In this document: piece by piece, positions 1 through 64,000 of the stretch
Numbering within the stretch: the stretch's first letter is position 1
Layout: each line of letters starts with the position of its first letter
Source of the DNA: Chloroflexota bacterium
GTDB lineage: Bacteria; Chloroflexota; UBA11872
Assembly (NCBI GenBank): GCA_028874315.1
Contig: JAPPKM010000071.1
Location: 226 to 64,225, forward strand
Direction of reading: 5' to 3'
DNA: 64,000 nucleotides
Made by a program: the position numbers and the translations under genes
The notes under the pieces: generated by a model
Told to the model about the DNA's origin: nothing
What the model saw: only the letters and a program-made list of their open reading frames with translations
Databases searched by the model: none

Positions 1-244
1 CGACGAGATCCTTGCGTAACCCCAGAGTGCTTGCCCGGAAGACCCCTCACCGGTTTCGGCCGAAGACGGCCGAACCTGCCTCTCCCCTTGGAGAGGGTGA
101 AGAGCGGCGCGGCCTGCACGGAGGAGGCGGGGTTCTGCAAAGGTCTTGACGGGGAGAGGGAGACAGAGCGGCCGTGCCGTCGACCACGAGGGGCGGTTAT
201 GCAATGGTCTCCGGGACGCGGGAAAGACCGAGGGTGACGCGGTG

Positions 245-1201
245 ATGAAGATTGTGATTGGAACCGGGCAGTTCGGCGAGGACTACGCGGAGCAGTTGGA
301 GGCGCGTTTTCCCGGGGTCACGTTCAGCATGGCGCTGACCGATCCGGACGAGGTGCGCGAGATCGTGGATGCGGACGCCTTCCTGGGCTGGCCGGAGCCG
401 GAAGCCATCGCGGCGGCACAACGGCTGCGCTGGATTCACGTGCCTGGGATGGGTATCAACAACACGATGCTGAGTCCGGGTATCGCCGAGTCCGGGATCG
501 TGGTCACGAATTCGCCGGGGGCGCACACGAATCCGATTGCCGACCACGTGATGTTCTTCGTGCTTTCGCTGGCGCACCAGGGACGGCGGCTACTTGACGA
601 TCAGCGGGCTCGGCGCTGGGACACCCGGTCGTACGAGCTTCAGCTGCGGGATCTGGACGGTTCCAACATGCTGCTGATTGGGCTGGGCGGCATCGGGCGC
701 GCCGTGTATCAGCGGGCGCAGAGCTTTGGGATGCAAGTTTCGGCAATCGATCCGACGCCGACGGACGTGCCGGCGGGCATTCGCGAGGTTGGCGGCGTGG
801 ACCGGTTGGATGCGCTGCTGGCCGATACGGACTGGCTGGTGGTGACCGTGCCCATCACGCCGGGTACCCGCAACATGATTGACGCGCGACGGATCGGGTT
901 GCTGAAGCAGGGCGCCGCGGTGATCGTGATATCGCGCGGCGGGATCGTGGACGAGGATGCGCTGGTTGAGGGGCTGCGCTCGGGGCGGCTCTCCGGCGCG
1001 GGGCTGGATGCCACGGAAACGGAACCGCTGCCGGCCGACAGTCCGCTGTGGGACATGGACAACGTCCTTATTTCGCCGCACTGCTCGGGTGTGACGCCGA
1101 GCATGTGGAAACAACGCCAGGAGACGCTTGAGGACCAGGTGCGTCGGTTCGTGGAGGGGCGGCCGCTGGCGTTTATCTGCGATCTCAAGCGGGGGTATTA
1201 G
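245..1201 (+). CDS. D-isomer-specific 2-hydroxyacid dehydrogenase family protein (NAD-binding)
   Basis: ORF 146..1201. The ATG at 245 (MKIVIGTGQ) is the likely start. NAD-binding glycine-rich block 'IGLGGIGRAV', plus 'SRGGIVDEDAL' and 'SPHCSG' blocks typical of the family. Confidence 0.8.
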   Translation: MKIVIGTGQFGEDYAEQLEARFPGVTFSMALTDPDEVREIVDADAFLGWPEPEAIAAAQRLRWIHVPGMGINNTMLSPGIAESGIVVTNSPGAHTNPIADHVMFFVLSLAHQGRRLLDDQRARRWDTRSYELQLRDLDGSNMLLIGLGGIGRAVYQRAQSFGMQVSAIDPTPTDVPAGIREVGGVDRLDALLADTDWLVVTVPITPGTRNMIDARRIGLLKQGAAVIVISRGGIVDEDALVEGLRSGRLSGAGLDATETEPLPADSPLWDMDNVLISPHCSGVTPSMWKQRQETLEDQVRRFVEGRPLAFICDLKRGY

Positions 1202-1323
1202 ACCGGGGGCGCGTAGTCCTTGTGGATGCCAGCCGGAATCGTTTACTTGACATAAGTCGCAGTGGCGAGGGTGGTGACTTGCGTGTGGGCAGGCCCGAGT
1301 TTTGAGCGACGCCTAGAGCGTGG

Positions 1324-2607
1324 CTAGAAAATTTCGGCGGCGGTCGGTAACCCGGGCACCGATGATTCCGGAAGCCGCAGGTGCAGGGCCTGGTGCCAGC
1401 GGTGGGGGACGAAGAGGTTGAGGACGCCGTCGTCGAGGAAGGCGTCGATGTAGGAGCACTGGTGGTTCATGAAGGGCATGTCGTAGACGGGGGCCAGGGC
1501 GTTGGCGAAGACGAAGCGTGGCTGGCCCCAGGTGCGGCCGCCATCCGTGGAGAGAGCCACCCAGATTTCGGAGCGGTCGCCCATGAGGGATTCCTTGTCG
1601 CCGCTGAGGCCGGAGTAGTCGAGGTCGTGGTGGCGGTTGTGGTGGAAGGCCGCGAGGTGGCCGTTGGAGAGCTTGAAGAGCATGGGCGGGGCGTCGGGGT
1701 GGATCAGCGGGGTTGGCTCGGGGTCCGACCAGGTGCGGCCGTCGTCGTGGCTGCGGAGGTTCCAGAGGTGGCCTTCGGGCGTACGGGCCATGGCGTAGAC
1801 CTCGCCGTTGCCGAGGTCGATAGGACGCATTTCGTCCATGCGGTTGAAACCGCCGGCGTGCCAGCCGCCGTGGCGGGCGTCGGGCAACAGCTCCCAGGAC
1901 TGACCCTGGTCCTCGGATCGCAGGATGTACTGGCGGGTCATGAGCGGGCGGTAGGACCAGTCGCCTTCGTGGGTACCGAGCAGCCAGGTTCCGGCCTCGG
2001 TTTCGCACATGCGCATGACGGACATGCCGGTGAAGCCGGGGTCGTTGACGGGGCGGATCAGACGGACTTCGGACCAGGTGTGGCCGTCGTCGTCGGAGTA
2101 GCGATAGCCAATCGGGGCGTTTTCGTGGAGGCCGTGCTTTGTGGTGTGGAGGGCCCAGATGGGTTGCGTGCCGAAGCAGTAGATTCGTCCTTCGGGGATG
2201 CCATTTCCGGTGCGGGGCGTTAGCGGAATGAAGCCGTGAAGGTTGTAGTCGATGTCGATGGGGCGCGTCGGCCCGTGCCAGGTTGCGCCCCGGTCGCTTG
2301 AGCGGAATGCAACCAGGTCGTTCGCCTTGCGTTCCTGGCGGCCGTAATGACAGCGGCCTTCCGGGACGGCGAGGGTGTTGGTGGGGAACATCAGGAGGTA
2401 GTCGCCACCGGGAGTCTTAATGGCGCGGGTTTCAAAGAGGGTGCCGCGCTCGGTTCGGTAGACGACCTGGCCGTCGACCGCCGGGGCGGTGATCATCCCC
2501 AGGTGCTCGCGGACGACGAGGCCGCCAGGCGGCGCGGCCAGGGCCACCTGCCGGTCCTGGAGGTTGATTGAGTCCGCGAGGCGTTGCGGCGGGTAGGGCG
2601 CACTCAT
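1324..2607 (-). CDS. BNR/Asp-box repeat protein (sialidase-like glycosidase fold)
   Basis: Five SxDxGxTW Asp-boxes: SSDRGATW, SDDDGHTW, SEDQGQSW, SHDDGRTW, STDGGRTW. 427-aa ORF. Confidence 0.75.
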   Translation of the reverse strand: MSAPYPPQRLADSINLQDRQVALAAPPGGLVVREHLGMITAPAVDGQVVYRTERGTLFETRAIKTPGGDYLLMFPTNTLAVPEGRCHYGRQERKANDLVAFRSSDRGATWHGPTRPIDIDYNLHGFIPLTPRTGNGIPEGRIYCFGTQPIWALHTTKHGLHENAPIGYRYSDDDGHTWSEVRLIRPVNDPGFTGMSVMRMCETEAGTWLLGTHEGDWSYRPLMTRQYILRSEDQGQSWELLPDARHGGWHAGGFNRMDEMRPIDLGNGEVYAMARTPEGHLWNLRSHDDGRTWSDPEPTPLIHPDAPPMLFKLSNGHLAAFHHNRHHDLDYSGLSGDKESLMGDRSEIWVALSTDGGRTWGQPRFVFANALAPVYDMPFMNHQCSYIDAFLDDGVLNLFVPHRWHQALHLRLPESSVPGLPTAAEIF

Positions 2608-2640
2608 TGGGGCGAATTTGCCGAAGGGCGGAAGCGCCGG

Positions 2641-4137
2641 CTACGACAACCCGTAGGCGTAGAGGCGGGCCGCGCCGTAGAGCCAGAAGCGGAGTTTGAC
2701 TTGGCCGGTGTCGAGATCGGACAGGGTCTTGCCGTTCCATGTCACGGGGCGGCGGAGGCCGTCGATGAAGATGTCGTCGGAGTCATGGCGGGTGAAGCCT
2801 TCCAGCGGTTCGTTGCTGTCAGAGTCAAGCACCTCGACTTCGATCCAACTGCGGTTCTGGCGAACGTCGCCGACGTTCAGGGTCAGGTTGGTCAAGCCAG
2901 ACGCATCGATTGGCGTGGTGGTGGCGTGGCCGGGGGTTTCGCGGTCGGGGGTTTCGAGGCAGGTGAAGCCGTCCTCGCGTAACGTGGCGACGCCCATGCG
3001 AACAACCCGGCCGGAGCCGCTGCCGGAGCCGCCGTAGTCGACGCCGGGGATGAAGTTCTCGGGCGGCCAGGTGGTGAAGTCCTCGGCCGCGCCGCCGTAG
3101 TAGAGGTATATGGTGCCGTCCTTGACGACGAGCTTGTCGGAGATAACCAGCAGGCCGCCATCCCATTCGGTGTGGGCGCCGCGAGGGATGGTGGGCTGGT
3201 GGGGATTCACGCGTTCGAAGTTGGCTCCGTCAGCGCTGACCGCCAGGCGGATGTCTCCCCCGTACATGCCGTATAGCCCGTAGTCGCTGGGGACATACCA
3301 GCCGTACTCGTAGGCCACGATCCAGGCGCCGCCGTATGGGCCCATCATGACGTGGTGGTCTTCTTCCTCGAGGCCGTCGTTGGGCGAAATCAGGGGGTTT
3401 TCGTCGGCCTCGCGGAAGTTCTCGATGTCGGGACCGTAGGCCAAAAACTTGGCTCGGCCCTGGGACGGATTTCGCTTCGAAAACTGCTTCAGATGGGGCT
3501 CATCCAGATCGACCATCCACTGGTAGACGAATTTGAAACGCCGGCTTGGATCGGGGTCCTGATCGTCACGGACCAGAACGCCGACGTCCGGCGGTCGTCC
3601 ACCCCAGCGCGGCAGCAGGATTCGCTCGCCCGTGGTCCAGTTGATGCCGTCCGGGGAGAAGATGGCGCGAGCGCCGTGCTCGCTGTAGGCAGGCTCGCCG
3701 ACGTAGCTGTGTAAACGCTTGATGCCCTTGAAGCGCTTGTTGGGGTCAGGCTCGGCGTCGTCCTTGATGATCGGGCCGCGGCCTTCGATGACGATGTTGT
3801 TGTCCTTACTGCCCTTGTACTCGAACATCCCCAGATTCGGCTTATGCCAGTTGATGCCGTCTTCGCTTATGGCATAGCCGGTGGCCCACCAGCGGGCGCC
3901 GCCCATGTCGGAGCCGGCGTACCAGGCTTTGAAGAGCTTGTCCTCTTCGTCGTAAATGACGCTCTGGGAGGACCAGGGCGCGCAGTGGGTTGAGTCCCAC
4001 TCCTGGATATCGCCCAGCGGGAGTACCGGGTTGAGCGGGTGCTTCTCGGCCTGGCACACGGCTCGGACGACGTTGTGGCAGGACTCCACGCGGTCCATGA
4101 GAAGAAAGCCGTCGTGGCTGGCTGGGTTGGCGCTCAT
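2641..4137 (-). CDS. Putative glycoside hydrolase, beta-propeller type (family not assignable by eye)
   Basis: 498-aa ORF with coherent coding composition, next to sugar ABC transporter genes. W/G/D-rich repeated blade-like segments. The functional call is weak. Confidence 0.55.
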   Translation of the reverse strand: MSANPASHDGFLLMDRVESCHNVVRAVCQAEKHPLNPVLPLGDIQEWDSTHCAPWSSQSVIYDEEDKLFKAWYAGSDMGGARWWATGYAISEDGINWHKPNLGMFEYKGSKDNNIVIEGRGPIIKDDAEPDPNKRFKGIKRLHSYVGEPAYSEHGARAIFSPDGINWTTGERILLPRWGGRPPDVGVLVRDDQDPDPSRRFKFVYQWMVDLDEPHLKQFSKRNPSQGRAKFLAYGPDIENFREADENPLISPNDGLEEEDHHVMMGPYGGAWIVAYEYGWYVPSDYGLYGMYGGDIRLAVSADGANFERVNPHQPTIPRGAHTEWDGGLLVISDKLVVKDGTIYLYYGGAAEDFTTWPPENFIPGVDYGGSGSGSGRVVRMGVATLREDGFTCLETPDRETPGHATTTPIDASGLTNLTLNVGDVRQNRSWIEVEVLDSDSNEPLEGFTRHDSDDIFIDGLRRPVTWNGKTLSDLDTGQVKLRFWLYGAARLYAYGLS

Positions 4138-4259
4138 GTGGAGACCTCAGTCACTCGAGATGGGCCGAGGCTCAGGATAGACAGCCTGTGAAGACGGCGC
4201 GACTGGAACTCTCGGTCCAGTTGGTCTGCCGAAGCCAGGCGCGGTTGGGCCGGAGTGCG

Positions 4260-5135
4260 CTAGCCCTTGATGCCGGTGAGGGCGATGCCGCGGATGAACT
4301 GCTTCTGGGCCAGGAAGAAGGCCACAATCATAGGGACGATCAGCAGCATGGCGCCGGCCATGAGCAGGTGGTATTCGGTGCCGAACCGGGAGACGAAGAA
4401 CCTCAAACCCAGCGCCAAGGTGAGGTTCTCAGTTCGCTGCAAGTAGATGAGCGGCTCAAGAAAGTCGTTCCAGCGGTTCATGAACGAGAACACGGCAATC
4501 GTTGCGATAGCCGGGACGGACAGCGGAATCACAACTTTGCGCAGGATCTGCAGGTGGGAGGCTCCGTCGATACGGGCCGCGTCATCGAGCTCCCGGGGCA
4601 GCGTTAGAAAGAACTGTCGCATGATGAATATGTAGAAGGCGGTCCCAAACACGCGCGGAATCAGCAACGGCCACAGTGTGTCGATCATTCCGAGGTGGAA
4701 GAAGATCATCCAGCGCGGAATCAGCGTCACTGCGCCTGGGAGCATCATCGTGGCCAGAACCCCGACGAACAGCTTGTCCCGACCCGCGAACCGTGTGCGA
4801 GCGAAGCCATAGGCAACCGAGACGCTGGTCACCGTTTCGGCAACCACACTGAACCCGACCACAATTGCGGTGTTCTTCATCCATGACCAAGTCGGTCCGT
4901 TGGCCCACATTACGGCGTAGTTTTCCCAGACTGGCGGCCACGGAACGATGATTGGCGGAAGGACGTAGAGGTCGGACTCCTTCGTCAGCGATGTTCGCAA
5001 CATAAAAAACACGGGGTACATGTAGAGGAAAGCGCCGCCCACCACGATGAGGTACAACACGAAGCGGCGCGTCCAGCGAAAGGCCCGCAACGCGACCGGT
5101 CTGCGCCTCTGTGCTCCTGCGGTTGTCGCGGCCAT
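4260..5135 (-). CDS. Carbohydrate ABC transporter permease (MalG-like)
   Basis: Polytopic membrane ORF with the binding-protein-dependent permease EAA-type loop 'DDAARIDGASHLQILRKVVIPL'. Confidence 0.85.
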   Translation of the reverse strand: MAATTAGAQRRRPVALRAFRWTRRFVLYLIVVGGAFLYMYPVFFMLRTSLTKESDLYVLPPIIVPWPPVWENYAVMWANGPTWSWMKNTAIVVGFSVVAETVTSVSVAYGFARTRFAGRDKLFVGVLATMMLPGAVTLIPRWMIFFHLGMIDTLWPLLIPRVFGTAFYIFIMRQFFLTLPRELDDAARIDGASHLQILRKVVIPLSVPAIATIAVFSFMNRWNDFLEPLIYLQRTENLTLALGLRFFVSRFGTEYHLLMAGAMLLIVPMIVAFFLAQKQFIRGIALTGIKG

Positions 5136-6092
5136 CTAGCCCGGCTCCTGGTATTCGTAGTAGACCCAGCGTCGGGCGCCAAGGAACTGGATCATGGTGG
5201 CCACAAAGATGATCGCGAACAGGATCCAGGAGATTGCGGCAGCGTAGCCCATCTTGAACGCGTTCCAGCCCATGATCCAGATGTATAGCAGGACGAACAG
5301 CGTGGCGTTATCCGGTCCGCCTTCGGTCATCAGCAGCGCTTGCGTAACAACCTGAAATGACCCTATTACGCCAAGGATCAAGCTGAGGAATATGTATGGC
5401 GTCATCATCGGGATTGTCACGTGGCGAACCTTGGCCCACCAGCCACCGCCGTCTACCTCCGCAGCTTCATAGAGGTGCTGGGGCACGCCCTGGAGGCCGG
5501 CCAGGAAGATCACCATCGATGCTCCCACGCCCCAGAAACTCATGATGATAAGCGCCGGCATCGCCCAGGTCGTCGATGTCAGCCAGCGCGGACCATCGAT
5601 ACCAAACCAGCCGAGGAACCCATTGATTGGACCACGCGATGCGAAGAGCCATATCCAGATCAGGGCCATGCCCACCCCGGAAGTCACGGAGGGGATGTAG
5701 TACATGGTGCGCCAGATCGGCATCCCCTTGACCTTCTGATTTAGCAGGCCGGCCACCGTGAACGCTATTACCGTTGAAACTGGCACATGGAAGAGGGTGT
5801 AGTAGGCGGTGTTCCAAAGGCTCTTACCGACGAGTGGATCCGTCATGGCGGCCTGGTAGTTGCGAAGGCCGATGTAGGACGGCGGGCGACCCACATCCCA
5901 GTTCAGGAACGAGATGATGAGGGCGAAGATGTAGGGGCCAAGGTCGAGCAGGATGAACCCCACGACCCAGGGGAAGATAAATACCCAGCCTTCCTGGTTG
6001 CCAATCCACTTGCGAATGGCACGCCAGCGCGACAGGCGCTCGGGCGCCGCGCCCAGACCTGCTGTCTTCGCGCTAAGGCTGCTCGACGCCAC
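5136..6092 (-). CDS. Carbohydrate ABC transporter permease (MalF-like)
   Basis: Polytopic ORF with EAA-type loop 'YEAAEVDGGGWWAKVRHVTIPMM'. It abuts the downstream permease. Confidence 0.85.
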   Translation of the reverse strand: MASSSLSAKTAGLGAAPERLSRWRAIRKWIGNQEGWVFIFPWVVGFILLDLGPYIFALIISFLNWDVGRPPSYIGLRNYQAAMTDPLVGKSLWNTAYYTLFHVPVSTVIAFTVAGLLNQKVKGMPIWRTMYYIPSVTSGVGMALIWIWLFASRGPINGFLGWFGIDGPRWLTSTTWAMPALIIMSFWGVGASMVIFLAGLQGVPQHLYEAAEVDGGGWWAKVRHVTIPMMTPYIFLSLILGVIGSFQVVTQALLMTEGGPDNATLFVLLYIWIMGWNAFKMGYAAAISWILFAIIFVATMIQFLGARRWVYYEYQEPG

Positions 6093-6214
6093 GCTTCACC
6101 TCCGGGCCAACTGCCCGTGTGCCCCTAGGCAACCGAAGCGCTTGACCCGGGATGCCTTTGGACAGCCGGTGGGGACGCCGAAATGGCGCCCCCACCGGGT
6201 CAAATCCTGAGAGC

Positions 6215-7852
6215 CTAGATCTCGCGCCGGAGAGCTTCGGTTCCCTCCGCGTCCAACTCTTCCATCATCTGGTAGGGGCTCTCGCCTCCAACCAGCGCCC
6301 TGTCAGTCAACTTGGCGCGGGAGAGACGGAACCACTCAAGCCAGTTGGGGTGCGAGTGGGTGCCGCGGACCCAGTTCTCGCGGAACTGCCCGACCTGCTC
6401 AGCCTCGGCGGCCAAGTCTGGGAAGTTGTCCGTTCCGCTGGCGAACTTGGTGATGAACTCGCTGTTCCAGATGTTCTTGACAGCCGGAACCACGGGCTGG
6501 AACTCGGCCAGGTACGGCGCCATGATGTCGCCGTGCCAGAAGAAGGCAAGCCCAGCGGCCTCCTCGGCGTTGCCGCGCTCTTCGGCGGCCCGGTTGACCA
6601 CGATGTTGTTGGTCTCGTTGTGGTAGCCGCGCAGCCCCGAATACGGCGACTGATAGGGCCAGAACACGTGGAAGTCGAACCGACCGCCGATGCGGTTCTT
6701 GATACCCCCGCCCGAGTTGTACCCGAAGCCGGACATTCCGATCAGGCCTGTGGCGAACAGGTTATTCGAGCCGGAGGTATTGGACGGCGACTCCAGCGTG
6801 GCCTGCACTTCGTCGGTGTTTGGCGCCACGCCGTCTTCCCATGCCAGTTTCCACCAGTCGGCGAAGGCCTCAACCGAGTTGCCGCCCGGCTGCGTGGCGA
6901 TCGAAGCCGTGGAGGTCTCGGTCGCCGTGTCGTACCACTTGGCGCCTTCGCTAGCGAAGCGCTCGGCGAAGCCCTGATTCCAACTGTAGGTCTGACGCTC
7001 GAAACCCCAGACGTTGGTCTCGGGGTCGCGCATCTGGGCGCCCAGGTCGCGCAGTTCGTCGAACGAGTAGTCCTTGTCGGGAATGGTGACGCCGAAGCGC
7101 TCGACCAGGCTCAGGTTCGCCATCATGGCGCCTACGTACACGCCGTACGGCACACCGCGGGTGACCCCGTCCTTGTCGACCAGGTAGCCGTCGTGCCACC
7201 AGAAGTCGTCCTTCGTCAACCCTTCCCGCTGCATGTGCGGCTCGAGGTCCAGGTTGTAGAGGTCAGCGTTCCACCACAGCTCGGACATAAGTTCCGGCCC
7301 GGAACCCGCAACCAGCAGGTTCGTCAAGATGCCGGAGTAACCGACCGCGGTGCTGCCGCCGGAACCCGAGATGATGAGGATGTCAACCGTAACGTGCGGG
7401 TTGACCTTGTTGTACTGCTCGGCCATGAACTTGTGCGTGGCCGCGCGAACGCCGGAACCCCAGTCGGTCGAAAACTCAAGCCGCACGGGCGCCTTCTGCA
7501 TCGGCGCCTCGACCATGACTTCGACTTCCTTGGTCACGACCTTTTCGACGATCTTCTCGCGCTCGACGACCTGCGTGACGACGCGATCGACCGGTACCTC
7601 GACTTGCTGGGTCACGACCTTTTCCTGCGTGACGATGCGCTCGACCGGGACTTCCTTAACCTCGGTCCTGGTCACGATCGTCTCGACGGGAACTTCTTTA
7701 ATGACCGTCGTCTCGACCGGGACTTCCTTCGTGATGATTTGCGGCTCAGCTTCGCCACAGGCCGCAAGGGCCGCGACGCCAGCCGCGCTTACACCCAGTC
7801 CACCGGCAATGCGTAGCATCCGGCGTCGGGTCATATTTGAACTGATGCCCAT
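6215..7852 (-). CDS. Extracellular solute-binding lipoprotein of the ABC sugar transporter, with repetitive linker
   Basis: ORF 6215..7930. The ATG at 7852 is preceded by GGGGAGG (alternative ATG at 7834). Twin-arginine signal plus lipobox 'MTRRRMLRIAGG...LAAC', followed by a KEVPVE-type repeat linker and then an SBP-like domain. Confidence 0.8.
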   Translation of the reverse strand: MGISSNMTRRRMLRIAGGLGVSAAGVAALAACGEAEPQIITKEVPVETTVIKEVPVETIVTRTEVKEVPVERIVTQEKVVTQQVEVPVDRVVTQVVEREKIVEKVVTKEVEVMVEAPMQKAPVRLEFSTDWGSGVRAATHKFMAEQYNKVNPHVTVDILIISGSGGSTAVGYSGILTNLLVAGSGPELMSELWWNADLYNLDLEPHMQREGLTKDDFWWHDGYLVDKDGVTRGVPYGVYVGAMMANLSLVERFGVTIPDKDYSFDELRDLGAQMRDPETNVWGFERQTYSWNQGFAERFASEGAKWYDTATETSTASIATQPGGNSVEAFADWWKLAWEDGVAPNTDEVQATLESPSNTSGSNNLFATGLIGMSGFGYNSGGGIKNRIGGRFDFHVFWPYQSPYSGLRGYHNETNNIVVNRAAEERGNAEEAAGLAFFWHGDIMAPYLAEFQPVVPAVKNIWNSEFITKFASGTDNFPDLAAEAEQVGQFRENWVRGTHSHPNWLEWFRLSRAKLTDRALVGGESPYQMMEELDAEGTEALRREI

Positions 7853-7941
7853 ACCGTGAGCCTCCCCTGGAGCGCGCCTCTTCCGATCGGCGCCGTTCGC
7901 CAAAGTACCATGCAGCGTCCAAATCGTCATAGCCCGAAACG

Positions 7942-9096
7942 GTGCATCTCGTGAAGCACGACCTGCTGATTACCGCGGGACGAATCGAGGATCCGGCTCG
8001 GGGCCTCCGCGGGCCCGGCTACGTGGCGACGACCGGCGATCGCATAGTGATCGCAGCGATTGGATCGAAATCACAAGCAGCTCCAACAGCGCGGCGCCGG
8101 CTCGACTATCCCGACGGCATTCTTTTGCCCGGGCTCGTGGACATGCACGCGCACCCGGCCATCGAGGACTCAAAGTACGGAATCGACCCGGATGTGCACT
8201 TCCTGCCGCGCGGCTCAACGACCGTCATGTCGCAGGGCGACGCCGGCGCTCGGAACTGGCCGCGCTATCGCGAGCAAGTGATCGAACGTGCGCGCACTCG
8301 CGTGCGGATGGCCATCAACCTGTCGGCCTCCGGGGAATCGAATCCCGGTTTCAGCCTGGGCGATCTGGCCGAGGCGGACGTGGATGCCTGTGTGAACGCG
8401 ATCCGCGACGGCGGCGAGCTGATCTGGGGGATTGCGATCAACGTGGCCAAGGCCGTCTGCGGTGATACCGACCCGCGCGAAATGCTGCGCCGAGCGATCC
8501 AGGCTGGCGAGGCGACTGATCGACCGCTGCTCGTTGGCACCCGCCACGCCGACGACTTTCCGCTGGACGAGCTGCTGGACCAGTTGCGCCCCGGCGACGT
8601 CGTGACCTATTGCCTGCACGGACTTGTCGACCGAATCGCGAGGGACGGGCGGGTACTGGACTGCGTCTGGCAAGCCAGGGACCGCGGCGTGCTGTTCGAC
8701 ACCGGCCATGGGATGGGATCGTTCGATTTCGACGTGGCGGAGACCGTTGTCAAGGAAGGCTTTCTGCCGGATACGATCTCGACCGATCAGTACCGGCGTC
8801 ACGTCGGCTCGAATCCGCAGCACGACCTTCCGCTGACCGTGTCCAAGCTGCTGGCCGCCGGAATGCGTGAGGAAGACGCCTGGCCGCGTATCACGTCGCG
8901 ACCGGCCGAACTTCTCCACCTCGCCGGCGAGGTGGGCACGCTGGCGCCGGGCGCCTGTGCGGACCTGGTGGTCCTGACTGAGGCCGGCAACGACGTGGCA
9001 CTGCGCGACATAAGCGGCAAGGAGCGCCCCGGCCGCATCTGGCGCGCCGCGGCCGTTGTGCGTGGCGGGGAGTTGGTGAAGCCAACAAGCCGATAG
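7942..9096 (+). CDS. Amidohydrolase-superfamily metallo-hydrolase
   Basis: 'LLPGLVDMHAHP' HxH metal-binding motif near the N-terminus. 384-aa ORF. Confidence 0.7.
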   Translation: MHLVKHDLLITAGRIEDPARGLRGPGYVATTGDRIVIAAIGSKSQAAPTARRRLDYPDGILLPGLVDMHAHPAIEDSKYGIDPDVHFLPRGSTTVMSQGDAGARNWPRYREQVIERARTRVRMAINLSASGESNPGFSLGDLAEADVDACVNAIRDGGELIWGIAINVAKAVCGDTDPREMLRRAIQAGEATDRPLLVGTRHADDFPLDELLDQLRPGDVVTYCLHGLVDRIARDGRVLDCVWQARDRGVLFDTGHGMGSFDFDVAETVVKEGFLPDTISTDQYRRHVGSNPQHDLPLTVSKLLAAGMREEDAWPRITSRPAELLHLAGEVGTLAPGACADLVVLTEAGNDVALRDISGKERPGRIWRAAAVVRGGELVKPTSR

Positions 9097-9216
9097 AGCC
9101 GTTGATGTACAGCCGGCGCCAGACTGGCCCTGGCGCTTGTCGCCGTTTGCGCCGCCGTCTAGATTCGTGACCAGTCCCCAGGCGTCAACTCGGGTTCCAC
9201 CGAGACCGGAGGCAAC

Positions 9217-10782
9217 GTGATCGCTCCAAAGTCGCGCGTTCCCGCATACACCTACCCAACGACGTTGGCCGAGCAGGAAGCGGCGCTGGCCACAAACCCG
9301 CTCATGCAGCGCCTGCTGGCGTCGCGCGAGTCGTATGCGGGCCTGCGCCACCGGCCGGCGTATCACTACGTCAACCCCGAGTCGACACTCAACGACCCGA
9401 ACGGTCTCTGCTACTGGCAGGGCCGCTGGCACCTCTTTTACCAGGCCTATCCTCCCGAGGACGATCGGCAGCATTGGGGACATGCGGTTTCAGACGATCT
9501 TGTTCACTGGCGCGACTTGCCGTATGCCATCTATCCCAGCCCCGAGGACAAGTGCTTCTCGGGATCGACCCTGGTTGAGGGCGACCGGGTAATTGCCATT
9601 TATCACGGCGTCGGCGCCGGCAATATGGTCGCGACGTCCAGCGATCCGCTGCTGCTCAACTGGGCAAAGGTCGGCAACCGAGCCGTGATACCGATGCCGG
9701 ATCGAGACGGTCCTCCCGCGCCGTATCGAGTCTTCGATCCGTGCATCTGGATGAAGGACGGCGTTTACTACTCGCTGTCGGCGGGAACCAAGCCCGAGGG
9801 CCCCGGCGGCAAGCCGATCCGAGCAAACTTCCTCTTCAGATCAGAGGACCTGGAGCACTGGGACTATCTGCATCCATTCGTGGAAGACGACCACTACTCC
9901 ATGGTCGGCGACGACGGCGCTTGTCCCTACTTCTGGCCGATTGGCGACCGCCACATGCTGCTCTTCTACAGCCACACCAGAGGCGGTCAATACCTGCTGG
10001 GGGACTACGACACCGAGCGCGACAAGTTTGTGGTGACCCACGGCGCGAAGTACAACTTCGGGCCGTCGGGGCCAAGCGGTCTGCACGCGCCGTCGGCAAC
10101 GCCGGATGGCAAGGGCGGGCTAATCGTGATCTTCAACATGAACCCGGGCAAGCCCACGCCGCGCTGGAACCAGATCATGACGCTGCCTCGACGACTCACG
10201 GTCGACGGCGACGTGGTGTATGTGGAACCAGTCGAAACCCTGACCTCCTTGCGGCAGGAAGAGCAAGTCCTGGGTTCACTGGATCTGCCGGCCAACCAGG
10301 AAGTTGTGCTGGACGGAACGGCCGGTGACTCGCTGGAACTGGAGTTGGAAGTCGAGCCCTCGTCCGCGCCGATGATCGAACTCAACGTCTTGCGCTCGCC
10401 GGACCGCGAGGAGTTCACGCGCGTCGCCTTCTATCGCGACCGCGGCTATCGCACCAACCACTTCACCCAGGGAATCGTCGGACCGCTCTGGACGCACCTG
10501 AGCCAGATCTCGATCGACACCTCGTACTCGTCCGTCGCACCTGATGCGTTGTCGCGCGCGCCGGAGAATGCGCAAGTCCTAATCGCTCCAGATGAACCGC
10601 TGCGGCTGCGGGTCTTCGTTGATCGCAGCGCCGTGGAGGTATTCGCGAATGGGCGGCAGGCGCTGGCGGTGCGGGTGTATCCGGACCGCGAAGACAGCGT
10701 GGGAGTGTCGCTGCGCTCGCAGGGCGCGCCCAGCACCGTTCGGTCGCTGAAGGCCTGGACGCTGGAGTCGCTCTGGGACTAG
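9217..10782 (+). CDS. Glycoside hydrolase family 32 (beta-fructofuranosidase/levanase-like)
   Basis: GH32 blocks: 'LNDPNGLCYWQGRWHLFYQ' (nucleophile block), 'FSGS', 'VFDPCIW' (RDP-type block) and 'ACPYFWP' (EC-type block). Confidence 0.85.
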   Translation: MIAPKSRVPAYTYPTTLAEQEAALATNPLMQRLLASRESYAGLRHRPAYHYVNPESTLNDPNGLCYWQGRWHLFYQAYPPEDDRQHWGHAVSDDLVHWRDLPYAIYPSPEDKCFSGSTLVEGDRVIAIYHGVGAGNMVATSSDPLLLNWAKVGNRAVIPMPDRDGPPAPYRVFDPCIWMKDGVYYSLSAGTKPEGPGGKPIRANFLFRSEDLEHWDYLHPFVEDDHYSMVGDDGACPYFWPIGDRHMLLFYSHTRGGQYLLGDYDTERDKFVVTHGAKYNFGPSGPSGLHAPSATPDGKGGLIVIFNMNPGKPTPRWNQIMTLPRRLTVDGDVVYVEPVETLTSLRQEEQVLGSLDLPANQEVVLDGTAGDSLELELEVEPSSAPMIELNVLRSPDREEFTRVAFYRDRGYRTNHFTQGIVGPLWTHLSQISIDTSYSSVAPDALSRAPENAQVLIAPDEPLRLRVFVDRSAVEVFANGRQALAVRVYPDREDSVGVSLRSQGAPSTVRSLKAWTLESLWD

Positions 10783-10801
10783 GCCGAGAGGAAGCGCCGG
10801 C

Positions 10802-11530
10802 TCAGCGGCTCTTCCAGTCGAGGTCGATCTGGGGCAGCATCGGCAGCTCCTGCATGAACCGGTAGAAGCGCCCGGTCGGGCCGCCGTCGGGCAGCGAGGC
10901 CAGCCATACGGCCGTGGGCACGGCCTCGGACGGCGGTACGTGGGAGGTTGGGTTCATGTCGGTCTTGACCGAGCCGGGGCTCATGGCGTTGACGAGGACG
11001 TTCGATGTCTCGACCTCTTTGGCCATCGCGATCGTCAGCGCGTTGACCGCAGCCTTGGACGCGGCATATGCCGACTCGCCGGGATTGCACATGATGGCGG
11101 CGCCAGATGAGACGTTCACGATGCGCCCATAGCCCGCGTCGATCATGTGTGGGAGCGCGGCATGGCTGCAGGCATAGAGACCGACCAGGTTGACCGCCTG
11201 CACGCCGGCAAAGGCTTCGGGTGAGACATTGGCCACCGGCCCACGCGCGTTGCTGATGCCGGCGTTGTTGCACAGGACATCCAGCCGGCCGTGACGTGCG
11301 ACGACTCCGTCGATCGCCCGCTGCACTTCCGCCGCGTCACTCACGTCTAGCCGCACGATGCCGGACGATCCGGACAGGTTGTCGATCTCGGCTGCGACGG
11401 CAGTTAGCCGTGCTTGGTCGCGCGCGGCCAGGATTACGTGCGCGCCAGCTCGAGCATAGCCAAGCGCGATTTCGCGTCCGATTCCTCGACTGGCTCCGGT
11501 GACCAAGGCAATTCGACCAGCAAGACTCAT
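10802..11530 (-). CDS. Short-chain dehydrogenase/reductase (SDR)
   Basis: ORF 10802..11728. The internal ATG at 11530 (MSLAGRIALVTGASRGIGREIA) gives a normal SDR length. Catalytic 'YAASKAAV' block present. Confidence 0.85.
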   Translation of the reverse strand: MSLAGRIALVTGASRGIGREIALGYARAGAHVILAARDQARLTAVAAEIDNLSGSSGIVRLDVSDAAEVQRAIDGVVARHGRLDVLCNNAGISNARGPVANVSPEAFAGVQAVNLVGLYACSHAALPHMIDAGYGRIVNVSSGAAIMCNPGESAYAASKAAVNALTIAMAKEVETSNVLVNAMSPGSVKTDMNPTSHVPPSEAVPTAVWLASLPDGGPTGRFYRFMQELPMLPQIDLDWKSR

Positions 11531-11621
11531 ACGGACCGCCCTTTCGGTGACCACGGCGACATCAGCGGATTTACGGCGCGACAGTCGGCCGAGGACGAAG
11601 CCATCAACCGACTTTGCGGTT

Positions 11622-11858
11622 CTAGCTGCCTTGGCCGGCTTCCTTGGCCGCCTTGGCTTGATCGAGGCCCGAGCGGCGCGCTTCGTTGTCCTTCTCGTGG
11701 TCCGTCGCACCCACGCAGCCACGTCCACAGCGTCCCGAGGGCTTGAACTCGAAGGAATCGCTGTCGGCGCAGGCGCTCAGCCCAATCAGGGCTGGGGCGG
11801 CCATTAGCGCACCGAGTACGGCGCGTCGGCCTAGGACTCGAGGAGCATGGTTGAGCAT
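11622..11858 (-). CDS. Possible small TAT-signal lipoprotein
   Basis: 78-aa ORF with 'GRRAVLGALMAAPALIGLSAC' (RR motif plus lipobox). No other support. Confidence 0.35.
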   Translation of the reverse strand: MLNHAPRVLGRRAVLGALMAAPALIGLSACADSDSFEFKPSGRCGRGCVGATDHEKDNEARRSGLDQAKAAKEAGQGS

Positions 11859-11942
11859 GATCCCGGCTCACTGATGCCCTAATCGGGCACGAGCATAACC
11901 CAGACGGCCACATTGGCCGAAGCTGGTAAGACCCGGGACCAG

Positions 11943-13559
11943 CTATTGCACCTGCAGCGGCCGCCGGCACTTGACCGGGACGTCGATCAGCGAAGGGCGG
12001 TCAAGTTCCAGGGCGTCGCGCAGAGTGGCCTCAAGCGTTTCAGGCGTCGCGCGCAGGCCCACCGCTCCAAACGACTCGGCGAACCTGACGAAGTCAGGAT
12101 TTCGCAAGTTCACCTCGTAATCGTTGTCGTAGTCGCGCAGGAAGTCTTCCTTGATCGCGCCATACGCGTCGTCGTTGAGGATCACGACCGGGACGTTCAA
12201 TCCCTGCTGTACGGCGGTGGCCATTTCCTGGGCGGTGAACAGGAAGCCGCCGTCGCCGGTCAGCGATATCACGGGCCGGTCAGGGGCCACGATCTTTGCG
12301 CCCAGCGCCACGGGATATGAGTAGCCCAACGTGCCGAACGCCAAGCCATAGAGCCAGGTTCGCGGTTCGTAGAAGGGCAGATGTTCGCGACTCCAGTACC
12401 CCAGCAGGTGTGGGTCACTGGCCACAATGGTGTTGCGAGGAAGGGCGTTTCGAATCGCGTGCATGAGGCCCCACTCGAGCGGAGCACGCTGTGCTAGCTC
12501 GGCGCGAACTTCATCGCGCGCCGCCCGACCGGCGTCAACCCATTCGTCACGATCAACCTCGGGCGCATCGGCCGTCGCCTCCACCAGTGCGGCCAACCCT
12601 GCCTTCGCATCCGCGTGCACGCCGATCTCGGCGGGAATGTTCTTCCCGGGCTGGGTCGGGTCGATGTCGATGTGCAGGAGGCGCTTCGGGACCGGCAGCG
12701 TCCACCGACCGCTGGAGAGATACGAGAACCGCGCGCCCACGGCGAGCATGACGTCAGCTTGCTCCATGAAGCGGCGGATGGGTCCGTGCTGGTTCAAGTT
12801 GCCGATGACCAGCGGATGATCCTCGGGCATCGCGCCCTTGCTGGTGGTCGTGAGCATGACGGGGATGTCCAGCGTTTCGGCCAGCGTGCGCAACTCATCC
12901 CACGCGCCCGACATCATCACGCCGCCACCGGCCCAGATGATCGGGCGCTCGGCCGCAGCGAGGATCGACGCCATGCGTTCCAGGTCAGGTGCATCTCCCC
13001 GCGGCGGCTGATGCGTCTCCTCCCGGAGCAGCTCAACCTCGCCTTCGCCCTGGAAGACGTCAACCGGGATTTCGACGACCACAGGCCGAGGGCGGTTGAC
13101 CTGCATGCGACGAAGGCCCTCGTGGATGGCGCCTGGAATCTCACCGGGCGACATCGCCTGCCGGCTCCACTGGCTCAGCCGGCTGAAGACTCCGAACTGG
13201 TCCTTGCTCTCGTGGACGATGCCCTTGTCCTGGTAGAGGTACGCGGACATGTCCTCGGCCATGATGTTCAGCAGCGGAACGCCGTCACCGTAGGCCTCGC
13301 CCATTGGCGTGGCCACGTTGAGCGCCCCCGGACCGGCCGTGCTGAGGATCGTGGCCGGTTTCCCGGTGACCCGCGCGGCCCCCATGGCCATGTATCCAGC
13401 GCCCTGCTCATGCCGCACCAACACGTGGCGGATTTTGTCCTGCCGCATCAGGCGGCCGTACAGGTGCTCGCTGTGATATCCGGGAATCCCGAACACTAGG
13501 TCAATGCCTTCGGCAATCAAACTCTGGACCACGGCGTCCGAGCCGGTCATCACTGCCAT
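11943..13559 (-). CDS. Thiamine-pyrophosphate-dependent enzyme (acetolactate synthase large-subunit family)
   Basis: ORF 11943..13610. The ATG at 13559 has an upstream AGGAG. N-terminal 'GSDAVVQSLIAEGIDLVFGIPG' and TPP-binding 'LTGDGGFLF...LNDDAYG' blocks. Confidence 0.8.
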   Translation of the reverse strand: MAVMTGSDAVVQSLIAEGIDLVFGIPGYHSEHLYGRLMRQDKIRHVLVRHEQGAGYMAMGAARVTGKPATILSTAGPGALNVATPMGEAYGDGVPLLNIMAEDMSAYLYQDKGIVHESKDQFGVFSRLSQWSRQAMSPGEIPGAIHEGLRRMQVNRPRPVVVEIPVDVFQGEGEVELLREETHQPPRGDAPDLERMASILAAAERPIIWAGGGVMMSGAWDELRTLAETLDIPVMLTTTSKGAMPEDHPLVIGNLNQHGPIRRFMEQADVMLAVGARFSYLSSGRWTLPVPKRLLHIDIDPTQPGKNIPAEIGVHADAKAGLAALVEATADAPEVDRDEWVDAGRAARDEVRAELAQRAPLEWGLMHAIRNALPRNTIVASDPHLLGYWSREHLPFYEPRTWLYGLAFGTLGYSYPVALGAKIVAPDRPVISLTGDGGFLFTAQEMATAVQQGLNVPVVILNDDAYGAIKEDFLRDYDNDYEVNLRNPDFVRFAESFGAVGLRATPETLEATLRDALELDRPSLIDVPVKCRRPLQVQ

Positions 13560-13621
13560 GCGAGAACTCCTGCGGATCACATGCGAGCGCTGATCGTAGC
13601 CGACTGACAACTTCGGCCGAG

Positions 13622-15202
13622 CTAGATCGCTCCTCTGGCCCTGAGCCGGTTTCGGATCAGATTGACCAGCCGCGGCACTTCAGGCACACGTAGCAGTGCC
13701 AGCGCGGCGACGTAGACGATTACGATCCCGGCGCCGCTGGCCAGCAGCACTCGCCATCCAGCCGCTCCGGCAGGTTCCAGGGCCACGGTTGACCATTCGC
13801 GAAGGAACAGGCCAACCGCCGCCGCGAGGCCGCCGGCCGCGATAACGCGGATGCCAAAAAACCAGAGGCCGGGATCCCCGAAGCCGCCGAGTCGACGCCA
13901 GAGCAGCCAGCCCAAGACGGCACCGTGCAGGCTGTTCTGAACCGAATTCGCCGCCACGAGGCCAAAGACTCCAAAGGGCTCGACGAGCGCCAGCGCGGTT
14001 ATCAGATAGGCCAGTCCTCCGCCCACGCCAACCAACACCGGGGTCAACGTGTTTCGGGTGGCGTAAAACGCTGCAATGAAGATCTGGTCCAGTACGGTCA
14101 AGGGAAGCTGGACGGCGTAGATGAGCAGGGCCAGGCCGGTGAGATCAGTGGCTGCGGCATCGAAGGCGCCCCGCTCGTACACAACCCGGATAACGGGAAC
14201 GCTCAACGCCGTAAGCAGCACCGTGACAGGCACCATGAGGACGAACGCGCTACGCGCGGCGGCCACCAGCGCGGACTTGAACTCTGCCGCGTTCACCAAA
14301 TCGCGAGCGTCCTCGGGAGCGCTGCGCGCCAGAACCGGAAGAAACGCAAGGGCAATCGCGGAACCGATCAGCCCCAGCGGGAACTGTTGCAAACGGGTGG
14401 CGAAGCGCATGATCGCCAGGCTGCCCTCCCCCGTGCGCGACGCGAGGTTGGTGTCCACGATCACGAGCACCTGTGCGACCACGAGGCCCGCGGCGATTGG
14501 CAGATAGAGCCTCAGGGCGCGCGCGGTATCCGGATTGCCCCGCAAGGCCGGCGCCGTTAGGCGCACGCCATCTCGAACCAGGGCCGGAGTCTGAATCAGA
14601 AGATGCGCTCCGGCTCCCGCCAGGTAGCCGATGGCCACCCCGACTGGACCGACGACAGGCGTAAGCGCCAGGGCCAGCACAATGAGCGTTCCGTTGAGCG
14701 TCCCTGGTGCAAACGACGGGGCGGCATACCGATCGCGGGCGTAGAGCCTCGCTGCCGTGACCGCGGATAGCCCGAGAAAAAGCACAGCGGGAAGTGTGAT
14801 ACGCGTCATCACGACCGCCAGTTGTCGTGTTTCCAGGGGCAAGCCCGGTGCCGCCGCGGCCACCAGCGGTTCCGCCAGGGCGACCAGGACAAACGTCACG
14901 CCAACCAGCGCAACCCCGACCGAGGCGATCAGCGATGAGAAGGTCCGCGCCAGACGGCGGTCGTCGCTCGCCATCTCGCTGAAGAGCGGGATCAGCACGC
15001 CGGAAACTGCGCCGCCGATCACGAGTTCGTGGACCAGCTGGGGCAGACGCGTCGCCACCTCAAACGCGTCAGTCGCGCCCGAGGCGCCGAATAGGGCGGC
15101 GATGACCGGCTCACGCACGAATCCCAACAGCCGGCTAATGATGTTGCCGCCCGCGACCAGCGCGGCGGCCATTGCCACCCGCCTGGTGGTCGCCGAGTTC
15201 AC
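13622..15202 (-). CDS. murJ: Lipid II flippase MurJ/MviN
   Basis: 526-aa polytopic ORF. N-terminal 'GNIISRLLGFVREPVIAALFGAS' is typical of MurJ. Confidence 0.85.
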   Translation of the reverse strand: MNSATTRRVAMAAALVAGGNIISRLLGFVREPVIAALFGASGATDAFEVATRLPQLVHELVIGGAVSGVLIPLFSEMASDDRRLARTFSSLIASVGVALVGVTFVLVALAEPLVAAAAPGLPLETRQLAVVMTRITLPAVLFLGLSAVTAARLYARDRYAAPSFAPGTLNGTLIVLALALTPVVGPVGVAIGYLAGAGAHLLIQTPALVRDGVRLTAPALRGNPDTARALRLYLPIAAGLVVAQVLVIVDTNLASRTGEGSLAIMRFATRLQQFPLGLIGSAIALAFLPVLARSAPEDARDLVNAAEFKSALVAAARSAFVLMVPVTVLLTALSVPVIRVVYERGAFDAAATDLTGLALLIYAVQLPLTVLDQIFIAAFYATRNTLTPVLVGVGGGLAYLITALALVEPFGVFGLVAANSVQNSLHGAVLGWLLWRRLGGFGDPGLWFFGIRVIAAGGLAAAVGLFLREWSTVALEPAGAAGWRVLLASGAGIVIVYVAALALLRVPEVPRLVNLIRNRLRARGAI

Positions 15203-15699
15203 GTCCGGCGGCGGCTTCGAGCGATCAATTCGCTGGACGCCTGCCCAGGCGTCAGCGGCACGAACACGGCAGGGACTGCCAGGCGCTTGAGGGTGGCGGT
15301 CTCAGGAAGCGTCGTCCCGCCGGCCGCCGGATCATAGTCGGCTCCCTTGACATAATGCGCCGGGCGCAACTGCTCGATAAGCCGGTCGGCGGTCTCCTCG
15401 TCGAACGGCGTCACGGCACTTACCCAGCGCACGGCCTGGAGCACCGCGAGTCGATCCTCCAGTGACATCAGCGGCCGGTCGGGTCCCTTGAGCCTTTGAA
15501 CTCCCGCGTCGCTGTTCACCCCGACGACCAGCACATCTCCCAACGCGGCGGCCTGTCGCAAGAGGGCCAGATGGCCTGGATGAATGAGGTCAAAGCAACC
15601 ATTGGTCAGCACCAGCCGGCGCCCCGCGGCACGCTGCCGCGCGCCAAAGGCCGCTAGATCCCCGGGCTGAACAACCTCGGCCTCAGGCGAAATGCTCAC
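15199..15699 (-). CDS. Cytidylyl/adenylyltransferase (RfaE/HldE domain II-like, heptose-1-phosphate adenylyltransferase type)
   Basis: 'LTNGCFDLIHPGHLALL' HxGH nucleotidyltransferase motif. The start is uncertain. GTG at 15699 was chosen so that overlap with the upstream kinase is short. Confidence 0.7.
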   Translation of the reverse strand: MSISPEAEVVQPGDLAAFGARQRAAGRRLVLTNGCFDLIHPGHLALLRQAAALGDVLVVGVNSDAGVQRLKGPDRPLMSLEDRLAVLQAVRWVSAVTPFDEETADRLIEQLRPAHYVKGADYDPAAGGTTLPETATLKRLAVPAVFVPLTPGQASSELIARSRRRT

Positions 15700-16708
15700 G
15701 GGACTCGCGGATGATTTCTTCAGCCGACACCACCGCCACGCCAAGCTGGCGAACGACAACCCGCGCCCCCAGCGATGCCAGGGCAGCGGCCTCCACTGGC
15801 GTGGCGCCGCCCAGGAGTGCCGCGGTCATGGCCGCGGCGACCGTGTCACCGGCCCCGCTTGGGTCGGCAACTCGGCCTGCAAACTTCGCTGGAATGAACT
15901 CCCGCCCGCAGGGTCCTGCGTCCAGAGCCATTCCGGCGGCGCCGAGCGTGACCAGCACGGCTTCGACTCTCACCAGCTGCCGCAGTTCGCCGGCCGCGTT
16001 GAGGGCGTCGGCGGTTGAGGTGATCTCGCGGCCGAGTTCGGCTTCGGCCTCGGGCTGGTTGGGCGTGAGGAGCGTGGCATCGCGGAACCTGGCAAGTCCG
16101 CCGTGAGCGTCGGCGGTCACCACCAGCCCGGCCGCACGTGCGGCGGGTAACGCGGCATTCAAGACTGACGGACTAACCACGCCGGCTTCGTAGTCGGAGA
16201 TCACGAGGGCGTCGGTTTCGGTGATGGCGGTCTCGAGGTACGAGGCCATCTGATCGGCGGTCTCGGGCTTGACCGCGGACCGATCGAGCGTATCGACGCG
16301 CGCGATCATGCTCTGTGGTCGTTGGCGGTCGCCTCCGGCCCAGATGCGCAGCTTGACCGCCGTCACCCGATCCGGATCGGGCAGAAGGCCCTCGGTTCGA
16401 ATCCCGCGTCGTTCAAGTTCGTCTCTCAGGCAGTCGGCCATTGAATCTGCACCAACGACGCCGGCCACCGTCACCTCGCAGCCCAGACCGCGCAGATTGG
16501 TGGCTACGTTTGTGGCCGCACCGGGAAAAAGCAGACGTTCCTGCTGCTCAATGACGGGCAGGGGCGCTTCGCGAGACAGACGCCGAGCCGCACCGATAAT
16601 GTGCTCGTCCAACACCATGTCGCCGAGGACGACGGCCCGCTTGCCAGCCGCCTGTTCGAGGATTTCGGCGGCGCGGTGAGAGCTAATGGTCGGGCCTGAG
16701 GCCCCCAT
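15683..16708 (-). CDS. PfkB-family carbohydrate kinase (RfaE/HldE domain I-like)
   Basis: PfkB signature 'DPSGAGDTVAAAM' near the C-terminus. 341-aa ORF directly upstream of the nucleotidyltransferase. Confidence 0.8.
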   Translation of the reverse strand: MGASGPTISSHRAAEILEQAAGKRAVVLGDMVLDEHIIGAARRLSREAPLPVIEQQERLLFPGAATNVATNLRGLGCEVTVAGVVGADSMADCLRDELERRGIRTEGLLPDPDRVTAVKLRIWAGGDRQRPQSMIARVDTLDRSAVKPETADQMASYLETAITETDALVISDYEAGVVSPSVLNAALPAARAAGLVVTADAHGGLARFRDATLLTPNQPEAEAELGREITSTADALNAAGELRQLVRVEAVLVTLGAAGMALDAGPCGREFIPAKFAGRVADPSGAGDTVAAAMTAALLGGATPVEAAALASLGARVVVRQLGVAVVSAEEIIRESREHFA

Positions 16709-16711
16709 CTA

Positions 16712-17479
16712 TCAGCCGCGTGCCGCGCGCAGGTACGTGGCGCACTGGCGCAATGCCTCGGCCGGGTCGCCGCGCATACGGCACTCCAAGGCTGCTGATC
16801 CCGCGTAGCCGATATCTCGAAGCGCGTTAAAGACGGCACTAAAGTCCGTTGCACCGGTGCCCGGATGCGCTCGCTGGTTGTCCGCCAGGTGCACGTGCCC
16901 AATCCAGTCAGCGGCCGCGCGGATGCTCGCGGGAGTGTTGTCTTCCTCAATGTTCATATGAAAGACGTCGGCAAGGATTTTGACCCGCGGGCTTCCCACC
17001 CGCGCGGCGATGGCGATACCGTCCGCCAGGGTGTTGACCAGATGCATTTCGTAACGATTGAGCGGCTCGACCGTGATGGTCACGCCCGCGGCCTCGGCGT
17101 GAGGCGCCAGTTGCTCCAGGGCCCGTACGTAACTGTCCGCCTCGTCGGCGGCGACAATGTCGGGCGGTAGCGCTCCACGTACCGGCACCGAAATCAAGGC
17201 CGTTATGCCCAGTTCGTTGCAGGCGTCAATCGCGCGTCGGACCTGATCGATACGGCGACGCTGGGAGTATTCGTCCGCTACCAGGTCAAGGCTCCGACCG
17301 GCCGGGCACATGCTCAGGGCCGGGATTCCGGCCGCCGCGAGCGCACGTCGGTACTCGCTGACGTGATCAACCGCGTCGCTATGGACTTCGACGGCTTCAA
17401 AGCCCGTCTCGGCCAGGCAGGCGATGCGCTCCGCGACCGAGTTGCCGGGTGCCAGTCGAACCTGCGCGGAGATTTTCAT
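16712..17479 (-). CDS. Sugar phosphate isomerase/epimerase (xylose-isomerase-like TIM barrel)
   Basis: ORF 16712..17515, ATG at 17479 (MKISAQV). 'IGHVHLADN' block typical of the family. Confidence 0.7.
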   Translation of the reverse strand: MKISAQVRLAPGNSVAERIACLAETGFEAVEVHSDAVDHVSEYRRALAAAGIPALSMCPAGRSLDLVADEYSQRRRIDQVRRAIDACNELGITALISVPVRGALPPDIVAADEADSYVRALEQLAPHAEAAGVTITVEPLNRYEMHLVNTLADGIAIAARVGSPRVKILADVFHMNIEEDNTPASIRAAADWIGHVHLADNQRAHPGTGATDFSAVFNALRDIGYAGSAALECRMRGDPAEALRQCATYLRAARG

Positions 17480-17583
17480 AGTGGACCCTTCTCCTTCGAG
17501 GCGGCAGCGTAGCAAAGCTCGATAGCGTCCCTGTTATTATCAGGCGAGCCTCTCAGTTAGCGAGATTTGGGCGTTCCCCTCCT

Positions 17584-17712
17584 TTGAATAAGCGAAAGCG
17601 CGTGGCCTGGCGCAAGCACCGCCGAACCAAGAAGCGCGGTCGTCTGCGCCGCAAGGCTGAGCGCGAAGCCGACAGCACGCCTGCCCGCCGCCGGTCGCGT
17701 CAGCAGCCGTAG
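17584..17712 (+). CDS. Possible very basic 42-codon mini-protein (bS22-like composition)
   Basis: Not in the ORF track (<60 aa). TTG start. Translation: NKRKRVAWRKHRRTKKRGRLRRKAEREADSTPARRRSRQQP. No clear SD sequence. Confidence 0.3.
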   Translation: MNKRKRVAWRKHRRTKKRGRLRRKAEREADSTPARRRSRQQP

Positions 17713-17740
17713 CGGTCGCGCCGTTCGGCCGCCCGTCGCC

Positions 17741-19033
17741 TTGATGCCAGGCGAGTCTTTGGCCGTGCAGCGCACGCTGCCAAACGGCGTTCATCTCATT
17801 GCAACCCCCATGCGGCACACGGCCGCGGTCAGCCTGCACGTGGCCTCGCGCGCGGGCTCAGGCAGCGAGCCGGCCGAATTAACCGGTGTCACGCACTTCG
17901 TTGAACACATGCTCTTTCGTCGGCAGTCGCATGAACCCGGCGCCTTCGCCAGCGCCATTGAGCGGCTGGGCGGCCAAATCAACGCGGCAACCGAACCGGA
18001 ACTGACCGTTGTGGGCGTCAAGGTTCCGGCTGAGGCTTGGGTGGATGCGCTCCAGACGGTGGCGTGGATGGTGCGTGAGCCGGCCATGGACCCAGACGAG
18101 ATCGAAAAAGAGCGCACCGTCATCCTGGATGAGCTGGCGTTGATTGACGATCTGCCGGAAGAGTCGGCCCGCCGTGCGGTGCTGGCCACGCTCTGGCCAA
18201 ATCACCCGTTCGGGCGCGAAGTCGCGGGGACGACGTCAAGCGTTCGGTCCTTGACGCGCGACGCCCTGCTCCGACGCGCCGCCGCGATGTTCGCCGGCCG
18301 CAACACGATTGTGAGCGTGGCGGGGGCATTTGATCCTGCGGCGGCACTGGACATGCTGGGCGCTGCCTTTGGCTCCGTACCCTCGGGCTCCCGCGAGGTC
18401 TATTCCGCGGTGCACGCCAACGGCCAGCCGGCGGAAAGGGTCCACCTCATTCAGCGCGAGGCCGAGCAGGCGTACTTTTCCATTGCCGGTTTCACGCCCG
18501 GCCGGTCGAGCCGCGACCGCTATGCCGTGGAACTGCTCGGCGCCGTCCTGGGCGCTGGCTTCGGCGCCAGGCTGGTGCTGGAGCTACGCGAACGTCATGG
18601 TTTGGCTTACGACATCGGTGCCGACGTAGGCCACTGCGGCGAGCAGGGCGTCTTGTCGATTGACGGCGCGACCGATCCGGAGCTGTTGACAAGGGCCGTT
18701 GCCATCGTGCTGGGCGAACTGTCCGATGTGGTGGACCGTGGTGTGACCGAGGACGAGTTCGAGCGTGCCCGCGCGTATACCGTTGGCGGCCTGATTCGTT
18801 CCCTGGAGGACTCAGCGGTTGTGGCCGCGTGGTACGCGCGGGAGCAGGCGCTGGAACCCAGCCCTCTCACACCCGAGGCGCTGATCGGGCGAGTGCGCGC
18901 TGTGACTCGAAGGGACGTCAACGCTTCCGCCCGAGCCTGGCTGGCCCGTGACTGGCCGCTGATCGCAGTGGCCGGTCCGCTGGATAGCGAAGTCGAAATA
19001 CCCGCCGAACTGGCGCTGAAGGGTGTTGGCTGA
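17741..19033 (+). CDS. M16-family (insulinase-like) zinc peptidase
   Basis: Inverted zinc motif HxxEH in 'THFVEHMLF'. 430 aa. Confidence 0.8.
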   Translation: MMPGESLAVQRTLPNGVHLIATPMRHTAAVSLHVASRAGSGSEPAELTGVTHFVEHMLFRRQSHEPGAFASAIERLGGQINAATEPELTVVGVKVPAEAWVDALQTVAWMVREPAMDPDEIEKERTVILDELALIDDLPEESARRAVLATLWPNHPFGREVAGTTSSVRSLTRDALLRRAAAMFAGRNTIVSVAGAFDPAAALDMLGAAFGSVPSGSREVYSAVHANGQPAERVHLIQREAEQAYFSIAGFTPGRSSRDRYAVELLGAVLGAGFGARLVLELRERHGLAYDIGADVGHCGEQGVLSIDGATDPELLTRAVAIVLGELSDVVDRGVTEDEFERARAYTVGGLIRSLEDSAVVAAWYAREQALEPSPLTPEALIGRVRAVTRRDVNASARAWLARDWPLIAVAGPLDSEVEIPAELALKGVG

Positions 19034-20453
19034 CATGCGCCCAAGCGAGGCGGCGCATCTGGCGCGTGAGGCATTGGCGCGCGGTGACTCGGCGCAGGCC
19101 GGTGCAATCGCGGAACGACTGCTTGCCGAGTTTGCAAGCTACCCGCCCGCGCGGCTGGTGCGCGCACTGCTTGCCGAACAGGCGAACGATTCCGATTCCG
19201 CGCTCGATGACCTGCGCGCCGTCACGTCGGTTGAGCCGACAAATGCCGAGGCGCGCGCCGCGCAAGCACGACTGTTTCAGCGCCGAGGCGATACCGACCG
19301 CGCCCGCATGGCCGCGCGACAGGCGGTGGAACTCGTTCCCACCGACCCCGAGGTGCTTGCGACTGCCCTGGAGATCCTGAATGTCGAGGCCGATTCGCTG
19401 GAGACTAGCGCCGCGGTCTTAGCGCGCGTGCATCTCAATTGCGGCTGGCCCGATCTGGCCGAGCGCCACGCCCGTGCAGCCGTGACCGAGAGCCCGGAGC
19501 GTGTCGATGTTCGTCTTACGTTGGCCGAAGCGCTGTGGCGGCTCGGACGGCTTCCCGCCTGCGAGGCCGAGTGCCGTGTCGTGGCCGACCAGGCTGAGGA
19601 ATGCGTCCGCGCCGCCGTCATGCGTGCCCACATTCTCTCCGAGCGCGGGCGCACGGCCGAGGGCCAGGAGCTTCTGGACCGAATTGGGCGGATCGACCCC
19701 GAGTTTCGAGAAGCACGGGAACTCCTGGGCACCCTGGAAGTCCACCGCCTCGTGTTGCCCGGGGCGGTTGAGGTCTCCCTGCCTCCAGAAATTCTTCGGC
19801 AGTCGAATGGGAGCGACAATCCATCTGCCGAATCGCCGCCAGCTGGCGGAGCTGACTCGTCGGCAGCACCTGCCGCCGAGCCCACGCCGGCGAACGTCGA
19901 GCGGGAGCGATTGGCCGAGTTTTCCGGCGAATCAGCGGACCAGACGCTGCCGCCGCCAACCGACCGAGACCTCCCGGAATCCGAAGTCTCCGACGATGCG
20001 GACGCAAGCTCGCCGAGTGCGGGAGACGACGCCCCTGTTGCACCCGAGCCGTTGCGGCGCGACGATAGTGCGGGGCCACAGGAATCACCGGACGTGGGCG
20101 AGCCGTCCGCGGATGCGGCCCCACGTACTGCCGAAGATGCGACGGCAGATTCGGTTGCTGCGGACGATGAACCCACCGCAGGTGCATCCTTCTCGACATT
20201 CGACTGGGCACGACACCTGATCGAGCAGTCGGAATGGACGGAAGCGGTACGCGTGCTAACCGATATCGTCGCGGCTAACGATCCCGACGAGGCGCGCGTT
20301 GACGGATTGTTATTGGAAGCCGTGGCTCATCGCGAACTCCGCGGATCGGCCTGGAAACTGTTGGGCGACCATTACATGCAGACGGGGCGACCACAGGCTG
20401 CCGCGGACGCCTATCTACGGGCGGCGAATGTCGCAGGACGATCGACTGGATAA
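19023..20453 (+). CDS. TPR-like repeat protein with acidic/proline-rich low-complexity middle
   Basis: Helical Ala/Leu/Arg-rich repeats at both ends and a D/E/P/S-rich central region. Overlaps the M16 stop. Confidence 0.55.
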   Translation: MLADMRPSEAAHLAREALARGDSAQAGAIAERLLAEFASYPPARLVRALLAEQANDSDSALDDLRAVTSVEPTNAEARAAQARLFQRRGDTDRARMAARQAVELVPTDPEVLATALEILNVEADSLETSAAVLARVHLNCGWPDLAERHARAAVTESPERVDVRLTLAEALWRLGRLPACEAECRVVADQAEECVRAAVMRAHILSERGRTAEGQELLDRIGRIDPEFREARELLGTLEVHRLVLPGAVEVSLPPEILRQSNGSDNPSAESPPAGGADSSAAPAAEPTPANVERERLAEFSGESADQTLPPPTDRDLPESEVSDDADASSPSAGDDAPVAPEPLRRDDSAGPQESPDVGEPSADAAPRTAEDATADSVAADDEPTAGASFSTFDWARHLIEQSEWTEAVRVLTDIVAANDPDEARVDGLLLEAVAHRELRGSAWKLLGDHYMQTGRPQAAADAYLRAANVAGRSTG

Positions 20454-20797
20454 TGCGCGCGTTAGATCTTCACGAGGCAATGCGGCGCCTGCCCGATATC
20501 ACTGGCGCCGCGGTCTGGCGAATTGGCGAGATTCCAACGGGCGACCTCGGAGGACGTGGCGGACCTGTCGGCCCGGGACTGCTTTCGGCAAGCATCGGGA
20601 CGATGGAGCAGGCCGTTGAAACGATGGGGCTGGGGCAGATTGCGGAGATCTGGTTCGTGACGCAGGACACTCAATGCCTGGCGCTGCGCTCGGGACATTG
20701 GCAAGCCGTGGTGGTTGGCGGCCTCGAAATGGATGTGGACGATATTCGCGACAGGTTGACCGGCCTGCTCGCGGACGACGATGAGCCTGGCGCCTGA
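20453..20797 (+). CDS. Hypothetical protein (size and pattern compatible with roadblock/LC7, unverified)
   Basis: 114-aa ORF whose start abuts the TPR gene stop. Confidence 0.4.
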   Translation: MRALDLHEAMRRLPDITGAAVWRIGEIPTGDLGGRGGPVGPGLLSASIGTMEQAVETMGLGQIAEIWFVTQDTQCLALRSGHWQAVVVGGLEMDVDDIRDRLTGLLADDDEPGA

Positions 20798-20825
20798 CGA
20801 TGGGCGTCAACGGGAAGGCAGCCGA

Positions 20826-21281
20826 ATGGAACGAACCCTAGTTTTGCTCAAGCCTGACGCACTGCAGCGCGCGATCGCGATGCAGATTCTTCAGCGGTTC
20901 GAACAGCGCGGGCTGCGGCTCGTTGGGCTGAAGCTGGTGGCCGCGAGCGGTGAGCAGGCGAGCCAGCACTATGCCGAGCACGAGGGGAAGTTCTTCTTTG
21001 ACGGCCTGGTGGCCCACCTGCAGAGCGGTCCGATCGTGGCCGCTGTCCTGGAAGGTCCGGAGGCGATTTCCGTCGTGCGAGCTATGGTCGGGAGCACGCG
21101 CCCGCATGAGGCCTCGGCCGGCACGATTCGCGGCGACCTGGCGTTGGCCGGCTTGCGAAACCTCGTACACGCCTCGGACGCCCCGGAGACCGCGGCGCGC
21201 GAAATCGCCCACTGGTTTTCTCCGGACGAGGTGCTGGAATACGACCGGCCGCTTGATCAGTGGGTTTATGAGTCGGACTAA
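20826..21281 (+). CDS. ndk: Nucleoside diphosphate kinase
   Basis: ATG at 20826 (MERTLVLLKPDA). Active-site 'NLVHASDA'. Confidence 0.9.
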   Translation: MERTLVLLKPDALQRAIAMQILQRFEQRGLRLVGLKLVAASGEQASQHYAEHEGKFFFDGLVAHLQSGPIVAAVLEGPEAISVVRAMVGSTRPHEASAGTIRGDLALAGLRNLVHASDAPETAAREIAHWFSPDEVLEYDRPLDQWVYESD

Positions 21282-21287
21282 GCGCGC

Positions 21288-22418
21288 ATGAAGGTTCACG
21301 AATCTGACGCCCGCGCCATCTTCCGGCGTCACGGGCTGCCTGTGCCCGAATCGTGCCTGGCCTCGACGGCTGACGAGGCAGCTCAGGCTGCCAGGGCCTT
21401 TGGCGGCCTCGTGGTGATCAAGGCCCAGGTGCTGGCCGGCGGACGCGGAAAGGCCGGCGGCGTGAAGCTGGCCGGTTCACCAGAGGAAGCCGGAACGGCA
21501 GCGACACGGATCCTCGCGCTGAATATCGGCGGAGAGCCCGTGCGGCGGCTGCTCGTTGCGCCAGCCGTGGAGATTGCGCGCGAAATGTACCTGGGTGTTT
21601 TGATCGATCGGACCGCCCAGTCGCTCGTCATGATGGCCAGCGCCGAAGGCGGCGTCGACATTGAGGAAGTGGCGGCAACGAACCCGTCGGCGATTCTCCG
21701 CGCCAGCGTCGATCCCCTGGCTGGACTGCCCGACTGGCAAGCCCGGGAGCTTGGTTTCGCGCTTGGTCTTACGGGCTCGCAGGTCCGCCAGTTCGTGCGC
21801 GTGGCACAGGGGCTTGTCGAGGCCTTTGTCGACGTCGACGCGTCGCTTGCCGAGGTCAATCCGCTCGTCGTGGACGCCGAGGGCAATCTGCAGGCCATCG
21901 ACGCCAAGCTGAACATCGACGACAACGCGCTGGCCCGCCAGCCCGAAATCGAACGGCTACGGGACCCGCACGAGGAAAGCGAGGCCGAGCGACGCGCGCG
22001 CGCTGCCGGACTGAGCTACATCAAGCTGGACGGCACGATTGGCTGCATGGTCAACGGCGCCGGGCTCGCCATGGCCACAATGGACGTGATCAAGCACTAC
22101 GGGGGCGAACCGGCCAACTTCCTGGATGTCGGTGGCGGCGCCGGCGTAGAGAAGATCACGACAGCCTTCGAGATCATTCTGGAAGACCCCAACGTGCGGG
22201 CAGTGTTGGTCAACATTTTTGCCGGCATCACTCGTGCCGACGACGTGGCTATGGGTGTAGTTGCGGCCCGCGCTCGCCTGGCCCAGGACGTTCCACTGGT
22301 GGTTCGGGTAGCCGGGACACGCGAGGCCGAAGCCCTGACACTACTTGAAGAAGCCGGAATCGGGGCCGAGCGATCAATGGACTCGGCTGCCGCCCAGGTC
22401 GTGGAGGCGGCGCGATGA
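21288..22418 (+). CDS. sucC: Succinyl-CoA synthetase beta subunit
   Basis: N-terminal '[20 protein letters not shown]' ATP-grasp start and '[15 protein letters not shown]' block. Overlaps the sucD start. Confidence 0.9.
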
Positions 22419-23296
22419 GCGTGCTGCTTGACGCGACGACGCGGCTCGTAGTTCAGGGAATGACCGGAAGTCAAGGCTCGTTTCATACGCGCCTCATGCG
22501 CGAGGCCGGCACCCAGGTCGTAGCCGGAGTCACCCCGGGCCGCGGCGGTGTCGCGGTGAATGGGCTGGAGGACATTCCGGTCTTCAACACGGTTGCCGAG
22601 GCGACTCAGGCAACGGATGCCAACGCTGCGTGCATTTTTGTGCCGGCCGCATTCGCCGCGGATGCCATCCTGGAGGATGCGGCCGCGGGCCTGAGCGTCA
22701 TTGTGTGCCTGACCGAGGGGATTCCAGTCCTCGACATGCTGCGAGTGATGCCGCGGGTGCGTGCCGCTGGCGCGCATCTGATTGGGCCGAATTGTCCGGG
22801 CGTCACCACACCGGCCGATGGGGTCAAGGTGGGTGTCATGCCCTGGGCCGTCCACTCGCCCGGGCCCGTGGGCGTGGTGAGCCGCAGCGGAACGCTGACA
22901 TACGAGGTCGTCCAGCACTTGACCGACCTTGGAGCTGGACAGACCACGACCGTTGGGATCGGCGGAGATCCCATCATTGGCACCCGCTTCATCGACGTTC
23001 TGTCAAAGTTTGAGGCGGATCCCCAAACTGATGGAGTAGTCTTGTTAGGTGAAATCGGCGGAGACGACGAAGAGCGGGCGGCAACGTATATTCAAGAGCG
23101 AATGACGAAGCCCGTCACTTCATTCATTGCCGGAAAAACCGCGCCCCCCGAACGTCGGATGGGGCATGCGGGCGCCATCGTGTCAGGCACCTCCGGCAGT
23201 GCGACCGCTAAAGAATCCGCGCTGCGGGCGGCCGGTGTGCTGGTAGGTGAAACGCCGGAGCACGCCGCCCGGTTGTTGGTAGACAGACTGCGCTAG
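22415..23296 (+). CDS. sucD: Succinyl-CoA synthetase alpha subunit
   Basis: 'SRSGTLTYE' block and phosphohistidine loop 'MGHAGAIV'. Confidence 0.9.
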
Positions 23297-23307
23297 GTTA
23301 GGAGAGT

Positions 23308-25266
23308 GTGGCGGCAAGTGATAATGGACTGTCGGGCGAGAGTATTGGAGCGGACTCGGTCGCCGGCGGCGAGCACCCGAAGCGGCCGTTGGCTGGTGAC
23401 GACGTGATGAAAGAAAACGCCCTCTCGTGGATGATTGGCGGCCCGGCCCTCACGGGCGGCGTTAACCGTTCGGCCGAACTCTTCGCCAAGGCCTGCGCCA
23501 GAGCCGGCCTCTACGTGTTCTCGAACGTTGAGTACCACTCCAACATCATGGGCCGCCACATTTCCTACCGGGTTCGAACCAGCGACGTGCCGGTCCATTC
23601 CCATGTGGAACACGTCGACTTGCTGCTGGCCCTGGACGCGGAGACCTTGTTCGGTACGCCCGAGTACCAGGACTACCAGCGGCATGGCGGGCATTTGCAC
23701 CGTCTGGCACCCGACGGCGTCGTGGTGCTCGATTCACAGGCCAAGATTGACCATTCCGCGATCGAGCGGGACGACATTCACGTCGTTGCCCTTGCCTACG
23801 ACGACCTGGTACGGGAGTCAGTCGAGGAATTGGGCGTGGTCTACAACGCCCGCCGGCACAGCGTGATGCGAAACATGGTGCCAATTGGCGCCAGTTGCGC
23901 CCTGCTGGACTTTGACATCAATCACGTCGTGTCCCTGGTCGCCGAAGTGCTTCCCGCCCACCGGCAGGACATGGTTGAGATGAACCGCCATGTGCTGCTG
24001 CACGCCGCGGACCAGGCACGGCGCGCTTACGCGAAGGAAGAGTTTCACGTCACGCTACGGCCGCGTCCTGAGCGCAACGGTCACATGTTGATCAAGGGCG
24101 TGGACGCCGTCGGGATCGCGAAGATCCACGCCGGTTGCGGGTTCCAGACGTACTACCCAATTGCCCCCGCGTCGGACGAGAGCGTAATGCTGGAGCGACA
24201 CCAAACGACCTATCCAATCGTGGTGCTCCAGGCCGAGGACGAAGTCGCGTCGATGAATATGGCCGTGGGTGCTGCTCACGCCGGAGTTCGCGCGGCCACG
24301 TCCACTGCGGGGCCTGGTTTCAGCCTCATGGCTGAGGGCCTGGGCTTCGCCTCGATAACCGAGGCTCCGGGTCCCGTTGTCGTCCTCTGGCAGCGCGGCG
24401 GGCCCAGCACGGGTCTGCCCACGCGGCAGTCGCAGCAGGATTTACGCTTCGCGCTGCAGCCGGCCCACGGCGAGTTTCCTCACATCGTGGTTGCCCCCGG
24501 CGACGCGCGCGAAGCGGCGCGGATTACACACATGGCCTTCAATTGGGGTGACCATTACCAGATTCCGGTCGTCGTCCTTGCCGATAAGTTCATCGCAAAC
24601 TCGCTCGTCACCCTGGACGATCTCGGGCTCGATGACCTTCCAATTGACCGCGGCGAGTATTGGACCCTGGAGATGAACGGATCGGAGCCCTACCGGCGGC
24701 ACCGGCTGACCGAGTCCGGCATCAGCCCACGCGCGGTGTTCGGCACACCCGGCGGACAGTTTGTCACCACGAGCGACGAACACACGGAGCGCGGCCGAAT
24801 CGACGAGCAGGTCGAAAACCGCATCGCGCAGATGGACAAGCGCATGCAAAAGCTCGATTTGGCTTCCAGCGAGATTCCCGACGAGTGGCAGTACGACTTC
24901 GTCGGTCCGGATGACGCTGACGTCACGATTGTCGGCTGGGGCTCGACGCGCGGACCCATCACCGACGCCCTGCCGGTGCTGGAATCCGACCATGGCATCT
25001 CCGCCAACTTCCTGCAGATTCGGCTTCTTCGGCCGTTCCCCACCACGGTTGTGCACGAGAAGCTGAGTCGCGCCCGGCGAGTGGTCCTGGTGGAAGACAA
25101 CTACATGGGCCAGTTGGGCTTGCTCATCGCGGAACAGACCGGAATCAAGCTCGAACGAATGGCACTGAAGTATGACGGGCGCCCGTTTTCGCAGGACGAA
25201 GTCGTTGAAGCCGTGTGCGAGCATCACGCGGCCGACATTGGTCGGCTCGTGCTCTCACATCCGTAG
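23308..25266 (+). CDS. korA: 2-oxoacid:ferredoxin oxidoreductase alpha subunit (2-oxoglutarate type by context)
   Basis: 652-aa ORF with typical fused gamma/alpha architecture, next to sucCD and the beta subunit. The start is uncertain (GTG 23308 or ATG 23407). Confidence 0.75.
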   Translation: MAASDNGLSGESIGADSVAGGEHPKRPLAGDDVMKENALSWMIGGPALTGGVNRSAELFAKACARAGLYVFSNVEYHSNIMGRHISYRVRTSDVPVHSHVEHVDLLLALDAETLFGTPEYQDYQRHGGHLHRLAPDGVVVLDSQAKIDHSAIERDDIHVVALAYDDLVRESVEELGVVYNARRHSVMRNMVPIGASCALLDFDINHVVSLVAEVLPAHRQDMVEMNRHVLLHAADQARRAYAKEEFHVTLRPRPERNGHMLIKGVDAVGIAKIHAGCGFQTYYPIAPASDESVMLERHQTTYPIVVLQAEDEVASMNMAVGAAHAGVRAATSTAGPGFSLMAEGLGFASITEAPGPVVVLWQRGGPSTGLPTRQSQQDLRFALQPAHGEFPHIVVAPGDAREAARITHMAFNWGDHYQIPVVVLADKFIANSLVTLDDLGLDDLPIDRGEYWTLEMNGSEPYRRHRLTESGISPRAVFGTPGGQFVTTSDEHTERGRIDEQVENRIAQMDKRMQKLDLASSEIPDEWQYDFVGPDDADVTIVGWGSTRGPITDALPVLESDHGISANFLQIRLLRPFPTTVVHEKLSRARRVVLVEDNYMGQLGLLIAEQTGIKLERMALKYDGRPFSQDEVVEAVCEHHAADIGRLVLSHP

Positions 25267-25283
25267 GAAGGACATGGAACGAC

Positions 25284-26231
25284 GTGGTAGTCGCTGACAC
25301 CGAACGAATAACGGCCAAGACCTTCGGGGTTGAGGACTCGCATCCGGACTGGTGCGGCGGCTGCGGCGACTTTGGGATCCTCAGTGCTGTCAAGCAAGCG
25401 CTGGCCACGCTTGGTCGTCCACCGCACGAGGTTGCGGTGATCTCGGGCATCGGTTGCGCCGGCAAGCTCCCGCATTACATCAACTCCTATGGCCTCCACA
25501 CGCTCCACGGTCGGGCCCTCAACGTGGCCACCGGCGTCAAGCTGGCCAATCAGAACCTGGAAGTTCTTGTGGCCGGTGGAGACGGCGACGGTTATGGCAT
25601 TGGCGCGGGCTACTTAGTCAACTCTGGTCGCCGCAACCTGAACATCGCCTATCTCGTCCACAACAACGGCGTCTACGGCCTCACGAAGGGCCAGGCTGCT
25701 CCCACAATGCGCCGCGGCCAAAAGACCAAGGGCATGGCGGAAGCGGCTATCCAGGAAAGCGTCAACCCGATCGGTCTGGCGATCGCCTCGGGTTACACCT
25801 TCATTGCGCGTGGCTACGCGATGGCGCAACGGGACCTTGTGAGCCTGATCGTGCAGGCAGTCCGGCATCGGGGAACCGCGCTCATTGACATCCTGCAGCC
25901 CTGCCCGATCTACAACGACCTGATGACCATCGATTTCTTCCGCGGCCGGGACGTCGGCCACAACCGGATATATCGGCTCGAGGACGAAGGATTCGACGGG
26001 CGTGTGCATGACCCGAGCAATCCTGACGAAATCGTGGCGAAGCAGCAGGCCGCGATCGCCAAGTCGTTCGAATGGGGTGACCGGATCCCGACAGGAGTGC
26101 TCTACCAGGTTGCCGCCCCGACCTACGAAGATGAACTCGCCGGCCGTTTGCCCGAACTGGGCACCAATAGCCTGTTGGACCTGGCGACGCCCGGTCAGGA
26201 CATTTCTCGGCTTGAGGACGCCTACCGCTAG
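25284..26231 (+). CDS. korB: 2-oxoacid:ferredoxin oxidoreductase beta subunit (TPP-binding)
   Basis: 'HPDWCGGCGDFGIL' and 'GGDGDGYGIG' TPP-binding blocks. ORF 25215..26231. GTG at 25284 follows GGAAGGA after the korA stop, but the start is approximate. Confidence 0.8.
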   Translation: MVVADTERITAKTFGVEDSHPDWCGGCGDFGILSAVKQALATLGRPPHEVAVISGIGCAGKLPHYINSYGLHTLHGRALNVATGVKLANQNLEVLVAGGDGDGYGIGAGYLVNSGRRNLNIAYLVHNNGVYGLTKGQAAPTMRRGQKTKGMAEAAIQESVNPIGLAIASGYTFIARGYAMAQRDLVSLIVQAVRHRGTALIDILQPCPIYNDLMTIDFFRGRDVGHNRIYRLEDEGFDGRVHDPSNPDEIVAKQQAAIAKSFEWGDRIPTGVLYQVAAPTYEDELAGRLPELGTNSLLDLATPGQDISRLEDAYR

Positions 26232-26333
26232 AGCGCGGCCGTCAACTCCCCTGGAAATAACGGGTTCGTAGGTAGCGACCGGCTAGCGTGGGGCGGACCG
26301 TGGTGGGCTGGAACCTGTGCCAGACTCGCTCGA

Positions 26334-26407
26334 GCCCCCGTAGCTCAGTGGACCAGAGCGACGGCCTTCTAAGCCGTGGGTCGCAGGTTCGAATCCTGCC
26401 GGGGGTG
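26334..26407 (+). tRNA. tRNA-Arg (anticodon TCT)
   Basis: Cloverleaf read by eye. Acceptor GCCCCCG/CGGGGGT (G1-U72 pair), D-arm GCTCAGTGGA..GAGC, anticodon stem ACGGC/GCCGT with loop CTTCTAA, T-arm GCAGG-TTCGAAT-CCTGC. CCA is not encoded. Confidence 0.85.
26366..26405 (+). repeat. attL core: tRNA-Arg 3' half (40 bp), identical to 52967..53006
   Basis: cttctaagccgtgggtcgcaggttcgaatcctgccggggg occurs at both positions. Five of the next six bases also match. Confidence 0.9.
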
Positions 26408-26609
26408 CCGCCACCTTGAGGCGCAGCCCGACCCGAACCTGTTAGCGGACGTGTCGGCCGAGGTCACCGGCCGCGCCCCCAGGGTGGATTCCATGCGAAG
26501 TGACCTACGGCCTGTATCGCGCCTCGACCCGACGGTGCCCGGACACGCACCGGACCTGCAGCGGACAGACGCTCGACCGCTCGAGCTCGCGGTCCCCATT
26601 CTCGGGCCC

Positions 26610-27569
26610 ATGCACATGGCCCAGGCGCCCCTCCCCAGCCCGCCGCTGGTCGATCTGGCGGAGTCGTACCTGCTGCATCTGCAGGCTTCGCGCCGCAGCG
26701 CCGGCACCATCGTCATGTACACGCGCATCCTGGGCCGGTTCGAGCGGTTCCTGGCCGCGTATCACGGCTCCGCGCCGAGCGCCGACGCGCTCACCCGCGA
26801 GGCCGCGCGGCGCTATCTGGTGCACCTGCAACAGCAGCCGCGCTACGTCGACATGCCGGACCGCCGCGGCGGGCGCCTGGCCCCCGCCACCCTCAACCAG
26901 CACGCGCGGGCGCTACGCGCGTTCGCCCGCTGGCTCTGGGACGAGGGCTTCACGGCCGAGCACCGGCTGGATCGGCTGCGCATGCCCAAGGTGCCGCTGA
27001 GCGACATCGAGCCGCTGACGCCGGCCGAGGTGGAACGGCTGCTGGCGGTCTTCGACCCGCGCAAGGCCTACGACCGGCGCACGGCGGCGATGGTGGGCCT
27101 GCTGGTGGACACCGGCATGCGGACGGGTGAACTCGCCGCCCTGCGCACCGCCGAAGTGAATCTCCACATCGGCGAGCTGCGCGTGGTGGGCAAGGGCGAG
27201 AAGGCGCGCGTGGTGGTGGCCGGACGGCGGGCGCTGAGCCTGCTGCGGCGCTACCTGCATCACCGCCCGCCCGGTCTGGGCCAGGCCAGCGACCGGCTGT
27301 TCGTGACGACGTCGGGCCGGGCGCTGGACCCGAACCAGATCGGGCACATCGTGCGGCGCCTGCGGCGGCGCAGCGGCATCCCGCGGCTCTACGCGCATTT
27401 GCTGCGGCACACCTTCGCGGTGCACTTCCTGCGCAACGGCGGCAACCCGCTGACGCTGCAACGGCTGCTGGGGCATGCGTCGCTCGCAACCACCAATCGC
27501 TACGTGACGCTGGCCACCGGCGACCTGGTGGCGGCCCATCGCCAGAGCAGTCCCCTCGACAATCTGTAG
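26610..27569 (+). CDS. Tyrosine recombinase / phage-type integrase
   Basis: ORF 26376..27569 starts inside the tRNA, so an internal start is more likely (ATG 26610/26616, or 26493). Catalytic blocks 'TGMRTGELAAL', 'AHLLRHTFA' and 'LLGHASLATTNRY'. Confidence 0.85.
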   Translation: MHMAQAPLPSPPLVDLAESYLLHLQASRRSAGTIVMYTRILGRFERFLAAYHGSAPSADALTREAARRYLVHLQQQPRYVDMPDRRGGRLAPATLNQHARALRAFARWLWDEGFTAEHRLDRLRMPKVPLSDIEPLTPAEVERLLAVFDPRKAYDRRTAAMVGLLVDTGMRTGELAALRTAEVNLHIGELRVVGKGEKARVVVAGRRALSLLRRYLHHRPPGLGQASDRLFVTTSGRALDPNQIGHIVRRLRRRSGIPRLYAHLLRHTFAVHFLRNGGNPLTLQRLLGHASLATTNRYVTLATGDLVAAHRQSSPLDNL

Positions 27570-28513
27570 CGGAGGGCCGGGCGGCCGGCGGCTCGCGGCG
27601 CGTGTCGTCCGGCAGGGGTCAGTTGCCGGGCCGTGCGGCGGATGCTTCGCCAGCCCCTGCGTCGGCCGGGAGCCGATGCCACGGCGATGAGGCGGCGCTC
27701 TCGGGCCGGTTGGCTTCAAGGGGCCGCCTGCCGCGCCGTCCCGGTGCGCCGATATCGATGGAGCTACGCATCGCCCGCGGGGTCGCCGGCGCCAGACACG
27801 CATCGGCTCGCATGGTCCGTCGTGCCGGCCGCTCATCGACGGGCGCGGGTCTGGTCATCGACGCTCGTGCACCTGGACCGAAAAGCTGGGCGCGGGGTCG
27901 CAGGGCACGTCGATCTCGTGCGCGGGAGGCCTGTGACACTCCCCGGCATCATGCGCAGCAGCCAAGGCTTCGCCGCGCCGAGCGATCCATCCGGGCCGAG
28001 TCCGACGGTTGCCCGACCGGCCACGCCCTCCGGCTCGACCGGACGCCGACCGGACACAAGCTCGACCGGCGAGTCAGCCGTGGGGATCCTTGCGGCCATG
28101 GTCGGCAATCTGCAATTGGCCACCACCCGGCTCGCGGCCGCTCGCGGACCGGCTCGACCCGGCGAGACGTCCGGATCACCCTCCGCCGACTCGACCTGCC
28201 CAGGTCTTCCCCATGCGCAGCGTCGCATGGCCACGGTCCGCCCTGAGATTCCCCATCGCTCGCGGCCTCCGCCACGCCGTGGCGACACCCCCTTCGCATG
28301 CGGCACCGCCAACCCCCGCGCTGACGCCTACGTCTGGCGGGACCGGCCGTCGCCTCACGCTGCGCGTCCGGTCCAGCGACTGCTCTTCGAGAGGAGTCCT
28401 CCGCCGAGCCGCCCGGCCTCCCGAATTCCTGGGGATGCGCATCGCCCAACGTTAGACCCGGGTCCGTTTCTCCTGCAGATCTCCACACCCTTGGTCTAAC
28501 TCCCTGCTGCCCC

Positions 28514-29419
28514 GTGCACGCCCAGCGCCCCCTTACCCGCCAACACTCGGTCCTGCGGATGCTCTATCTCCATCGGTATCTTGCGGTCGACCAGATCGCC
28601 ACCCTCGTCTTTGCCACCGCCAGCCGCCGCGCCTGCCAGGCGTGCTGCACCACCCTCCATCGCAAGGGCTTCGTTCACCGCTTCGAACTCGCTCGAGGTG
28701 GCTTAGGTGGAGGTCGATCCAGTTACGTCTATGCGTTAGCCCCTGCAGGCGCCCAGGTCCTGGCCCAGGCTGACAACATCCCTGTCGTGGACATCCCCGT
28801 CGATCCCGATGCTCCCACCGCTCAGTCGGTCTTCGTCCATCACCAGCTCGCCGCCAATCGCTGTCTCGTCGCCGTCACCCGCGCTATACGGCAGCGTCCG
28901 CGTATTCGACTCTGTCAGTGGATCTCCGATCCCCACAGTCGGCTGCGCTACCGGCCCGACGGCGCCCGCTCCTGGCGCAGCGTCCATCCCGACGTGATCG
29001 CCATGCTGCGGGATGCGGACTTCGACCACTGGACCTTCCTTGAGATCGACCGCGGCACGCAGCCGCTGGCCCGCTATGTCGCGAAGATCCGCCGCTATGC
29101 GCGCTTCCAGCGCTCCAAGGCCTGGATGTCGCACTACCCGGTGTTCCCGGCCCTGCGGGTGGTGAGCGTGTCGGCGCGGCGGGCGGCAGGCATGGCCGAG
29201 TTGGCGGCGGATGTGATCGACCAGGTCGACTACGACGTGTATTGGGCTCGGCGCCCCAGCGTGTACGTGGCGGCGACTGCCGAGCCTGAACTCCTGGCCG
29301 ACCCGTTCGGCGAGATCTGGCGACCGGCTGCCGGCCCCCGCGATGCCCGCCACGCCTGGCTCCACGAGGGGCCTTCGGCTCCGGCACCGATGGAATCGGC
29401 CGGAGCCGGCGGCACCTGA
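28514..29419 (+). CDS. Replication-relaxation family protein (mobile-element associated)
   Basis: N-terminal winged-helix-like 'LTRQHSVLRMLYLHRYLAVDQIATLVF...LHRKGFVHRF' and 'YVYALAPAGAQVL' match the pattern I associate with this family. Confidence 0.55.
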   Translation: MHAQRPLTRQHSVLRMLYLHRYLAVDQIATLVFATASRRACQACCTTLHRKGFVHRFELARGGLGGGRSSYVYALAPAGAQVLAQADNIPVVDIPVDPDAPTAQSVFVHHQLAANRCLVAVTRAIRQRPRIRLCQWISDPHSRLRYRPDGARSWRSVHPDVIAMLRDADFDHWTFLEIDRGTQPLARYVAKIRRYARFQRSKAWMSHYPVFPALRVVSVSARRAAGMAELAADVIDQVDYDVYWARRPSVYVAATAEPELLADPFGEIWRPAAGPRDARHAWLHEGPSAPAPMESAGAGGT

Positions 29420-29437
29420 AGCCGCGCCGGTCCCGAG

Positions 29438-30343
29438 CTACGCGGGACGGGCGGAGCGGCGCGGCGGATCCCATCGAAGCTCCGTGGCGTTCCATGTCGC
29501 GCGCGGCGGGACGGTTCCGCTGAGGATCGGGTCGAGCAGCGCGGCGGCCCAGGCATGCCCGACGGCCAGGGCGGGCTCAAGGCCACGGTCGGCCGCGCCG
29601 CGTCGATACTCGTCCGTCCACCACGGCGGAGGCGCGGGCACGGCCAGCGGCCAGGATGGGGTGGCCGTCCACGGCCAGACTCGGTCCAGCGCCCGGCGCA
29701 AGCCACCTGCGGTGCACGCCACCTGCGGCGCGTAGCGGGCGATGGTCAGCAGGTCCGCACAGCTCGGGAAACGACTCGTACGGCCCGTGTACGCGCCGAG
29801 GCGGGCGGCGACTTGGGTCACGCGGGTTCGGGTGGGGATCCGCGCTGGCGACGCGTCTTGGGCTGCCGGCAACTCGAGTCCAGGGAGCCACTCGATCACG
29901 TCCTCTGCCGGGAAGGCGAACCCGACGATCAGGTCGACCTCGCCGATTTCTCCGTCGTGGTCGGAGGCCTCGACCCGATAGGCGAGTGCGGGTCCCTCGA
30001 TTACCTGCGGTGCGCGCTCACGAGGGTGGACGGCGAAGTGGATCGGTTGGAGGTCTTGGTGTTCGGTGGCTTGCCGGAGCGCCGTATCCACGGCGGCGCG
30101 CGTGGGCTCGCTCACACCGCCGGAAGCCTCGTGTCCGGCCTCCGGCCTGTCGGCACGGTATTCAAGCCGCCAATCGTCGAATCGGATCCAGCGGTCGGGT
30201 GTCGCGTCAAGGAGCCGCAAAAGGAGCCGTTCGATTGCGAATTCGCGGCGGAGCCGGTCCACCGCGATGCCCGTGCGTCTGGCGAGGCGTCTCAGGTCGT
30301 CTCCGAGATCCGGGCGGAGCGGCGTCTCGCGTTCGATGGGCAT
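29438..30343 (-). CDS. AbiEii/AbiGii-like (DUF1814-type) protein with degenerate nucleotidyltransferase N-terminus
   Basis: The middle and C-terminal pattern (…VDLIVGFAFP…IPTRTRVTQVAARLGAY…ADLLTIARY…LLDPIL…W…RWDP) resembles AbiEii. The KGG/DxD catalytic region is not recognisable and there is no AbiEi partner. Confidence 0.4.
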   Translation of the reverse strand: MPIERETPLRPDLGDDLRRLARRTGIAVDRLRREFAIERLLLRLLDATPDRWIRFDDWRLEYRADRPEAGHEASGGVSEPTRAAVDTALRQATEHQDLQPIHFAVHPRERAPQVIEGPALAYRVEASDHDGEIGEVDLIVGFAFPAEDVIEWLPGLELPAAQDASPARIPTRTRVTQVAARLGAYTGRTSRFPSCADLLTIARYAPQVACTAGGLRRALDRVWPWTATPSWPLAVPAPPPWWTDEYRRGAADRGLEPALAVGHAWAAALLDPILSGTVPPRATWNATELRWDPPRRSARPA

Positions 30344-30608
30344 GTACCCACCCTAGGCGAGCGGCTGCAGCCGTCGAGGCAAGGTCCGGTCCGCAACCGT
30401 GGCCGCGCGATGCGCTGACGTGCCTCGCCCCGGAGTCGGCTCGCCGACTCAGCAACTGCGATGAGCGCCGGAGCCTGGCTACGCTAGATTCTCGGTTGCT
30501 GGCAATTTGAGGTCTGTCCGACTGTGCGACCGGTAGGAGTCCTCTGGCCGGCGTCGCGGCATCACTTGACGGCTACGCTGTGGCGGTTACGGACACCGAC
30601 CGACATCT

Positions 30609-33600
30609 ATGGCGAAGTTTCCGACTATCGTCGAGACGTACCTGGCCGACCTGCGACGGATTCGCGCCTCCGGTGGGGCGACGGCCGAGACGTCCAGCTA
30701 CACCCCGCTGGAGATGCTCCTCGATGCGGTAGGCGCCGGGCTCAGGCCCAAGGTGTATTGCGTTGGGCAGCTCAGAGACCAGGGGGCCGGGCATCCCGAC
30801 TTTGGGCTGTACGCGGCAACGCAGGTGCAACGCGGGGGAAAGCCCAGGGGCGATCAACTGCCCGAGCATGGCGTGGTTGAGGTGAAGCCGGCGGCGGACG
30901 ATGCGTGGCTGACCGCGGAGAGCGACCAGGTGACGCGCTACTGGAGCCGCTACCGGTTGGTGCTGGTGACGAACTTCCGCGACTTCCTGCTGGTGAGCGA
31001 GGACGCGAATGGGAATCCGGCGCGGCTGGAGAGTTTTCGGATGGCGGCGGACGCGGAGGATTTCGAGCGGCAGTTGGAGAAGCCGCGGGCGTTTGCTGGG
31101 CGGGTCGGCGTGGGGCTGGGGGAGTATCTGCGGCGGGTGCTGTCGCACCGGGCGCGTCTGGTGGAACCGCGCGATTTAGCCGAACTGCTGGCCTCCCATG
31201 CGCGGGACGCGTTGGCGCGGGTAGAGGCCGCCGAAGCCGAGACGGGGGCCGGCGCCGCGCCGTTGGGGGCGGTACGGGAGGCGCTGGAAGAGGCGCTGGG
31301 CGTGCAGTTCGAGGGCGAACGGGGTGCTCGGTTCTTCAGGTCGACGCTGGTGCAAACGCTGTTCTACGGCGTCTTTTCGGCGTGGGTGTTGTGGGCACGG
31401 CAGACGCCGCCGCCGAGGGGCGCGTTCAACTGGCGAGAGGCTGTGTGGCATCTGCGCGCGCCGGTGCTGCGGGCACTGTTTCAGCAGCTCTCGGATCCGG
31501 GGCGGCTGCAACCGCTGGGTCTGGTGGAGGTACTGGACTGGACGGCTGCCACATTGAACCGCGTGGATCGGGACGCCTTCTTTGCACGGTTCAGCGAGGG
31601 GCAGGCGGTCCAGTATTTCTACGAGCCGTTCCTGCAGGCGTTCGACCCGGCGCTGCGCAAGCAATTGGGTGTCTGGTACACGCCGCCTGAGATCGTGCGC
31701 TACATGGTGGCGCGGGTGGACCAGGCGCTGAAGGACGACCTGGGCATTGCCGAGGGTCTGGCCGCCGAGAACGTCTACGTGCTGGATCCCTGCTGCGGCA
31801 CGGGCGCGTACCTGGCGGAAACGCTACGCCGAATTGCCGACAACCTGCAAGATCAAGGGCTGGGCGCGCTGACCGGAGCGCGGGTCAAGGAAGCGGCGAC
31901 CGAGCGCGTGTTCGGGTTCGAGATCATGCCGGCGCCGTTCGTGGTGGCACACCTGCAAGTCGGGCTGACCATGCAGGACTTGGACTCGCCGCTGGCGGAG
32001 GACGGAGCGGAACGGGCGGGAATCTTCCTGACCAATGCGCTCACGGGATGGGAGCCGCAGCCACAAGAGCGGCTGCCGATCCCCGAGTTTGAGGAGGAGC
32101 GCGAGCGAGCGGACGAGGTCAAGCAAGACAAGCCAATCCTCGTGGTCCTGGGCAATCCGCCGTACAACGGCTTTGCCGGCATGGCGGTGGACGAGGAACG
32201 GGAACTGTCGGATGCCTATCGCACGACTCGGCGAGTGCGGCGGCCCGAGGGCCAGGGTTTGAATGACCTCTACGTGCGGTTCTTCCGCATGGCGGAACGG
32301 CGGATCGCCGAGCAGACCGAGCAGGGCGTGGTCTGCTTCATCTCGAACTACTCGTGGCTGGACAGCCTGTCCTGTCCGGGGATGCGGGAACGGTACCTCG
32401 AGGCCTTTGACGTCATCCGTATCGACAACCTGAACGGCGACAAGTACCGAACCGGCAAGGTGGCGCCCGACGGCTCGCCCGACCCCAGTATCTTCTCAAC
32501 GCCCGACGATCCGGTTGGAATCCAGGTCGGAACGGCCATCGCCACACTGGTACGTAAGACCGACCACGCGTCCGCGCCAAACATCGAGTTCCGCAACCTG
32601 TGGGGTCAGGCCAAGCTGGAGGCCCTTACGGAAACGGCGGAGGCTGTGCCGGGGGCGCTCTACGGGACGATGGAGCCGGTGCTCCCGCTGGGGCTGCCGT
32701 TTGCGCCGCTAGCCGTCAGCCCGGAATGGTTCGACTGGCCGGCGTTGCCAGACCTGCTTCCGACGTCGTTTCCAGGAGTCAAGACCAGCCGCGACGCGTT
32801 CCTGGTCGACACCGACCTCGACCGGTTACGCGAGCGTGTCAGCGACTATTTCGACCCGGACCTAAGTCATGCGGAGATCGCGCAGCGATATCCGAGCGTG
32901 ATGCGGAGTTCGCAACGGTTCAACGCCCCCACGGTCCGAGACACGTTGCTAAGGCGAGGCGGTCCCACGGAAAGCGGCTTCGTGCGCTACGCATACCGGC
33001 CTTTCGATACCCGGTGGCTGTATTGGGAGCGCGACACGAAACTACTCGACGAGAAGCGATCCGAATACGTGCCTCACGTATTCCCAGAAAACTTGTGGCT
33101 ATCTGCCGTTCCCCGACTCAGGCAGGACGCAACCGAACCGCAAGCCACCTTCACGCCAGACTTGGCATCGCTTCACCTCATCGAATGGGGCGTCAGCATG
33201 TTTCCCGCGTGGCTTCGCGAAGAATCGTTGGGTGCCGACCTGCCGAAGTGGCGTCGACCGAACCTGTCAGCCGCTGCCCGCCGCTACCTTGAGCACTTCA
33301 ACTCGACTGTCGAGGACCTCTTCCACCACGTACTGGCTGTACTGCACGACCCTGGTTATCGGGAAGCGAACGCAGGCGCGCTGCGCATGGCGTGGCCGCG
33401 AATTCCGTTGCCGTATTGGTCCGAACTGTCAGCCCGCAGCGGCGCAGGGGAAAACGACGAGTCGGCCAAGGTTGGAGAGGCTGCCGAGTCCCTGGCTGGC
33501 TCGGTGGCTCGCGGGCGAGAATTAGCTGCGCTGCTCGATCCTGAGACGCCAGTTCCCAGCGTCACCACCGGCCAGCTTCGCCCAGAGACCGCCACGATTG

Positions 33601-34001
33601 CCGTGCCGGCCACGACACACGAGCGCAACATGTTCGGCGATGACTTTGGACTTACGGCGGGCTGGGGGCACATGGGATCCGGTCAGGCGGTGATGCCGGG
33701 GAAGGGTCGCGCCGTGGAGCGAGCTTACTCGGAATTGGAACGCTCAGCTCTGGGCGACGCCGCGGACATCATGGGCGAGACGACGTATGACATTCACCTC
33801 AATGACAACGCTTACTGGCGAAATGTGCCCACGAACGTGTGGAACTACCGTCTGGGCGGGTACCAGGTGCAGAAGAAGTGGCTGTCTTATCGAGAGCGGC
33901 AGGTTATGGGGCGGGCGCTGAGGGTGGAAGAGGTGGGGTATTTCAGTGAGATGGCAAGGCGAATTGGATCGATACTGCTCGTGACGGACTCAAGGGCCTA
34001 G
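30609..34001 (+). CDS. Type IIG (MmeI-like) fused restriction endonuclease / N6-adenine DNA methyltransferase
   Basis: 1130 aa. N-terminal PD-(D/E)xK-like 'HPDFGLY…GVVEVKP'. Gamma-class MTase motif I 'VLDPCCGTGAYL' and motif IV 'VLGNPPYNG'. Long C-terminal region containing 'YRPFDTRWLYWE'. Confidence 0.8.
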   Translation: MAKFPTIVETYLADLRRIRASGGATAETSSYTPLEMLLDAVGAGLRPKVYCVGQLRDQGAGHPDFGLYAATQVQRGGKPRGDQLPEHGVVEVKPAADDAWLTAESDQVTRYWSRYRLVLVTNFRDFLLVSEDANGNPARLESFRMAADAEDFERQLEKPRAFAGRVGVGLGEYLRRVLSHRARLVEPRDLAELLASHARDALARVEAAEAETGAGAAPLGAVREALEEALGVQFEGERGARFFRSTLVQTLFYGVFSAWVLWARQTPPPRGAFNWREAVWHLRAPVLRALFQQLSDPGRLQPLGLVEVLDWTAATLNRVDRDAFFARFSEGQAVQYFYEPFLQAFDPALRKQLGVWYTPPEIVRYMVARVDQALKDDLGIAEGLAAENVYVLDPCCGTGAYLAETLRRIADNLQDQGLGALTGARVKEAATERVFGFEIMPAPFVVAHLQVGLTMQDLDSPLAEDGAERAGIFLTNALTGWEPQPQERLPIPEFEEERERADEVKQDKPILVVLGNPPYNGFAGMAVDEERELSDAYRTTRRVRRPEGQGLNDLYVRFFRMAERRIAEQTEQGVVCFISNYSWLDSLSCPGMRERYLEAFDVIRIDNLNGDKYRTGKVAPDGSPDPSIFSTPDDPVGIQVGTAIATLVRKTDHASAPNIEFRNLWGQAKLEALTETAEAVPGALYGTMEPVLPLGLPFAPLAVSPEWFDWPALPDLLPTSFPGVKTSRDAFLVDTDLDRLRERVSDYFDPDLSHAEIAQRYPSVMRSSQRFNAPTVRDTLLRRGGPTESGFVRYAYRPFDTRWLYWERDTKLLDEKRSEYVPHVFPENLWLSAVPRLRQDATEPQATFTPDLASLHLIEWGVSMFPAWLREESLGADLPKWRRPNLSAAARRYLEHFNSTVEDLFHHVLAVLHDPGYREANAGALRMAWPRIPLPYWSELSARSGAGENDESAKVGEAAESLAGSVARGRELAALLDPETPVPSVTTGQLRPETATIAVPATTHERNMFGDDFGLTAGWGHMGSGQAVMPGKGRAVERAYSELERSALGDAADIMGETTYDIHLNDNAYWRNVPTNVWNYRLGGYQVQKKWLSYRERQVMGRALRVEEVGYFSEMARRIGSILLVTDSRA

Positions 34002-35233
34002 TGAAACGACTTCGGAGCGTGGGAAGCGTCATCCGCGAGCACGCCGAAATATCGGTAACGCTGGTTGCTTCGGTCCTTCTGATTGTCGTTATCGTAATTT
34101 GGGTGAAGTCATCCGATGACTTCACTGCAGTTCGCGACTATGGCCTGTTGATCGCCACAATAGTTGCATTCCCGCTCGCATTCTGGCGCAGCAAGGTGGC
34201 GGAGCGCCAGGCTGATGCAGCACGTCGCCAAGTTGAGGCTGCCGAACAAGGTCTACAAAGTGAGCGCTTCCGTCAGGGTACCGAGATGCTTGGCCATGAA
34301 CTAAAGTCCGTGCGTCTTGGTGGCATCTACACTCTTGATCGGCTCGCCAGAGATTTTCCGGAGGAGTATCACATTCCCGTCATGCAGACATTGTGTGCAT
34401 TCGTTCGCCATCCGCCGACAGATCCCTCGCAGACACGGCCAAGCAGTGTTGTTGCACAACCGATGGTCGAAGGAGACGAATACGACGATACTCCGCTTCA
34501 TTTGGTTGAGGATATTCACGCCGTCCTTGAAGTGATTCGACTGCGTAGCCAACAGCGATTGGACATCGAGTCAACGAACAACTTCGAATTGAATCTTAGC
34601 GGGGCAGATCTTCGTCTATCAGATCTTCGAGGCGCCAGTTTATCCGGCGACGACTTGAGTGACTCTCGACTCTCTGGCTCGCTTATGATGGACGCTGATC
34701 TCTCCGGTGCTCACCTTCAACGTGCAGACTTGACCTCACCGAACAAGAGTAGACCCAGCAAAGCGACCAAAAGTGACATTCACGAAGGACGTATTCCAGC
34801 AACGACAAGGCTCGACAATGTGGACTTGACGGGCGCGCTGGCTTTGGGTGCGAAGATGCGTGGAGTAATTCTATCCGGCTCGGACCTAAGCGGTGCGAAT
34901 CTCCCGTTTGTGACTTTGGCTGATTCACTCCTCATGCACACAAACTTTTCCGATGCACATCTATCCGACGCAAACTTGAGCGGCGCGGAGTTGCATGGTG
35001 CGAATTTTGCTGAGGCAATGTTATCGGACGCAAACCTCTCAGGGACGGACTTCTCGGGTTCATGTCTGTTTGGACACCCCGTTACACCTCAGCGTCCGGC
35101 AATTGGCCTAACTCAGAAGCAATTGGACTCAGCTCGAGCGGATCCAGCCAATCCGCCACGGCTTGATGGGGTCGTAGACGCAGACACCGGCTGTCAACTG
35201 GTCTGGAACGGCAAAGTGCTTGACGATGGATGA
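34001..35233 (+). CDS. Membrane-anchored pentapeptide-repeat protein
   Basis: The GTG start overlaps the MTase TAG by 1 nt (TAGTG). Two N-terminal hydrophobic helices. Long run of A(D/N)LSx-type pentapeptide repeats (NLSGADLRLSDLRGASLSGDDLSDSRLSG…ANLSGAELHGANFAEAMLSDANLSGTDFSG). Confidence 0.8.
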   Translation: MKRLRSVGSVIREHAEISVTLVASVLLIVVIVIWVKSSDDFTAVRDYGLLIATIVAFPLAFWRSKVAERQADAARRQVEAAEQGLQSERFRQGTEMLGHELKSVRLGGIYTLDRLARDFPEEYHIPVMQTLCAFVRHPPTDPSQTRPSSVVAQPMVEGDEYDDTPLHLVEDIHAVLEVIRLRSQQRLDIESTNNFELNLSGADLRLSDLRGASLSGDDLSDSRLSGSLMMDADLSGAHLQRADLTSPNKSRPSKATKSDIHEGRIPATTRLDNVDLTGALALGAKMRGVILSGSDLSGANLPFVTLADSLLMHTNFSDAHLSDANLSGAELHGANFAEAMLSDANLSGTDFSGSCLFGHPVTPQRPAIGLTQKQLDSARADPANPPRLDGVVDADTGCQLVWNGKVLDDG

Positions 35234-35240
35234 TAAGTAG

Positions 35241-35429
35241 GCTTGCCGCTTGTGCGGGTACCAGGTGCTGAAGAAGTGGCTGTCGTATCGGCAGCGGAAG
35301 GTGCTTGGGCAGGCTTTGAAGGTGGATGAGGTGGGGTGTTTCAGTGAGGTGGCGAGGCGCAATGGGGCGATTCTGTTGCTGCCGCACCAGACTGACTCCG
35401 GCTTGAAGCGATGCAGAGATGTCGTTTAG
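35241..35429 (+). pseudogene. Orphan 3'-end fragment of a second Type IIG MTase paralogue
   Basis: Open fragment …CGYQVLKKWLSYRQRKVLGQALKVDEVGCFSEVARRNGAILL… aligns with the end of the 30609..34001 product (GGYQVQKKWLSYRERQVMGRALRVEEVGYFSEMARRIGSILL). DNA identity is roughly 80% by eye. Confidence 0.8.
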
Positions 35430-35458
35430 GGAAAATGCGCACGGGAAAGTAAGTCCTA

Positions 35459-37021
35459 TTGCAGCCAGCGAGAGCGAGCCTTCCTGATGGCAGGAGGCGA
35501 CCGAACATCACAGTCACAGGATCTGCGCACTTTCATGACGATCGGCGATCCGGCCATGAGTGCAACACTATCGGTCGAGGGTCCGGGAGGCTTAAGTGGC
35601 CCAACCGGAGAGTCTTTGAGGAGCCGCTGACCCTGCCCTACGAAGTATTCGGCATTTTCTACCGGTGTTCCGAAATTCATGGAGCCCATACCAGTTTGGA
35701 GGAAGCCGCTGATTGTTTCGCGCAAGCGACCCAACGCTATGGTGCTGACGTACCGGTACATCCCGTTACTCAGAAGTATATTCACTGGATTGTCGCTATC
35801 GATAAGAACGGCAACAAGAGAGATTTATCGAATTCCGAATTGACGAAAGCCGGCAAGCTTTGCCTGGACTGCAAGTCATTCGCGGCCAAGGTCCCTGGAA
35901 TTACAACATTTTCGCAGCTTGCGGGAATGTATTACGAAGCGTCAAGGCTGATACCAGTGACGCACATTAGCCTGAAAGGCATGTTTGACCGCCAAGCCAA
36001 GGTTCGTCACTTCTGGACTTCAGACGCAGGCAAGGGCCAGGCGTTGGCCTTCGCACAGCAGGCAGCGTTTACCCTAGAGCTAGCACTCAAGGCATATCTG
36101 GAAGTTCTGGGGAAACTGGCGTCAACAGATGCTGCGGACGTCCGGAAATGGCGAAGGCATGAGCTCGCTGAACTCTTCAAGCTACTCACCTACGATGAGA
36201 AAGAGCAGCTGGAAGAATGGTGGCACCAGTCGGACGCTAAGAGAACACACTTTCACCGGAGATTCCAAGACTTCCTTTCGGAGAACAACAGGCTCTACTT
36301 GAAATGGCGGTACGTCAACGACCTTGAATCCGCCGACCTGTCAATCGACATACCGATGCTGTTGAGCGCTGCTGACTTTCTGTTGTACGCCGCCCGCCAG
36401 GCATTCAGGAAAACCTCACCCACCAATCTCAAAGTCACGACGACAGTGTATCCGCACTCCGACAGGGACAACAGAAGCTCGGCTCCTCGCTACGCACCGA
36501 CACTAGTAGAGGGTCGCGTTCGCGCTGTGAACATACCCAACGGATATGACCCTTTCAGCATAGTTGAGCTTGTGATCGACTCTGACCACCATGACGACGA
36601 AGTGATTGCCCAGTTCTACAAGCGCAGTGTTGAGAATTACTTTGGCCTTGAAGGCAGAAAGGTCGCTTTATTCGGCAACATCAGAGAAGATCGGCCGCAT
36701 CTGTTGGCCCACCCGCGTCACCTGGACGAACTCGAGAGAGAATGTGTGTACACCGTTGAGCATTGCACGTTGAAGGGATCGATCCATGACGTTAGGACTG
36801 TCCATTCCGCACATGGTAAACCTGGGAAACTAGACCTTTCTCTCTGGGACGAAACCTATTTCACCCAAGTCGAATGCTTCTTTGTGACGGACAAGGAGCG
36901 TGACCTGCTCAGGGAAGTCAAACCGGGTGATACAATTCTGATAAGTGGTTGGGTCACTGTGCTGAATGGGCGACCAGTGGTGATAGTTCGGCCTACCCAT
37001 ATCGAAAAGGTTGTCGAGTAG
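35459..37021 (+). CDS. Hypothetical protein with central HEPN-like domain and two C-terminal OB-fold-like repeats
   Basis: Rx4H motif 'RKWRRHELAELF' lies in an all-helical region (…FTLELALKAYLEVLGKL…). The C-terminus has two beta-rich units, ending '…VKPGDTILISGWVTVLNGRPVVIVRPTHIEKV'. The start is uncertain: TTG at 35459, and the first in-frame ATG is far downstream. Confidence 0.5.
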   Translation: MQPARASLPDGRRRPNITVTGSAHFHDDRRSGHECNTIGRGSGRLKWPNRRVFEEPLTLPYEVFGIFYRCSEIHGAHTSLEEAADCFAQATQRYGADVPVHPVTQKYIHWIVAIDKNGNKRDLSNSELTKAGKLCLDCKSFAAKVPGITTFSQLAGMYYEASRLIPVTHISLKGMFDRQAKVRHFWTSDAGKGQALAFAQQAAFTLELALKAYLEVLGKLASTDAADVRKWRRHELAELFKLLTYDEKEQLEEWWHQSDAKRTHFHRRFQDFLSENNRLYLKWRYVNDLESADLSIDIPMLLSAADFLLYAARQAFRKTSPTNLKVTTTVYPHSDRDNRSSAPRYAPTLVEGRVRAVNIPNGYDPFSIVELVIDSDHHDDEVIAQFYKRSVENYFGLEGRKVALFGNIREDRPHLLAHPRHLDELERECVYTVEHCTLKGSIHDVRTVHSAHGKPGKLDLSLWDETYFTQVECFFVTDKERDLLREVKPGDTILISGWVTVLNGRPVVIVRPTHIEKVVE

Positions 37022-37107
37022 GACGATGCTTGGAAGAGTTTTCCTCAGGAAATGCTCGGTTTCTTGATGACCGAATTGGCCTTTACGGAGAGAAAGTAGG
37101 ACAATTG

Positions 37108-38295
37108 ATGGCGCGTGAGCTTACGCTCTTCGACGACATTGTACGTACGGATCACCGGCACTCGAAGCGAGCGAGATCCGCCTTTGATTTTCTGAATACG
37201 TCGGCTTGGTCTGCCTGCCACAACATGCGCGACACGCTTGAGCAGTGGTTCGAGCAGTACCCGGTGATCTCCAAGAACGATCTTCGCTCACGCTTCCGGA
37301 AACGCGACGCTAACCACGAGTCCGCTTTCTTCGAGCTCTTTCTGCACGAAGTCTTCCGCCGTTTGGAACTCTCTCCCGAAGTGCATCCCGAATCGCCAAG
37401 TAGTCGCGGACGGCCTGATTTCGCAATCACGAGCGGTAGCGGCAGTCTGTACTACGTTGAAGCCAATGTTGTCGGGCTCAGGGGATTCATGGCCAAGGAC
37501 CCGCTCGAGGATGAGGTATTTGATGCCATAGACGATTTGGCTGTCGAGCGACCGACGAGAATCGCGCTGGATGCTCGAACTTGTGGGACTCTGTCCCAAT
37601 CTCCGCCAGTTCGTCGAATCAAGGCGAAGGTTCGGCAGTGGGTTGATCGGATCGACGAGGAATACAGAGTCCCGGGCAGGATTGAGGCGGAGCCAAGCAT
37701 CAGAATCTCTCACGACGAATGGAGTCTTAACTTAGCGGCATTTCATCGATTCGATCATGACTCGAAGAGGATGATCCATCTAGGTCCGAGTAAGGGCGGG
37801 GTGTTGAATGACGACGTTGCTCTACGCAAGAACGTACTAGCGAAAGCAAAGCAGCACCGAGACCTCGATCGGCCCCTGATTGTGGCAATGAACACACAGA
37901 GCGGCTTCCAGGATCGTGACGACGAGCTCTCGGCGCTGTTCGGCCAGGAAGCGGTGTCATGGCGCGAAGACGCACACGGCAACGTCGTCACGCTTCCGTA
38001 CGTAACGCGTCAGCCCGACGCAGTGTGGCGCAATCGCGGGGGGAGACGATATAGCCGGCTGCACGGTGTGCTGTTCTTTCGCGGCGCCCGGCCGTCGACC
38101 GCGCACAGCGTCACTTCCCATCTATATGTCAACCCATACATCCAGGCTGATGTTCCGCCTGAACTTCTGCAGCTGGGGAGCGCCCGTGTCCGGAGCAGAG
38201 AGATGCGATGGGAAGCGGGGATGCCTCTCGGCGACCTGCTGGACCTTCCTGAGGACTGGCCCGGTGAACGAACCCCAGGCTTCTCCGCTGGCTGA
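37108..38295 (+). CDS. Hypothetical protein, possible PD-(D/E)xK-like nuclease fold
   Basis: ORF 36949..38295. The ATG at 37108 is preceded by GAGAGAAAGTAGG. 'FFELFLHEVFRRL…GRPDFAIT…LYYVEANVV' resembles a restriction-endonuclease core, but no clear catalytic Lys is visible. Confidence 0.45.
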   Translation: MARELTLFDDIVRTDHRHSKRARSAFDFLNTSAWSACHNMRDTLEQWFEQYPVISKNDLRSRFRKRDANHESAFFELFLHEVFRRLELSPEVHPESPSSRGRPDFAITSGSGSLYYVEANVVGLRGFMAKDPLEDEVFDAIDDLAVERPTRIALDARTCGTLSQSPPVRRIKAKVRQWVDRIDEEYRVPGRIEAEPSIRISHDEWSLNLAAFHRFDHDSKRMIHLGPSKGGVLNDDVALRKNVLAKAKQHRDLDRPLIVAMNTQSGFQDRDDELSALFGQEAVSWREDAHGNVVTLPYVTRQPDAVWRNRGGRRYSRLHGVLFFRGARPSTAHSVTSHLYVNPYIQADVPPELLQLGSARVRSREMRWEAGMPLGDLLDLPEDWPGERTPGFSAG

Positions 38296-38649
38296 GGGTC
38301 TGACTTCCCACCCGTGCGCCGAGCTGAGCGCCATACTTAGGTCTCTCTTCTCTTTAGTCGGACTTGTGCTCCTGCGCACGTCCGGGCTCGTCGTCTGTCG
38401 CAATGACGGCGTCGCCTCGCTCAGGGAGTTCGTAGTGCTTGGCGTCGGCATTCCACGCCGTCGCGGATGTCTCGTAGGCCAGCACTTAAGAACCCGAGGA
38501 TCGTCCTCACCGACTTCGTAGTCAGGCCTGGACACGTTCGCGCGCCATGGGGAACTGCTTGCCCCGCGGAAAGTCGGGCGGGTCTGAGATCTCCCGTCGC
38601 CCGAACGGATGCGGACGGCGCGGGACTGGCCTGCCACAAGCGGATCAGG

Positions 38650-38790
38650 ATGGTCCTAACTGTGCGTAGTCTGGGCAATTGCCAGATGGTGACGAGGTGG
38701 CTGTATTACCGGGAACGGACGGTCTTCAGCCGGGAATCGAAGGTGGCAGAGGTAGGGCGTTTGAGTTAGGTGGCACGGAGGTTTTGGGGC
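38650..38790 (+). pseudogene. Second, more decayed remnant of a Type IIG MTase 3' end
   Basis: …VRSLGNCQMVTRWLYYRERTVFSRESKVAEVGRLS* aligns with …YRLGGYQVQKKWLSYRERQVMGRALRVEEVGYFS. DNA identity is roughly 70% by eye. The left limit is approximate. Confidence 0.6.
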
Positions 38791-39251
38791 GAACCCGGTG
38801 GTCAGGAAGTAGCACTCTCTGTCAAATGACAGGATCGCACACTCCGGGGAGTTCGGGCGTTTCGGACAAGTGCTGCGAGGAGGAGTCACCATCCGTGTCC
38901 TATGAGTACATGCGTGCCTCTCCTGATTTGGCGAACTGCGGAAGGCTGCCGAAATCGGCGCGGTCGCCGGCCATCAGTCGTCAGTGGTTGAAGAGCAGTT
39001 GGATGCCATGGGAGCCACAGGCGCAGTGAAACGAGCTAAGGCGACGACTATTGGTCCGCAGCCCCCAGGAGGCGAGCGAATCCAGCACATCGCGCGCTTG
39101 CGGCTCACTTGGACATTGGAGTATCTTCCCGCAGCATTTTGGTGCGCGAGAATTAGCGTCGCCTTGGGTGGTGCCGCTCGGAAGGGCTTCAGATTCGCGT
39201 TCGCGATCCACAGCTTGCAGCCGAATCTCAAAGATCGGCATCAAACGTCGA

Positions 39252-39785
39252 GTGACGTTCACAGACGCTGAAGAATCCCTGGGCGACTTCCTCGAACGCT
39301 ACCCACCGCGCCCGTATCGCCGCAGAGGCGCAGCCAACTATCCCGCAGCCGAACTGGAGGCCGTCACGGATGCTGAAGGTCTCCTGTACCTGAACGAGGT
39401 ACCGGCGCAGATGCCACAGGGGAGCCCACGGCGATCCCACGAGGATGACGGCCAGAACTGTCATATATGGGTAATCGACGAGCGCGGACGACCGTGCATA
39501 TCGCAGGCACCGCTGCCGCGACTAGGCCCTGAGAAACTGCATCACACAAATCTGACGGGAGGAGGCGAGGCGTCTATCGGCGGCGAAATCTGGTTCGGTT
39601 CGCTGCCCTTCGTATACCTGTCCGGCTCATCAGGTCGATATCCGCCTACGGGACGAGATCACCTAGAGTGCGCCGAACGCCTCTTTCGTGCTGTAGGCTT
39701 TGATGTCCACTCGCTGGGCTGGGACTCAGAGACCGATCAGCCTCTGCGGGTCTGGCTCGGAAAGTCATCGGCGGTGGGGGAATGA
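39252..39785 (+). CDS. Hypothetical protein (candidate toxin/effector partner of the Xre-COG2856 gene)
   Basis: ORF 39051..39785. Only the distal ~178 codons look protein-like (…HIWVIDERGRPCIS…HHTNLTGGGEASIGGEIWF…LSGSSGRYPP…). The GTG 39252 start is tentative. The stop overlaps the next ATG (ATGA). Confidence 0.45.
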   Translation: MTFTDAEESLGDFLERYPPRPYRRRGAANYPAAELEAVTDAEGLLYLNEVPAQMPQGSPRRSHEDDGQNCHIWVIDERGRPCISQAPLPRLGPEKLHHTNLTGGGEASIGGEIWFGSLPFVYLSGSSGRYPPTGRDHLECAERLFRAVGFDVHSLGWDSETDQPLRVWLGKSSAVGE

Positions 39786-41140
39786 GCGAAGCCACCACGG
39801 CGCTATATGTGCGGGGCAAGTACCAACTCGCCCGGTACGAGCCAGGAAGTTCGGCGACGGGCCGACGCCTCACAGAGCACGAGGTTCTTGAAGCATACGG
39901 CCGCGATGTACTTGCTGACATTGATGACCGTTTGTCCGCCGTGCTGCTGGCGCGCGCCGGCGCAATCGAACATGCGATTCGCGAACAGCGCGATGCGTTG
40001 GGCATGACACGCTCTGAACTCGCACGCGCCGCGAATGTCGATCATGAAGTCATTGATCTAGCAGAGACTGACGCCGAGCAGCTCGAGCTGAGGGAGCTTG
40101 AGCACCTGGCGTTCGTACTTGGTCTTGATCCCGCCAAGCTGAGCATTGACGAGCGCGCGGGTTCGGATCCTGATCTGGGCGTCAGGCTGCGCGTCCTGGA
40201 GGTCGAGCGCGTCGCGACTCCAACCAATGCTCGGCTAAATGCCCGGACCGTGTTGCGATTCTCAGAAGCCGCTTCGATTATCAGATCGCATCTTCTTCTT
40301 CAGCATTGGCTGGGAAAGCAAAACGAAGCGGAGGGATTTGAGACTTCATCCAACTACGGCCCTCCGGCCTGGCGAGCGGGATATGCGCTTGCCAGAAAAG
40401 CACGAGAACTCTTGGGTATTGGCATCGAACCCATTGACTCGATGCGGGAGCTCGTCGAAGGCCGTCTTGGCATTCCGATCATTCAGGTTGCACTCCAACC
40501 GGAGATTGCGGGCGCCACAATCTCGTCGCGGAGTCAGCGAGGCATCGTCCTCAACATTGCCGGACGGTACCAGAACGTGTGGATCCGCCGTACGACGCTC
40601 GCGCATGAACTGGCACATGTCCTCTTTGATCCCGAGGAGCAACTCGAAAGTGTCCGCGTCGACAGCTATGAGCAGATTGTGCGCGACGCCGAGCACGACA
40701 GCCAGTTGCCGGACTACGTGGAGCAACGAGCCAATGCCTTTGCAGTCGAATTTCTGGCCCCGAGGGAAGCTGTGAAGCAGTTCGTTCCGAGCCCCGCCCA
40801 AGTGAGCGCCGCAAGTGTTGCGCAGGTCATGTCGGCATTCGGCGTCGGAAAGGCCGCGGCTCGCTTTCACGTGGGGAATGCGTGGTGGGGACAGGCCGAG
40901 CTTCCTGATGAATCCACAATTCAGGCGTCACCCAGAGGAGACCAGAAGGCGGCCGAGGATTACACGTTGGACTTTTTCCGGCCGAGAGCGACGCCCGAGC
41001 AGCGGCGGGGACGCTTCGCTTTCCTCGTGGGAGAGGCCGTTGACACAGGACTAATCACGCGCGATACGGCAGCTCAATACCTTGCTTGCTCCGAAGACGA
41101 TCTGAATGCTGCAGTGCCGTTTTTGCTCGGTAGAGCATAG
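39782..41140 (+). CDS. Xre-type HTH fused to ImmA/IrrE (COG2856, M78-like) zinc metallopeptidase domain
   Basis: HTH 'LGMTRSELARAANVDHEVIDLAE'. HExxH 'LAHELAHVLFD' followed by 'EQRANAFAVEFLAP'. Confidence 0.8.
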   Translation: MSEATTALYVRGKYQLARYEPGSSATGRRLTEHEVLEAYGRDVLADIDDRLSAVLLARAGAIEHAIREQRDALGMTRSELARAANVDHEVIDLAETDAEQLELRELEHLAFVLGLDPAKLSIDERAGSDPDLGVRLRVLEVERVATPTNARLNARTVLRFSEAASIIRSHLLLQHWLGKQNEAEGFETSSNYGPPAWRAGYALARKARELLGIGIEPIDSMRELVEGRLGIPIIQVALQPEIAGATISSRSQRGIVLNIAGRYQNVWIRRTTLAHELAHVLFDPEEQLESVRVDSYEQIVRDAEHDSQLPDYVEQRANAFAVEFLAPREAVKQFVPSPAQVSAASVAQVMSAFGVGKAAARFHVGNAWWGQAELPDESTIQASPRGDQKAAEDYTLDFFRPRATPEQRRGRFAFLVGEAVDTGLITRDTAAQYLACSEDDLNAAVPFLLGRA

Positions 41141-41189
41141 TCGTTTGGGAGAGTACTTCGTCCTTGGTGAGTGGGTACGAACCTAGACG

Positions 41190-42230
41190 ATGACAATACC
41201 GAGAAACATTCCATGGCGGTCGACCGGAACCACTTTGGGCGCCGGAGGTCAAGGTCAGGTTCATCTCGTTGTTGACGAAAGACAGCCGGAGAGCGAAGAG
41301 TACGCTCTCAAGGTACTACGGAACACTTCTTCACAACAGGCGAGGGAGCGCTTCCGCCGGGAAATAGAGGTCGTGAAGAGATTGAATTCGAACTTTGTGG
41401 TCAAGGTGATTGATCACTCTCAAGAAGAGGACGAATTTCAGTATTTTGTCATGGAGTATTTTAGCGGGGCAAGAACTCTATCGAGCATCATTTTCGCAGA
41501 AGGCAGTCCATTTTATCGCGACGTTAGCAGATGCCTTGACATGTTTGAGCAGATACTGGCAGGCATTAGGGCGTGCGAAGCGTCTCGTCCGCAAGTTGTT
41601 CACCGCGACATCAAGCCGGACAATATCCTTGTCCTTCAAGACGGTTCCATTCGACTAATCGACTTTGGAGTCTGCCAGATCGATGATGGGGAAATGATGA
41701 CCCTTGTGGATGAGAACGTCGGAGCTCGAAATTACACTTCCCCGGAGTGTGAAGCTGGAAGTGACGATTTCATAGGAATCCACTCCGATATCTACTCTGC
41801 TGCCAAGATTCTATGGGCTGCCATTACCTCAAGGCAGGCATTTGCTCGGGAGGACCCAGTCTTTACAAATAGGTCGATGGAAGCGATGCTCCCTCAGATT
41901 CCGGAGACTTGGCACCTTACCCATATCTTTGAAAAGACGATTCGTCGTAACCCCGCAGACAGATTCCAGAGTGTCGGTGAGGCCCTTGAGCTGGTTCGAC
42001 ACGTGCGACATTTGGTTCAGTCAGGGATTCCACCACTCAAAATACTAAGTCGCTATTGTCCTTCGTGCGGATGGCCGGCTGTGAGCGAGTTTCCCCTGTC
42101 ACACGAAGTATTCGGCAATCCCAACCCGCCTGGCGTGGCATCTTTGATGTGCAGCTTGTGTGGGTTTGGCTTTGTTAGGAATATGGAGGTATGGCGCGAA
42201 AGCCTGGAGCGTCGTGAATCGCTCAGCTAG
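41190..42230 (+). CDS. Ser/Thr protein kinase with C-terminal CxxC…CxxC zinc-ribbon-like tail
   Basis: 'LGAGGQGQV', 'YALKVL', 'VVHRDIKPDNILV', 'LIDFGVC', 'YTSPE'. Tail 'CPSCGWP…CSLCGF'. Confidence 0.8.
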   Translation: MTIPRNIPWRSTGTTLGAGGQGQVHLVVDERQPESEEYALKVLRNTSSQQARERFRREIEVVKRLNSNFVVKVIDHSQEEDEFQYFVMEYFSGARTLSSIIFAEGSPFYRDVSRCLDMFEQILAGIRACEASRPQVVHRDIKPDNILVLQDGSIRLIDFGVCQIDDGEMMTLVDENVGARNYTSPECEAGSDDFIGIHSDIYSAAKILWAAITSRQAFAREDPVFTNRSMEAMLPQIPETWHLTHIFEKTIRRNPADRFQSVGEALELVRHVRHLVQSGIPPLKILSRYCPSCGWPAVSEFPLSHEVFGNPNPPGVASLMCSLCGFGFVRNMEVWRESLERRESLS

Positions 42231-42638
42231 AGTGGCTAGGAAGAAGAGAGTTGGATCAGATACGAGGGCCGGAGGATTTAGCAGTCCGAGATATTGACGC
42301 GTAGAGAAGATAACTCTCCTTAATATGCGGAGTGAACTGGATCCATCAGATGGAGGACCCAGGCTTAGCAGGAGGGAGATGAGTGGTCATCCCAATAGAC
42401 TTCGTGACCAGTGTGAACCTCCATGACCCTCGGCTGATAGCCGTGACGCGTCGCGGCAACTTCCACACAGGCGAGGCGGACTATGGTTCCGGGAGTTGAC
42501 GCGGGCTGTGGAGTCTCCGCTGAGCGGCGTCAACAAACCACTCCAACCATCGATCAATAAAGGCTTGCTCTTCACCTTGATCGATTGGTCGGAGCGGCCG
42601 CGCATTCTGATACTTTCCGCTGGCCGCTTGGTGGGGAT

Positions 42639-43916
42639 TCAACGCAAATGGACAGATTGAAGGTCTTTGAAAAGTGACCAAAACGACTTGTCGTACCAAC
42701 GAAAATGCCCTTTATTTTGGGGATCACAATACCAAAGGGAATGTGACCTACCTTCATATCCGCTTGGATTTCTCGGCATTCTGACCGATATCTGTGCATA
42801 GGCGACTGTATCAATGCTCCTCCGAGAAGAGTTTCCGGGACTATCATTACTCGCTAGCTTCGGCCGGGCAACGCTCAACTGACCGCTAGCCAGGGACCAA
42901 TTGAGTGTTCCACCTTTATCCGATAATTTAGTGTTCGGAGCGTTTTGAAGTAACTGATCGTGGAGTAAGTCAATGATTGGTGCTAGTGAGCGTTGAGCTA
43001 CATCATACAACTCTAAGCGGTGTTCTGCTTCGATTCGGGCAGCTGTACGTCTTCGGGACTCTTCGGCTTCTTGCTGAACGACTTGTGCGTTGATTTCCTG
43101 GAGCAAGGACCCGACACCGGAAGTAGGCTGTACACTCCGCGGCCATCGCGCCAGCAAGTTTCGCGGTCGCGGTCGAGCTTCAGGGGATTTGTACAGACAT
43201 TCGTCAATCAACGAGCGAAGTTGCGTTGGAATCCCGGGAATTGAATCTGGGAGTTCGTTCAGATGCTGACGACGATAATCGTGCTCGGCCGGTCCGACGA
43301 ATGGACGTCGTCCTGCAAGTAGCTCATAGGCAACGACGCCTAGCGCGTACACATCCGTTGAACTACTGGCTCGATCTCCATTCCACTGCTCCGGTGCCGC
43401 ATAGGCAGACGTCTTCGCATACTTCTTCGTATCAGGGGCTGTCGTTGCATCGGCGTACCTTGATATTCCGAAGTCTGCAAGGCACCAGCGCCCGTCATGA
43501 AACAGCACATTTTCTGGCTTGATGTCCCGATGGACAACTCGGTCCTCAATCTCCACCAGTGCGGTTGTGATATCGACGAGAATCGTGACTGCCTCAACCG
43601 GCTCGATCCGGCCATCGGACGCGATGAGATGGTCGCGGAGTGATTGCTCCGCTTCAGGCATTACAAGGAGCCAGCAGTCCGAAGTCTCGCCCTTATCTAG
43701 GATTGGTATGACGTTTGGGACCCCGTCGAGATCTTCAAAGAGTAGCTCCCGTTCTGCGCCGGGTGCCTTTGGGATAAACTTCACGACACCTGCCATGTCT
43801 TCGTCAGAACGAGCGGCGTAAACGAGTCCAAAGCCGCCGGAGCCTATCTGATGCTCGATGCGCCAGTTACGGTCTAAGCAGACTTCCTCTCCGATGTAGT
43901 CTGAAACTGGGTGCAT
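42639..43916 (-). CDS. Ser/Thr protein kinase with unknown C-terminal domain (possibly frameshifted near its end)
   Basis: 'IGSGGFGLVY', 'VVHRDIKPENVLF', 'LADFGISR', 'YAAPE'. A protein-like ORF in another frame continues from about 42700 to 42481. Confidence 0.8.
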   Translation of the reverse strand: MHPVSDYIGEEVCLDRNWRIEHQIGSGGFGLVYAARSDEDMAGVVKFIPKAPGAERELLFEDLDGVPNVIPILDKGETSDCWLLVMPEAEQSLRDHLIASDGRIEPVEAVTILVDITTALVEIEDRVVHRDIKPENVLFHDGRWCLADFGISRYADATTAPDTKKYAKTSAYAAPEQWNGDRASSSTDVYALGVVAYELLAGRRPFVGPAEHDYRRQHLNELPDSIPGIPTQLRSLIDECLYKSPEARPRPRNLLARWPRSVQPTSGVGSLLQEINAQVVQQEAEESRRRTAARIEAEHRLELYDVAQRSLAPIIDLLHDQLLQNAPNTKLSDKGGTLNWSLASGQLSVARPKLASNDSPGNSSRRSIDTVAYAQISVRMPRNPSGYEGRSHSLWYCDPQNKGHFRWYDKSFWSLFKDLQSVHLR

Positions 43917-44554
43917 CGACTAGCGTCCCTCGGATGCCCAAACGTTAGTGATCTTTGCTTCCGATGATATCAGCCATGGGCAATTTGATCTCTGGGATAC
44001 CTCGATCTGGCTGCTGGCTCCAGGCTTGGGCCTGCCTGGCGACCAGGACTCTTGGAGGCGTATCTCGGTCATGGTGCAACACTGTACGGGCGCTGAGTCC
44101 CGATGGCGTTCGGCTGGCGGACCTGCACGCGACTGAGCGCGCCGTCGCTGGTCTGCACAAGGATGCCAGCTTCGTTTTCTGCCGGTGGTCGTCGAAGAGG
44201 TCGACAACTGGCCCGGAGTTATCGACATCGGTCGATGCCACGAGAATCGCCAGTCAGAATACTCCGAGGCCAAGCTGCAATAGCCTGTCCTGGGCAATAT
44301 GAGCGCGACTCGTGGCAACTCGCCTTGCTAAGTCCATTGAGACTGTCCTCGGTTCCACCAGTCGTCCAAAACGCCACGCTGTGCACGTCCGGCCGAAGAG
44401 GGCCAAACTTCGCTGCGTACAACGTCGTCGAACCTCACTCATGGCCCCGTAGACAGGGTGTCGCCAGCTCCTGTCATCTCTATGTGCACCACTCGGGCTC
44501 TGTAGGCGAGCGTGGACTCAATGCGACTGTGTCCTGGGCGCCAGTTGAGCAGGA

Positions 44555-45198
44555 GTACGGAATCCTGCCTTCCACCCGGATCCTTGGCTCGGCACCCTGA
44601 GGTTCGACCGGCCGTGCACCACGAGGAGTCCGATGTCCCAGGCTGCGGTCTCGCCGATCTCCGGGCGGCCCCACGCGCGTCGGACGGCCCGCCGCGGTCG
44701 GCGGTCGTTCGCCACCTACTACTGCTGGGTCGATGACGCTCTGCGGCATCGTGCCGACGGGTATCGGCTGCTCGACTCCCCTTTGGTCGGCCTTCCTGGC
44801 GTCCAACGGTTGGCGCGTCGGCGCTTTCGCCGCAGCGCCTTCGCCGATGTACATGCGACACGAGCGCTGCTCCAGCAGGCGACTGAGCAGGCCTCGGCGA
44901 TTCTGACCCCACGGCAGGCCCTGGCGTTGCAGCTCTTCTGCGACGGCCAGCCGATGGCCGCCATCGCAGCGCGGTTGGGCCTGCGCAGCCGCCAGCATCT
45001 CTGGGCCGCCTACCGACGGCCGGCCGTGGAGGCGGTGACCCGCGAGTTTCTGGCACTGGCGCAGGCGGATTTTTCCCCGAATTAGGGTAGAATTTCGGTG
45101 CCATTGTTCCTGGAAGGGGGCAACGGCCTGCAAATCGGCCTTGAAGCCGTAACAGGTTTGGCACGGCTTGAGGGCGGGGCTTCTGACCGCGGTACTTC
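44555..45198 (+). repeat. Module copy 1: leader + small HTH gene + conserved ~115-nt tail
   Basis: Aligns along its whole length with 47369..48016 and 52325..52966. Confidence 0.85.
44633..45085 (+). CDS. Small HTH protein (sigma-70 region-4/LuxR-like), island copy 1
   Basis: SD GAGGAG lies upstream. 'LTPRQALALQLFCDGQPMAAIAARLGLRSRQHLW' is an HTH-like block. Paralogue of 47447..47899. Confidence 0.65.
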   Translation: MSQAAVSPISGRPHARRTARRGRRSFATYYCWVDDALRHRADGYRLLDSPLVGLPGVQRLARRRFRRSAFADVHATRALLQQATEQASAILTPRQALALQLFCDGQPMAAIAARLGLRSRQHLWAAYRRPAVEAVTREFLALAQADFSPN

Positions 45199-45278
45199 GC
45201 AGATCACCGACAGGTCTGGCATTAACCGACATCACGTTACTCGACCTTTGGCGGCCACTCGTCACCGACTGCAATGCT

Positions 45279-46190
45279 TCATTCGCTGTCAGCGTTATCA
45301 GCTTTTCCGATAGAGGCGTTTCTTTCGCTATAGACCTTCCCTTCAATAACAAATTCGGTGATTTGTTGACCATCACGGTCGTGCATGACTACGAATCTGT
45401 AAGGCACTTCACGCCCGTCAAGGAACAGCGGAGCTGCTCCGCCTTGTTCTCCTATCTTTCCGAAGGTAAGGCGAGGTCTTGACTCTTCCTCCAAGTCCTC
45501 GTATCCATGCTCCGAAACTGCAACAATTAGGCGCTCAATCAAGTACTCAAGCCGCCTGATCTGTTCGGATGAAATCACAGGGTCAGTCCTTCCCATATGG
45601 AACACTTGGCCTCTCAGCCTGGCTAAATCTCTAACTAACTGAGAATCACCTGAGTGGAGCTGAATACCACACGAACTAGCGAACATGTCGAGTTTATTAC
45701 GTAGTGGCCACTCGGCTTGGAAAACTCTACTTCTAATGAGATCATCAGATACTTCCAACGGATCGCTTGAGCGGACTGGTAGATTCAACTCCGCAATGAG
45801 ATTTTGAATTGTAGATTTTACGGAGGATCTCTTACCTGCGAATACTCCTGGATATTCGATGCAGTTCAACACGGACTCCAACGAAATCCAGGTTGCTATG
45901 AATCGGTCCGCAATGCCCTCTTCCATTGAGGCAATCGCTAACCATCGCAACGATCGCTGGATACCCGACGAGAGACGCTTTTCTCGTGCGCGGGGTGTTA
46001 GTTGACCAGCCTGCTCCAGGAATCCGCCTGCCTCAGCAGCCTCAAGGAAGTGATCAACAAAGTACTTGATCTTGTCGAATCCCGTCTCAAGATCAGTGGC
46101 CTCATTCTGGTCGACAAGTGGAATCGTCCTGATCCACCCTTTGACTTCGTACTGCTCCCGCAGGAGCAGCCAAGGGTGCAACCGTACCAT
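45279..46190 (-). CDS. HEPN-like domain protein (probably the C-terminal part of a larger frameshifted gene)
   Basis: Rx4H 'LRGQVFHMG' in a helical context. Its reading frame is open upstream to 46250 and overlaps the tail of ORF 45998..46981. Confidence 0.55.
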   Translation of the reverse strand: MVRLHPWLLLREQYEVKGWIRTIPLVDQNEATDLETGFDKIKYFVDHFLEAAEAGGFLEQAGQLTPRAREKRLSSGIQRSLRWLAIASMEEGIADRFIATWISLESVLNCIEYPGVFAGKRSSVKSTIQNLIAELNLPVRSSDPLEVSDDLIRSRVFQAEWPLRNKLDMFASSCGIQLHSGDSQLVRDLARLRGQVFHMGRTDPVISSEQIRRLEYLIERLIVAVSEHGYEDLEEESRPRLTFGKIGEQGGAAPLFLDGREVPYRFVVMHDRDGQQITEFVIEGKVYSERNASIGKADNADSE

Positions 46191-46981
46191 GGACCTACCA
46201 AGGTCGACATCCCACTGGAGTTCATCTGACGAGTATCGTGTATCAAGTGACTAATCCCAGTGCGGAGAGCGAAGGAGACTAAGTCAGCTGTGAACTGGGC
46301 TCGGGTGAGGGCGAGCTTCTCGGCCTCAATTGGGTTGCGGGCGAAGACCATTCCCCACGCCTTTGGGTTTTCGGGCTGCCAGACGGCTTGCTTTTTTCCT
46401 ATGTCAGCACCGGAAAGGAGAGGCGCGAAGAGGTCGTCGTCGCCCGCTACTACGCCAAAGTCTCCGGCAAAAAAGGACTTTATGTCGCCGGTGGCCGTAA
46501 GCCCGCTTAGGGGAACGGCGTAGAGGAATGGGCGGTGTTCTTGATTCAGGGTGAGACCATCGACCTTTACGCCTCGTACAAGCCCTGTAAGTTGGGGAAA
46601 CCAATAGGCTATTTCCATAGTTGGCATTCCAAAAAACTCGATGTTCTTGACAGACGCTCGCTCTAATTCCCAGATGGCATCTTCAAATGAGAGTTCTATG
46701 GAGCCGTCATCGGTCCGTGTAGCCCTGACACATAGTCCCCTATGAAATAGGTCATGCGGGCCCTTCAAGACCGCTTCGCTGTGATAGTCCCAGCGAGCTT
46801 CTCCAGATACACTCACTGTAGCTGCGGCCGATTTGACAATGCGACCGTCTTCGAGTCGCTCATTGAAACTTATCTCTCTAATCGAGTCACTTGGAATGGA
46901 GTCGTTCGCGAAACAGAGGCTTACTCCGACCTGGCTTCGTTCGTTCGACTCGTGGTCTGTCGATCTTGTATCAGCGTCCAA
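45998..46981 (-). CDS. Hypothetical protein (probable N-terminal part of the same gene; last ~80 codons look out of frame)
   Basis: The sequence is protein-like from 46981 to about 46250 (…FTADLVSFALRTGISHL). After that it is low-quality sequence overlapping 45279..46190 in another frame. Confidence 0.45.
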   Translation of the reverse strand: MDADTRSTDHESNERSQVGVSLCFANDSIPSDSIREISFNERLEDGRIVKSAAATVSVSGEARWDYHSEAVLKGPHDLFHRGLCVRATRTDDGSIELSFEDAIWELERASVKNIEFFGMPTMEIAYWFPQLTGLVRGVKVDGLTLNQEHRPFLYAVPLSGLTATGDIKSFFAGDFGVVAGDDDLFAPLLSGADIGKKQAVWQPENPKAWGMVFARNPIEAEKLALTRAQFTADLVSFALRTGISHLIHDTRQMNSSGMSTLVGPWYGCTLGCSCGSSTKSKGGSGRFHLSTRMRPLILRRDSTRSSTLLITSLRLLRQADSWSRLVN

Positions 46982-47368
46982 AGAGTTCCTCTCTAGGAGT
47001 GTTTGATGTCGAGACGTGCCCTGACTGCAGCAGCTGGGATTCGGCTACGAGATCGGCTCCGAACAACAGTATGGATTGAAGTGTACGGACGTCGGCCAGC
47101 GGTGCCACGAGTATGCTGAGTTTTCGGACGAAGGGGCCACCATTGGCAAGGGTTGGTTGAAGGCACCATCGCGCGATGGCGGTTCGTTCCGTTTGGCCGC
47201 CGGCGGCGGGTGAAACAGAGACGCAATCACGCAGCCGTCGATCAGAGCGACCAAGAGGCTGGATCCGACTGCCAGCCTGCGTGAGGCAGCTTCTCGACTG
47301 CAACGTCTGGGGACCTACGGCGCCTAATGTCGTCTCGCCGCGCCAGCAACTCGGGCGACGGTCCGAAC

Positions 47369-48016
47369 GTACGGAATCCTGCCTTCCTCTCGGATCCTTG
47401 GCTCGGCATTCTGAGGCACGACCTTCCGCGCACCCAGAGGAGTCGGATGCCCCAGGCCGCGGCCTCGCCAATCTCCAGGAGGCACCACGCGGGCCGCGCA
47501 GCGCGCCGCGGCCGGCGGTCGTTCGCCGCTTACTATCGCTGGGTCGACGACGCCCTGCGGCACCGGGCCGACGGATATCGCCTGCTCGACTCGCCTTTGC
47601 TCAGCCTGCCGGGCGTCCAACGGCTCGCCCGCCGACGCTTTCGCCGCAGCGCCTTCGCCGATGTGCATGCGACGCGGGCGCTCTTGCAGCAGGCGACCGA
47701 GCAGGCTGCGGCGATTCTGACCCCGCGGCAGGCGCTGGCGCTGCAGCTCTTCTGCCACGGCCAGCCAATGGCCGCCATTGCAGCTCGGCTGAGCCTGCGC
47801 AGCCGCCAGCATCTCTGGGCGGCCTACCGGCGGCCCGCGGTGGAGGCCGTCACGCGCGAGTTCCTGGCGCTGGCGCAGGCGGAATATCCCCCGAATTAGG
47901 GTAGAATTTCCGTGCCATTGTTCCTGGAAGGGGGCAACGGCCTGTAAATCGGCCTCGACGCCGTAACAGGTTTGGGATGGCTCGCGTGGGGTGCGTGTCA
48001 CCGCCGTACTTCTAAG
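47369..48016 (+). repeat. Module copy 2: leader + small HTH gene + conserved tail
   Basis: See copy 1. The tail ends in 'gtacttctaag', the same junction as at attR. Confidence 0.85.
47447..47899 (+). CDS. Small HTH protein (sigma-70 region-4/LuxR-like), island copy 2
   Basis: ORF 47327..47899. The ATG at 47447 is homologous to the copy-1 start and has an upstream GAGGAG. Confidence 0.65.
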   Translation: MPQAAASPISRRHHAGRAARRGRRSFAAYYRWVDDALRHRADGYRLLDSPLLSLPGVQRLARRRFRRSAFADVHATRALLQQATEQAAAILTPRQALALQLFCHGQPMAAIAARLSLRSRQHLWAAYRRPAVEAVTREFLALAQAEYPPN

Positions 48017-48049
48017 TTCTGAGCCCAGGGTGCAAATCTCGTCTGGTGG
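48009..48049 (+). repeat. Possible decayed att (tRNA 3'-half) remnant
   Basis: 'cttctaag' is followed by about 33 nt that match the tRNA 3' half at roughly half of the positions in an ungapped comparison. Confidence 0.3.
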
Positions 48050-48117
48050 ATCTCGTCATTTGGTGGTTCGGGCCCCAAACCATTTGATCGTTCTCCTAGA
48101 CTGGCTGTGCACTCAAT

Positions 48118-48714
48118 CTAAAATTGCCTCCAGTCATTGTCTTCCCATTTGAACAATGAAGGACTCTTCGGGCCGTTCAACCAGTTTTCTGGATGTTCTA
48201 CAAAACACAAATACAGGTTTCCGTTGCAACAACTGGCAATCTTGGAACACATGGACAGGATCTGTTCCTGGCGAATCCCCTGGTAAGTCGAAACGAACAG
48301 CTGGCTCTCTGAGCGCCCCATGACAAGCTTACTAAAGTCCTTGGTGATCTGTCGGCTGTTACTTTTGTCGAATTCGGACTCGACTTGCCAGAGGCACTTT
48401 GAAATGTATGGGAGGCATTTCCCTTGCCCGATTGATTCAACCCATCCAATCTGACAAACCGATATGTCGAACAATAACTCATTCAACATAAAATCTCTGT
48501 TGTCTCTATTGTTCATCCAAAATGCACGTTGATTCTTACTGGAATAATATTCCCGAAAGGCATCCCCCAAACAGTCTATCCACACGTTAGCGCAGTCTCT
48601 ATGAATTTGACCCAGAGAATTGTTGGAAGAGTCCCCGGAAGAGGCCGTTAGCTTCACTGCATTCTCCCAAGACTTATGTATGAGAATTTCAAGGTCAATA
48701 CTTCTGTCCGTCAC
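48118..48714 (-). CDS. Hypothetical protein, strongly AT-shifted
   Basis: 198-aa ORF, clearly the AT-richest coding stretch of the window by eye. 'LLFDISVC…WQVESEFDKS' is a faint PD-(D/E)xK-like pattern. Confidence 0.5.
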   Translation of the reverse strand: MTDRSIDLEILIHKSWENAVKLTASSGDSSNNSLGQIHRDCANVWIDCLGDAFREYYSSKNQRAFWMNNRDNRDFMLNELLFDISVCQIGWVESIGQGKCLPYISKCLWQVESEFDKSNSRQITKDFSKLVMGRSESQLFVSTYQGIRQEQILSMCSKIASCCNGNLYLCFVEHPENWLNGPKSPSLFKWEDNDWRQF

Positions 48715-48787
48715 TTCGATTCCTCCTTAGTAGGTTCAAGACAAGCGTCTCACGGATGGCCACCACATGGGAATGTGTAGAGGCCTC

Positions 48788-48978
48788 GACACCCAATGTA
48801 CGCACGACAGATTACGCTTACGTCACGTTCGGCATTCCCGAGATGACGCGCGATGACAGTTCAGTGTCCGCGAGCCAACGTACCGCGAGGGGGCGGGAAC
48901 ACTCACGCCGCTGATTCTGGAGACGCGTCCAACCGCCGCCGTTTACGGCGCGAAGCGAAGGCATCACGGTTGCGGCCG
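48788..48978. repeat. R repeat copy 1 (~190 bp), upstream of minus-strand gene 48118..48714
   Basis: Aligns with 51731..51922. Perfect cores are 'cgatgacagttcagtgtccgcg' (48851..48872) and 'ggggcgggaacactcacgccgctgattctgga' (48890..48921). Confidence 0.8.
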
Positions 48979-49926
48979 GGTAGTGGTCAAGTTTGATCAG
49001 CGGAGGTCGTGACGCCGCTTTGACACGGCGCGCGCGTCCGGTTCCTCCGCTTCGAGGAGGCCCACCACGTCGGCCATCGTCCAGGGGCGCGTCTCAAGGC
49101 CGGCAGCCATCGCCGGCGTCGTCGGCGTGCCGTGCGCGGCGCGGGTCAGCGTCGCGTGCGGCCGGACGAAGTTGTAGACCATGAAGTGGAGCGCGACGGC
49201 GCAGCTCAGGTTGTAGACCTTCTTCAAGAACGCATTCGTCAGGCGGGTGAACCGCCGCATCGACATGCGCATGGTGGGGTTCTGGCGCTCCACGTGCGAC
49301 GTGCTGACGTGTGCAGGGCCAGGGTCGCCGGGCACGACGACCGGCCGCGACGCGATGCACACGGGCGGGCTGTACGCGCGCTCGCGGTCCATGGGGACAG
49401 CGTAAAGCTTCCGCAGCTGCGCATAGTCCACGGTCGCGTCGAAGGCCTCGATCACGGCCTCGCGGTAGAAACTGGCGGCGTCCGAGGTGAGTTGGAAGCG
49501 TCCACGGATGAGGCGGCCCAGGTCCAGCAAGAAGCGCTGCGCGTTGTGGATGTCGCGGTTGCCCACCAGCCACGTCGGCGCCAGCTTCGTGTCCGTGCAG
49601 ATCGCCGTGAACGTGTACACGTCGCCGATCCCAAACTAGCCGCGCCGCTCGGCGGGCACGTGCTTGGCCTTCATGCCGACGTAGGCCCAGATCTCATCCA
49701 CCTGGACGCGCGTCAGGGCGAGATCGCGCAGGACCTCGCCCTGGTAGGCGGCCACCACGGGTCCCAGGTCCGTCAGGAGCTTGAGCACCGTAGGCTTGAA
49801 GACCGGAGCCACCCGCGTGATGGCATTGATCGCAATGCCCTCGGACAGCAACGCCACGACCTGGGCGCGCGTCTCGCGACTCAACCGGCGCATCGGGTGG
49901 CCCGTGTATCAGACTTTCGTAGTATT
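48979..49926. mobile_element. IS1-family insertion sequence (ends approximate)
   Basis: Encloses the transposase. Imperfect terminal inverted repeats 'ggtagtggtcaagtttgatcagcgg' and '…ccgtgtatcagactttcgtagtatt' match at about 14 of 25 positions. Homology between R copies stops exactly at the left end. Confidence 0.5.
48997..49893 (-). pseudogene. IS1-family transposase interrupted by an in-frame TAG
   Basis: ORFs 49636..49893 and 48997..49620 are in the same frame, separated by TAG (49636..49638): …HVPAERRG*FGIGDVYTFTAICTD… Blocks 'VQVDEIWAYVG', 'TSDAASFY' and 'HVERQNPTMRMSMRRFTRLTNAF' are IS1-like. Confidence 0.7.
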
Positions 49927-50013
49927 GCTTAGGGTAGTCAGGTTGTTAACCCGTGGCATACGCGATACGGTTGCAGCACCGGGACACCGACCGGGATGCG
50001 AAAGGATGGGGCC

Positions 50014-50211
50014 ATGACGACTGAGGCGGAACGGTTGTCACGGCTGGAAGGGGCCTACGAGCACCTCGCGACCAAGGCCGACATTGCTGATCTTCGTGGC
50101 GAGCTGAAGGTCGAGTTGACCAGGGTCGAAACCCGGCTCACGCGATGGGTGATCGGCGCGGCTGGCGCTGCGGCGGCCGTCGTGATCGCGGCCGATCGGC
50201 TGTTCGCATGA
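50014..50211 (+). CDS. Small coiled-coil + C-terminal TM protein
   Basis: ATG at 50014 after AAGGA. MTTEAERLSRLEGAYEHLATKADIADLRGELK…VIGAAGAAAAVVIAA. Confidence 0.45.
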   Translation: MTTEAERLSRLEGAYEHLATKADIADLRGELKVELTRVETRLTRWVIGAAGAAAAVVIAADRLFA

Positions 50212-50420
50212 CCCGCGGTGGCCCCGCCAGCCATCGCTATCGGCCCTCCCCAGCCGACGCTGAGCGGCTCCAGGCCGAATTGCTCCGATTCCATGACCAC
50301 CTGCGCAAGGGTGGCTACGCCCCACGGACTGCGGCGACCAAAGCTGGCGGGGCCGAGTGGTTCGTGCGCTTTCTCAACGGCGAGGAGTTCCGAAAGACTG
50401 ACGGGCGGTTCCGCCCATGA
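50208..50420 (+). CDS. Small hypothetical protein
   Basis: ATGA overlap with the previous stop. 70 aa (MTRGGPASHRYRPSPADAERLQAELLRFHDHL…). Confidence 0.4.
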   Translation: MTRGGPASHRYRPSPADAERLQAELLRFHDHLRKGGYAPRTAATKAGGAEWFVRFLNGEEFRKTDGRFRP

Positions 50421-50593
50421 CGCACCGCGGCCCACCGGACCCGAACGAGATGGCCTTCCGCATCGTCCAGGCGGCCGTGGTCGCTGGCCGCAAGGGTGGC
50501 CAGGCTCGCGCCAAGGCCCTCACGGCAGCCGAGCGCACGGCGATTGCCCAACAGGCAGCCGCCAAGCGCTGGGAGCAGCAGCCCTCCGCCTAG
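50417..50593 (+). CDS. Small basic protein (58 aa, below the ORF-track cutoff)
   Basis: ATGA overlap with the previous stop. MTHRGPPDPNEMAFRIVQAAVVAGRKGGQARAKALTAAERTAIAQQAAAKRWEQQPSA. Confidence 0.4.
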   Translation: MTHRGPPDPNEMAFRIVQAAVVAGRKGGQARAKALTAAERTAIAQQAAAKRWEQQPSA

Positions 50594-50594
50594 T

Positions 50595-51644
50595 TCAGGC
50601 TGCGCACCGCTCCACGTAGTCGCGCGTGAACAGGACATAGCTCAGCATGTCCGGCCAGTCCGACACGTCGCTATCGAAGTCGGCGGCGCCCCTGGGATGG
50701 GACACCAGCACGTCGTAGGCCCGCCAGGTGGACCATGCGAAGTCGTCGGCTGGCGGGCCGGTGTGCCCGAAGATCCCGTGCCAGGCGAGGCCCTGCGTGA
50801 TGAAGGCCCAGACCTCGTCCACCACGCAGGCGTCGAAGTTGCGCGGCCACCCGAACGGGGACACTGCGTGCCAGAGCTCGTGCGCGATGGTGACGGCCAG
50901 CACCCCAGGATTCGCATGCCGGCGCGCCGGGTTTACCAGGATCGTGTGTGAGCGGGGGTGATAGGCCGCGGACACGATGCCGACCGCAAACCGGCCGTCG
51001 ATGTCGAAGCGCACGTTCACGGTGTCATGCCCTGGCTGGAGGCGGAAGAAGTCCCACAGCTGGATGCTTCGGAGGATGTCCCACGCGGGCTGGAGCCCAG
51101 GATCAATCTGCGGGCCGCGGGCGACGGGCGGAGGGCTCGGCTCTGGTGGCGGCACGTACACCGGGGCCAGCGGGCAGGCGGAGCTCTGCCACGGGCAGGC
51201 CCACGCGCCGTAGAGCACGCCGGAATCGGTCCCGCGCAGAAAGGCGTCCACGGCCCCCCGGCCAATGACATCGGCTGCCATGCGGGCGGCCAGCTCGGGC
51301 TGCCCGCTTCGCGCCTGGGCGACCTCGTACACCCGCCCGTAGTCGGGATGCGTGGTGGGATCGGGCGCGGCCGGCGGCGGCGGAGCTGGCGTCGACGCGG
51401 GCGGGTGTTCGTGTCGCCAGGTGAAGCGGCGCTGGTCCCGGTGCTCGTGCTGGCACACCGCTTCGGCAACACGGACATCGCCGTAGACCCGCGGGTAGAT
51501 CCCGACATTCTGCTCGCGGCCGGCCGCGAGCTCGTAGGCGTCATTGGCGTTGATACACGGGGTGGCATGGTGGGCTGCCGCACTGGCGAGCGTGAGCACA
51601 CCCAGGGCGACGGCGAGGGCCAGGGCGCGAGGGATGGCCAGCAT
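50595..51644 (-). CDS. Secreted protein with HExxH metallopeptidase motif
   Basis: N-terminal signal-like 'MLAIPRALALAVALGVLTLASAAA', a Pro-rich linker, then 'VTIAHELWHAV'. Confidence 0.55.
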   Translation of the reverse strand: MLAIPRALALAVALGVLTLASAAAHHATPCINANDAYELAAGREQNVGIYPRVYGDVRVAEAVCQHEHRDQRRFTWRHEHPPASTPAPPPPAAPDPTTHPDYGRVYEVAQARSGQPELAARMAADVIGRGAVDAFLRGTDSGVLYGAWACPWQSSACPLAPVYVPPPEPSPPPVARGPQIDPGLQPAWDILRSIQLWDFFRLQPGHDTVNVRFDIDGRFAVGIVSAAYHPRSHTILVNPARRHANPGVLAVTIAHELWHAVSPFGWPRNFDACVVDEVWAFITQGLAWHGIFGHTGPPADDFAWSTWRAYDVLVSHPRGAADFDSDVSDWPDMLSYVLFTRDYVERCAA

Positions 51645-51730
51645 GTGGGGACTCCCGGCCAGCCACGCAAAACGCGGCCCCGGATAGACCGCTGAGCAAC
51701 TGACCTACTACCGGAATATCAGGAGGCTGG

Positions 51731-51922
51731 GACGCCCAATGTACGCACTGCAGATTGCGCATTCGTGACGTTTGGTCGTTCCGCAGATGTCATTCGATGA
51801 CAGTTCAGTGTCCGCGGTCTAACTGACAGCGACGGGGCGGGAACACTCACGCCGCTGATTCTGGACACATGTCCGTCGGCTGCCGCGTACGCCGGGCAGC
51901 GGAGGCATCACGATCGCGGCCG
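51731..51922. repeat. R repeat copy 2, upstream of minus-strand gene 50595..51644
   Basis: Aligns with 48788..48978. Cores at 51795..51816 and 51834..51865. Confidence 0.8.
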
Positions 51923-52324
51923 TGCACGACCACTAGACCTCGGCCAGCTAAGTGTTTGACGGTGCACGGCAGTCACGGCAGCGGCGGGTGCACAACGGCC
52001 GCGGTCGCCGTGACCGGGACGGATGTCGCCGACTAGCCGCCACCACACGGCCGGATCCGCCCAGTTCGGCGGAGCATGCAGCGCCCGGCCCTCGCGTTGG
52101 GTAGGTTCATCGACTGCCTCCAGTAGCCACCCTGCCTGGCGTCCGACGGGCGTTGATCGCACCTGTGGATGGCCGGGGATAGGTTAAGGCGCAGCGCCAC
52201 GCCTGCGGCGTGACCGTCGTCATCGCCAGTGGCGTACCGGGCGCGGCGCTTAGGGGCCTCCGTCAGTTCGCAGCGAGACCGTCGCGGTACGGCGGCGCGT
52301 CACCCTCGCACCCGGCGAGACTGT

Positions 52325-52966
52325 GTACGGAATCCTGCCTTCCGCCCGGCACCGTAGCTCGGCACCCTGAGGAAAGGCCGCCCATGCACCAGGGAGGAGT
52401 CGGATGCCCCATGCCGCAGCCGCGCCGATCTCCGGGCGGCCTCACGCGCGCCGGGCAGCCCGCCGCGGCCGGCGGTCGTTCGCCGCGGACTAATCGGTGG
52501 GTAGACGATGCGTTCCGAGACTTGGCTTGCGGCTATCGCTTGTGTAGCTCAGCACTCGTCGGCCTGCCGGGCGTCCGACGCCTCGCGCGCCGCCGGTTTC
52601 GCCGCAGCGCCTTCGCCGACGTGCATGCGACGCGGGCGCACCTGGAACAGGCGACCGAGCGGGCCTCAGCGATCCTGACCCTGCGGCAGGCCCTGGCACT
52701 GCGGCTCTTCTGCGACGGCCAGCCGATGACCGCCATTGCGTCGCAACTGGGTCTCCGCAGCCGCCAGCATCCCTGGGCCGCCTACCGACGTCCGGCCGTG
52801 GAGGCGTTGACCCGCGAGTTCCTGGCGCAGGCGCAGGCCGAATTTCCCCCGAATTAGGGTAGAATTTCCGTGCCATTGTTCCTGGAAGGGGGCAACGGCC
52901 TGTAAACCGGCCTCGAAGCCGTAACAGGTTTGGGATGGCTCGCGCGGGGTGCGTGTCACCGCGGTA
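52325..52966 (+). repeat. Module copy 3: leader + disrupted HTH gene + conserved tail, abutting attR
   Basis: Aligns with copies 1 and 2. The tail continues directly into the 40-bp att repeat. Confidence 0.85.
52404..52857 (+). pseudogene. Small HTH gene copy 3, disrupted (nonsense + 1-nt insertion relative to copies 1/2)
   Basis: The homologous ATG at 52404 gives MPHAAAAPISGRPHARRAARRGRRSFAAD*. The conserved C-terminal HTH part continues in another frame (ORF 52210..52857). Confidence 0.6.
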
Positions 52967-54449
52967 CTTCTAAGCCGTGGGTCGCAGGTTCGAATCCTGC
53001 CGGGGGCGCCGCGGCCGCTTCCGCTCGTCGCGCGATAGCTGTGGCCAGGCCGTCAAAGATCCACGCATGGACCGGATAGAGAACGTACCAGTACGCCAGC
53101 CCGGCCAGGCCCTTGGGCACGAACACCGCCGTCTGCTCCAGGTTGGTTTTGCCCTCGCAAGTCGAGGATAAGCGGAACTGGAGCCAGGCCCTCCCGGGAA
53201 GCTTCATTTCAGCTCGCAGTCGAAGCAGTGAATCGGCTTGCAGGTCCTCCACGCGCCAGAAGTCCAGAGCATCGCCAACTCGCAGATCATCCGGATGTCG
53301 TCGCCCCCGGCGAAGTCCAGCGCCGCCGAGCAGCCGGTCGATCAGTCCGCGAACTCTCCAGGTCCAGTTGGCGAAGTACCAGCCTCGGGATGAACCGATA
53401 CTCGTGAGCACCCGGTACACCTCCGTGGCCGGAGCCGCAATCCTGCGAGTCCTGCGCTCGACGATCGTGCCTCGATTGGACTCCAAGACGACCCGTGCCT
53501 CGAGTTCCGGCGTTGGGCCTGCCGCGTCCGACCAGGACGTGTCGATGCATCCCGCATCGAGATCCTGAATCACCCGATCAATTGCCGAGGCGTAGTCCTG
53601 CGGCTCGATGTGAGGAAAGAGCGTGCGAGCGAGGTGGTCGGTTACGACGACGTCGTTGCGAAGCCCTTCCACGAGCGCCCCGGTGATGCCGGCCGGGATG
53701 GGCGTAATCCAATGAACCCAGTACGAGGACAATCGAGGGGTCAGAACCGGGACGGGAAGCAGGAATCGACGCAGACCGCGAGCCTTCGCGTAGCCGAGAA
53801 TCAGCCCCCGGTAGGTCGTCACATCCCTACCGCCAATCTCGACGATGCGCCCGGCACTCTCCGGAACGACCAGCGAAGTGACCAGGTAGTTCAGAACGTC
53901 ATCGACGGCGATGGGCTGGATTCGAGAATAGATCCACTTGGGACAGACCATTACCGGGAGACGTTCCACGAGATAGCGAATCATCTCGAACGAGATGCTG
54001 CCCGAGCCGACAATTACCGCAGCCCGGAACTCTGTGACGGGAACTCCGCCCTCCCGAAGCGCCTCTCCAGTCTCATGGCGCGAGCGCAAGTGCTTGGACA
54101 GATGGGCACCGGGCTCTCCGAGACCACCCAGGTAGATGATGCGGCTGACGCCGGCCTGTCTGGCCGCGCGACCGAACGCGCGGGCAGCAGAGGCGTCCAG
54201 ATCTCCGAAGCGCGCTCCCTTCGACATGCTATGAATCAGGTAGTAGGCGACGTCCACGTCTTCGAGCGCCTTCGAGAGGTCTCGAGCATTGAGGACATCC
54301 CCGACCACAACCTCGACTTGACCGGACCAGGGGCGAGAAGCGGCATGCGCCCTGCTTCGCACGAGAACGCGAATTCGGTGGCCTTCTTCAAGCAGCCGAG
54401 GCACCAACCGTCCGCCGATATATCCGGTCGCCCCGGTGACCAGGATCAT
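52956..54449 (-). CDS. NAD(P)-binding (atypical SDR/NmrA-like) protein with extra C-terminal domain
   Basis: 'MILVTGATGYIGGRLVPRLL' Rossmann start. 497 aa. The last ~17 codons are encoded by the att repeat and island edge. Confidence 0.75.
   Translation of the reverse strand: MILVTGATGYIGGRLVPRLLEEGHRIRVLVRSRAHAASRPWSGQVEVVVGDVLNARDLSKALEDVDVAYYLIHSMSKGARFGDLDASAARAFGRAARQAGVSRIIYLGGLGEPGAHLSKHLRSRHETGEALREGGVPVTEFRAAVIVGSGSISFEMIRYLVERLPVMVCPKWIYSRIQPIAVDDVLNYLVTSLVVPESAGRIVEIGGRDVTTYRGLILGYAKARGLRRFLLPVPVLTPRLSSYWVHWITPIPAGITGALVEGLRNDVVVTDHLARTLFPHIEPQDYASAIDRVIQDLDAGCIDTSWSDAAGPTPELEARVVLESNRGTIVERRTRRIAAPATEVYRVLTSIGSSRGWYFANWTWRVRGLIDRLLGGAGLRRGRRHPDDLRVGDALDFWRVEDLQADSLLRLRAEMKLPGRAWLQFRLSSTCEGKTNLEQTAVFVPKGLAGLAYWYVLYPVHAWIFDGLATAIARRAEAAAAPPAGFEPATHGLEVPR
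52967..53006 (+). repeat. attR core: 40-bp copy of the tRNA-Arg 3' half
   Basis: Identical to 26366..26405. The upstream part of the tRNA is absent, so this is not a second tRNA gene. Confidence 0.9.
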
Positions 54450-54675
54450 GTCAGAAGCTCCGGTTGCTTTCTTGGTTTGACTTCATCCTAGTCGTGGTTG
54501 ACCGCTGAGCCGGGTGGGATTGGACACGCTCCGCGAATGTGTGGGGGCAGTGGCGCGAAACAGAGGTCAGGCATCCGGGAGCCTTTTGGCGCACGAAGCG
54601 AGGTCGAGCCAGGTTGCACGAGACCGGCCGACTCATGATCCACTCGCCGTCGAATCAATGAGGTACTTCGCCCAT

Positions 54676-55782
54676 CTACGCAATCACCTGCGCATCGCGT
54701 GCACGCTCGTAGTCGGTCAGAACCTCTCGCCCATCGGAAGTGACGAGGATCAGATCCTCGATGTGATAGCCGGCGACATCAGGGTCAAGATAAGCCGGCT
54801 CGATGCAGAGGACCATGCCCGGCTGTAGCGGTTCGTTCGTGCTGGGCTTGAGCATGGGGTATTCGTGGAGTCCCAATCCGAGCCCATGCCCGATATGCGC
54901 TAGTTGAAAGGGCAGGCCGACGTTCCGGTAGGCGGCCTGACACACGGAATACAGTTCGCTGACCAGGAGACCGGGACGAATGGCATCAAGCGTTTCGACG
55001 TGAGTCTCATAGAGCCGGCTGTAGATGTCGCGCTGGTGTGGACTCGGAGTGCCAACGAAAGCCGTTCTGGCCAGATCCGACCAGTAGCCGACAAAATTGC
55101 CGGCGACGTCCGTGTGAATCACCTGGCCGGCTTCAAGACGCGTTGCTCCCGGTCGGGCGTGCCACTCGAATGACCGCGTGCCGGTCCCGAGGAACATGAA
55201 GTTCATGACGTCGGCCCCGGCCGCGGTCACCCCGGCCGTGATGTCGTCCGCGACCTCTTTCTCGGATTCGCCGATGGATGCGCGTTCGAAGGCGCTGCGA
55301 ATCGCACGCTCGGTTGCTTGACCTGCGGTGGCGAGGGCGTCGATCTCCTCAGGCGTCTTGATCATCCTGGTTCGGTCCATCAGGTTTCCGCAATCGACCA
55401 TCGTGGCGCCCGGTAGCCGCTTCCGCAGTTGGTTGACATAAGCGGCTGGCAGTAGGTGCGTCTCGAGTCCGAGCCGGCCGGTGGCGAGACCTTTTTCCAT
55501 GACGACATCGGCCAGGAGGTCAATCGGGGAAGTGACAAACTCGGTGTAGGCGCGCATGTCGTCGATTCGACAGTCGTCCCGGCAAGCGACATCTTCGCCC
55601 TTGCATACGACGATCGCCGGATCTCCCTTACCGGGCCACAGGAGCAGCGCCAGCCGGTCCGGAATCAGGCGCTGCATGACCATTCGAGCACCCGACAGGT
55701 AGGAAACATTCTCCAACGAGCTGGCGACCACGGCGTCCAGTCCGGACTCGGCGAGCAGGGATTCGAAACGCTCAAGGTTCAT
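54676..55782 (-). CDS. M24-family peptidase (Xaa-Pro aminopeptidase/creatinase fold)
   Basis: 'HIGHGLGLGLHEYP' and 'CIEPAYL' metal-ligand blocks. Confidence 0.8.
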   Translation of the reverse strand: MNLERFESLLAESGLDAVVASSLENVSYLSGARMVMQRLIPDRLALLLWPGKGDPAIVVCKGEDVACRDDCRIDDMRAYTEFVTSPIDLLADVVMEKGLATGRLGLETHLLPAAYVNQLRKRLPGATMVDCGNLMDRTRMIKTPEEIDALATAGQATERAIRSAFERASIGESEKEVADDITAGVTAAGADVMNFMFLGTGTRSFEWHARPGATRLEAGQVIHTDVAGNFVGYWSDLARTAFVGTPSPHQRDIYSRLYETHVETLDAIRPGLLVSELYSVCQAAYRNVGLPFQLAHIGHGLGLGLHEYPMLKPSTNEPLQPGMVLCIEPAYLDPDVAGYHIEDLILVTSDGREVLTDYERARDAQVIA

Positions 55783-55837
55783 TTCGCGACACTCCTGCGC
55801 AGCGTCGGGTCAGTGCGACCCGGCAACGGTGGCCGAC

Positions 55838-56443
55838 CTATGGCTCAACTTTGCCATCCCGAGCTCTCCCGGCGCCTTGGTCAGCGCAACTGTCTGTTGG
55901 CGGCGTCCATTCGTCGCGAAACACGGCGTAGTACACAAGGTCCACGTGTTCTTCTCGCATTTTCCAATGGCCGCGCAAAACCCCCTCGCGGCTCATGCCC
56001 AACTTCTCCATAACGCGCCACGACCGGCTGTTGTCCACGTGCGCCCGTGCGTAGACCTTGTACAGGTTGAAGCGCTGGAATCCCCAGTCGACTACCGCGC
56101 GAGCCGCCTCGGTGGCCAGTCCCTGGCCCCACCAGCGCCTGCCGAGCAGGTATCCGAGTTCGGCTCGTTCGTGCTCCGGACTAACGTGCAGGCTGAGACC
56201 GCCGACGACCCGGTGCCCAAAGACAATGGCGAACTCCGCATCCGTGGACCAGTCGGTCTGAATCTGGCGTTTGACGAACTCAAGCGCGTCGTTGCGGGTG
56301 TAGGGGTCCGGAAGCGGCCGGAAGCGCGAAACGTCGGGATCCGCCGCGTAGGCCCGGACATCGTCGACGTCGGTGATTTCGAATGGCCGAAGCAGGAGGC
56401 GGGCGGTTCGCAGAGTGACCGGTCCATGCTGTCCGCTGCTCAT
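55838..56443 (-). CDS. GNAT-family N-acetyltransferase (RimJ/RimL-like)
   Basis: 'TARLLLRPFEITD' start and 'WWGQGLATEAARAVVDWGF' acetyl-CoA-binding region. Confidence 0.8.
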   Translation of the reverse strand: MSSGQHGPVTLRTARLLLRPFEITDVDDVRAYAADPDVSRFRPLPDPYTRNDALEFVKRQIQTDWSTDAEFAIVFGHRVVGGLSLHVSPEHERAELGYLLGRRWWGQGLATEAARAVVDWGFQRFNLYKVYARAHVDNSRSWRVMEKLGMSREGVLRGHWKMREEHVDLVYYAVFRDEWTPPTDSCADQGAGRARDGKVEP

Positions 56444-56588
56444 CGAACGTCTTCCGACTACTTCTTCAGACGCCGCGCAGAAGCAAACTTACGTCGAAGG
56501 CTCAATCGGCGCATGTCGCGACCAGACCTACGCGACGACGGGTCGGGGGCTTTGGTGGTCGGTCGCGTCGGCAGTAGGTGGGATGCGG

Positions 56589-57026
56589 TTACGACGTGCG
56601 ACGCAAGACGCGGGCTAGAGGGGCGATGAGCCTGTGGGAGAGGGCGCGAACACGCTGGAAGCGGCGGTAGAGGCCGATGTAGGTGAATGCCAGCATGATG
56701 AGGTAGCCCGGCCAGTTGAAGACGAAGCTTGTAAGGGCGCGCATGAGCTCGACGGGACCGTCGCCGGTGGCTCCGCTTGAGAGGGCGGCCAGGAAGAAGA
56801 ACGGCAGCAATACCAGGGCGCCGATGGCCATCTGGCCCAGCAGACCAACGACGGGCAGGAAGATGACGTACAGAACGGCGCGAATGCGACGCATCACGCG
56901 GTCAATGTCGTAATCCTCGACCCGACCTTCGCGGCGATCCTGGTAGGAGTCGTATCCGCAGTGCCGGCAAGTGGACGAACGGGCGGCGGTGTGGCGTCCG
57001 CAATTGGTGCAGGTGATGGTGCCCAC
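56589..57026 (-). CDS. Zinc-ribbon membrane protein (hypothetical)
   Basis: ORF 56589..57245. GTG at 57026 follows GAGG. 'CTNCGRH…CRHCGY' is followed by hydrophobic helices. Confidence 0.45.
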   Translation of the reverse strand: MGTITCTNCGRHTAARSSTCRHCGYDSYQDRREGRVEDYDIDRVMRRIRAVLYVIFLPVVGLLGQMAIGALVLLPFFFLAALSSGATGDGPVELMRALTSFVFNWPGYLIMLAFTYIGLYRRFQRVRALSHRLIAPLARVLRRTS

Positions 57027-57205
57027 TACGTGATGCCTCGTGCCAGCGGCCACCTGATTCTGACGCGTAGGGAAAATTCCGACAAGTAGGCGCGCAGGCG
57101 GCGCACAGTGTGCCGCTGGTGGTCTAGCCAGGCCGCGGTGGACGCGAGCGCTGCGGTAGTGCCTAAAATGCTCGCTCCGCCGCCTGTTGCCAGGGGAGGC
57201 AAGTG

Positions 57206-58030
57206 ATGAAGATCGTCCGCTATGCATCGAACGCCGGGCCGGCACATGGCTCGCTCGACGAAAACGGATCCGTGTATGCCATCAGCGGAGACATCTTTGG
57301 CGACGTTGATGTTGGCGGCCGGGTGGCGGACGCGGATGATCTGACGCTGCTGGCGCCGGTGGACCCCCCGAAGCTGATTGGCGTCGGCGGCAACTACCTG
57401 GCCCACCTTGAAGAAGGTGGCGACGATGCGTTTGTTCCGCAGTTCCCGATGGTCTTCCAGCTTCCATCGACGTCGGTGATTGGGCCCGGCGATTCAATTG
57501 TGATTCCAGATAAGGCTGGTTTCACGCACGCCGTGAACAATCGGGAGCTTCAAGACGAACCGTTCAACCCGGTGGACTACGAGTCCGAGCTGGTCGCTGT
57601 GATTGGCAAGCCCTGCCACCGCATCGGCCCGGACGAGGCGCTGGACTACGTGCTGGGCTATAGCTGCGGCAATGACGTGAGCGCCCGCCCGTTGCAGTTG
57701 GCGGAAATGGCGACCGGCGTGTTGATGCTGGGCAAAGGCCTGGAGACGTTCAAGCCACTGGGTCCGGTCATTGCCACAGATCTGGATCCCACGAATCTCA
57801 GGCTGAGAGGTCGGCACAACGGCGTTGTCACGCAGGACACGAGCACGTCCGACTTGCTGTTCAGCGTGGCCTCGTTGGTTACCTACCTGGCACAGGCCAT
57901 CCGGCTGGAACCCGGCGACTGCATCTACACGGGGACGCCGTCGGGCGGCGGATTCCTGGTACCGGGCGACACGATTGAGGTTGAAATCGACGGAATCGGC
58001 GTGCTGAGCAATCCGGTGGTGGCGGGTTAG
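57206..58030 (+). CDS. Fumarylacetoacetate hydrolase (FAH) family protein
   Basis: MKIVRY… start. 'YESELVAVIGK' and 'GDCIYTGTPSG' are FAH blocks. Confidence 0.85.
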   Translation: MKIVRYASNAGPAHGSLDENGSVYAISGDIFGDVDVGGRVADADDLTLLAPVDPPKLIGVGGNYLAHLEEGGDDAFVPQFPMVFQLPSTSVIGPGDSIVIPDKAGFTHAVNNRELQDEPFNPVDYESELVAVIGKPCHRIGPDEALDYVLGYSCGNDVSARPLQLAEMATGVLMLGKGLETFKPLGPVIATDLDPTNLRLRGRHNGVVTQDTSTSDLLFSVASLVTYLAQAIRLEPGDCIYTGTPSGGGFLVPGDTIEVEIDGIGVLSNPVVAG

Positions 58031-58039
58031 GCCAAAGGC

Positions 58040-59140
58040 CTAGGATCGGCTGCCGTCCACGCGGCGTTCGGCGAGCCAGTCGTCGCGGTATTCGAGGCCG
58101 AATCCGGGGCGATCGGGGACCTGGACCATGCCCTCGACAATGCGGATGGGTTCGACCCAGCAATCGTCGTGGGTGCTGCCACCGGCTTCGAGGTAAATGC
58201 TGTTCGTCATAGCGGCGAGCAGTTGGGCGTTGTGCTGCCAGCCGCTGTGCGTGGCGATGCGGACGTTGTAGGCGTCGGCCAGAGCGGCCATTTCCATGAT
58301 TTCCATCACGCCGCCGGCGCGGCGGGCGTCTGGCTGGAGGATGTCGACGCCCCGCTGCGCAAGCAGGTCGAGCACGGCGTGTTTGCCGTAGATGTTCTCG
58401 CCGGTGGCAATGGGGACTGAAACGGCGGCGCGGAGTTCGCCGTATTCGGCGTTCATCCAGGGGCGCAGGGGTTCTTCGTACCAGTAGATGTCGTAAGGCT
58501 CGTAGGCGTTGCCGCGGCGGATGGCTTCATCCACCGGATGGATCTGGTTGGCATCCACCATGACGTGGATGTCCGAGCCAAGCGCGTTGCGGACAGCTTC
58601 GAGGCGGCGCACATCGTCGGCAGGATCCGGCGATCCGACCTTGATCTTTACGGCGCCGTAGCCTGCGTCGATCGCGCGCTGACATTGCGCGACGAGTTCG
58701 TTCACGGGGAAGTTGAGCCAGCCGACCATTCCGTAGGCGGGAATCTCACGTCGGTATTGGCCCAGAAGCTGGGCCACCGACGTGTCGCGGGTCTTGCCGA
58801 GGATGTCCCAGACGCAATAGTCGATGACGGAGATTCCAAAGACGCCGAGGCCGCTGACGCCGTAATACTCGGTGTGGTCAAACAGGTGTTGACGTAGGCG
58901 GCGCGGCATGGAGGCGTCCTGGCCGACGACAAGCTGGCGCATTTCGACTTCAAAGAGCTGACGCGTGAGTTCACCGCCGTAGCCCGCAATGTTGAGGGTG
59001 TAGGTGCCGTAGACGCCGCTCTCGGTGTGCAGGCGCACGATGAGATCGCGGCCGGAGGCGATGCGGTGGATGGAGTCTTCGATGACGCGCAGCGGGCCGG
59101 GCTGTTGGATGACGATGGTCTCAAGCTCGGTGATTCGCAT
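58040..59140 (-). CDS. Enolase-superfamily enzyme (mandelate racemase/muconate lactonizing family)
   Basis: 'MRITELETIVIQ' start, 'VMVDANQ', 'WYEEP' and 'ATGE' metal-ligand blocks. Confidence 0.85.
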   Translation of the reverse strand: MRITELETIVIQQPGPLRVIEDSIHRIASGRDLIVRLHTESGVYGTYTLNIAGYGGELTRQLFEVEMRQLVVGQDASMPRRLRQHLFDHTEYYGVSGLGVFGISVIDYCVWDILGKTRDTSVAQLLGQYRREIPAYGMVGWLNFPVNELVAQCQRAIDAGYGAVKIKVGSPDPADDVRRLEAVRNALGSDIHVMVDANQIHPVDEAIRRGNAYEPYDIYWYEEPLRPWMNAEYGELRAAVSVPIATGENIYGKHAVLDLLAQRGVDILQPDARRAGGVMEIMEMAALADAYNVRIATHSGWQHNAQLLAAMTNSIYLEAGGSTHDDCWVEPIRIVEGMVQVPDRPGFGLEYRDDWLAERRVDGSRS

Positions 59141-59330
59141 GTGGCCTCGCAGTGGCTCGGGATACGAACCGAGGGCGCCTTTCGGATGGTGCAGTCTAGT
59201 CGCTCAGTCTGTCTGAACACGTTGACATAAATTTCACCTTCGGTGTGAAACAGGCGACCGTCGCGAGTCTGTTCCCGGACGTGCCGCGTGCATGTGACGA
59301 TGTGGGCCGGGGTTGAAGGGAGGGGTGGCC

Positions 59331-60362
59331 ATGGCGTCGATTGAGGTGCCGCGGGTGGCGTTTGTGGGTTCGGGTCGCGTCGCGATCGACGGAGTGAAGG
59401 TGCCGGACCCGCTGCCGAATCAGATCCGGGTTCGTACCACGCAGTCACTGATCAGCGCCGGCTCGGAGCGCAACAGCTTTGAGTTGGCCGGCGCCGAAGG
59501 CCGCTTACCTGGATATTCGAGCGTCGGCGTTGTGGACGCGGTCGGGCGGGAGGTGGCCGGCTATCGCGAAGGCGACCGCGTATACGCGACTTCTCCACAC
59601 CAGGGGGCGCACCTGGTTGAAGTGGACAGCCCGCGGGTGGTCGACCAAAAGGAACGCTACCCACCGCCCAGGATTCCCGACTCTGTGACGGACGTGCAGG
59701 CCACGTTTCTGTCGCTGGCCGACGTGGCGCTGCATGGCGTGCGGCGCGGGCGACCGTACATCGGGGACGCGGTTGCGGTCTTCGGCCAGGGCTTGGTTGG
59801 TCAGCTGGTGACGCAGTTCGCGCACATGGTGAATCCCTATCCGCTGATTGGGATCGACCTGGTTGACGAGCGGCTGGAACTGGCTCGGCGGAGTGGCGCA
59901 ACGCATACGGTCAACGCGAGCCGCGAGGACGCCGTGGAACGCGTGATCGAGCTGACGTGCGACGAGGGCGCGAGGGTTGTGTTCATGGTCACGCGCACGC
60001 CGGCGATCCTGCCGGACTGCATGCGGGCCACGGCGGCTGGGGGCACCGTGACCCTGACGGGCAGCCCGCCCGGCATTGTGGAGATCCGGCTGCAAGAGGA
60101 GCTCCTGCGCAAGGAACTGACGATCACTGGCACCTACCAGACCCGGCTCTACCCGCTCACGGCCTACCACATGCAGCGCTGGACCAGGCCGGCGAATCGC
60201 GCCTACATCTACGAACTGATGGGACGGGGCGGCCTGGACGTGAATCACCTCGTGTCGCACCACGTGCCGTACAGCCAGGCGCCGGAAATGTACGCAATGA
60301 TCTCGGGCGGTCCTACCGGCTGGATCGGCATCGTGTTGGACTGGACCGACACGTCGAACTAA
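59331..60362 (+). CDS. Medium-chain (zinc-type) alcohol dehydrogenase family oxidoreductase
   Basis: ATG at 59331 after GGGAGGGG. 'VAVFGQGLVGQL' Rossmann block. Confidence 0.75.
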   Translation: MASIEVPRVAFVGSGRVAIDGVKVPDPLPNQIRVRTTQSLISAGSERNSFELAGAEGRLPGYSSVGVVDAVGREVAGYREGDRVYATSPHQGAHLVEVDSPRVVDQKERYPPPRIPDSVTDVQATFLSLADVALHGVRRGRPYIGDAVAVFGQGLVGQLVTQFAHMVNPYPLIGIDLVDERLELARRSGATHTVNASREDAVERVIELTCDEGARVVFMVTRTPAILPDCMRATAAGGTVTLTGSPPGIVEIRLQEELLRKELTITGTYQTRLYPLTAYHMQRWTRPANRAYIYELMGRGGLDVNHLVSHHVPYSQAPEMYAMISGGPTGWIGIVLDWTDTSN

Positions 60363-60416
60363 TTCTGTTTCGGCGGCGACCCCACGAATCCAGGGCCGCC
60401 GCCGGTCAGCCAGCCA

Positions 60417-61706
60417 TCAGTCCGCGGGTAGACGCGGCATCCAGTCGGGTCGAGGGAGACGGCCTTCGAAACTGTAGTAGGGATCGTCGCGGTCGAGGGG
60501 AAGCTGGACCGTTGTGCCCGTGGCGGCGGACTTATAGATGGCGCGCGTCAGCTCGACGTGCTGCCGCGCGATGCTCTGGGGGAACGGGATCGGTCGGTCC
60601 TCGAGTACGCACGTGGCCCATAGCCGGCTCTGGTGGAGTTGGCTGGGAGCCTCCGGGAACTCCTCGAGACCTTCGCCCAATGCCTCCAGCTCCGCCGCCA
60701 CGCCCGGCGTGTTGGTGGAACCAAAGGAAAGCGTGTGCTTGAACACGCTCTCGCGACCGGTGTTCAGCAGCACGGTCGGCTGCCCCCAGCCCAGGTGTTC
60801 GTGGGTCACAACCATCGAGGCGTTCTGGCCGACAAACTCCCAGCGCGTCTGCTCCGTCTGGGGATGCTGGTGGTGGAGCAGGGAGCCCTGAACGATCCCA
60901 ACGGCGCCGTTGGCATAACGGACCAGGGCCAGGCTGTAGCTGTCGTGCTCGATTTCGCGCAGGAATCCGCCGGAGTAGGCCGTGACTTCGACGATGGGTG
61001 AGCCAAGGGCGAAGAGGAAGGGCTCGATGACGTAGCGGCCGTGGTGGAAAACCGCGCCACCGCCCTCGGTGTCGAACTTCCCGTGCCAGCCACCCATGTA
61101 ATAGGACTGCTGGTGGTACCAGTTGATTTCAATCTTGGCCACGGCCAGCGGGCCCATGAGGCCGCTGGCGATCGCCCGCCGGGCGTGCTGCAGGCCGCGG
61201 GTATAGCGTCCGCCACACTGGGAAGCGTAGGTAACGCCGGCTTTCTCGACGGCCGCCAGGATTTCGTCGGCCTCCTGCACGCTCTTGGCCATCGGGCCTT
61301 CGGTGAAGACGTGCTTGCCGGCCTCGGCGGCGGCCACGACGGGCACGCCGCGGATGGGCGGCGTAGTGAGTACGAGGACGGCATCGATTTCGGGGTCCTT
61401 CAGAAGGGCCTCGTGCCCGTCGTAGGTGCGGATGTCGTTGTCGGCCGCGGCCTGGGCGTGTGCGGCCATCTGCCGGGCGGCGTCCCGAGACGCTTCGTCT
61501 CGGGCGTTGATCGCCAGGGCGCGCTGGCGGGCGGCCTCGGCTGTGTATGCCTCGTGTATGGCCGCGGCGCGATCCTGGGCCATTTGAGGATAGAGATCGG
61601 CCGTGGCCACGATCTGGGCCAGGTCGGTCATGCCAGCGTAGATGTCGGTGTAGAGCCGAGAGATTCCGCCGCAGCCGATGAATCCGACCTTGAGCTTGCG
61701 GTCCAT
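60417..61706 (-). CDS. Gfo/Idh/MocA-family oxidoreductase
   Basis: 'LKVGFIGCGGISRLY' N-terminal Rossmann block. 429 aa. Confidence 0.8.
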   Translation of the reverse strand: MDRKLKVGFIGCGGISRLYTDIYAGMTDLAQIVATADLYPQMAQDRAAAIHEAYTAEAARQRALAINARDEASRDAARQMAAHAQAAADNDIRTYDGHEALLKDPEIDAVLVLTTPPIRGVPVVAAAEAGKHVFTEGPMAKSVQEADEILAAVEKAGVTYASQCGGRYTRGLQHARRAIASGLMGPLAVAKIEINWYHQQSYYMGGWHGKFDTEGGGAVFHHGRYVIEPFLFALGSPIVEVTAYSGGFLREIEHDSYSLALVRYANGAVGIVQGSLLHHQHPQTEQTRWEFVGQNASMVVTHEHLGWGQPTVLLNTGRESVFKHTLSFGSTNTPGVAAELEALGEGLEEFPEAPSQLHQSRLWATCVLEDRPIPFPQSIARQHVELTRAIYKSAATGTTVQLPLDRDDPYYSFEGRLPRPDWMPRLPAD

Positions 61707-61801
61707 GCGCGTGAGCTCCCACCAGCGAGATTGCGGGGATGGTATACGAAACTGGTATGGCTGGCGGCCAGGCCGCCGAGGTTGCTTGGGAGTGCCCGCG
61801 G

Positions 61802-62704
61802 CTAGCCGGCGAAGTTTTCGAAATCGATGCCGGCCATCTCTGCAAAGCGGCCTGACATTACCTCCAGGGCCTCAGGGTTGTTGTCGATGAGGATGAAGCG
61901 GCGGCCGAGCTCATAGGCAGCCTGGCCCAGGGTTCCGCTGCCGGCAAAGCAGTCCAACAGTAGATCACCCGGACGCGACGAGGCCTGCACGATGCGGCGG
62001 ACGATTCCCAGTGGTTTCTGCGTCGGATACCCGGTCCGTTCCTTGCCGTTCGTGGGCACGATGGTGTGCCACCAGGTGTCGGTGGGTAGCTTGCCGAGGG
62101 CCGCCTTCTCCGGGCCCACGAGCCCGGGGGCCATGTAGGGAATGCGTTCGATTTCGTCGGTATTGAAGTAGTAGCAGTCTGAATCACGAACGTAGACCAG
62201 GATGTTGTCGTGTTTGGCTGGCCACCTGCGCTTGGCTCGTGCTCCGTAGTCATAGGCCCAGATGACCTCGTTCAGGAAGCAGTCGCGGCCGAAGACTTCG
62301 TCGAGCAAGACCTTGGCGTAATGCACCTCGCGGTAGTCCAGGTGCAGGTAGAGAGATCCGGTTGGCGCCAGCAGGCGGTGGGCCTCGACCAGTCGCGGTT
62401 CCAGGAATGCCAGGTAGTCGTCGAACTCGTCGACGAAGGTTCGGGTGACGCCCTTCGCGGTGCGATAGCGGCGTCCCTGGAATCCGGTTCGGTCGCCGTC
62501 GGGGTCCTGCTGAGTGCGGAGCTTCGTTCGGGTCTGGTTTCGACCGGTGTTGAACGGAGGGTCGGTGTAGATGAGATTCACGGATGCGGACGGCAACTGC
62601 TTGAGGATCGGCAGGTTGTCGCCGTGAACGACACGGCCCACGGCCACATCGGGCGGCTGCTTGCGGTTCAAGGGTGCCCCGGCGTCTCCTCTTCTGGTTC
62701 CCAC
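61802..62704 (-). CDS. Beta-class N6-adenine/N4-cytosine DNA methyltransferase (no adjacent endonuclease seen)
   Basis: Motif IV 'LIYTDPPFN' precedes motif I 'LLDCFAGSGTLGQAA'. Confidence 0.8.
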   Translation of the reverse strand: MGTRRGDAGAPLNRKQPPDVAVGRVVHGDNLPILKQLPSASVNLIYTDPPFNTGRNQTRTKLRTQQDPDGDRTGFQGRRYRTAKGVTRTFVDEFDDYLAFLEPRLVEAHRLLAPTGSLYLHLDYREVHYAKVLLDEVFGRDCFLNEVIWAYDYGARAKRRWPAKHDNILVYVRDSDCYYFNTDEIERIPYMAPGLVGPEKAALGKLPTDTWWHTIVPTNGKERTGYPTQKPLGIVRRIVQASSRPGDLLLDCFAGSGTLGQAAYELGRRFILIDNNPEALEVMSGRFAEMAGIDFENFAG

Positions 62705-62818
62705 ATCTTGCCGTAGGACGAACGGCCGTCTGCACGGAACGACGCCTGGGGACCCCGCGACGTAGCATACGGGCGAGACACCCGTTCGGCTGGAACGTAG
62801 TCGGAAAGAGCATCACGC

Positions 62819-64000
62819 ATGTCTGCGCTGGCCCTGCAGGGCGGGACGCCCATCCGAAGCGAGCCGTATAACGCCTGGCCCGAATTTGACGAATCTGAAG
62901 TCGAGGCCGTGGTGGATGCGTTGCGAACCGGCAACTGGGCGAGTGGCGAGGGCGACCGAAGCCTCGTCAACTTCGAGCGGTCATTCGCGGCGTATCAAGG
63001 CGCCAGGTACTGCCTGGCGGTGAGCAGCGGGACCAGCGCCCTGGAAATTGCGCTCCGAGCCCTGCGTCTTCCGAGAGGCTCCGAGGTGATGCTCTCGCCC
63101 TACACGTACATGGCCAGCCCGACCGCGGTGCTGAATGTGGGCCTGGTACCGATCTTCGTGGACATGGACCCGGAAACCTACAACATCGATCCAGGCCTGA
63201 TCGAAGCGGCAATTACCGACCGCACTGGCGCCATCATGACCGTGCATTTCGGCGGGCTGGCTTGCGACATGGGGGCGGTCCTCGACATTGCGCGCCGGCA
63301 CGACTTGAAGGTGATCGAAGACGCGGCGCACGCGCACGGGTCAACCTGGAACGATCGCGGACTCGGCACGATCGGCGACGTTGGCTGCTTCAGCCTGGGA
63401 CCCGGCAAGAACCTGACGCCTGGCGTCGGCGGAGCGGTGATGACGAACGATCTTGAGATCTACAAACACGCCATCGCCTATTCCGAGATGGACATCGGCG
63501 GACGCGTGATGCGGTTCGGCGAGATGGGCATCGACGGGCAGGCCGCCGAGCCCGACGAGTGGTTCCCATACAGCTCCGGCAACCGTCGGCTGGGTGGCGT
63601 GCTGGCTGCTCTGGCCAGCGCGCAGTTGGATCGGCTGGAGGGCCAGACCCGCCGACGGTCGGAGAATGGCCGGTACGTGGCCGAGCTTCTGGAAGACGTG
63701 GATGGACTCTCCTCGCGCCGCGAGGACCCCTTCGTAACTCGCAACGCCAACCACCTGCACATCGTGCGCTACGACTCCGAGGGGTTTGACGGGCTAACGC
63801 GGGATCGCTTCGTCGAAGCCATGCAGGCGGAGGGACTGGGAATCCGGTCCGGCTACAGACGTCCCATGAACCGTGCCGACCTGTTCAGCGACCCCAACGG
63901 CGAACTATCGCTGGTCTGGCCTCGCGGCGACGGACCGCCCGACGTGGACTACGCATCCATGCCCTGCCCCCACGCCGAACGCGCCTGCGCGACCGAAGAC
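62819..64000 (+). CDS. DegT/DnrJ/EryC1/StrS-family PLP aminotransferase (3' end beyond the window)
   Basis: The frame is open from ATG 62819 to the window end, so it is absent from the ORF track. 'CLAVSSGTSALEIALRAL', 'VIEDAAHAHG' and 'FSLGPGKNL' (PLP lysine). Confidence 0.85.
   Translation, partial: MSALALQGGTPIRSEPYNAWPEFDESEVEAVVDALRTGNWASGEGDRSLVNFERSFAAYQGARYCLAVSSGTSALEIALRALRLPRGSEVMLSPYTYMASPTAVLNVGLVPIFVDMDPETYNIDPGLIEAAITDRTGAIMTVHFGGLACDMGAVLDIARRHDLKVIEDAAHAHGSTWNDRGLGTIGDVGCFSLGPGKNLTPGVGGAVMTNDLEIYKHAIAYSEMDIGGRVMRFGEMGIDGQAAEPDEWFPYSSGNRRLGGVLAALASAQLDRLEGQTRRRSENGRYVAELLEDVDGLSSRREDPFVTRNANHLHIVRYDSEGFDGLTRDRFVEAMQAEGLGIRSGYRRPMNRADLFSDPNGELSLVWPRGDGPPDVDYASMPCPHAERACATED

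Follow-up and report, generated by a model that had tools for sequence, protein, structure and literature searches.

The window, the whole 64,000-nt stretch of Chloroflexota DNA that was analysed, holds an intact restriction-modification gene whose 3′ end recurs downstream among other genes, all between the two attachment sites of a tRNA-Arg element. The features that matter here are:

26334..26409, + strand: tRNA-Arg(TCT) (ARAGORN, Rfam)
26376..27569, + strand: tyrosine integrase of the island (Pfam Phage_integrase, E 4e-34)
28514..29419, + strand: replication-relaxation protein, island backbone (Pfam Replic_Relax, E 4e-33)
30609..34001, + strand: intact Type IIG restriction-modification gene, 1130 aa (Pfam, PADLOC)
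33846..33998, + strand: copy 1, the functional 3′ end (RLGGYQVQKKWLSYRE... to the stop codon; tblastn, DNA alignment, nhmmer)
34001..35233, + strand: membrane-anchored pentapeptide-repeat gene (Pfam Pentapeptide, 7e-29)
35243..35390, frame open to 35429, + strand: copy 2, orphan 3′ end (tblastn, nhmmer)
35459..37021, + strand: p520 ORF (weak C-terminal OB-fold; identity to the L003/L073 neighbour)
36949..38295, + strand: p448 ORF (76% aa identity to the L003 neighbour)
38296..38666, no strand: non-coding spacer, common to L003, accompanying p520-p448
38667..38806, + strand: copy 3, older orphan 3′ end with in-frame stop (tblastn, nhmmer)
39051..41140, + strand: p244 gene and HTH/Peptidase_M78 gene (Pfam Peptidase_M78 and HTH)
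52967..53012, + strand: right attachment site, a 46-nt repeat of the tRNA-Arg 3′ end (97.8% identical to 26366-26411)

As integrase, tRNA and far direct repeat show, the array sits inside a 26.6-kb tRNA-Arg genomic island, with the 3′ 46 nt of tRNA-Arg as the left attachment site. The true start of the integrase is probably further downstream, because the 26376-27569 ORF overlaps the tRNA. The integrase is 80-93% identical in the sister islands L002 and L005, and the replication-relaxation gene is conserved in L002, L005, L082, L085 and L170.

The product of 30609-34001 matches Type_ISP_C (1e-41), N6_Mtase and Eco57I in Pfam and REase_MTase_IIG in PADLOC (9e-86 and 2e-70, residues 10-940), and a PD..ExK-like motif can be read in its N-terminal part. 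It is predicted to be a single-polypeptide Type IIG enzyme: a nuclease, a gamma-class N6-adenine methylase and a Type_ISP_C specificity domain. Homologues number in the thousands (68-85% identical) and occur across phyla. The last ~48 aa are the conserved part of the protein, and the variation sits in separate downstream ORFs.

Copies of the 3′ end and the genes between them

The first-pass annotation had claimed that the Type IIG 3′ end recurs twice downstream, and both searches bear this out. With the last 199 aa of the gene as tblastn query against the whole window, copy 2 was matched at 35247-35399 (69% aa identity, E 5e-17) and copy 3 at 38671-38784 (50%, E 4e-6, with an in-frame stop); the third-ranking extra match reached only E 0.05. 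With 80 homologous 3′ ends as the basis of an nhmmer profile, a scan of 34000-53100 recovered copy 2 at 35254-35389 (profile 760-895, E 1e-25) and copy 3 at 38672-38804 (profile 757-888, E 6e-10), and no further fragments in that range. Both are on the same strand as the gene and begin at near-identical profile points (757 versus 760, ~5 nt apart). Over 142 nt, DNA identity to copy 1 is 80% for copy 2 and 61% for copy 3; compared with intact ends at large, the values are 74-83% and 60-72%. Decay thus grows with distance, and the old ends do lie displaced behind the functional one in order of increasing decay, as had been proposed. Copy 2 no longer has a stop codon and departs from otherwise invariant residues (G>C, E>Q, R>Q, I>N); a 59-codon frame is still open. 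The first ~50 nt of copy 3 are orthologous to an orphan in L003. On this evidence copies 2 and 3 read as decaying relics, and copy 2 as the relic of an allele once partnered by p520-p448.

The gene order is also as first described: copy 1, the pentapeptide gene, copy 2, two ORFs and then copy 3. The start of the pentapeptide gene overlaps the Type IIG stop codon, a homologue is the immediate downstream gene of intact Type IIG in 16 of 78 loci, and the gene is also present in L082, L084 and L085 (73-80% nt identity); it is the native partner of copy 1. The p520 ORF probably starts near 35636 (its upstream part carries a stop codon in L003), and p448 probably starts at 37108. The labels given to these two ORFs fared less well: of “HEPN/OB”, the OB-fold half stands in part, as a sub-threshold Pfam match (23.6 bits vs a cut-off of 27), and the HEPN half found no match, while “nuclease-like” for p448 finds backing in a single weak PADLOC match (PD-T7-5, E 4e-4). 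In comparison with L003, dN/dS is 0.28 for p520, and for p448 it is 0.37; the displaced cargo is still under purifying selection. The spacer behind p448 is ~370 nt long in both the window and L003, with one 55-nt indel, and showed no derivation from the Type IIG gene (z about 0) or from the pentapeptide gene. Beyond copy 3, the p244-M78 pair is shared with sister island L085 (8405-10446, 73% nt identity).

Partners and orphan ends at other loci

When the downstream genes of homologous loci were tabulated, they proved to be anything but constant: 235 downstream ORF clusters were counted across 78 Type IIG loci, a hypervariable content that agrees with the earlier suggestion of a recurrent entry point for defence-type genes just after the Type IIG stop codon. 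Orphan ends were found in about 8-10 of 81 genome loci (about 10%); sister islands and metagenomes from soil, peat and lakes have them too. An intact gene followed by same-strand, 5′-truncated copies was also seen in L003, L011, L020, L033, L078, L081, L082, L085 and L098.

Four loci have p520-p448 directly after an intact Type IIG gene: L003, L073, L167 and L170, the last a member of the window's own island family. The product of p520 has 72-81% aa identity to the gene directly after intact Type IIG in L003 and L073, and its DNA aligns at 82-85% with the equivalent position in L167 and L170. With all four, copy 2 aligns collinearly at the intact gene end and on through the downstream intergenic stretch. 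In L003 the collinearity runs from 13228 to 16654 (window 35243-38718; 79.6% over 3482 nt), and there an intact 1124-codon gene is followed by p520 and p448, and these by the same 370-nt spacer and the beginning of the copy 3 orphan. By this alignment L003 represents a one-step-earlier state of the window array. A similar link is provided by L082, where an orphan is followed by AAA_15-DUF4276, a pair that stands directly after intact genes in L004, L013, L054 and L168. The junction between pentapeptide stop and orphan is identical in the window and L082; identity to intact ends is no more than 51-60% for the L082 orphan, vs 74-83% for copy 2. The shared junction together with the unequal decay suggests that copy 2 received fresh sequence from an intact allele by crossover. 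The first-pass annotation had treated the cassettes as foreign insertions; this is not supported, since at other loci the same genes are the usual downstream partners of intact alleles. The real units would appear to be “3′ end plus genes after it”, with the variable partner set always right after the stop codon.

The junctions themselves vary. The 3′ limit of the orphans is always the gene end, and their start points span profile 538 to 829 across loci (5′ limits include 538, 551, 616, 646, 757, 760, 770 and 789); metagenome relics start at about residues 950-1075. Repeats at the cassette borders are only 61-80% identical to copy 1, and mosaic borders fall inside the repeats. The short conserved motifs that the first-pass annotation had suggested looking for at the junctions did not turn up: a k-mer comparison of the junctions found no shared motif beyond chance. 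Inverted repeats at or near the junctions and attC-type cassette ends were likewise absent, and nothing resembling the island's tRNA att site was found at junctions or between modules. Neither the cassette ORFs of the window (Pfam, PADLOC, NCBIfam) nor the stretches between intact gene and orphan in L011, L033, L078, L081 and L082 contain a recombinase, so the earlier statement that none is visible in the cassettes extends to the five or more cassettes scanned.

Proposed stacking of modules and other explanations

Since the cassettes are normal partners elsewhere and the picture of one fixed site is not supported, the array is better read as a stack of modules, each a gene end plus partner, that arose as alleles recombined. 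The three copies would then result from serial “end displacement” at a horizontally mobile Type IIG gene, a reading to which a probability of about 0.6 can be given. Recombination between different Type IIG alleles, anchored in the highly conserved last ~150 nt, would place a new module (gene or gene end, plus partner) in front of the resident one, and the resident 3′ end would survive as a 5′-truncated pseudogene attached to its intact old partner genes. Copy 1 with the pentapeptide gene would be the current module, copy 2 with p520-p448 the previous one, and copy 3 an older relic. The enzymology favoured, by analogy, is general homologous recombination, which might proceed either by way of a circular intermediate and one crossover, the route suggested for rhs tips, or by a homologous crossover on the left combined with an illegitimate join on the right. 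Several observations count against this explanation. First, sliding-window identity and GC3 along the Type IIG gene are mosaic, yet give no clean breakpoint at 33846. Second, in L085 the pentapeptide gene is followed directly by p244-M78 with no orphan in between, so not every module border is a 3′-end repeat. Third, metagenomes contain many isolated 3′ relics that lack an intact gene in the surrounding 6 kb, which implies that plain gene decay also yields such fragments.

A different, though unlikely, history is that islands or gene-plus-partner modules were repeated in tandem, by successive tRNA-Arg integration or by duplication, and that later deletions took away the bodies of the downstream Type IIG genes, the orphans being scars that keep only the last ~140 nt. 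The island's place at a tRNA att site fits such a history, as do the tandem arrays of three complete Type IIG paralogues in L019 and L062 (85-92% identical, differing mainly in the specificity region) and the frequency of reduced forms of the gene (5′ fragments, internal-deletion derivatives and stand-alone 3′ relics). A 645-nt HTH unit at the right end of the island is also present in three copies, each ending where attR begins, which points to several related islands having piled up at the tRNA-Arg site. Deletions keep order, however, so gene ends and HTH units should be interleaved, whereas the window has three ends and then three HTH units. Att remnants are missing between the modules, two to three independent deletions would have had to end within a few nt of one another, just past an intact upstream gene, and L003 has the junction of p448-spacer and orphan without the island backbone.

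The first-pass annotation had likened the pattern to elements that enter a gene at its 3′ end and bring a new end with them. In the strict form of this model, cassettes carrying a replacement end would enter at one fixed site, the start of the conserved LGGYQVLKKWLSYRE block, integron-like, by a recombinase acting in trans (the island integrase or an unrecognised enzyme). The orphans of the window and its sister island lend this some substance: copy 2, copy 3 and the L085 orphan have different cargo before them and start near-alike (profile 757, 760/761 and about 770), within about 5-15 nt of one point. At that point the best-conserved nucleotide block begins on its 5′ side, beside ~30 nt that are almost invariant among alleles, and ~3 kb upstream of the Type IIG gene there is a tyrosine integrase. 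Neither purely homology-driven nor illegitimate joins predict such a near-common start in the island family, which counts against serial end displacement. Even so, the starts are ~5 nt apart in copies 2 and 3 and ambiguous by ~15 nt in L085, and in other loci they fall at profile 538-646 and 789. With this range of 538-829, junctions that share no motif or inverted repeat beyond chance and do not resemble the integrase's own tRNA site, cassettes that encode no recombinase, and variable partners beside Type IIG genes in contexts lacking the island integrase (for example L003, L084, L167 and L168), the fixed-site model is improbable. It is very improbable that the fragments are kept for a function (as promoter, translation-coupling signal or small protein for the downstream cargo), as the open 59-codon frame of copy 2, its position 70-240 nt upstream of p520 (like the intact gene end in L003) and the similar ~140 nt kept by all family-specific orphans might suggest, given that the orphan fragments contain no promoter-like or terminator-like sites and have no Rfam match, copy 3 has a stop codon, the orthologous L082 orphan is badly decayed (51-60% identity to intact ends), invariant residues are mutated in copy 2, and p244-M78 has no upstream orphan in L085.

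Relation to known systems

Serial end displacement has its nearest counterpart in the “C-terminal displacement” of rhs and in orphan rhs-CT and cdiA-CT toxin-immunity modules (Jackson et al., 2009, PMC2935791; Poole et al., 2011, PMC3150448). In both cases an intact gene is followed by a same-strand string of 5′-truncated fragments, each keeping a conserved piece of variable length and its own cognate downstream gene; newer modules adjoin the intact gene while decay affects the older ones farther down, several genomes have orthologous orphans in common, and homologous recombination is proposed where no recombinase is found. The difference is in what varies: in rhs/cdi it is the protein's own C-terminal toxin tip with its immunity gene, whereas here the C-terminus is the conserved anchor and separate downstream genes vary. 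The host gene differs as well: instead of a secreted toxin it encodes a restriction-modification enzyme, and it is borne by integrative islands.

Some integrative islands (tRNA islands, ICEs in guaA, rpsI and similar genes) insert at the 3′ ends of tRNA or protein genes and bring a new end for the gene; they can form tandem arrays, for example as tycheposons. The whole 26.6-kb tRNA-Arg island is itself such an element, and at the Type IIG gene, too, acquired DNA is flanked by directly repeated 3′ gene ends, the displaced end lies downstream and arrays can build up. The inner cassettes, however, lack an integrase, their repeats have no exact core at 61-80% identity, and the insertion point varies across loci. 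Integron arrays with defence systems (bioRxiv 10.1101/2024.07.02.601686) resemble the present array in the promoter-proximal stacking of small recombinase-less defence cassettes with a repeated element between them and an integrase nearby. Unlike in integrons, there are no attC-like inverted repeats, the repeat is coding sequence, the integrase is of the tRNA-island type and some units are multi-gene. Defence hotspots flanked by conserved genes, such as P2/P4 elements and core hotspots of Pseudomonas or E. coli (PMC9122126, PMC13586616, PMC10250203), share the very rapid turnover of defence genes beside a conserved anchor gene, and small intergenic pseudogene remnants that are read as recombination scars. 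In those hotspots one system mostly replaces another, whereas here the older modules persist intact downstream of the newcomer, and the anchor is a defence gene with its own 3′ end duplicated.

On the favoured explanation, with each dead copy still joined to its former partner genes, the array would record new modules stacked before older ones. A decidedly more speculative idea, doubtful at best, is that the ~30 nearly invariant nucleotides with which the last helix begins (GGGTACCAGGTGCTGAAGAAGTGGCTGTC) are a true attachment site, at which an unrecognised trans-acting capture stacks recombinase-less defence modules. If so, the GGGTACCAGGTGCTGAAGAAGTGGCTGTC site would be an integron-like platform, an “attI” inside a restriction gene, common to bacteria of many phyla.

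Repeated 3′ ends of a Type IIG gene inside an integrative island

The array sits inside a 26.6-kb integrative island (26334-53012), as indicated by a tRNA-Arg(TCT) gene at 26334-26409 whose final 46 nt are repeated at 52967-53012, and by a tyrosine integrase that, together with a Replic_Relax gene, adjoins the tRNA at the left end. Taken as a whole, the island is a tRNA-targeting element of the ordinary kind. Its backbone is common to L002, L005, L082, L085 and L170 (L002 to L171 denote homologous loci in other genomes or metagenomes), and its G+C content is patchy from 34001 onward, falling from about 65% to 50-55%.

The restriction gene encodes a protein with a Type_ISP_C specificity domain (Pfam, 1e-41), N6-adenine methylase domains and, as read from sequence, a PD..ExK-like motif at the N-terminus (HPDFG...VVEVKP); PADLOC classes it as a Type IIG restriction enzyme-methyltransferase (9e-86). 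When the last 199 residues of this protein were searched against the window by tblastn, two matches were found downstream on the same strand as the gene: one at 35247-35399 (69% identity, E 5e-17) and one at 38671-38784 (50% identity, E 4e-6, with an in-frame stop). All other matches in the window beyond the gene had E-values of 0.05 or worse. A DNA profile made from 80 homologous gene ends found exactly two fragments in the remainder of the island, copy 2 (E 1e-25) starting at profile position 760 and copy 3 (E 6e-10) at position 757. The first-pass annotation, which had described repeated 3′ ends of this gene, was therefore correct, with limits slightly moved.

The restriction gene, the copies of its 3′ end (limits slightly adjusted) and the gene after copy 1
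30609-34001: Type IIG restriction-modification gene (ORF, 1130-aa protein)
33846-33998: copy 1, the functional 3′ end
34001-35233: pentapeptide-repeat gene
35243-35390, same strand as the restriction gene: copy 2, an orphan 3′ end
38667-38806, same strand as the restriction gene: copy 3, an orphan 3′ end

Over 142 nt, copy 2 is 80% and copy 3 61% identical to copy 1. Among themselves, intact ends share 74-89% identity, as against 74-83% for copy 2 and 60-72% for copy 3 when each is compared with them. Copy 2 has substitutions at residues that are invariant in the 80 homologues (G>C in LGGYQ, E>Q in YRE, R>Q and I>N) and has lost the stop codon present in its L003 counterpart. No promoter-like or terminator-like signals above shuffled expectation were found in 33600-39200, and an Rfam scan of the island returned the tRNA only, with no match in the orphan fragments. 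Copies 2 and 3 are decaying relics. Their 5′ boundaries are real, because copy 2 starts about 10 nt past the pentapeptide stop codon and the spacer before copy 3 is foreign to the restriction gene (z about 0 for derivation from it, versus 15 for copy 3 itself). The idea that this spacer of ~370 nt is a decayed restriction gene or pentapeptide gene was rejected, as neither source matches it.

Repeats also occur toward the right end of the island. A 645-nt unit with a 150-aa HTH-like gene is present three times (44555-45198, 47369-48016 and 52325-52974; 82-86% nt identity), with low-G+C minus-strand cargo between copies, and the end of each copy is the exact start point of attR. Sister islands L002, L005 and L082 end on the right with the same unit, which is also found in L004; the repeats may preserve a second record of accretion, at the island’s other end. 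An ORF at 48997-49620 (-) resembles a truncated IS transposase when read from sequence and had no match in Pfam or NCBIfam; the equivalent position in L082 and L170 holds an IS110-family transposase. Convergent Ser/Thr protein kinase genes at 41190-42230 (+) and 42639-43916 (-) match the PADLOC PD-T4-6 and mad6 models (E 1e-42 to 1e-47), and the HTH/Peptidase_M78 gene just upstream of the pair has RmrA- and CapP-like matches.

A widespread gene and its changing partners

Homologues of the restriction gene that are 68-85% identical at the protein level occur in at least eight bacterial phyla (loci L002-L081, genome collection), their hosts including MAGs of Chloroflexota, Latescibacterota, Binatia, Acidobacteriota, Gemmatimonadota and Alpha- and Gammaproteobacteria, and one genome often has several copies; such a distribution implies very wide horizontal spread. 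The homologues number more than 8000. No relatives were found in the viral contig collection. The gene has a dN/dS of 0.15 (vs L003), and the final ~48 residues of the protein (VW.Y.LGGYQVLKKWLSYRE...ARRI) are almost invariant among homologues. Complete Type IIG paralogues stand in head-to-tail tandem triplets in L019 (10001-20891) and L062 (2689-13300); the triplet members are 85-92% identical and diverge mainly in residues ~600-900, the presumed specificity region, and the triplets look like multi-specificity arrays. The alignment of the gene is broken by inserts of ~210 nt in L034 (13123-13337) and ~430 nt in L054 (12817-13246), which could be small mobile elements or extra-variable segments.

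The first-pass annotation had set its reading against one in which orthologous loci always carry the same downstream genes. This was not seen, since the 4 kb downstream of the restriction gene in 78 loci hold 235 ORF clusters, mostly singletons. The commonest immediate neighbour (16 of the 78 loci, several phyla) is a homologue of the window pentapeptide gene, which starts within about 30 nt of the restriction-gene stop codon and often overlaps it; L082, L084 and L085 carry the gene too, at 73-80% nt identity. Given this recurrence directly after intact genes, the pentapeptide gene is a regular partner of the enzyme that belongs with copy 1, not a foreign insert. Its product has a hydrophobic N-terminal stretch (read from sequence) and is likely to be linked functionally to the Type IIG enzyme, as regulator or effector. 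No description of such a pairing was found in the literature searched.

Between copies 2 and 3 lie two ORFs, p520 and p448, whose history can be traced through L003. Window 35243-38718 aligns unbroken to L003 13228-16654 (79.6% over 3482 nt). The L003 stretch begins with the last 130 nt of an intact 1124-codon restriction gene and the intergenic region downstream, and continues through p520, p448, the ~370-nt spacer as in the window and the initial ~50 nt of an orphan that is the orthologue of copy 3 (detected by blastn only). L003 therefore represents the state one step earlier than the window. The pair also lies directly 3′ of intact restriction genes in L073, L167 and L170/L171, and copy 2 belongs to it. 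Sister island L082 has the order intact gene, pentapeptide gene, orphan, AAA_15-DUF4276, the last of which directly follows intact restriction genes in L004, L013, L054 and L168. Because p520-p448 and AAA_15-DUF4276 both follow intact genes elsewhere, the natural units are a 3′ end plus the genes after it. A single 308-aa gene family likewise follows the orphans of L033 and L020.

Selective constraint persists on the displaced cargo, with dN/dS vs L003 of 0.28 for p520 and 0.37 for p448, computed from conserved starts with the annotated 5′ parts left out. These 5′ parts of the two long ORFs (35459-35635 and 36949-37107) are probably non-coding; L003 carries a stop codon inside the equivalent of 35459-35635, conservation of the p448 ORF begins at ATG 37108, and the true lengths of the products are about 461 and 395 aa.

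Orphan ends are not confined to the window. The DNA profile detected downstream 3′ fragments in L011, L020, L033, L078 and L081 (weaker in L009) and internal scraps of the gene in L024 and L049, and a single orphan is present in each of the sister islands L082 and L085. The DNA between intact gene and orphan differs by locus, with no recombinase there in any locus examined.

DNA between the intact gene and the orphan
L078: pentapeptide gene
L081: one low-G+C ORF
L033: higBA-like pair (read from sequence)
L011: vsr-like, GmrSD_N and C5-methylase-like genes

The L085 orphan (10979-11103) lies immediately upstream of cas3-cse1-cse2, and a CRISPR-Cas module may be another partner of the family. 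A metagenome scan with the C-terminal peptide alone brought up numerous short 3′ relics in soil, peat and lake samples, one more intact gene with a downstream orphan (L098), and 5′ or middle scraps. In L049 (8214-8336) and L064 (10001-10123), intact genes are preceded by remnants of the 5′ end of the gene (residues 3-43), and an internal-deletion derivative in L141 (4351-4782) fuses the first ~50 residues of the protein to its last ~75 with nothing in between, so scars arise at both ends of the gene.

Proposed displacement of the old gene end and its alternatives

The anatomy of the array matches C-terminal displacement in rhs genes, in which homologous recombination with circular intermediates moves the old tip downstream and leaves core fragments of variable length (PMC2935791). 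By analogy, homologous recombination at the conserved end of the restriction gene would shunt the old end downstream, perhaps through similar circular intermediates; in a variant, a left-hand homologous crossover would be combined with a right-hand illegitimate join. We regard this as the best working model (probability about 0.6), one in which we infer the recombination step itself. Module borders of related islands lie within the 3′-end repeat, homology to modules of the L003, L170 and L167 type starts at 35243-35256, and the comparisons point to recombination in the conserved 3′ end. The window and L082 have the pentapeptide gene and an identical stop/orphan junction in common, yet the L082 orphan (51-60% identity) is far more decayed than copy 2, which fits renewal of copy 2 through crossing over with an intact allele, by which p520-p448 came in. 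Two tests gave no evidence of a breakpoint at copy 1: GC3 falls earlier than 33846, at ~32860, a drop that is seen family-wide (mean difference 0.06, window 0.12) and so carries no information, and a sliding-window nearest-neighbour comparison with 13 close homologues showed a gene that is mosaic throughout rather than a clean ancestry switch at copy 1.

Tandem pile-up of whole islands followed by deletions is the least improbable alternative, and it is supported by the complete triplets of the restriction gene in L019 and L062 and by the three copies of the 645-nt right-end unit; we consider it unlikely, as gene ends and right-end units are not interleaved and att remnants between modules are absent.

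Dedicated site-specific insertion would have to accommodate several observations that speak against it. None of the cassettes has a recombinase gene; the starts of orphans are spread over profile positions 538-829 across loci, with the 3′ limit always at the gene end; the junctions at 34001, 35240, 35400, 38295, 38664 and 38805 share 7-9-mers only at chance level (20% of random window pairs have an 8-mer in common); no tRNA att sequence was found at the inner junctions; and the gene occurs with variable partners in unrelated contexts, once beside a large serine recombinase. The six window junctions also have no inverted repeats. One pattern does not fit the displacement model: within the island family, three orphans (copies 2 and 3 and the one in L085), each with different DNA in front of it, start no more than about 5-15 nt from the 5′ edge of the ~30-nt block with the highest conservation. 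Such clustering gives some scope to an insertion process that prefers a site at the conserved 3′ end, which the spread of starts across loci and the lack of recombinase, motif and att likeness nevertheless make distinctly improbable. A trans-acting, integron-like capture with the ~30-nt block as the true attachment site is slightly less probable still, and the attC-type repeats looked for as a mark of integrons are absent from the window array.

A proposed docking point for accessory genes

The inner array works like the orphan arrays of rhs and cdi loci without belonging to that family, since its variation lies in separate genes after the stop codon and the tip of the protein is conserved. 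The literature searched contained no account of 3′ ends displaced at a restriction-modification gene. The analysis also flags the conserved pairing of a Type IIG enzyme with a pentapeptide-repeat protein read from sequence as a membrane protein. If the displacement reading is true, a simple search rule for uncharacterised defence genes would follow, namely to take whatever comes after the stop codon of this gene family or after one of its orphan ends; annotation is lacking for most of the 235 downstream clusters. On the same condition, a restriction gene that has been exchanged between members of at least eight phyla also serves as a docking point at which new defence or accessory genes are added while old ones are kept. 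Because the orphans date the layers, such loci would hold a legible fossil record of defence turnover, and the displacement-array logic of polymorphic toxins (rhs, cdi) would extend to immune genes.

Follow-up and report, generated by a model that had tools for sequence, protein, structure and literature searches.

A HEPN-T-like protein with tandem OB folds and a PD-(D/E)xK-like protein in a Type IIG-anchored defence hotspot of Chloroflexota

Described relatives and layout of the locus

PrrC and RloC, HEPN-class effectors that lie in or by restriction-modification (R-M) loci, have a regulatory domain that is an ABC-type ATPase. In CoCoNuT Type IV restriction, a defence predicted to target RNA, HEPN effectors are found together with RNA-binding domains of OB type (CSD, SmpB-like) (PMC11090510). 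DARNA (PD-T7-3) is a HEPN tRNA anticodon nuclease that is activated by ssDNA via a separate C-terminal domain (10.64898/2026.02.22.705581). In the AF0298/AbiV 'alternative-histidine' variant of HEPN-T, an acidic residue in the preceding helix is combined with a conserved His N-terminal to the motif and a retained basic residue, and HEPN-T genes often cluster with R-M operons (PMC3710099). PD-T7-5 and PD-T7-1 of E. coli, which have a PD-(D/E)xK or RmuC-like domain, are single-gene anti-phage systems found in defence islands.

The window analysed here is a stretch of 64,000 nucleotides from a Chloroflexota bacterium (contig JAPPKM010000071.1, positions 226 to 64,225), in which two adjacent genes, gene 1 and gene 2, had been proposed to form a two-gene defence cassette. 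They lie downstream of a Type IIG R-M enzyme that joins nuclease, methylase and Type-ISP-like specificity domains and matches Pfam N6_Mtase, Eco57I and Type_ISP_C as well as the PADLOC model REase_MTase_IIG (E 9e-86). The 3' end of this Type IIG gene is the anchor of a variable cargo region, with the following features.

30609-34001, + strand: Type IIG restriction-modification enzyme
34001-35233, + strand: pentapeptide-repeat protein gene (Pfam Pentapeptide, 7e-29), lying after the live methylase end and before the 80% copy
35246-35387, + strand: methylase 3' end in displaced position, with 80% identity to 33848-33989; brackets the gene 1-gene 2 segment on the left
35388-35632, + strand: conserved leader that travels with gene 1, from the alignment of orthologous loci; holds an upstream ORF (uORF) and GAGGAG
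35633-37021, + strand: gene 1, 462 codons; N-terminal domain, HEPN-T-like helical domain and two OB folds
35633-35983, + strand: gene 1 N-terminal alpha/beta domain, aa 1-117, with invariant C12, H16, H19 and C28
35984-36427, + strand: gene 1 helical domain, aa 118-265, a putative divergent HEPN-T domain, PF05168-like
36491-37009, + strand: gene 1 tandem OB folds, from the strand pattern of the model (OB1 aa 287-363; OB2 aa 373-459)
37108-38295, + strand: gene 2, 395 aa; PD-(D/E)xK-like core and C-terminal alpha/beta domain
38667-38808, + strand: older methylase 3' end, more decayed (61% identity); brackets the segment on the right

The bracketing copies both derive from the 3'-terminal 142 nt of the methylase (33848-33989), form a repeat family (D1) and also align at the protein level. 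The left copy runs colinearly with the genuine 3' end that the methylase has in related genomes, and 35243-38718 of the window corresponds in blastn blocks to 9611-13037 of the related locus L003; in L031 the same right bracket lies 3' of gene 2, at 7627-7758. The GC content of gene 1 and gene 2 is 0.51-0.56, whereas methylase and backbone lie at about 0.65-0.70. On all of these points the original prediction was accurate: the peptides it quoted, the two ORFs, the 86-nt spacing (gene 1 stop at 37021, gene 2 ATG at 37108), the AT-shift of both genes and the two flanking methylase-end remnants are present as it described them.

The pentapeptide-repeat gene, whose GTG start overlaps the methylase stop codon, is missing from the orthologous loci L003, L014 and L031 and is the latest insertion in the hotspot. 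A tRNA-Arg, an integrase, a relaxase-like gene, an RmrA-like gene and PD-T4-6-like kinases are also part of the island, and the hotspot sits in an integrative element at the tRNA-Arg. The locus is also a readable record of defence cargo stacking behind a restriction gene, in which every insertion displaces an older copy of the methylase 3' end downstream.

Domain architecture of gene 1

Gene 1 belongs to an unnamed family with 97 homologues, which we found only in Chloroflexota; those of 462-479 aa all begin at MPYEVF. The protein falls in no NCBIfam family, no PADLOC model is matched by any family member, and no relatives were found on viral contigs. An AlphaFold2 model (pLDDT 83) was used to delimit its domains. 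In the N-terminal domain, for which searches of Pfam, NCBIfam and PDB sequences gave no match, the invariant C-H-H-C pattern may form a metal site.

The helical domain had been assigned to the HEPN RNases on the basis of an Rx4H motif, RKWRRH. The superfamily assignment is supported, but not by the cited motif: its R is K or Q in most family members, and we rejected it as the catalytic motif because the residue is not conserved. The canonical Rx4-6H motif is absent from the protein, with no His 4-6 residues past the invariant R226. The residues that are invariant in the family are E149, K153, H176 and R226, the last within W-R-Y, with E149, H176 and R226 checked across 38 members. These three, and the K as well, are also invariant in an alignment with distant stand-alone relatives that are only ~20% identical, and this set of residues, common to the family and the stand-alone proteins, is part of the support for the HEPN-T reading.

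Three kinds of evidence support placing the domain, which is all-helical in the model across aa 131-261, in the HEPN superfamily. There are sub-threshold matches to PF05168, the sole recurrent Pfam match, in 5 of 17 members (best E 0.005), with none for the copy in the window. There is also a profile link to a stand-alone protein that scores above the cut-off. In a search of 1.84 billion sequences, the profile of the helical domain finds stand-alone proteins at E 1e-6 to 1e-3, of which 4 of 10 match PF05168; one of them, P0255, does so with 35 bits against a cut-off of 22, and hhalign aligns it with the gene 1 domain at a probability of 96.9% and E 1.9e-10. P0255 proved to be a singleton when its homologues were sought, and its genomic context is uninformative; when the domain was compared by hhalign with a short HEPN protein of classical type from L034, no alignment resulted. 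The remaining evidence is the E/H/R pattern, in which the acidic E149 in a long helix, the conserved H176 ('THxLxxL') and the basic R226 ('WRY') without a later His match the AF0298/AbiV variant, as does the frequent clustering with R-M genes. Gene 1 differs from HEPN-T proteins in that it has no curated-threshold match itself, and its fusion to an unfamiliar N-terminal domain and two OB folds is unlisted among the described architectures (PMC3710099).

The tandem OB folds, which the original prediction had read from the beta-rich C-terminal pattern, are confirmed in the predicted structure. Foldseek matches in the PDB include Teb1-AB (E 4.8e-5), the p202 HIN2 domain (HIN-200) and Thermus SSB, with rmsd values of 3.7-4.6 Å for single-OB matches, and PF01336 matches the region at aa 437-510 of the long ORF (E 7e-5; 23 bits, where the cut-off is 27). 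Four homologues carry a PF12869 annotation. Like Teb1 and RPA70 DBD-A/B, Thermus SSB and the HIN-200 proteins, gene 1 carries consecutive OB barrels in one chain; the sequence identity to these binders is 8-14%, the barrel orientation differs (rmsd 12-17 Å over both barrels), and none of them has a HEPN domain. OB folds alone appear among the 50 matches listed for the whole protein by Foldseek, with none for the helical domain, and profile searches of PDB sequences with gene 1, its helical and N-terminal domains and a widened HEPN-like alignment gave chance-level matches only.

Among HEPN systems, DARNA offers a plausible working model for gene 1 by analogy. Both are single polypeptides that would combine a HEPN domain with a separate, predicted nucleic-acid-binding C-terminal module, and both are single-gene cargo of defence loci. 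In DARNA, however, the HEPN domain is N-terminal, has a canonical R117x4H122 motif and is joined to a Pds5-like sensor made entirely of helices, whereas gene 1 has a mid-protein HEPN-T-like domain of the alternative-His type and tandem OB folds rich in beta strands; the two show no detected homology, and gene 1 has no PADLOC match. The CoCoNuT domains, in turn, sit on separate proteins of a McrBC-derived operon with a GTPase and a helicase (PMC11090510), neither of which is present here.

Gene 2 and the neighbourhoods of both genes

Gene 2 lies in an ORF at 36949/37108-38295 (+) and has 125 homologues. The prediction of a PD-(D/E)xK-like core is supported by matches to the PD-T7-5 and PD-T7-1 models and by fold topology. 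The PD-T7-5 model is matched by 45 of 48 family members (best E 1.8e-10; the window's own protein reaches E 3e-4 only) and the PD-T7-1 model by 10 of 48. In the predicted structure (pLDDT 88.5), the core at about aa 69-160 runs H69-85, E89-92, E105-108, E114-122, H132-147, E150-159, an order that fits PD-(D/E)xK. Its invariant residues are E76, P103-D104 and E118, the Lys at +2 of the ExK motif is unconserved, and a further invariant residue, K246, lies in the C-terminal alpha/beta domain. Foldseek returned no significant structural neighbour (best E 0.19 in the PDB and 0.011 in BFVD), and where the weak matches have names, most are PD-(D/E)xK nucleases (Exo5, Cas4, SfsA, Mrr and RecB among them); the gene 2 profile gave only chance-level matches among PDB sequences, and the protein has no NCBIfam family.

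Like PD-T7-5 and PD-T7-1, gene 2 is a single gene in defence islands. Full membership of the PD-T7-5 family was rejected, as the match is limited to the nuclease core: it covers profile positions ~23-118 of 346 and ~60-95 core residues, and the rest of gene 2, including the C-terminal K246 domain, is unrelated or past detection. The kinship is at the domain level only, and gene 2 is a variant of a known nuclease type.

Both genes are defence-island cargo, recurrently accompanied by R-M, other defence or mobile-element genes, as neighbourhood look-ups confirm for the setting that had been proposed. Outside the hotspot, gene 1 lies directly beside other Type IIG genes in L011 and L012 and between hsdM and hsdS/hsdR in L013, an association with R-M loci that recalls PrrC and RloC; these proteins lack OB folds, and we found no sequence similarity between them and gene 1. 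Upstream of gene 1 are a SIR2-STAND gene in L005 and a TPR-PIN gene in L006, and other gene 1 loci carry integrase, transposase or conjugative-element genes. In about half of the gene 1 loci, the neighbours are mobile-element or unannotated genes only. No MNT partner gene was seen among those neighbours of gene 1 that were scanned and annotated, a part of the total. For gene 2, 6 of 10 look-ups show a Type IIG or Type I R-M locus next to the gene or around it. On an Acinetobacter plasmid, gene 2 comes after an operon that opens with an annotated CBASS oligonucleotide cyclase gene.

Linkage, expression and proposed roles

The proposal that gene 1 and gene 2 are partners failed the linkage test that accompanied it. 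A true two-gene system, in which the HEPN/OB protein senses and the PD-(D/E)xK protein executes, or the reverse, and which arrived and works together, would explain why the genes are adjacent on the same strand, 86 nt apart, with the pair and its spacer conserved in four loci (the window, L003, L014, where the locus is broken, and L031) and bracketed as one segment by methylase-end copies in the window and L031. Our scan of the pair found no terminator between the genes and no convincing promoter, with counts at or below shuffle expectation. All four paired loci, however, are orthologous and lie behind the same methylase, and so amount to roughly one evolutionary event. After that same methylase, gene 1 occurs without gene 2 in L001, L002 and L004, and gene 2 without gene 1 in L023/L024, where a 357-aa gene and gene 2 follow the methylase. 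Among the 22 related genome loci, gene 2 adjoins gene 1 in 2, and of 10 look-ups made for gene 2, one has gene 1 next to it; outside the hotspot the two co-occur in none of 16 gene 1 loci and none of 8 gene 2 contexts. The linkage across unrelated contexts expected of a two-gene system was thus not found. The ranges of the families differ as well, that of gene 2 reaching from Chloroflexota to Proteobacteria and Actinobacteria plasmids, including those of Pseudomonas and Acinetobacter, whereas gene 1 was found in Chloroflexota only, and homology blocks stop at the gene 1 stop (37017) and resume at the gene 2 start (37107). We therefore regard a two-gene system as improbable and lean towards two independent single-gene modules that collect beside R-M genes, here as cargo of the Type IIG-anchored hotspot. 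Where the two genes are paired, in four loci, they could share a transcript and could cooperate to some extent.

How gene 1 is expressed in this genome is a separate matter. The original prediction had called its start unclear and had pointed to a small ATG ORF overlapping the 5' region of the long ORF (35459-37021, + strand). The small ORF is present (35487-35630), and the start is indeed unclear because the family ATG reads CTG here. Met occupies this position, at 'MPYEVF', in all 16 other aligned loci, and a DNA alignment of six close loci shows ATG there; in the window the codon at 35633 is CTG, 9 nt 3' of GAGGAG (35618-35623), and three gene callers give lengths of 354, 441 and 520 aa. 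An assembly error was rejected, since an independently assembled contig, which may share the sample, likewise has Leu at this position. With the family ATG lost, and with C12, H16 and H19, all invariant, missing from any protein begun at the next in-frame starts, gene 1 could be dead in this genome and gene 2 alone matter here, a reading of the expression state and not of the identity of the gene. We consider this doubtful, though less so than a two-gene system. The 462-codon frame is intact, with dN/dS ~0.3 against five orthologues; gene 1 and gene 2 together give dN/dS ~0.28-0.37 with no internal stops, and both genes are real and under purifying selection. The Shine-Dalgarno sequence before the CTG is a good one, and a conserved 24-codon uORF in the leader (35556-35630; kept in 6 of 7 loci, with its stop 2 or 14 nt 5' of the main start) ends 2 nt before the CTG in the window, an arrangement that would permit coupled initiation. 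Loss of the ATG may accordingly mean either weak expression from the CTG, possibly coupled to the uORF, or recent silencing. A structured RNA in the leader was not supported by covariation, and there was no Rfam match.

A further alternative is that gene 1 is a nucleic-acid-binding accessory of mobile elements, SSB-like or regulatory, with a non-catalytic HEPN-T domain for binding or dimerisation. In L005, L009, L010 and L012, gene 1 forms part of elements whose other genes include those for a coupling protein and a serine recombinase and a relaxase-like gene; its best fold matches are ssDNA binders, and it lacks the canonical Rx4-6H motif, in line with the view that HEPN domains without catalytic residues are probably inactive (PMC3710099). 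The invariance of E, K, H and R, extending to the stand-alone relatives, suits catalysis better than a scaffold, however, and the gene lies repeatedly beside R-M and other defence genes, not transfer genes, and in the cargo position of the hotspot. We judge an accessory role unlikely.

The reading that we somewhat favour, two independent cargo modules, assigns each protein its own role. Gene 1 is most likely a self-contained abortive-infection-type effector, and thus a plausible new single-gene abortive-infection candidate. Its HEPN-T-type domain would be an RNase, probably dimeric, acting through the 'alternative' site E149, H176 and R226; the C-terminal OB folds would bind single-stranded nucleic acid, which could be the RNA substrate or a signal of infection, for instance phage ssDNA; and the N-terminal C-H-H-C domain may regulate or oligomerise the protein. 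Gene 2 would act alone, as a DNA nuclease that combines a PD-(D/E)xK core like that of PD-T7-5 and PD-T7-1 with a C-terminal domain of its own. A bolder proposal, which we put forward tentatively and by analogy, is that gene 1 represents a new class of single-protein sensor-effector, convergent with DARNA, in which an alternative-histidine HEPN RNase is turned on by RPA-like tandem OB folds that read phage ssDNA directly (or that bind tRNA), and which may couple to a neighbouring Type IIG or Type I enzyme as PrrC does.

These findings leave current ideas standing, and the testable candidates that they offer come from a phylum whose phages have hardly been studied by experiment. With gene 2, the nuclease core of PD-T7-5 and PD-T7-1 reaches into a broad family that has no name. 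If active, gene 1 would add an architecture of HEPN-T and tandem OB folds to the defence repertoire, and would show that the 'alternative-histidine' HEPN-T domains, little understood but long noted beside R-M operons, can be immune RNases with a built-in nucleic-acid sensor.

An integrated element with layered cargo

Both genes lie in a region of the window (33.5–49 kb) with a G+C content of 52–60% vs about 65% elsewhere in the window, which confirms the AT shift noted for them in the original prediction. This region falls within an integrated element that begins at tRNA-Arg. A single integrative mobilizable element likely includes the methylase together with all of the defense cargo.

Features of the element (window coordinates, strand where assigned)
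26334–26409, tRNA-Arg(TCT), start of the element
26376–27569, tyrosine integrase, directly after tRNA-Arg
28514–29419, Replic_Relax (relaxase-like) gene, after the integrase
30609–34001, +, intact Type IIG restriction-modification (R-M) enzyme (N6_Mtase, Eco57I, Type_ISP_C; PADLOC REase_MTase_IIG 9e-86)
34001–35233, +, pentapeptide-repeat protein, 410 aa
35633–37021, +, gene 1
37108–38295, +, gene 2
39051–39785, +, unannotated ORF, 244 aa, overlapping the start of the HTH + M78 peptidase gene
39782–41140, +, HTH + M78 peptidase, RmrA type (PADLOC RmrA models, E 1.6e-12; also capP)
41190–42230, +, PD-T4-6-like Ser/Thr kinase (matches PD-T4-6, a single-gene defense kinase, and mad6, E about 3e-44)
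42639–43916, −, PD-T4-6-like Ser/Thr kinase, convergent with the kinase gene at 41190–42230

The unannotated ORF and the peptidase gene have a layout resembling a RosmerTA toxin–antitoxin defense pair. A 36-nt inverted repeat (41594–41629/43504–43539) reflects a kinase motif common to the two kinase genes. The pentapeptide-repeat protein has a hydrophobic N terminus, and its gene starts with a GTG that overlaps the stop codon of the methylase gene. A homolog (30% identity) adjoins a gene 2 homolog in the SIR2 island L032, and a 27-aa fragment of its C terminus lies 3′ of gene 1 in locus L004; the gene may be recurrent defense-island cargo.

The 3′-terminal 142 nt of the methylase gene (33848–33989) recur as direct copies at 35246–35387 (80%) and 38667–38808 (61%), so the methylase-end remnants said to flank the two genes are real. 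These copies separate the cargo into the pentapeptide gene, genes 1 and 2, and the rest. Positions 9611–13037 of L003, another locus carrying both genes, are colinear with window 35243–38718, and there the counterpart of the "remnant" is a live methylase 3′ end. The window thus looks like an L003-type locus that later received a new methylase 3′ end and the pentapeptide gene. The 61% copy, a right-hand bracket also found in L031 (7627–7758), marks an older insertion of the same kind. A methylase-end copy is also seen at L004 9528–9794. The decay gradient of 100%, 80% and 61% agrees with repeated insertion at the methylase 3′ end, where each round would have pushed older ends downstream, perhaps by either Campbell-type integration or homology-facilitated illegitimate recombination. 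Cargo in this hotspot, the variable region behind the methylase 3′ end, differs between sister genomes. In L014 (6792–10950), about 2.6 kb of inserted DNA with several ORFs interrupts the gene 1 ortholog (N-terminal 154 codons at 6969–7430, remainder at 10001–10947), and gene 2 is reduced to its first 62 codons; the hotspot is subject to decay as well as growth.

Start and domains of gene 1

Both genes are real: homologs at E < 1e-100 number 97 for gene 1 and 125 for gene 2, and comparison of gene 1 with five orthologs and of gene 2 with three gives dN/dS of 0.28–0.37 and no internal stops. The peptides quoted for them and the 86-nt spacer between them were found as described. The start of gene 1 had been called unclear, and three gene callers indeed chose products of 354, 441 and 520 aa, because a CTG stands in place of the family ATG. 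Relatives of gene 1 are 462–479 aa long and all carry MPYEVF at the start, with ATG in six of six close loci aligned as DNA; the window has CTG (35633), 9 nt downstream of GAGGAG. Leucine at this position also appears in an independently assembled contig. Any downstream start would remove the invariant C12, H16 and H19, and the window allele therefore either initiates at CTG or was recently disabled. A silenced allele in this genome, with the lost ATG on its side and the uninterrupted reading frame against it, seems to us rather unlikely.

The small ORF reported to overlap the 5′ end of gene 1 exists, with 47 codons. Within the conserved 245-nt leader we also observe an upstream ORF of 24 codons (35556–35630; MSATLSVEGPGGLSGPTGESLRSR), kept in six of seven orthologous loci at a length of 20 or 24 codons, with its stop 2 or 14 nt upstream of the main start. 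This ORF could serve translational coupling, a point of relevance given the CTG main start. No RNA-structure covariation was found in the leader.

The AlphaFold2 model of gene 1 (pLDDT 83) has four parts.

Parts of the gene 1 protein
aa 1–117, N-terminal alpha/beta domain with invariant C12, H16, H19 and C28
aa 131–261 (model), all-helical domain
between the helical domain and the barrels, variable linker
aa 287–363 and 373–459, two beta-barrels

A search for relatives of the N-terminal domain detected none. In the model the barrels are OB folds, as originally proposed: Foldseek matches them to Teb1 AB (4.8e-5), HIN-200 domains, Thermus SSB, Pot1 and RPA, with single OB domains at an rmsd of 3.7–4.6 Å. 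Pfam tRNA_anti-codon matches gene 1 at E 7e-5, and PF12869 is recorded on four homologs.

The HEPN assignment of the helical domain survives on grounds other than the Rx4H motif first cited for it, whose arginine is Lys or Gln in most family members. The invariant residues are instead E149, K153 and E157 on a long helix, H176 (in THxLxxL) and W225-R226-Y227. Among Pfam families, only HEPN (PF05168) is matched by more than one gene 1 member; its matches, in 5 of 17 members, stay below the cut-off (E 0.005 at best). A helical-domain profile searched against 1.84 billion representatives returned only about 20 family clusters plus remote stand-alone proteins of 150–215 aa (E 1e-6 to 1e-3), which have invariant G, E, K, H and R in common with gene 1. 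PF05168 matches four of ten of these; one, P0255, scores above the curated cut-off and aligns with the gene 1 domain in hhalign at 96.9% probability over 110 columns. In AF0298-type HEPN-T proteins and AbiV, the histidine of Rx4-6H is absent and the basic residue kept, a second strongly conserved histidine lies N-terminal to the motif, and the preceding helix carries an acidic residue (Anantharaman et al., PMC3710099); the gene 1 residues match this description. HEPN-T genes also cluster with R-M operons (PMC3710099). The best reading of the helical domain is a putative HEPN superfamily member of the alternative-His HEPN-T type, accepted on transitive profile evidence and motifs rather than on a threshold-passing match or a structural superposition.

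Gene 2 and its association with gene 1

The gene 2 model (pLDDT 88.5) comprises helix 69–85, strands 89–92, 105–108 and 114–122, helix 132–147 and strand 150–159, and the invariant E76, P103-D104 and E118 fall on these predicted elements. This corresponds to a classical PD-(D/E)xK layout as modeled, apart from the lack of a conserved Lys at +2; an invariant K246 lies beyond the core. Of 48 family members, 45 match the PADLOC PD-T7-5 model (best 1.8e-10) and 10 the PD-T7-1 model, always confined to profile positions about 23–118 of 346. Both are single-gene E. coli defense proteins with PD-(D/E)xK/RmuC-like domains. Layout and PD-T7-5 match thus favor the restriction-endonuclease-like core suggested earlier, but the +2 Lys does not, and fold searches gave nothing significant, their named weak matches being nearly all PD-(D/E)xK nucleases. 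Full-length relatives (about 28% identity) occur on Pseudomonas, Acinetobacter and Mycolicibacterium plasmids, annotated "hypothetical".

The original prediction joined the two genes in one system, and their distribution does not support this. A scan of species-representative genomes gave 22 gene 1 loci, all from Chloroflexota, Dehalococcoidia or SAR202, and gene 2 adjoins gene 1 only in L003 and the transposon-broken L014; among ten gene 2 look-ups, gene 1 is adjacent only in L031. These three loci and the window are all orthologous, with the same methylase (75–82% aa identity) and the same spacer. L001, L002 and L004 have gene 1 without gene 2 at this same site behind the methylase, where L023/L024 carry gene 2 with a different 357-aa gene. 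Nucleotide homology resolves into a gene 1 module (35387–37017) and a gene 2 module (37107–38589), with boundaries at stop and start codons. A true two-gene system would accommodate the constant spacer of the four paired loci, and we consider it very unlikely given that each gene occurs alone at the same site.

Neighborhoods and proposed functions

In two loci (L011, L012), gene 1 homologs have unrelated Type IIG genes as immediate upstream or downstream neighbors, and methylase fragments adjoin distant homologs in two more (L021, L022). In L013 (1469–20216), a Type I R-M locus has a 42%-identical homolog between its hsdM and hsdS/hsdR genes, a placement that recalls PrrC, which is encoded inside such a locus; the interval also holds a GHKL-ATPase gene and a transposase. 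Other neighbors are SIR2-STAND, TPR-PIN, transposases and integrases, and some loci are elements with a coupling protein, a relaxase-like gene and a serine recombinase. Gene 2 borders or lies within a Type IIG or Type I R-M locus in 6 of 10 contexts, and one context is a SIR2/pentapeptide island. A full-length relative (27% identity) on A. baumannii plasmid pWM98-2 (L036; NZ_CP116388.1 96114–97274) is the last gene of a CBASS-cyclase/AAA ATPase/DUF6602 operon that opens with a gene annotated as CBASS oligonucleotide cyclase; the nuclease family may therefore, in some lineages, be an effector within a larger system. This relative also adjoins an ImmA/IrrE + HTH pair.

We infer that gene 1 is probably a single-protein abortive-infection effector: single-stranded nucleic acid would be the ligand of the two OB folds, and RNA would be the substrate that the HEPN-T domain cleaves using E149, H176 and R226. 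As a working precedent, DARNA/PD-T7-3 comes closest, though it is not homologous; it is a HEPN tRNA anticodon nuclease that ssDNA switches on through a separate C-terminal domain (10.64898/2026.02.22.705581). PrrC-like coupling of gene 1 to an adjacent R-M enzyme is possible. A non-catalytic accessory protein of mobile elements would suit the relaxase- and recombinase-bearing loci, and sits less easily with the invariant putative active-site residues and R-M neighbors; we judge it improbable. Gene 2 probably encodes a DNA nuclease of PD-T7-5/-1 type that works independently of gene 1 and uses a C-terminal domain of its own for recognition.

None of the curated models names either family, and for an OB and HEPN combination in defense the searchable literature gives only multi-gene CoCoNuT systems. 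Gene 1 is a lineage-restricted new architecture from known parts and gene 2 a new branch with a known nuclease core, and their R-M, defense and mobile-element neighborhoods indicate that both behave as autonomous defense-island cargo.

Follow-up and report, generated by a model that had tools for sequence, protein, structure and literature searches.

Related Systems Described Previously

The ICESt1/ICESt3-CIME composites of Streptococcus thermophilus are said to have been described by Pavlovic in 2004 and Bellanger in 2011, and tDNA islands with an anticodon-centred crossover were reportedly treated by Williams in 2002. The tandem accretion of ICEs and IMEs was reviewed by Guedon et al. 2017 (PMC5704250), and the accretion/CIME model is established. 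In this model, integration at a target gene is followed by decay of the element to a unit that has lost its integrase but not its att ends, newcomers use the flanking att site, and composites with internal att sites can excise partly or as a whole (PMC5704250). Anticodon-centred att sites are common (PMC4383910). The Islander survey screened out Xer-type recombinases and counted a tandem only if each member had its own integrase; in its list of 3919 islands, tandems with at least two members number 125 and those with at least three only 4 (PMC4383910).

The island considered here lies in a 64-kb stretch of DNA from a Chloroflexota bacterium (the window). It is probably a composite built by site-specific accretion, in which three repeated modules represent the integrase-distal ends of related integrative elements that form a family in one Chloroflexota lineage. 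Accretion is a known route of genomic island growth; the element family is undescribed. As in ICESt1/ICESt3-CIME, there are internal cores, integrase fragments in relatives, and empty sites. Unlike that system, the hosts are uncultured Chloroflexota, the target is a tRNA anticodon loop, each unit keeps a 650-bp gene-plus-arm module beyond the short att repeat, arrays reach up to seven modules with Arg-type modules also present inside a tRNA-Gly island, and excision and circular forms of the units are predicted from the sequence. The island resembles those of Islander in that a tyrosine integrase adjoins the regenerated tRNA, the far end is marked by a displaced fragment from the 3' part of the tRNA, and the identity block runs from the anticodon loop with a symmetric stem on either side. 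It differs from them in the Xer-like integrases and in the lack of an integrase in most array members.

Organization of the Island

The integration target is tRNA-Arg(TCT) at 26334-26409(+) (ARAGORN), the 3' part of which, from the anticodon loop on, is now supplied by the element. A 46-nt direct repeat with one mismatch (repeat finder) bounds the island. The attL identity block, 26366-26411(+), consists of the core CTTCTAAG (26366-26373) and the element-borne tRNA 3' half, and attR, 52967-53012(+), of the core and the displaced original tRNA-Arg 3' half, with C where attL has T. The 8-bp core is the anticodon loop of the tRNA plus the next base. In at least 11 related genomes of the genus, attB is empty and reads through without a break. 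Between attL and attR, which enclose all three units, the island would comprise an integrase-bearing mobilizable element (26366-45202) and, at 45203-48016 and 48017-52974, two CIME-like units that lack an integrase.

In unit 1, the interval between tRNA and int is the P' arm (26412-26609(+)), holding motif B AACCTGTTA at 26436, motif A ACGGCCTGT at 26507 and motif C GACACGCACC at 26542. The adjoining gene, 26610-27569(+), codes for a Xer-like tyrosine recombinase (Pfam Phage_integrase, 3.8e-34). Its open frame reaches up to 26376; homology to relatives begins near the ATG at 26610/26616, which gives a protein of ~319 aa, and the alignment with the integrase on contig C65 of the same genome (G000) starts at residue 77. 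The NCBIfam matches are to XerC/XerD/XerA-like families, every one below its cut-off, and the integrases of the family appear to be Xer-like and Xer-sized. Of the backbone genes, 27633-29419(+), one (27633-28499) encodes an unnamed 288-aa protein and the other a Replic_Relax protein (28514-29419; Pfam PF13814, 4.1e-33), and the backbone DNA is 77-92% identical to that of two relatives, G010 and G011. The variable cargo (29420-44554), absent from the islands of both, includes a type IIG restriction-modification gene, a pentapeptide protein, an M78/HTH pair and two Ser/Thr kinases.

Unit 2 carries at 45203-47368 a cargo of ~52% GC that is unique to the window's genome among 41 relatives. Its two minus-strand ORFs (45279-46190 and 45998-46981) have no family match in profile searches, and the unit has neither an integrase nor a tRNA-like left end. 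Unit 3 begins with a foreign tRNA-like 3' half, 48017-48052(+), a P'-type left end whose likeness is ~50% to the half of the host tRNA-Arg and 70% to the one at G001:C48 7895. The cargo behind it (48053-52324) is a mosaic: G010:C24 shares the ORF 48118-48714(-), the stretch ~48977-49806 is IS-like and present in multiple copies, and the ORF 50595-51644(-) has no match. Unit 3 also contains a ~210-nt direct repeat (48770-48978 and 51713-51922), which is part of a stretch also present ahead of other modules. It has no integrase either, so that the original prediction of integrase-less distal units holds for both.

The Repeated Module

Alignment and a repeat finder applied to the 64-kb window reveal three direct copies of the module, in one orientation within 8.5 kb and with pairwise identities of 82-86%. 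Each measures ~650 bp and is made up of a 150-codon gene, a 109-nt tail and the 8-bp core. Module 1, 44555-45202(+), has an intact HTH gene (44633-45085), a tail at 45086-45194 and a degenerate core CTTCGCAG at 45195-45202. In module 2, 47369-48016(+), the gene (47447-47899) is likewise intact with 150 codons, the tail lies at 47900-48008, and the core at 48009-48016 is perfect. Module 3, 52325-52974(+), has a tail at 52858-52966, the core CTTCTAAG at 52967-52974 and a gene disrupted near codon 30 by an in-frame TAA (52491-52493) and then a 1-nt insertion; a shifted frame (52210-52857) retains the coding for residues ~31-150. The left edge is sharp at GTACGGAATCCTGCC in all copies (44555, 47369, 52325), and the Shine-Dalgarno sequence GAGGAG stands upstream of the ATG in each.

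From stop codon to core the tail measures 109 nt in all three copies, and tails are 87-97% identical to one another vs. 82-86% for the whole module. Tail 3 continues directly into attR. Tail 2 runs into its core and then into a stretch resembling the tRNA 3' half, with 27 of 46 positions matching when the core is counted; tail 1 ends at the degenerate core, followed by unrelated sequence. The analysis thus agrees with what had been proposed for the three paralogous modules, their common start, the Shine-Dalgarno sequence and ~150-codon ORF, the two lesions of copy 3, a tail conserved at least as well as the ORF, and the surroundings of each tail. The ranges had been located correctly but drawn inconsistently, the 8-nt core being counted for copy 2 and omitted for copies 1 and 3.

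Distribution in Related Genomes

The full set comprised 37 module copies from about 11 Chloroflexota genomes (that of the window and its relatives), with 1-7 copies per related genome; both edges are sharp in 19 full-length copies. Many non-att locations, which had been named as a sign of a generic repeat, are matched in position but not in meaning: about seven further copies lie on C65 within a tRNA-Gly island, but each stands at an att-like junction, and no copy was found outside the two tRNA-anchored islands in the 3.3-Mb genome. The tRNA-Gly island repeats the pattern with a tail type of its own: behind all three of its Gly-type tails come CTTCCAAG and a tRNA-Gly half (100, 93 and 92.5% identical); P' remains persist after the first two tails, and an int fragment also after the first. 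Arg-type modules are located downstream of conjugation genes in four genomes, two of which (G000 on C65, and G020) contain the full unit of tRNA-Gly-type P' arm, integrase, conjugation genes and module, its integrase being 43% identical to that of the window. Besides mobilizable elements, with a Xer-like tyrosine recombinase and Replic_Relax, the family would include conjugative ones that have a type IV secretion system.

Tandem arrays with internal integrases are present in relatives. The array of G011 begins with tRNA-Arg, int and relaxase and leads to an HTH-tail; one tail is followed by att (41/46) and a 92-aa int fragment, another by att (44/46) and a full int (93%), with a further HTH-tail beyond. 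The island of G010 has the same three-module layout and an int 96% identical, with no cargo in common. The proposed repeated integration at the same tRNA is supported by the internal tails of G011, with their well-kept tRNA-Arg halves and full or fragmentary integrase; the wholly different cargo of G010 and the empty sites are further evidence.

The Tail as a Probable Recombination Arm

All 37 tails end at GGT[A/T]CTTCTAAG, where homology ceases; beyond the core comes the 3' half of the host tRNA-Arg, an integrase that is either full or truncated, or a tRNA-like half of foreign type. Conservation is 0.56 upstream, 0.81 in the UTR, 0.81-0.88 in the ORF, 0.88-0.93 in the tail, 0.97 in the core and 0.50 downstream. 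The HTH gene, with dN/dS of 0.13, is under purifying selection. The rate of change in the tail is about a tenth of that at synonymous sites nearby, and adjacent tails are 88-97% identical although the gene has dS of 0.96; judged by these rates, purifying selection can be shown to act on the tail as well as on the gene.

The tail has motifs A, B and C in common with the P' arm next to the integrase, and the window contains them at no other place. For a single element the sharing is only moderately significant (shuffle test, 36/2000). G010 and G011 keep these motifs in their P' arms. Tails adjoin genuine tRNA-Arg halves (attR) in G000, G010, G001, G011, L034, L035, L038 and L041. The reading of the tail as the P arm of attP is supported, since it always ends at the anticodon-loop core, abuts attR in at least five genomes and shares three motifs with the P' arm. 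The original prediction of an element-side arm of attP, for which arm-site repeats had been suggested as a check, agrees with this. Post-core sequences are also tRNA-like beyond chance, with an enrichment of T-loop-like motifs: TTCGA occurs at +10 to +40 in 6 of 18 junctions, where 0.45 would be expected, and 12 of 18 have T at +4. Each module would combine an HTH-protein gene, a 109-bp protein-binding P arm and an 8-bp crossover core, the crossover probably falling inside CTTCTAAG, on either side of which lie imperfect inverted arms of dif-like type.

The module protein is basic, with 150 aa. Its assignment as a sigma-70 region-4/LuxR-like HTH stands at the fold level only: Foldseek finds resemblance to ECF sigma region 4 and LuxR/FixJ domains with a probability of 0.97-0.99 and TM of 0.63-0.73, with weak E-values of 0.3 or more, and the Pfam HTH_23 match is below threshold. 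Judged from their association, the probable reader of the tail is the HTH protein encoded in the same module, because the integrase, with its start taken from the alignment, appears to be without a lambda-type arm-binding domain and because one type of module accompanies integrases that share only 43% identity. The HTH protein may act on the tail as an architectural or directionality factor. As in lambda-type attP, an arm of ~110 bp lies beside the core and has invariant blocks that recur in the opposite arm; as with Xis/RDF, the element encodes a small basic DNA-binding protein. Unlike lambda, the recombinase appears to have no arm-binding domain at its N terminus, the candidate accessory protein resembles sigma region 4/LuxR and not the winged-helix Xis, and the HTH gene is at the P-arm end, distant from int when integrated and adjacent only in the circle.

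Alternative Explanations

The integrase-less units might instead be trans-mobilized mini-elements of an active cassette platform, integron-like in logic. Each unit would consist of tRNA-like half, cargo, HTH gene, tail and core; the resident Xer-like recombinase would excise between successive tail-core sites and insert at any, with arrays growing at the distal attR-type end and defence cargo being shuffled. Like integrons, the island has a Xer-related tyrosine recombinase next to an array, units ending in a conserved ~120-nt site and cargo that is often defence-related. Modules outnumber integrases ~3:1 across loci, units are bounded exactly at the core and their cargo is unrelated from one side to the other, close islands (G000 vs. 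G010) differ in all units, and an intact, selected HTH gene is kept in many integrase-less units. Moreover, the foreign tRNA-like halves include at least three classes that turn up repeatedly in different genomes, with different cargo behind them; such halves are unable to complete the host tRNA, which therefore points to insertion at non-tRNA tail-core sites. We nevertheless regard this platform as unlikely. The integrase fragments and P' remains past several internal junctions represent real decay of once-complete elements, about 14 of 37 HTH genes are broken (all seven on C65 among them), the P' arm motifs are missing at internal junctions without a downstream integrase, and no identical unit was found in two contexts. 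Unlike integrons, the integrase lacks the IntI signature (TIGR02249, 60 bits vs. a cut-off of 265), the tail has no attC-like hairpin fold, and the units are several kb long, with genes on both strands, their own HTH gene and a tRNA anchor. The accretion reading, for its part, accounts for the module excess only loosely, by pure random decay through target size, and the missing P' arm motifs speak against it as well.

Conservation of the tail as a small RNA or transcription signal, such as a terminator for the HTH gene or a promoter pointing outward and driving int after circularisation, seems very improbable. The tail does lie directly 3' of the stop codon, would point across the core toward int in the circular form, and contains -10-like TAGAAT or TATAAT in Arg-, Gly- and Leu-type tails. 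However, it has no Rfam match, folds no better than shuffles on either strand, yields no called sigma-70-type promoter or intrinsic terminator, and the suggested check for covariation gave no compensatory changes in 37 copies; an outward promoter would in any case be compatible with the P-arm reading. Amplification in situ, by local duplication or unequal crossing-over inside one element, could explain closely spaced direct repeats of single orientation, but it is contradicted by the tree and the junction sequences, and we give it hardly any credence. The copies diverge by 14-18% with dS near 1 and form no clade: copies 1 and 2 have their nearest relatives in G010, and copy 3 is equally near a G010 copy and copy 2. 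Each has its own upstream sequence class, of which another genome contains an orthologue, and the junctions bear att-type sequence. The sharp edges and the ~650-bp size with one small ORF would also suit an autonomous MITE- or IS-like repeat targeting CTTCTAAG. This origin is contradicted by the lack of dispersed copies in the genome, of visible terminal inverted repeats or target duplications, and of any transposase signature in profile searches of the module protein, by an orientation constant relative to tRNA and integrase, and by a left edge that runs into further homology in subsets of copies; its likelihood is close to nil.

Order of the Probable Accretion

Under the preferred reading of site-specific accretion, the integrase-less units would stem mostly from deletional decay and may still be movable in cis or in trans via surviving cores. 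Unit 2 does not appear cleanly att-bounded and would need a post-accretion deletion, because at junction 1, where it meets unit 1, the core is degenerate and a tRNA-like half is absent. The proposed age order, with the newest element proximal and remnants distal, is not supported. At junction 2, between units 2 and 3, and also at junction 1 of the G010 island, the acceptor strand of the tRNA-like half is unable to pair with the host tRNA-Arg 5' strand, and therefore such a unit cannot have sat at a live tRNA when the proximal element arrived. A unit with a foreign half would either have inserted at an attR-type site or have come together with the whole composite.

The Repeated Module and the Bounds of the Island

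Alignment of the three stretches reveals a module of ~650 bp in three direct copies (44555-45202, 47369-48016 and 52325-52974) that are pairwise 82-86% identical, and a repeat finder concurs. The left edge of each copy is sharp, at GTACGGAATCCTGCC, and each copy carries a GAGGAG ribosome-binding site. The HTH ORF is intact in copies 1 and 2 (44633-45085 and 47447-47899, 150 codons each). In copy 3, it is disrupted: there is an in-frame TAA at 52491-52493, plus an insertion of 1 nt, and residues ~31-150 are still encoded in a shifted frame. A tail of 109 nt follows the stop codon in each module, and the tails are 87-97% identical among themselves, exceeding the identity of the whole modules. 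Each module closes with an 8-nt core.

The sole tRNA gene of the window is tRNA-Arg(TCT) (26334-26409, ARAGORN), with a tyrosine integrase 200 nt downstream. attL (26366-26411) and attR (52967-53012) are identical at 45 of 46 positions, the tRNA-Arg gene is intact at attL, and the identity begins at C32 of the anticodon loop (CTTCTAA). The island belongs to the anticodon-loop class of tDNA-integrating islands. Inside it, CTTCTAAG occurs only at 26366, at the end of tail 2 (48009) and at the end of tail 3 (52967); tail 1 terminates in a degenerate core, CTTCGCAG, at 45195. Unit 2 (45203-48016) ends on the right in a tail-core and has a degenerate left junction; unit 3 (48017-52974) begins with tRNA-like sequence on the left and likewise ends in a tail-core. 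The modules, ORFs, tails and att sites of the original prediction are all recovered by the alignment and the repeat finder.

The lone mismatch between attL and attR (26404 vs. 53005) lies at the terminal base of the acceptor stem. The working tRNA-Arg, with its half from the element, has G1-U72, whereas G1-C72 would result from the displaced original half and also from the attL of the related genome G010.

The Tail as a Probable Attachment-Site Arm

Conservation across 19 full-length copies rises from 0.56 to 0.88 at the left edge, is 0.81-0.88 in the gene, 0.88-0.93 in the tail and 0.97 in the core, and is 0.50 right after it. The HTH gene has a median dN/dS of 0.13 with a dS of 0.96 (12 full-length coding sequences), the former value indicating that the gene is real. 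With a divergence of 3-12%, the tail changes ~10 times more slowly than the adjoining synonymous sites. It is built of invariant blocks with variable spacers between them.

A structured non-coding RNA was rejected as an explanation of the tail, because an Rfam scan of 44000-53200 gave no match at E <= 1 and consensus folding of 37 copies on both strands revealed no compensated pairs. An attC-like hairpin was rejected as well: two tails folded as single-stranded DNA, on both strands, equal their shuffles (z from -0.88 to +0.01). No sigma-70 promoter or intrinsic terminator was called in module 1.

Candidate binding blocks of the 117-bp tail-core and of the P' arm (26412-26609, between tRNA-Arg and int) are ACGGCCTGT, AACCTGTTA, GGTGCGTGTC and TTCCTGGAA. 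The tail block ACGGCCTGT is found again in the P' arm in direct orientation; CCAAACCTGTTACGG and GGTGCGTGTC recur there inverted, the former as a perfect 16-mer in the relative G011. Three common blocks are present in the P' arms of the window's own genome, G010 and G011, and the shuffle test for blocks of the tail and P' arm gave 36/2000. Within the 64-kb window, the three blocks are confined to the P' arm and the tails, and AAACCTGTTA is also found in Gly-type tails. Being common to the tail and the P' arm, the blocks resemble the arm-type binding sites of an attP. The suggestion that the tail is the element-side arm of attP is thus upheld.

Related Islands and Probable Accretion

A first search found the tail in 8 of 41 relatives, all of the same genus, and later searches showed that a sister genus also carries copies. 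The tail-bearing genomes are all uncultured Chloroflexota MAGs. G010 has the layout of the window, namely tRNA-Arg, an integrase 96% identical, a relaxase-like gene, three modules and the last tail at attR; the two islands have no cargo in common. G011 contains a four-tail array. One of its internal tails leads into a tRNA-Arg half (41/46) and then a 92-aa integrase fragment; another leads into a 44/46 half, behind which lies a complete integrase (93% identical) accompanied by a backbone and HTH-tail of its own. The tail adjoins the species' own tRNA-Arg half at L034, L035, L038, L041 and G001:C70, loci in related genomes. At least 11 genomes of the genus have empty sites, to which the joined island flanks align uninterrupted (3-1199 of 1200).

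Judged by sequence comparison, the arrays of the relatives and the empty sites are the hallmark of site-specific accretion in which elements decay to units without an integrase. The accretion/CIME model is established (Guedon et al. 2017, PMC5704250). The accretion of related elements at one tRNA, as originally proposed, is borne out by the internal tRNA-half and integrase junctions of G011, by the layout of G010 and by the empty sites.

G011 has an empty syntenic tRNA-Arg site on contig C26 (117875-119071), plus a 41-kb island contig, C35 (1-41074), that ends at tRNA-Arg. This reflects either polymorphism for the island in the sampled population or a second copy of tRNA-Arg. Homologous junctions on C35 of G011 (~10700) and on the chromosome of G020 (~1155170), another relative, bear a second partial att (CTCTAAGCCGTG / CTCCAAGCCGTG) ~30 nt past the core, which suggests nested or repeated recombination.

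Foreign tRNA-Like Halves and the Order of the Units

The sequences after internal cores were collapsed to 18 independent non-host junctions. TTCGA lies at +10 to +40 in 6 of these 18 (0.45 expected), T is at +4 in 12 of 18, and the first 12 nt match the host arm ~3 SD over control offsets. Many post-core sequences resemble the 3' half of a tRNA, with T arm, acceptor-like strand and CCA, and at least three classes of such foreign halves are common to several genomes. None has a match among the tRNAs of this genome, the nearest acceptor end being that of tRNA-Lys(TTT). A pattern search across the phylum turned up real tRNA-Arg(TCT) genes in a distant family whose T arm is similar but whose acceptor strand differs. 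The 5' strand GCCCCCG is shared by the host tRNA-Arg(TCT) and the two genes examined from that family, and the acceptor strands of the foreign halves misfit it.

Because of this misfit, a unit headed by a foreign half would inactivate the tRNA if it adjoined it. Unit 3 is therefore probably no older resident displaced outward by a newer proximal element, and the proposed order, with the newest element proximal and the remnants distal, is not sustained. Going by the junction sequences, the window's unit 3, like unit 2 in G010, most likely either entered at a tail-core site of the attR type or came within a composite. Junction 1, with half of its core destroyed and nothing tRNA-like behind it, suggests a later deletion. 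In-situ duplication of the modules is excluded by the module tree, in which the three window copies are not grouped, and by their separate upstream sequence: each copy has its own upstream class, which has an orthologue in another genome.

Other Copies in the Same Genome and the Wider Family

BLAST of the whole 3.3-Mb assembly yielded ~7 further module or tail copies, all on contig C65 and on one strand, and none outside C65 and the window island. Positions 1-124227 of C65 form a composite island of ~124 kb at tRNA-Gly(TCC), the contig start falling within the tRNA gene. It includes a conjugative element of ~20 kb with an integrase (43% identical to that of the window), a VirB4/TraC-like ATPase, TrbL/VirB6 and an M23 peptidase. 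The first Arg-type module stands after the conjugation genes (19073-19705) and further ones follow every 3-15 kb; there are seven between 19 and 48 kb, with the HTH gene broken in 7/7. The tRNA-Gly 3' part is repeated at 111.9, 114.4 and 124.2 kb, each time behind a Gly-type tail and CTTCCAAG. A 31%-identical HTH homologue precedes the first Gly-type tail, and a partial copy of that module precedes the second. P' remains follow the first two tRNA-Gly repeats, and an integrase fragment also follows the first.

A Leu-type example at tRNA-Leu(GAG) is divided between contigs C60 (25619-26323) and C101 (21456-22661). The former carries a 34%-identical HTH homologue and a TAGAAT-bearing tail, facing tRNA-Leu; on the latter, a 55-nt identical repeat is followed by an integrase 43% identical to that of C65. 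The Gly- and Leu-type examples imply that an HTH gene, tail and core at the integrase-distal end are a trait of a wider family that targets anticodon loops.

On the G020 chromosome (~1175700-1176400, locus L018), the tRNA-Gly-type left end of a conjugative element is fused to a truncated Gly-type HTH gene, itself part of a 4-kb element at tRNA-Thr(GGT). An island anchored at one tRNA can thus contain modules of another tRNA type.

Integrase, HTH Protein and a Proposed Mechanism

Models of the XerC/XerD/XerA type match the integrases of the window and C65 over the full ~300 aa of their core and catalytic domains, with scores under the equivalog cut-offs. The integrase scores are 174 bits against XerC (cut-off 335) and 166 bits against XerD (cut-off 330), so a XerC/XerD chromosome-dimer resolvase was rejected and the protein is Xer-like in architecture only. 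Homology between the two integrases starts at ATG 26610/26616, which, with the start inferred from the alignment, leaves no room for a lambda-type arm-binding domain.

An Arg-type module lies downstream of conjugation genes in four genomes. The full conjugative unit of ~20 kb is visible in two of the four (C65 and G020), where the integrase is 43% identical to that of the window and the P' arm is a tRNA-Gly half. Arg-type modules thus accompany a divergent integrase and Gly-type tails are paired with Gly-type HTH genes, so the tail travels with the HTH gene and not with a particular integrase. The HTH protein scores 19.9 bits against Pfam HTH_23, under the 24.6 cut-off. Its AlphaFold model is confident in the C-terminal half only (pLDDT 83-88), and Foldseek relates this half to ECF sigma region 4 and LuxR/FixJ domains (probability 0.97-0.99, TM 0.63-0.73, weak E >= 0.3).

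The co-travelling of tail and gene, the fold match and the apparent lack of an arm-binding domain led us to propose that the HTH protein binds the tail. By association, it would bind the motifs of both the tail and the P' arm and might serve as an architectural or directionality factor for the Xer-like recombinase. The latter would act on a dif-like core in which CTTCTAA is flanked by imperfect inverted arms. Once circularized, the element would have its HTH gene, tail, core and int contiguous and co-oriented. A -10-like TAGAAT or TATAAT is present in all three tail types, and this box and the arrangement in the circle make an outward promoter conceivable; that it feeds int after excision is possible but unsupported.

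The same modules could instead be read as a portable site, HTH gene plus tail, with its own reader protein. Any tail-core site would then let Xer-like recombinases capture and shuffle, in trans, integrase-less units that begin with a dummy tRNA half, and the tRNA-Arg and tRNA-Gly arrays would be an integron-like platform that collects Chloroflexota defence genes and is cross-served by integrases of different tRNA specificity. We regard this as rather unlikely, since integrase fragments lie behind several junctions, P' motifs are absent from integrase-less junctions, no unit was seen in two contexts and the cargo of units 2 and 3 was not found in another array. Many integrase-less units do keep an intact, selected HTH gene, and modules outnumber integrases by ~3:1, which leaves room for active trans-mobilization of such units; however, the HTH gene is broken in ~14 of 37 cases, including all seven on C65. 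Accretion with decay is the reading that we prefer.

Comparison with Known Systems

The window island shares with ICE/IME and CIME composites the direct repeats of the target site, the regenerated target gene, the empty sites and the internal att-type sites, which divide the units (a perfect core at 48009 with a tRNA-like half, and the degenerate core at 45195). It differs from integrons: the integrase is unlike IntI (TIGR02249, 60.2 bits vs. a cut-off of 265, over the C-terminal ~80 aa only), and attC folds as an imperfect single-stranded hairpin, which the tail does not. A MITE or insertion sequence was rejected for the module, since its copies in this genome lie in two tRNA-anchored islands only, neither terminal inverted repeats nor target duplications were seen, and there is no match to a transposase family.

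The Islander collection (3919 islands) contains 2083 anticodon-centred islands but only 4 tandems with at least three members, and it leaves out Xer-type integrases (PMC4383910). The window island was probably built through the known accretion/CIME pathway, acting on a tDNA site centred on the anticodon; pathway and site type are well documented (PMC5704250, PMC4383910). What is new is the element family and its host phylum, the terminal gene-plus-arm module, the fact that this module is common to integrases of different tRNA specificity, and the length of the arrays.

The island offers a clean multi-genome case of the assembly of a defence island in an uncultured phylum, with a crossover that can be mapped to 8 bp by sequence alone. 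Members of the element family, undescribed so far, have an Xer-like integrase together with either a Replic_Relax protein or a type IV secretion system, and end in an HTH-plus-arm module. They escape island finders that discard Xer-type recombinases or require every array member to have an integrase of its own. Were the HTH protein the arm reader for a recombinase without an arm-binding domain, this would be a distinct solution to directionality control.

Gene Content of the Units

The backbone directly after the tRNA comprises the tyrosine recombinase (Pfam Phage_integrase, 3.8e-34), a 288-aa protein with no family in Pfam, NCBIfam or PADLOC, and a Replic_Relax protein. Defence-type cargo follows: a type IIG restriction-modification gene, a pentapeptide protein, an M78/HTH pair and two Ser/Thr kinases. 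No integrase was found in the inter-module stretches 45.2-47.4 kb and 48.0-52.3 kb, and the ORFs of units 2 and 3 have no family match in Pfam, NCBIfam or PADLOC.

A piece of unit 3 (48977-49806), probably an insertion sequence, is multi-copy in relatives: G013 has seven ~72%-identical copies, and there are others in G012, G015 and G020. The overlapping ORFs of this region, 49132-49932(+) and 48997-49620(-), have no family match. Unit 3 also contains a direct repeat of ~210 nt (48770-48978 and 51713-51922, 76-79% identical, 2.9 kb apart). The second copy is part of a ~500-nt stretch (51712-52225) that shows similarity in all reading frames and no coherent ORF, and that recurs at 18251, 22332 and 40571 on C65 and in G010, again upstream of modules.
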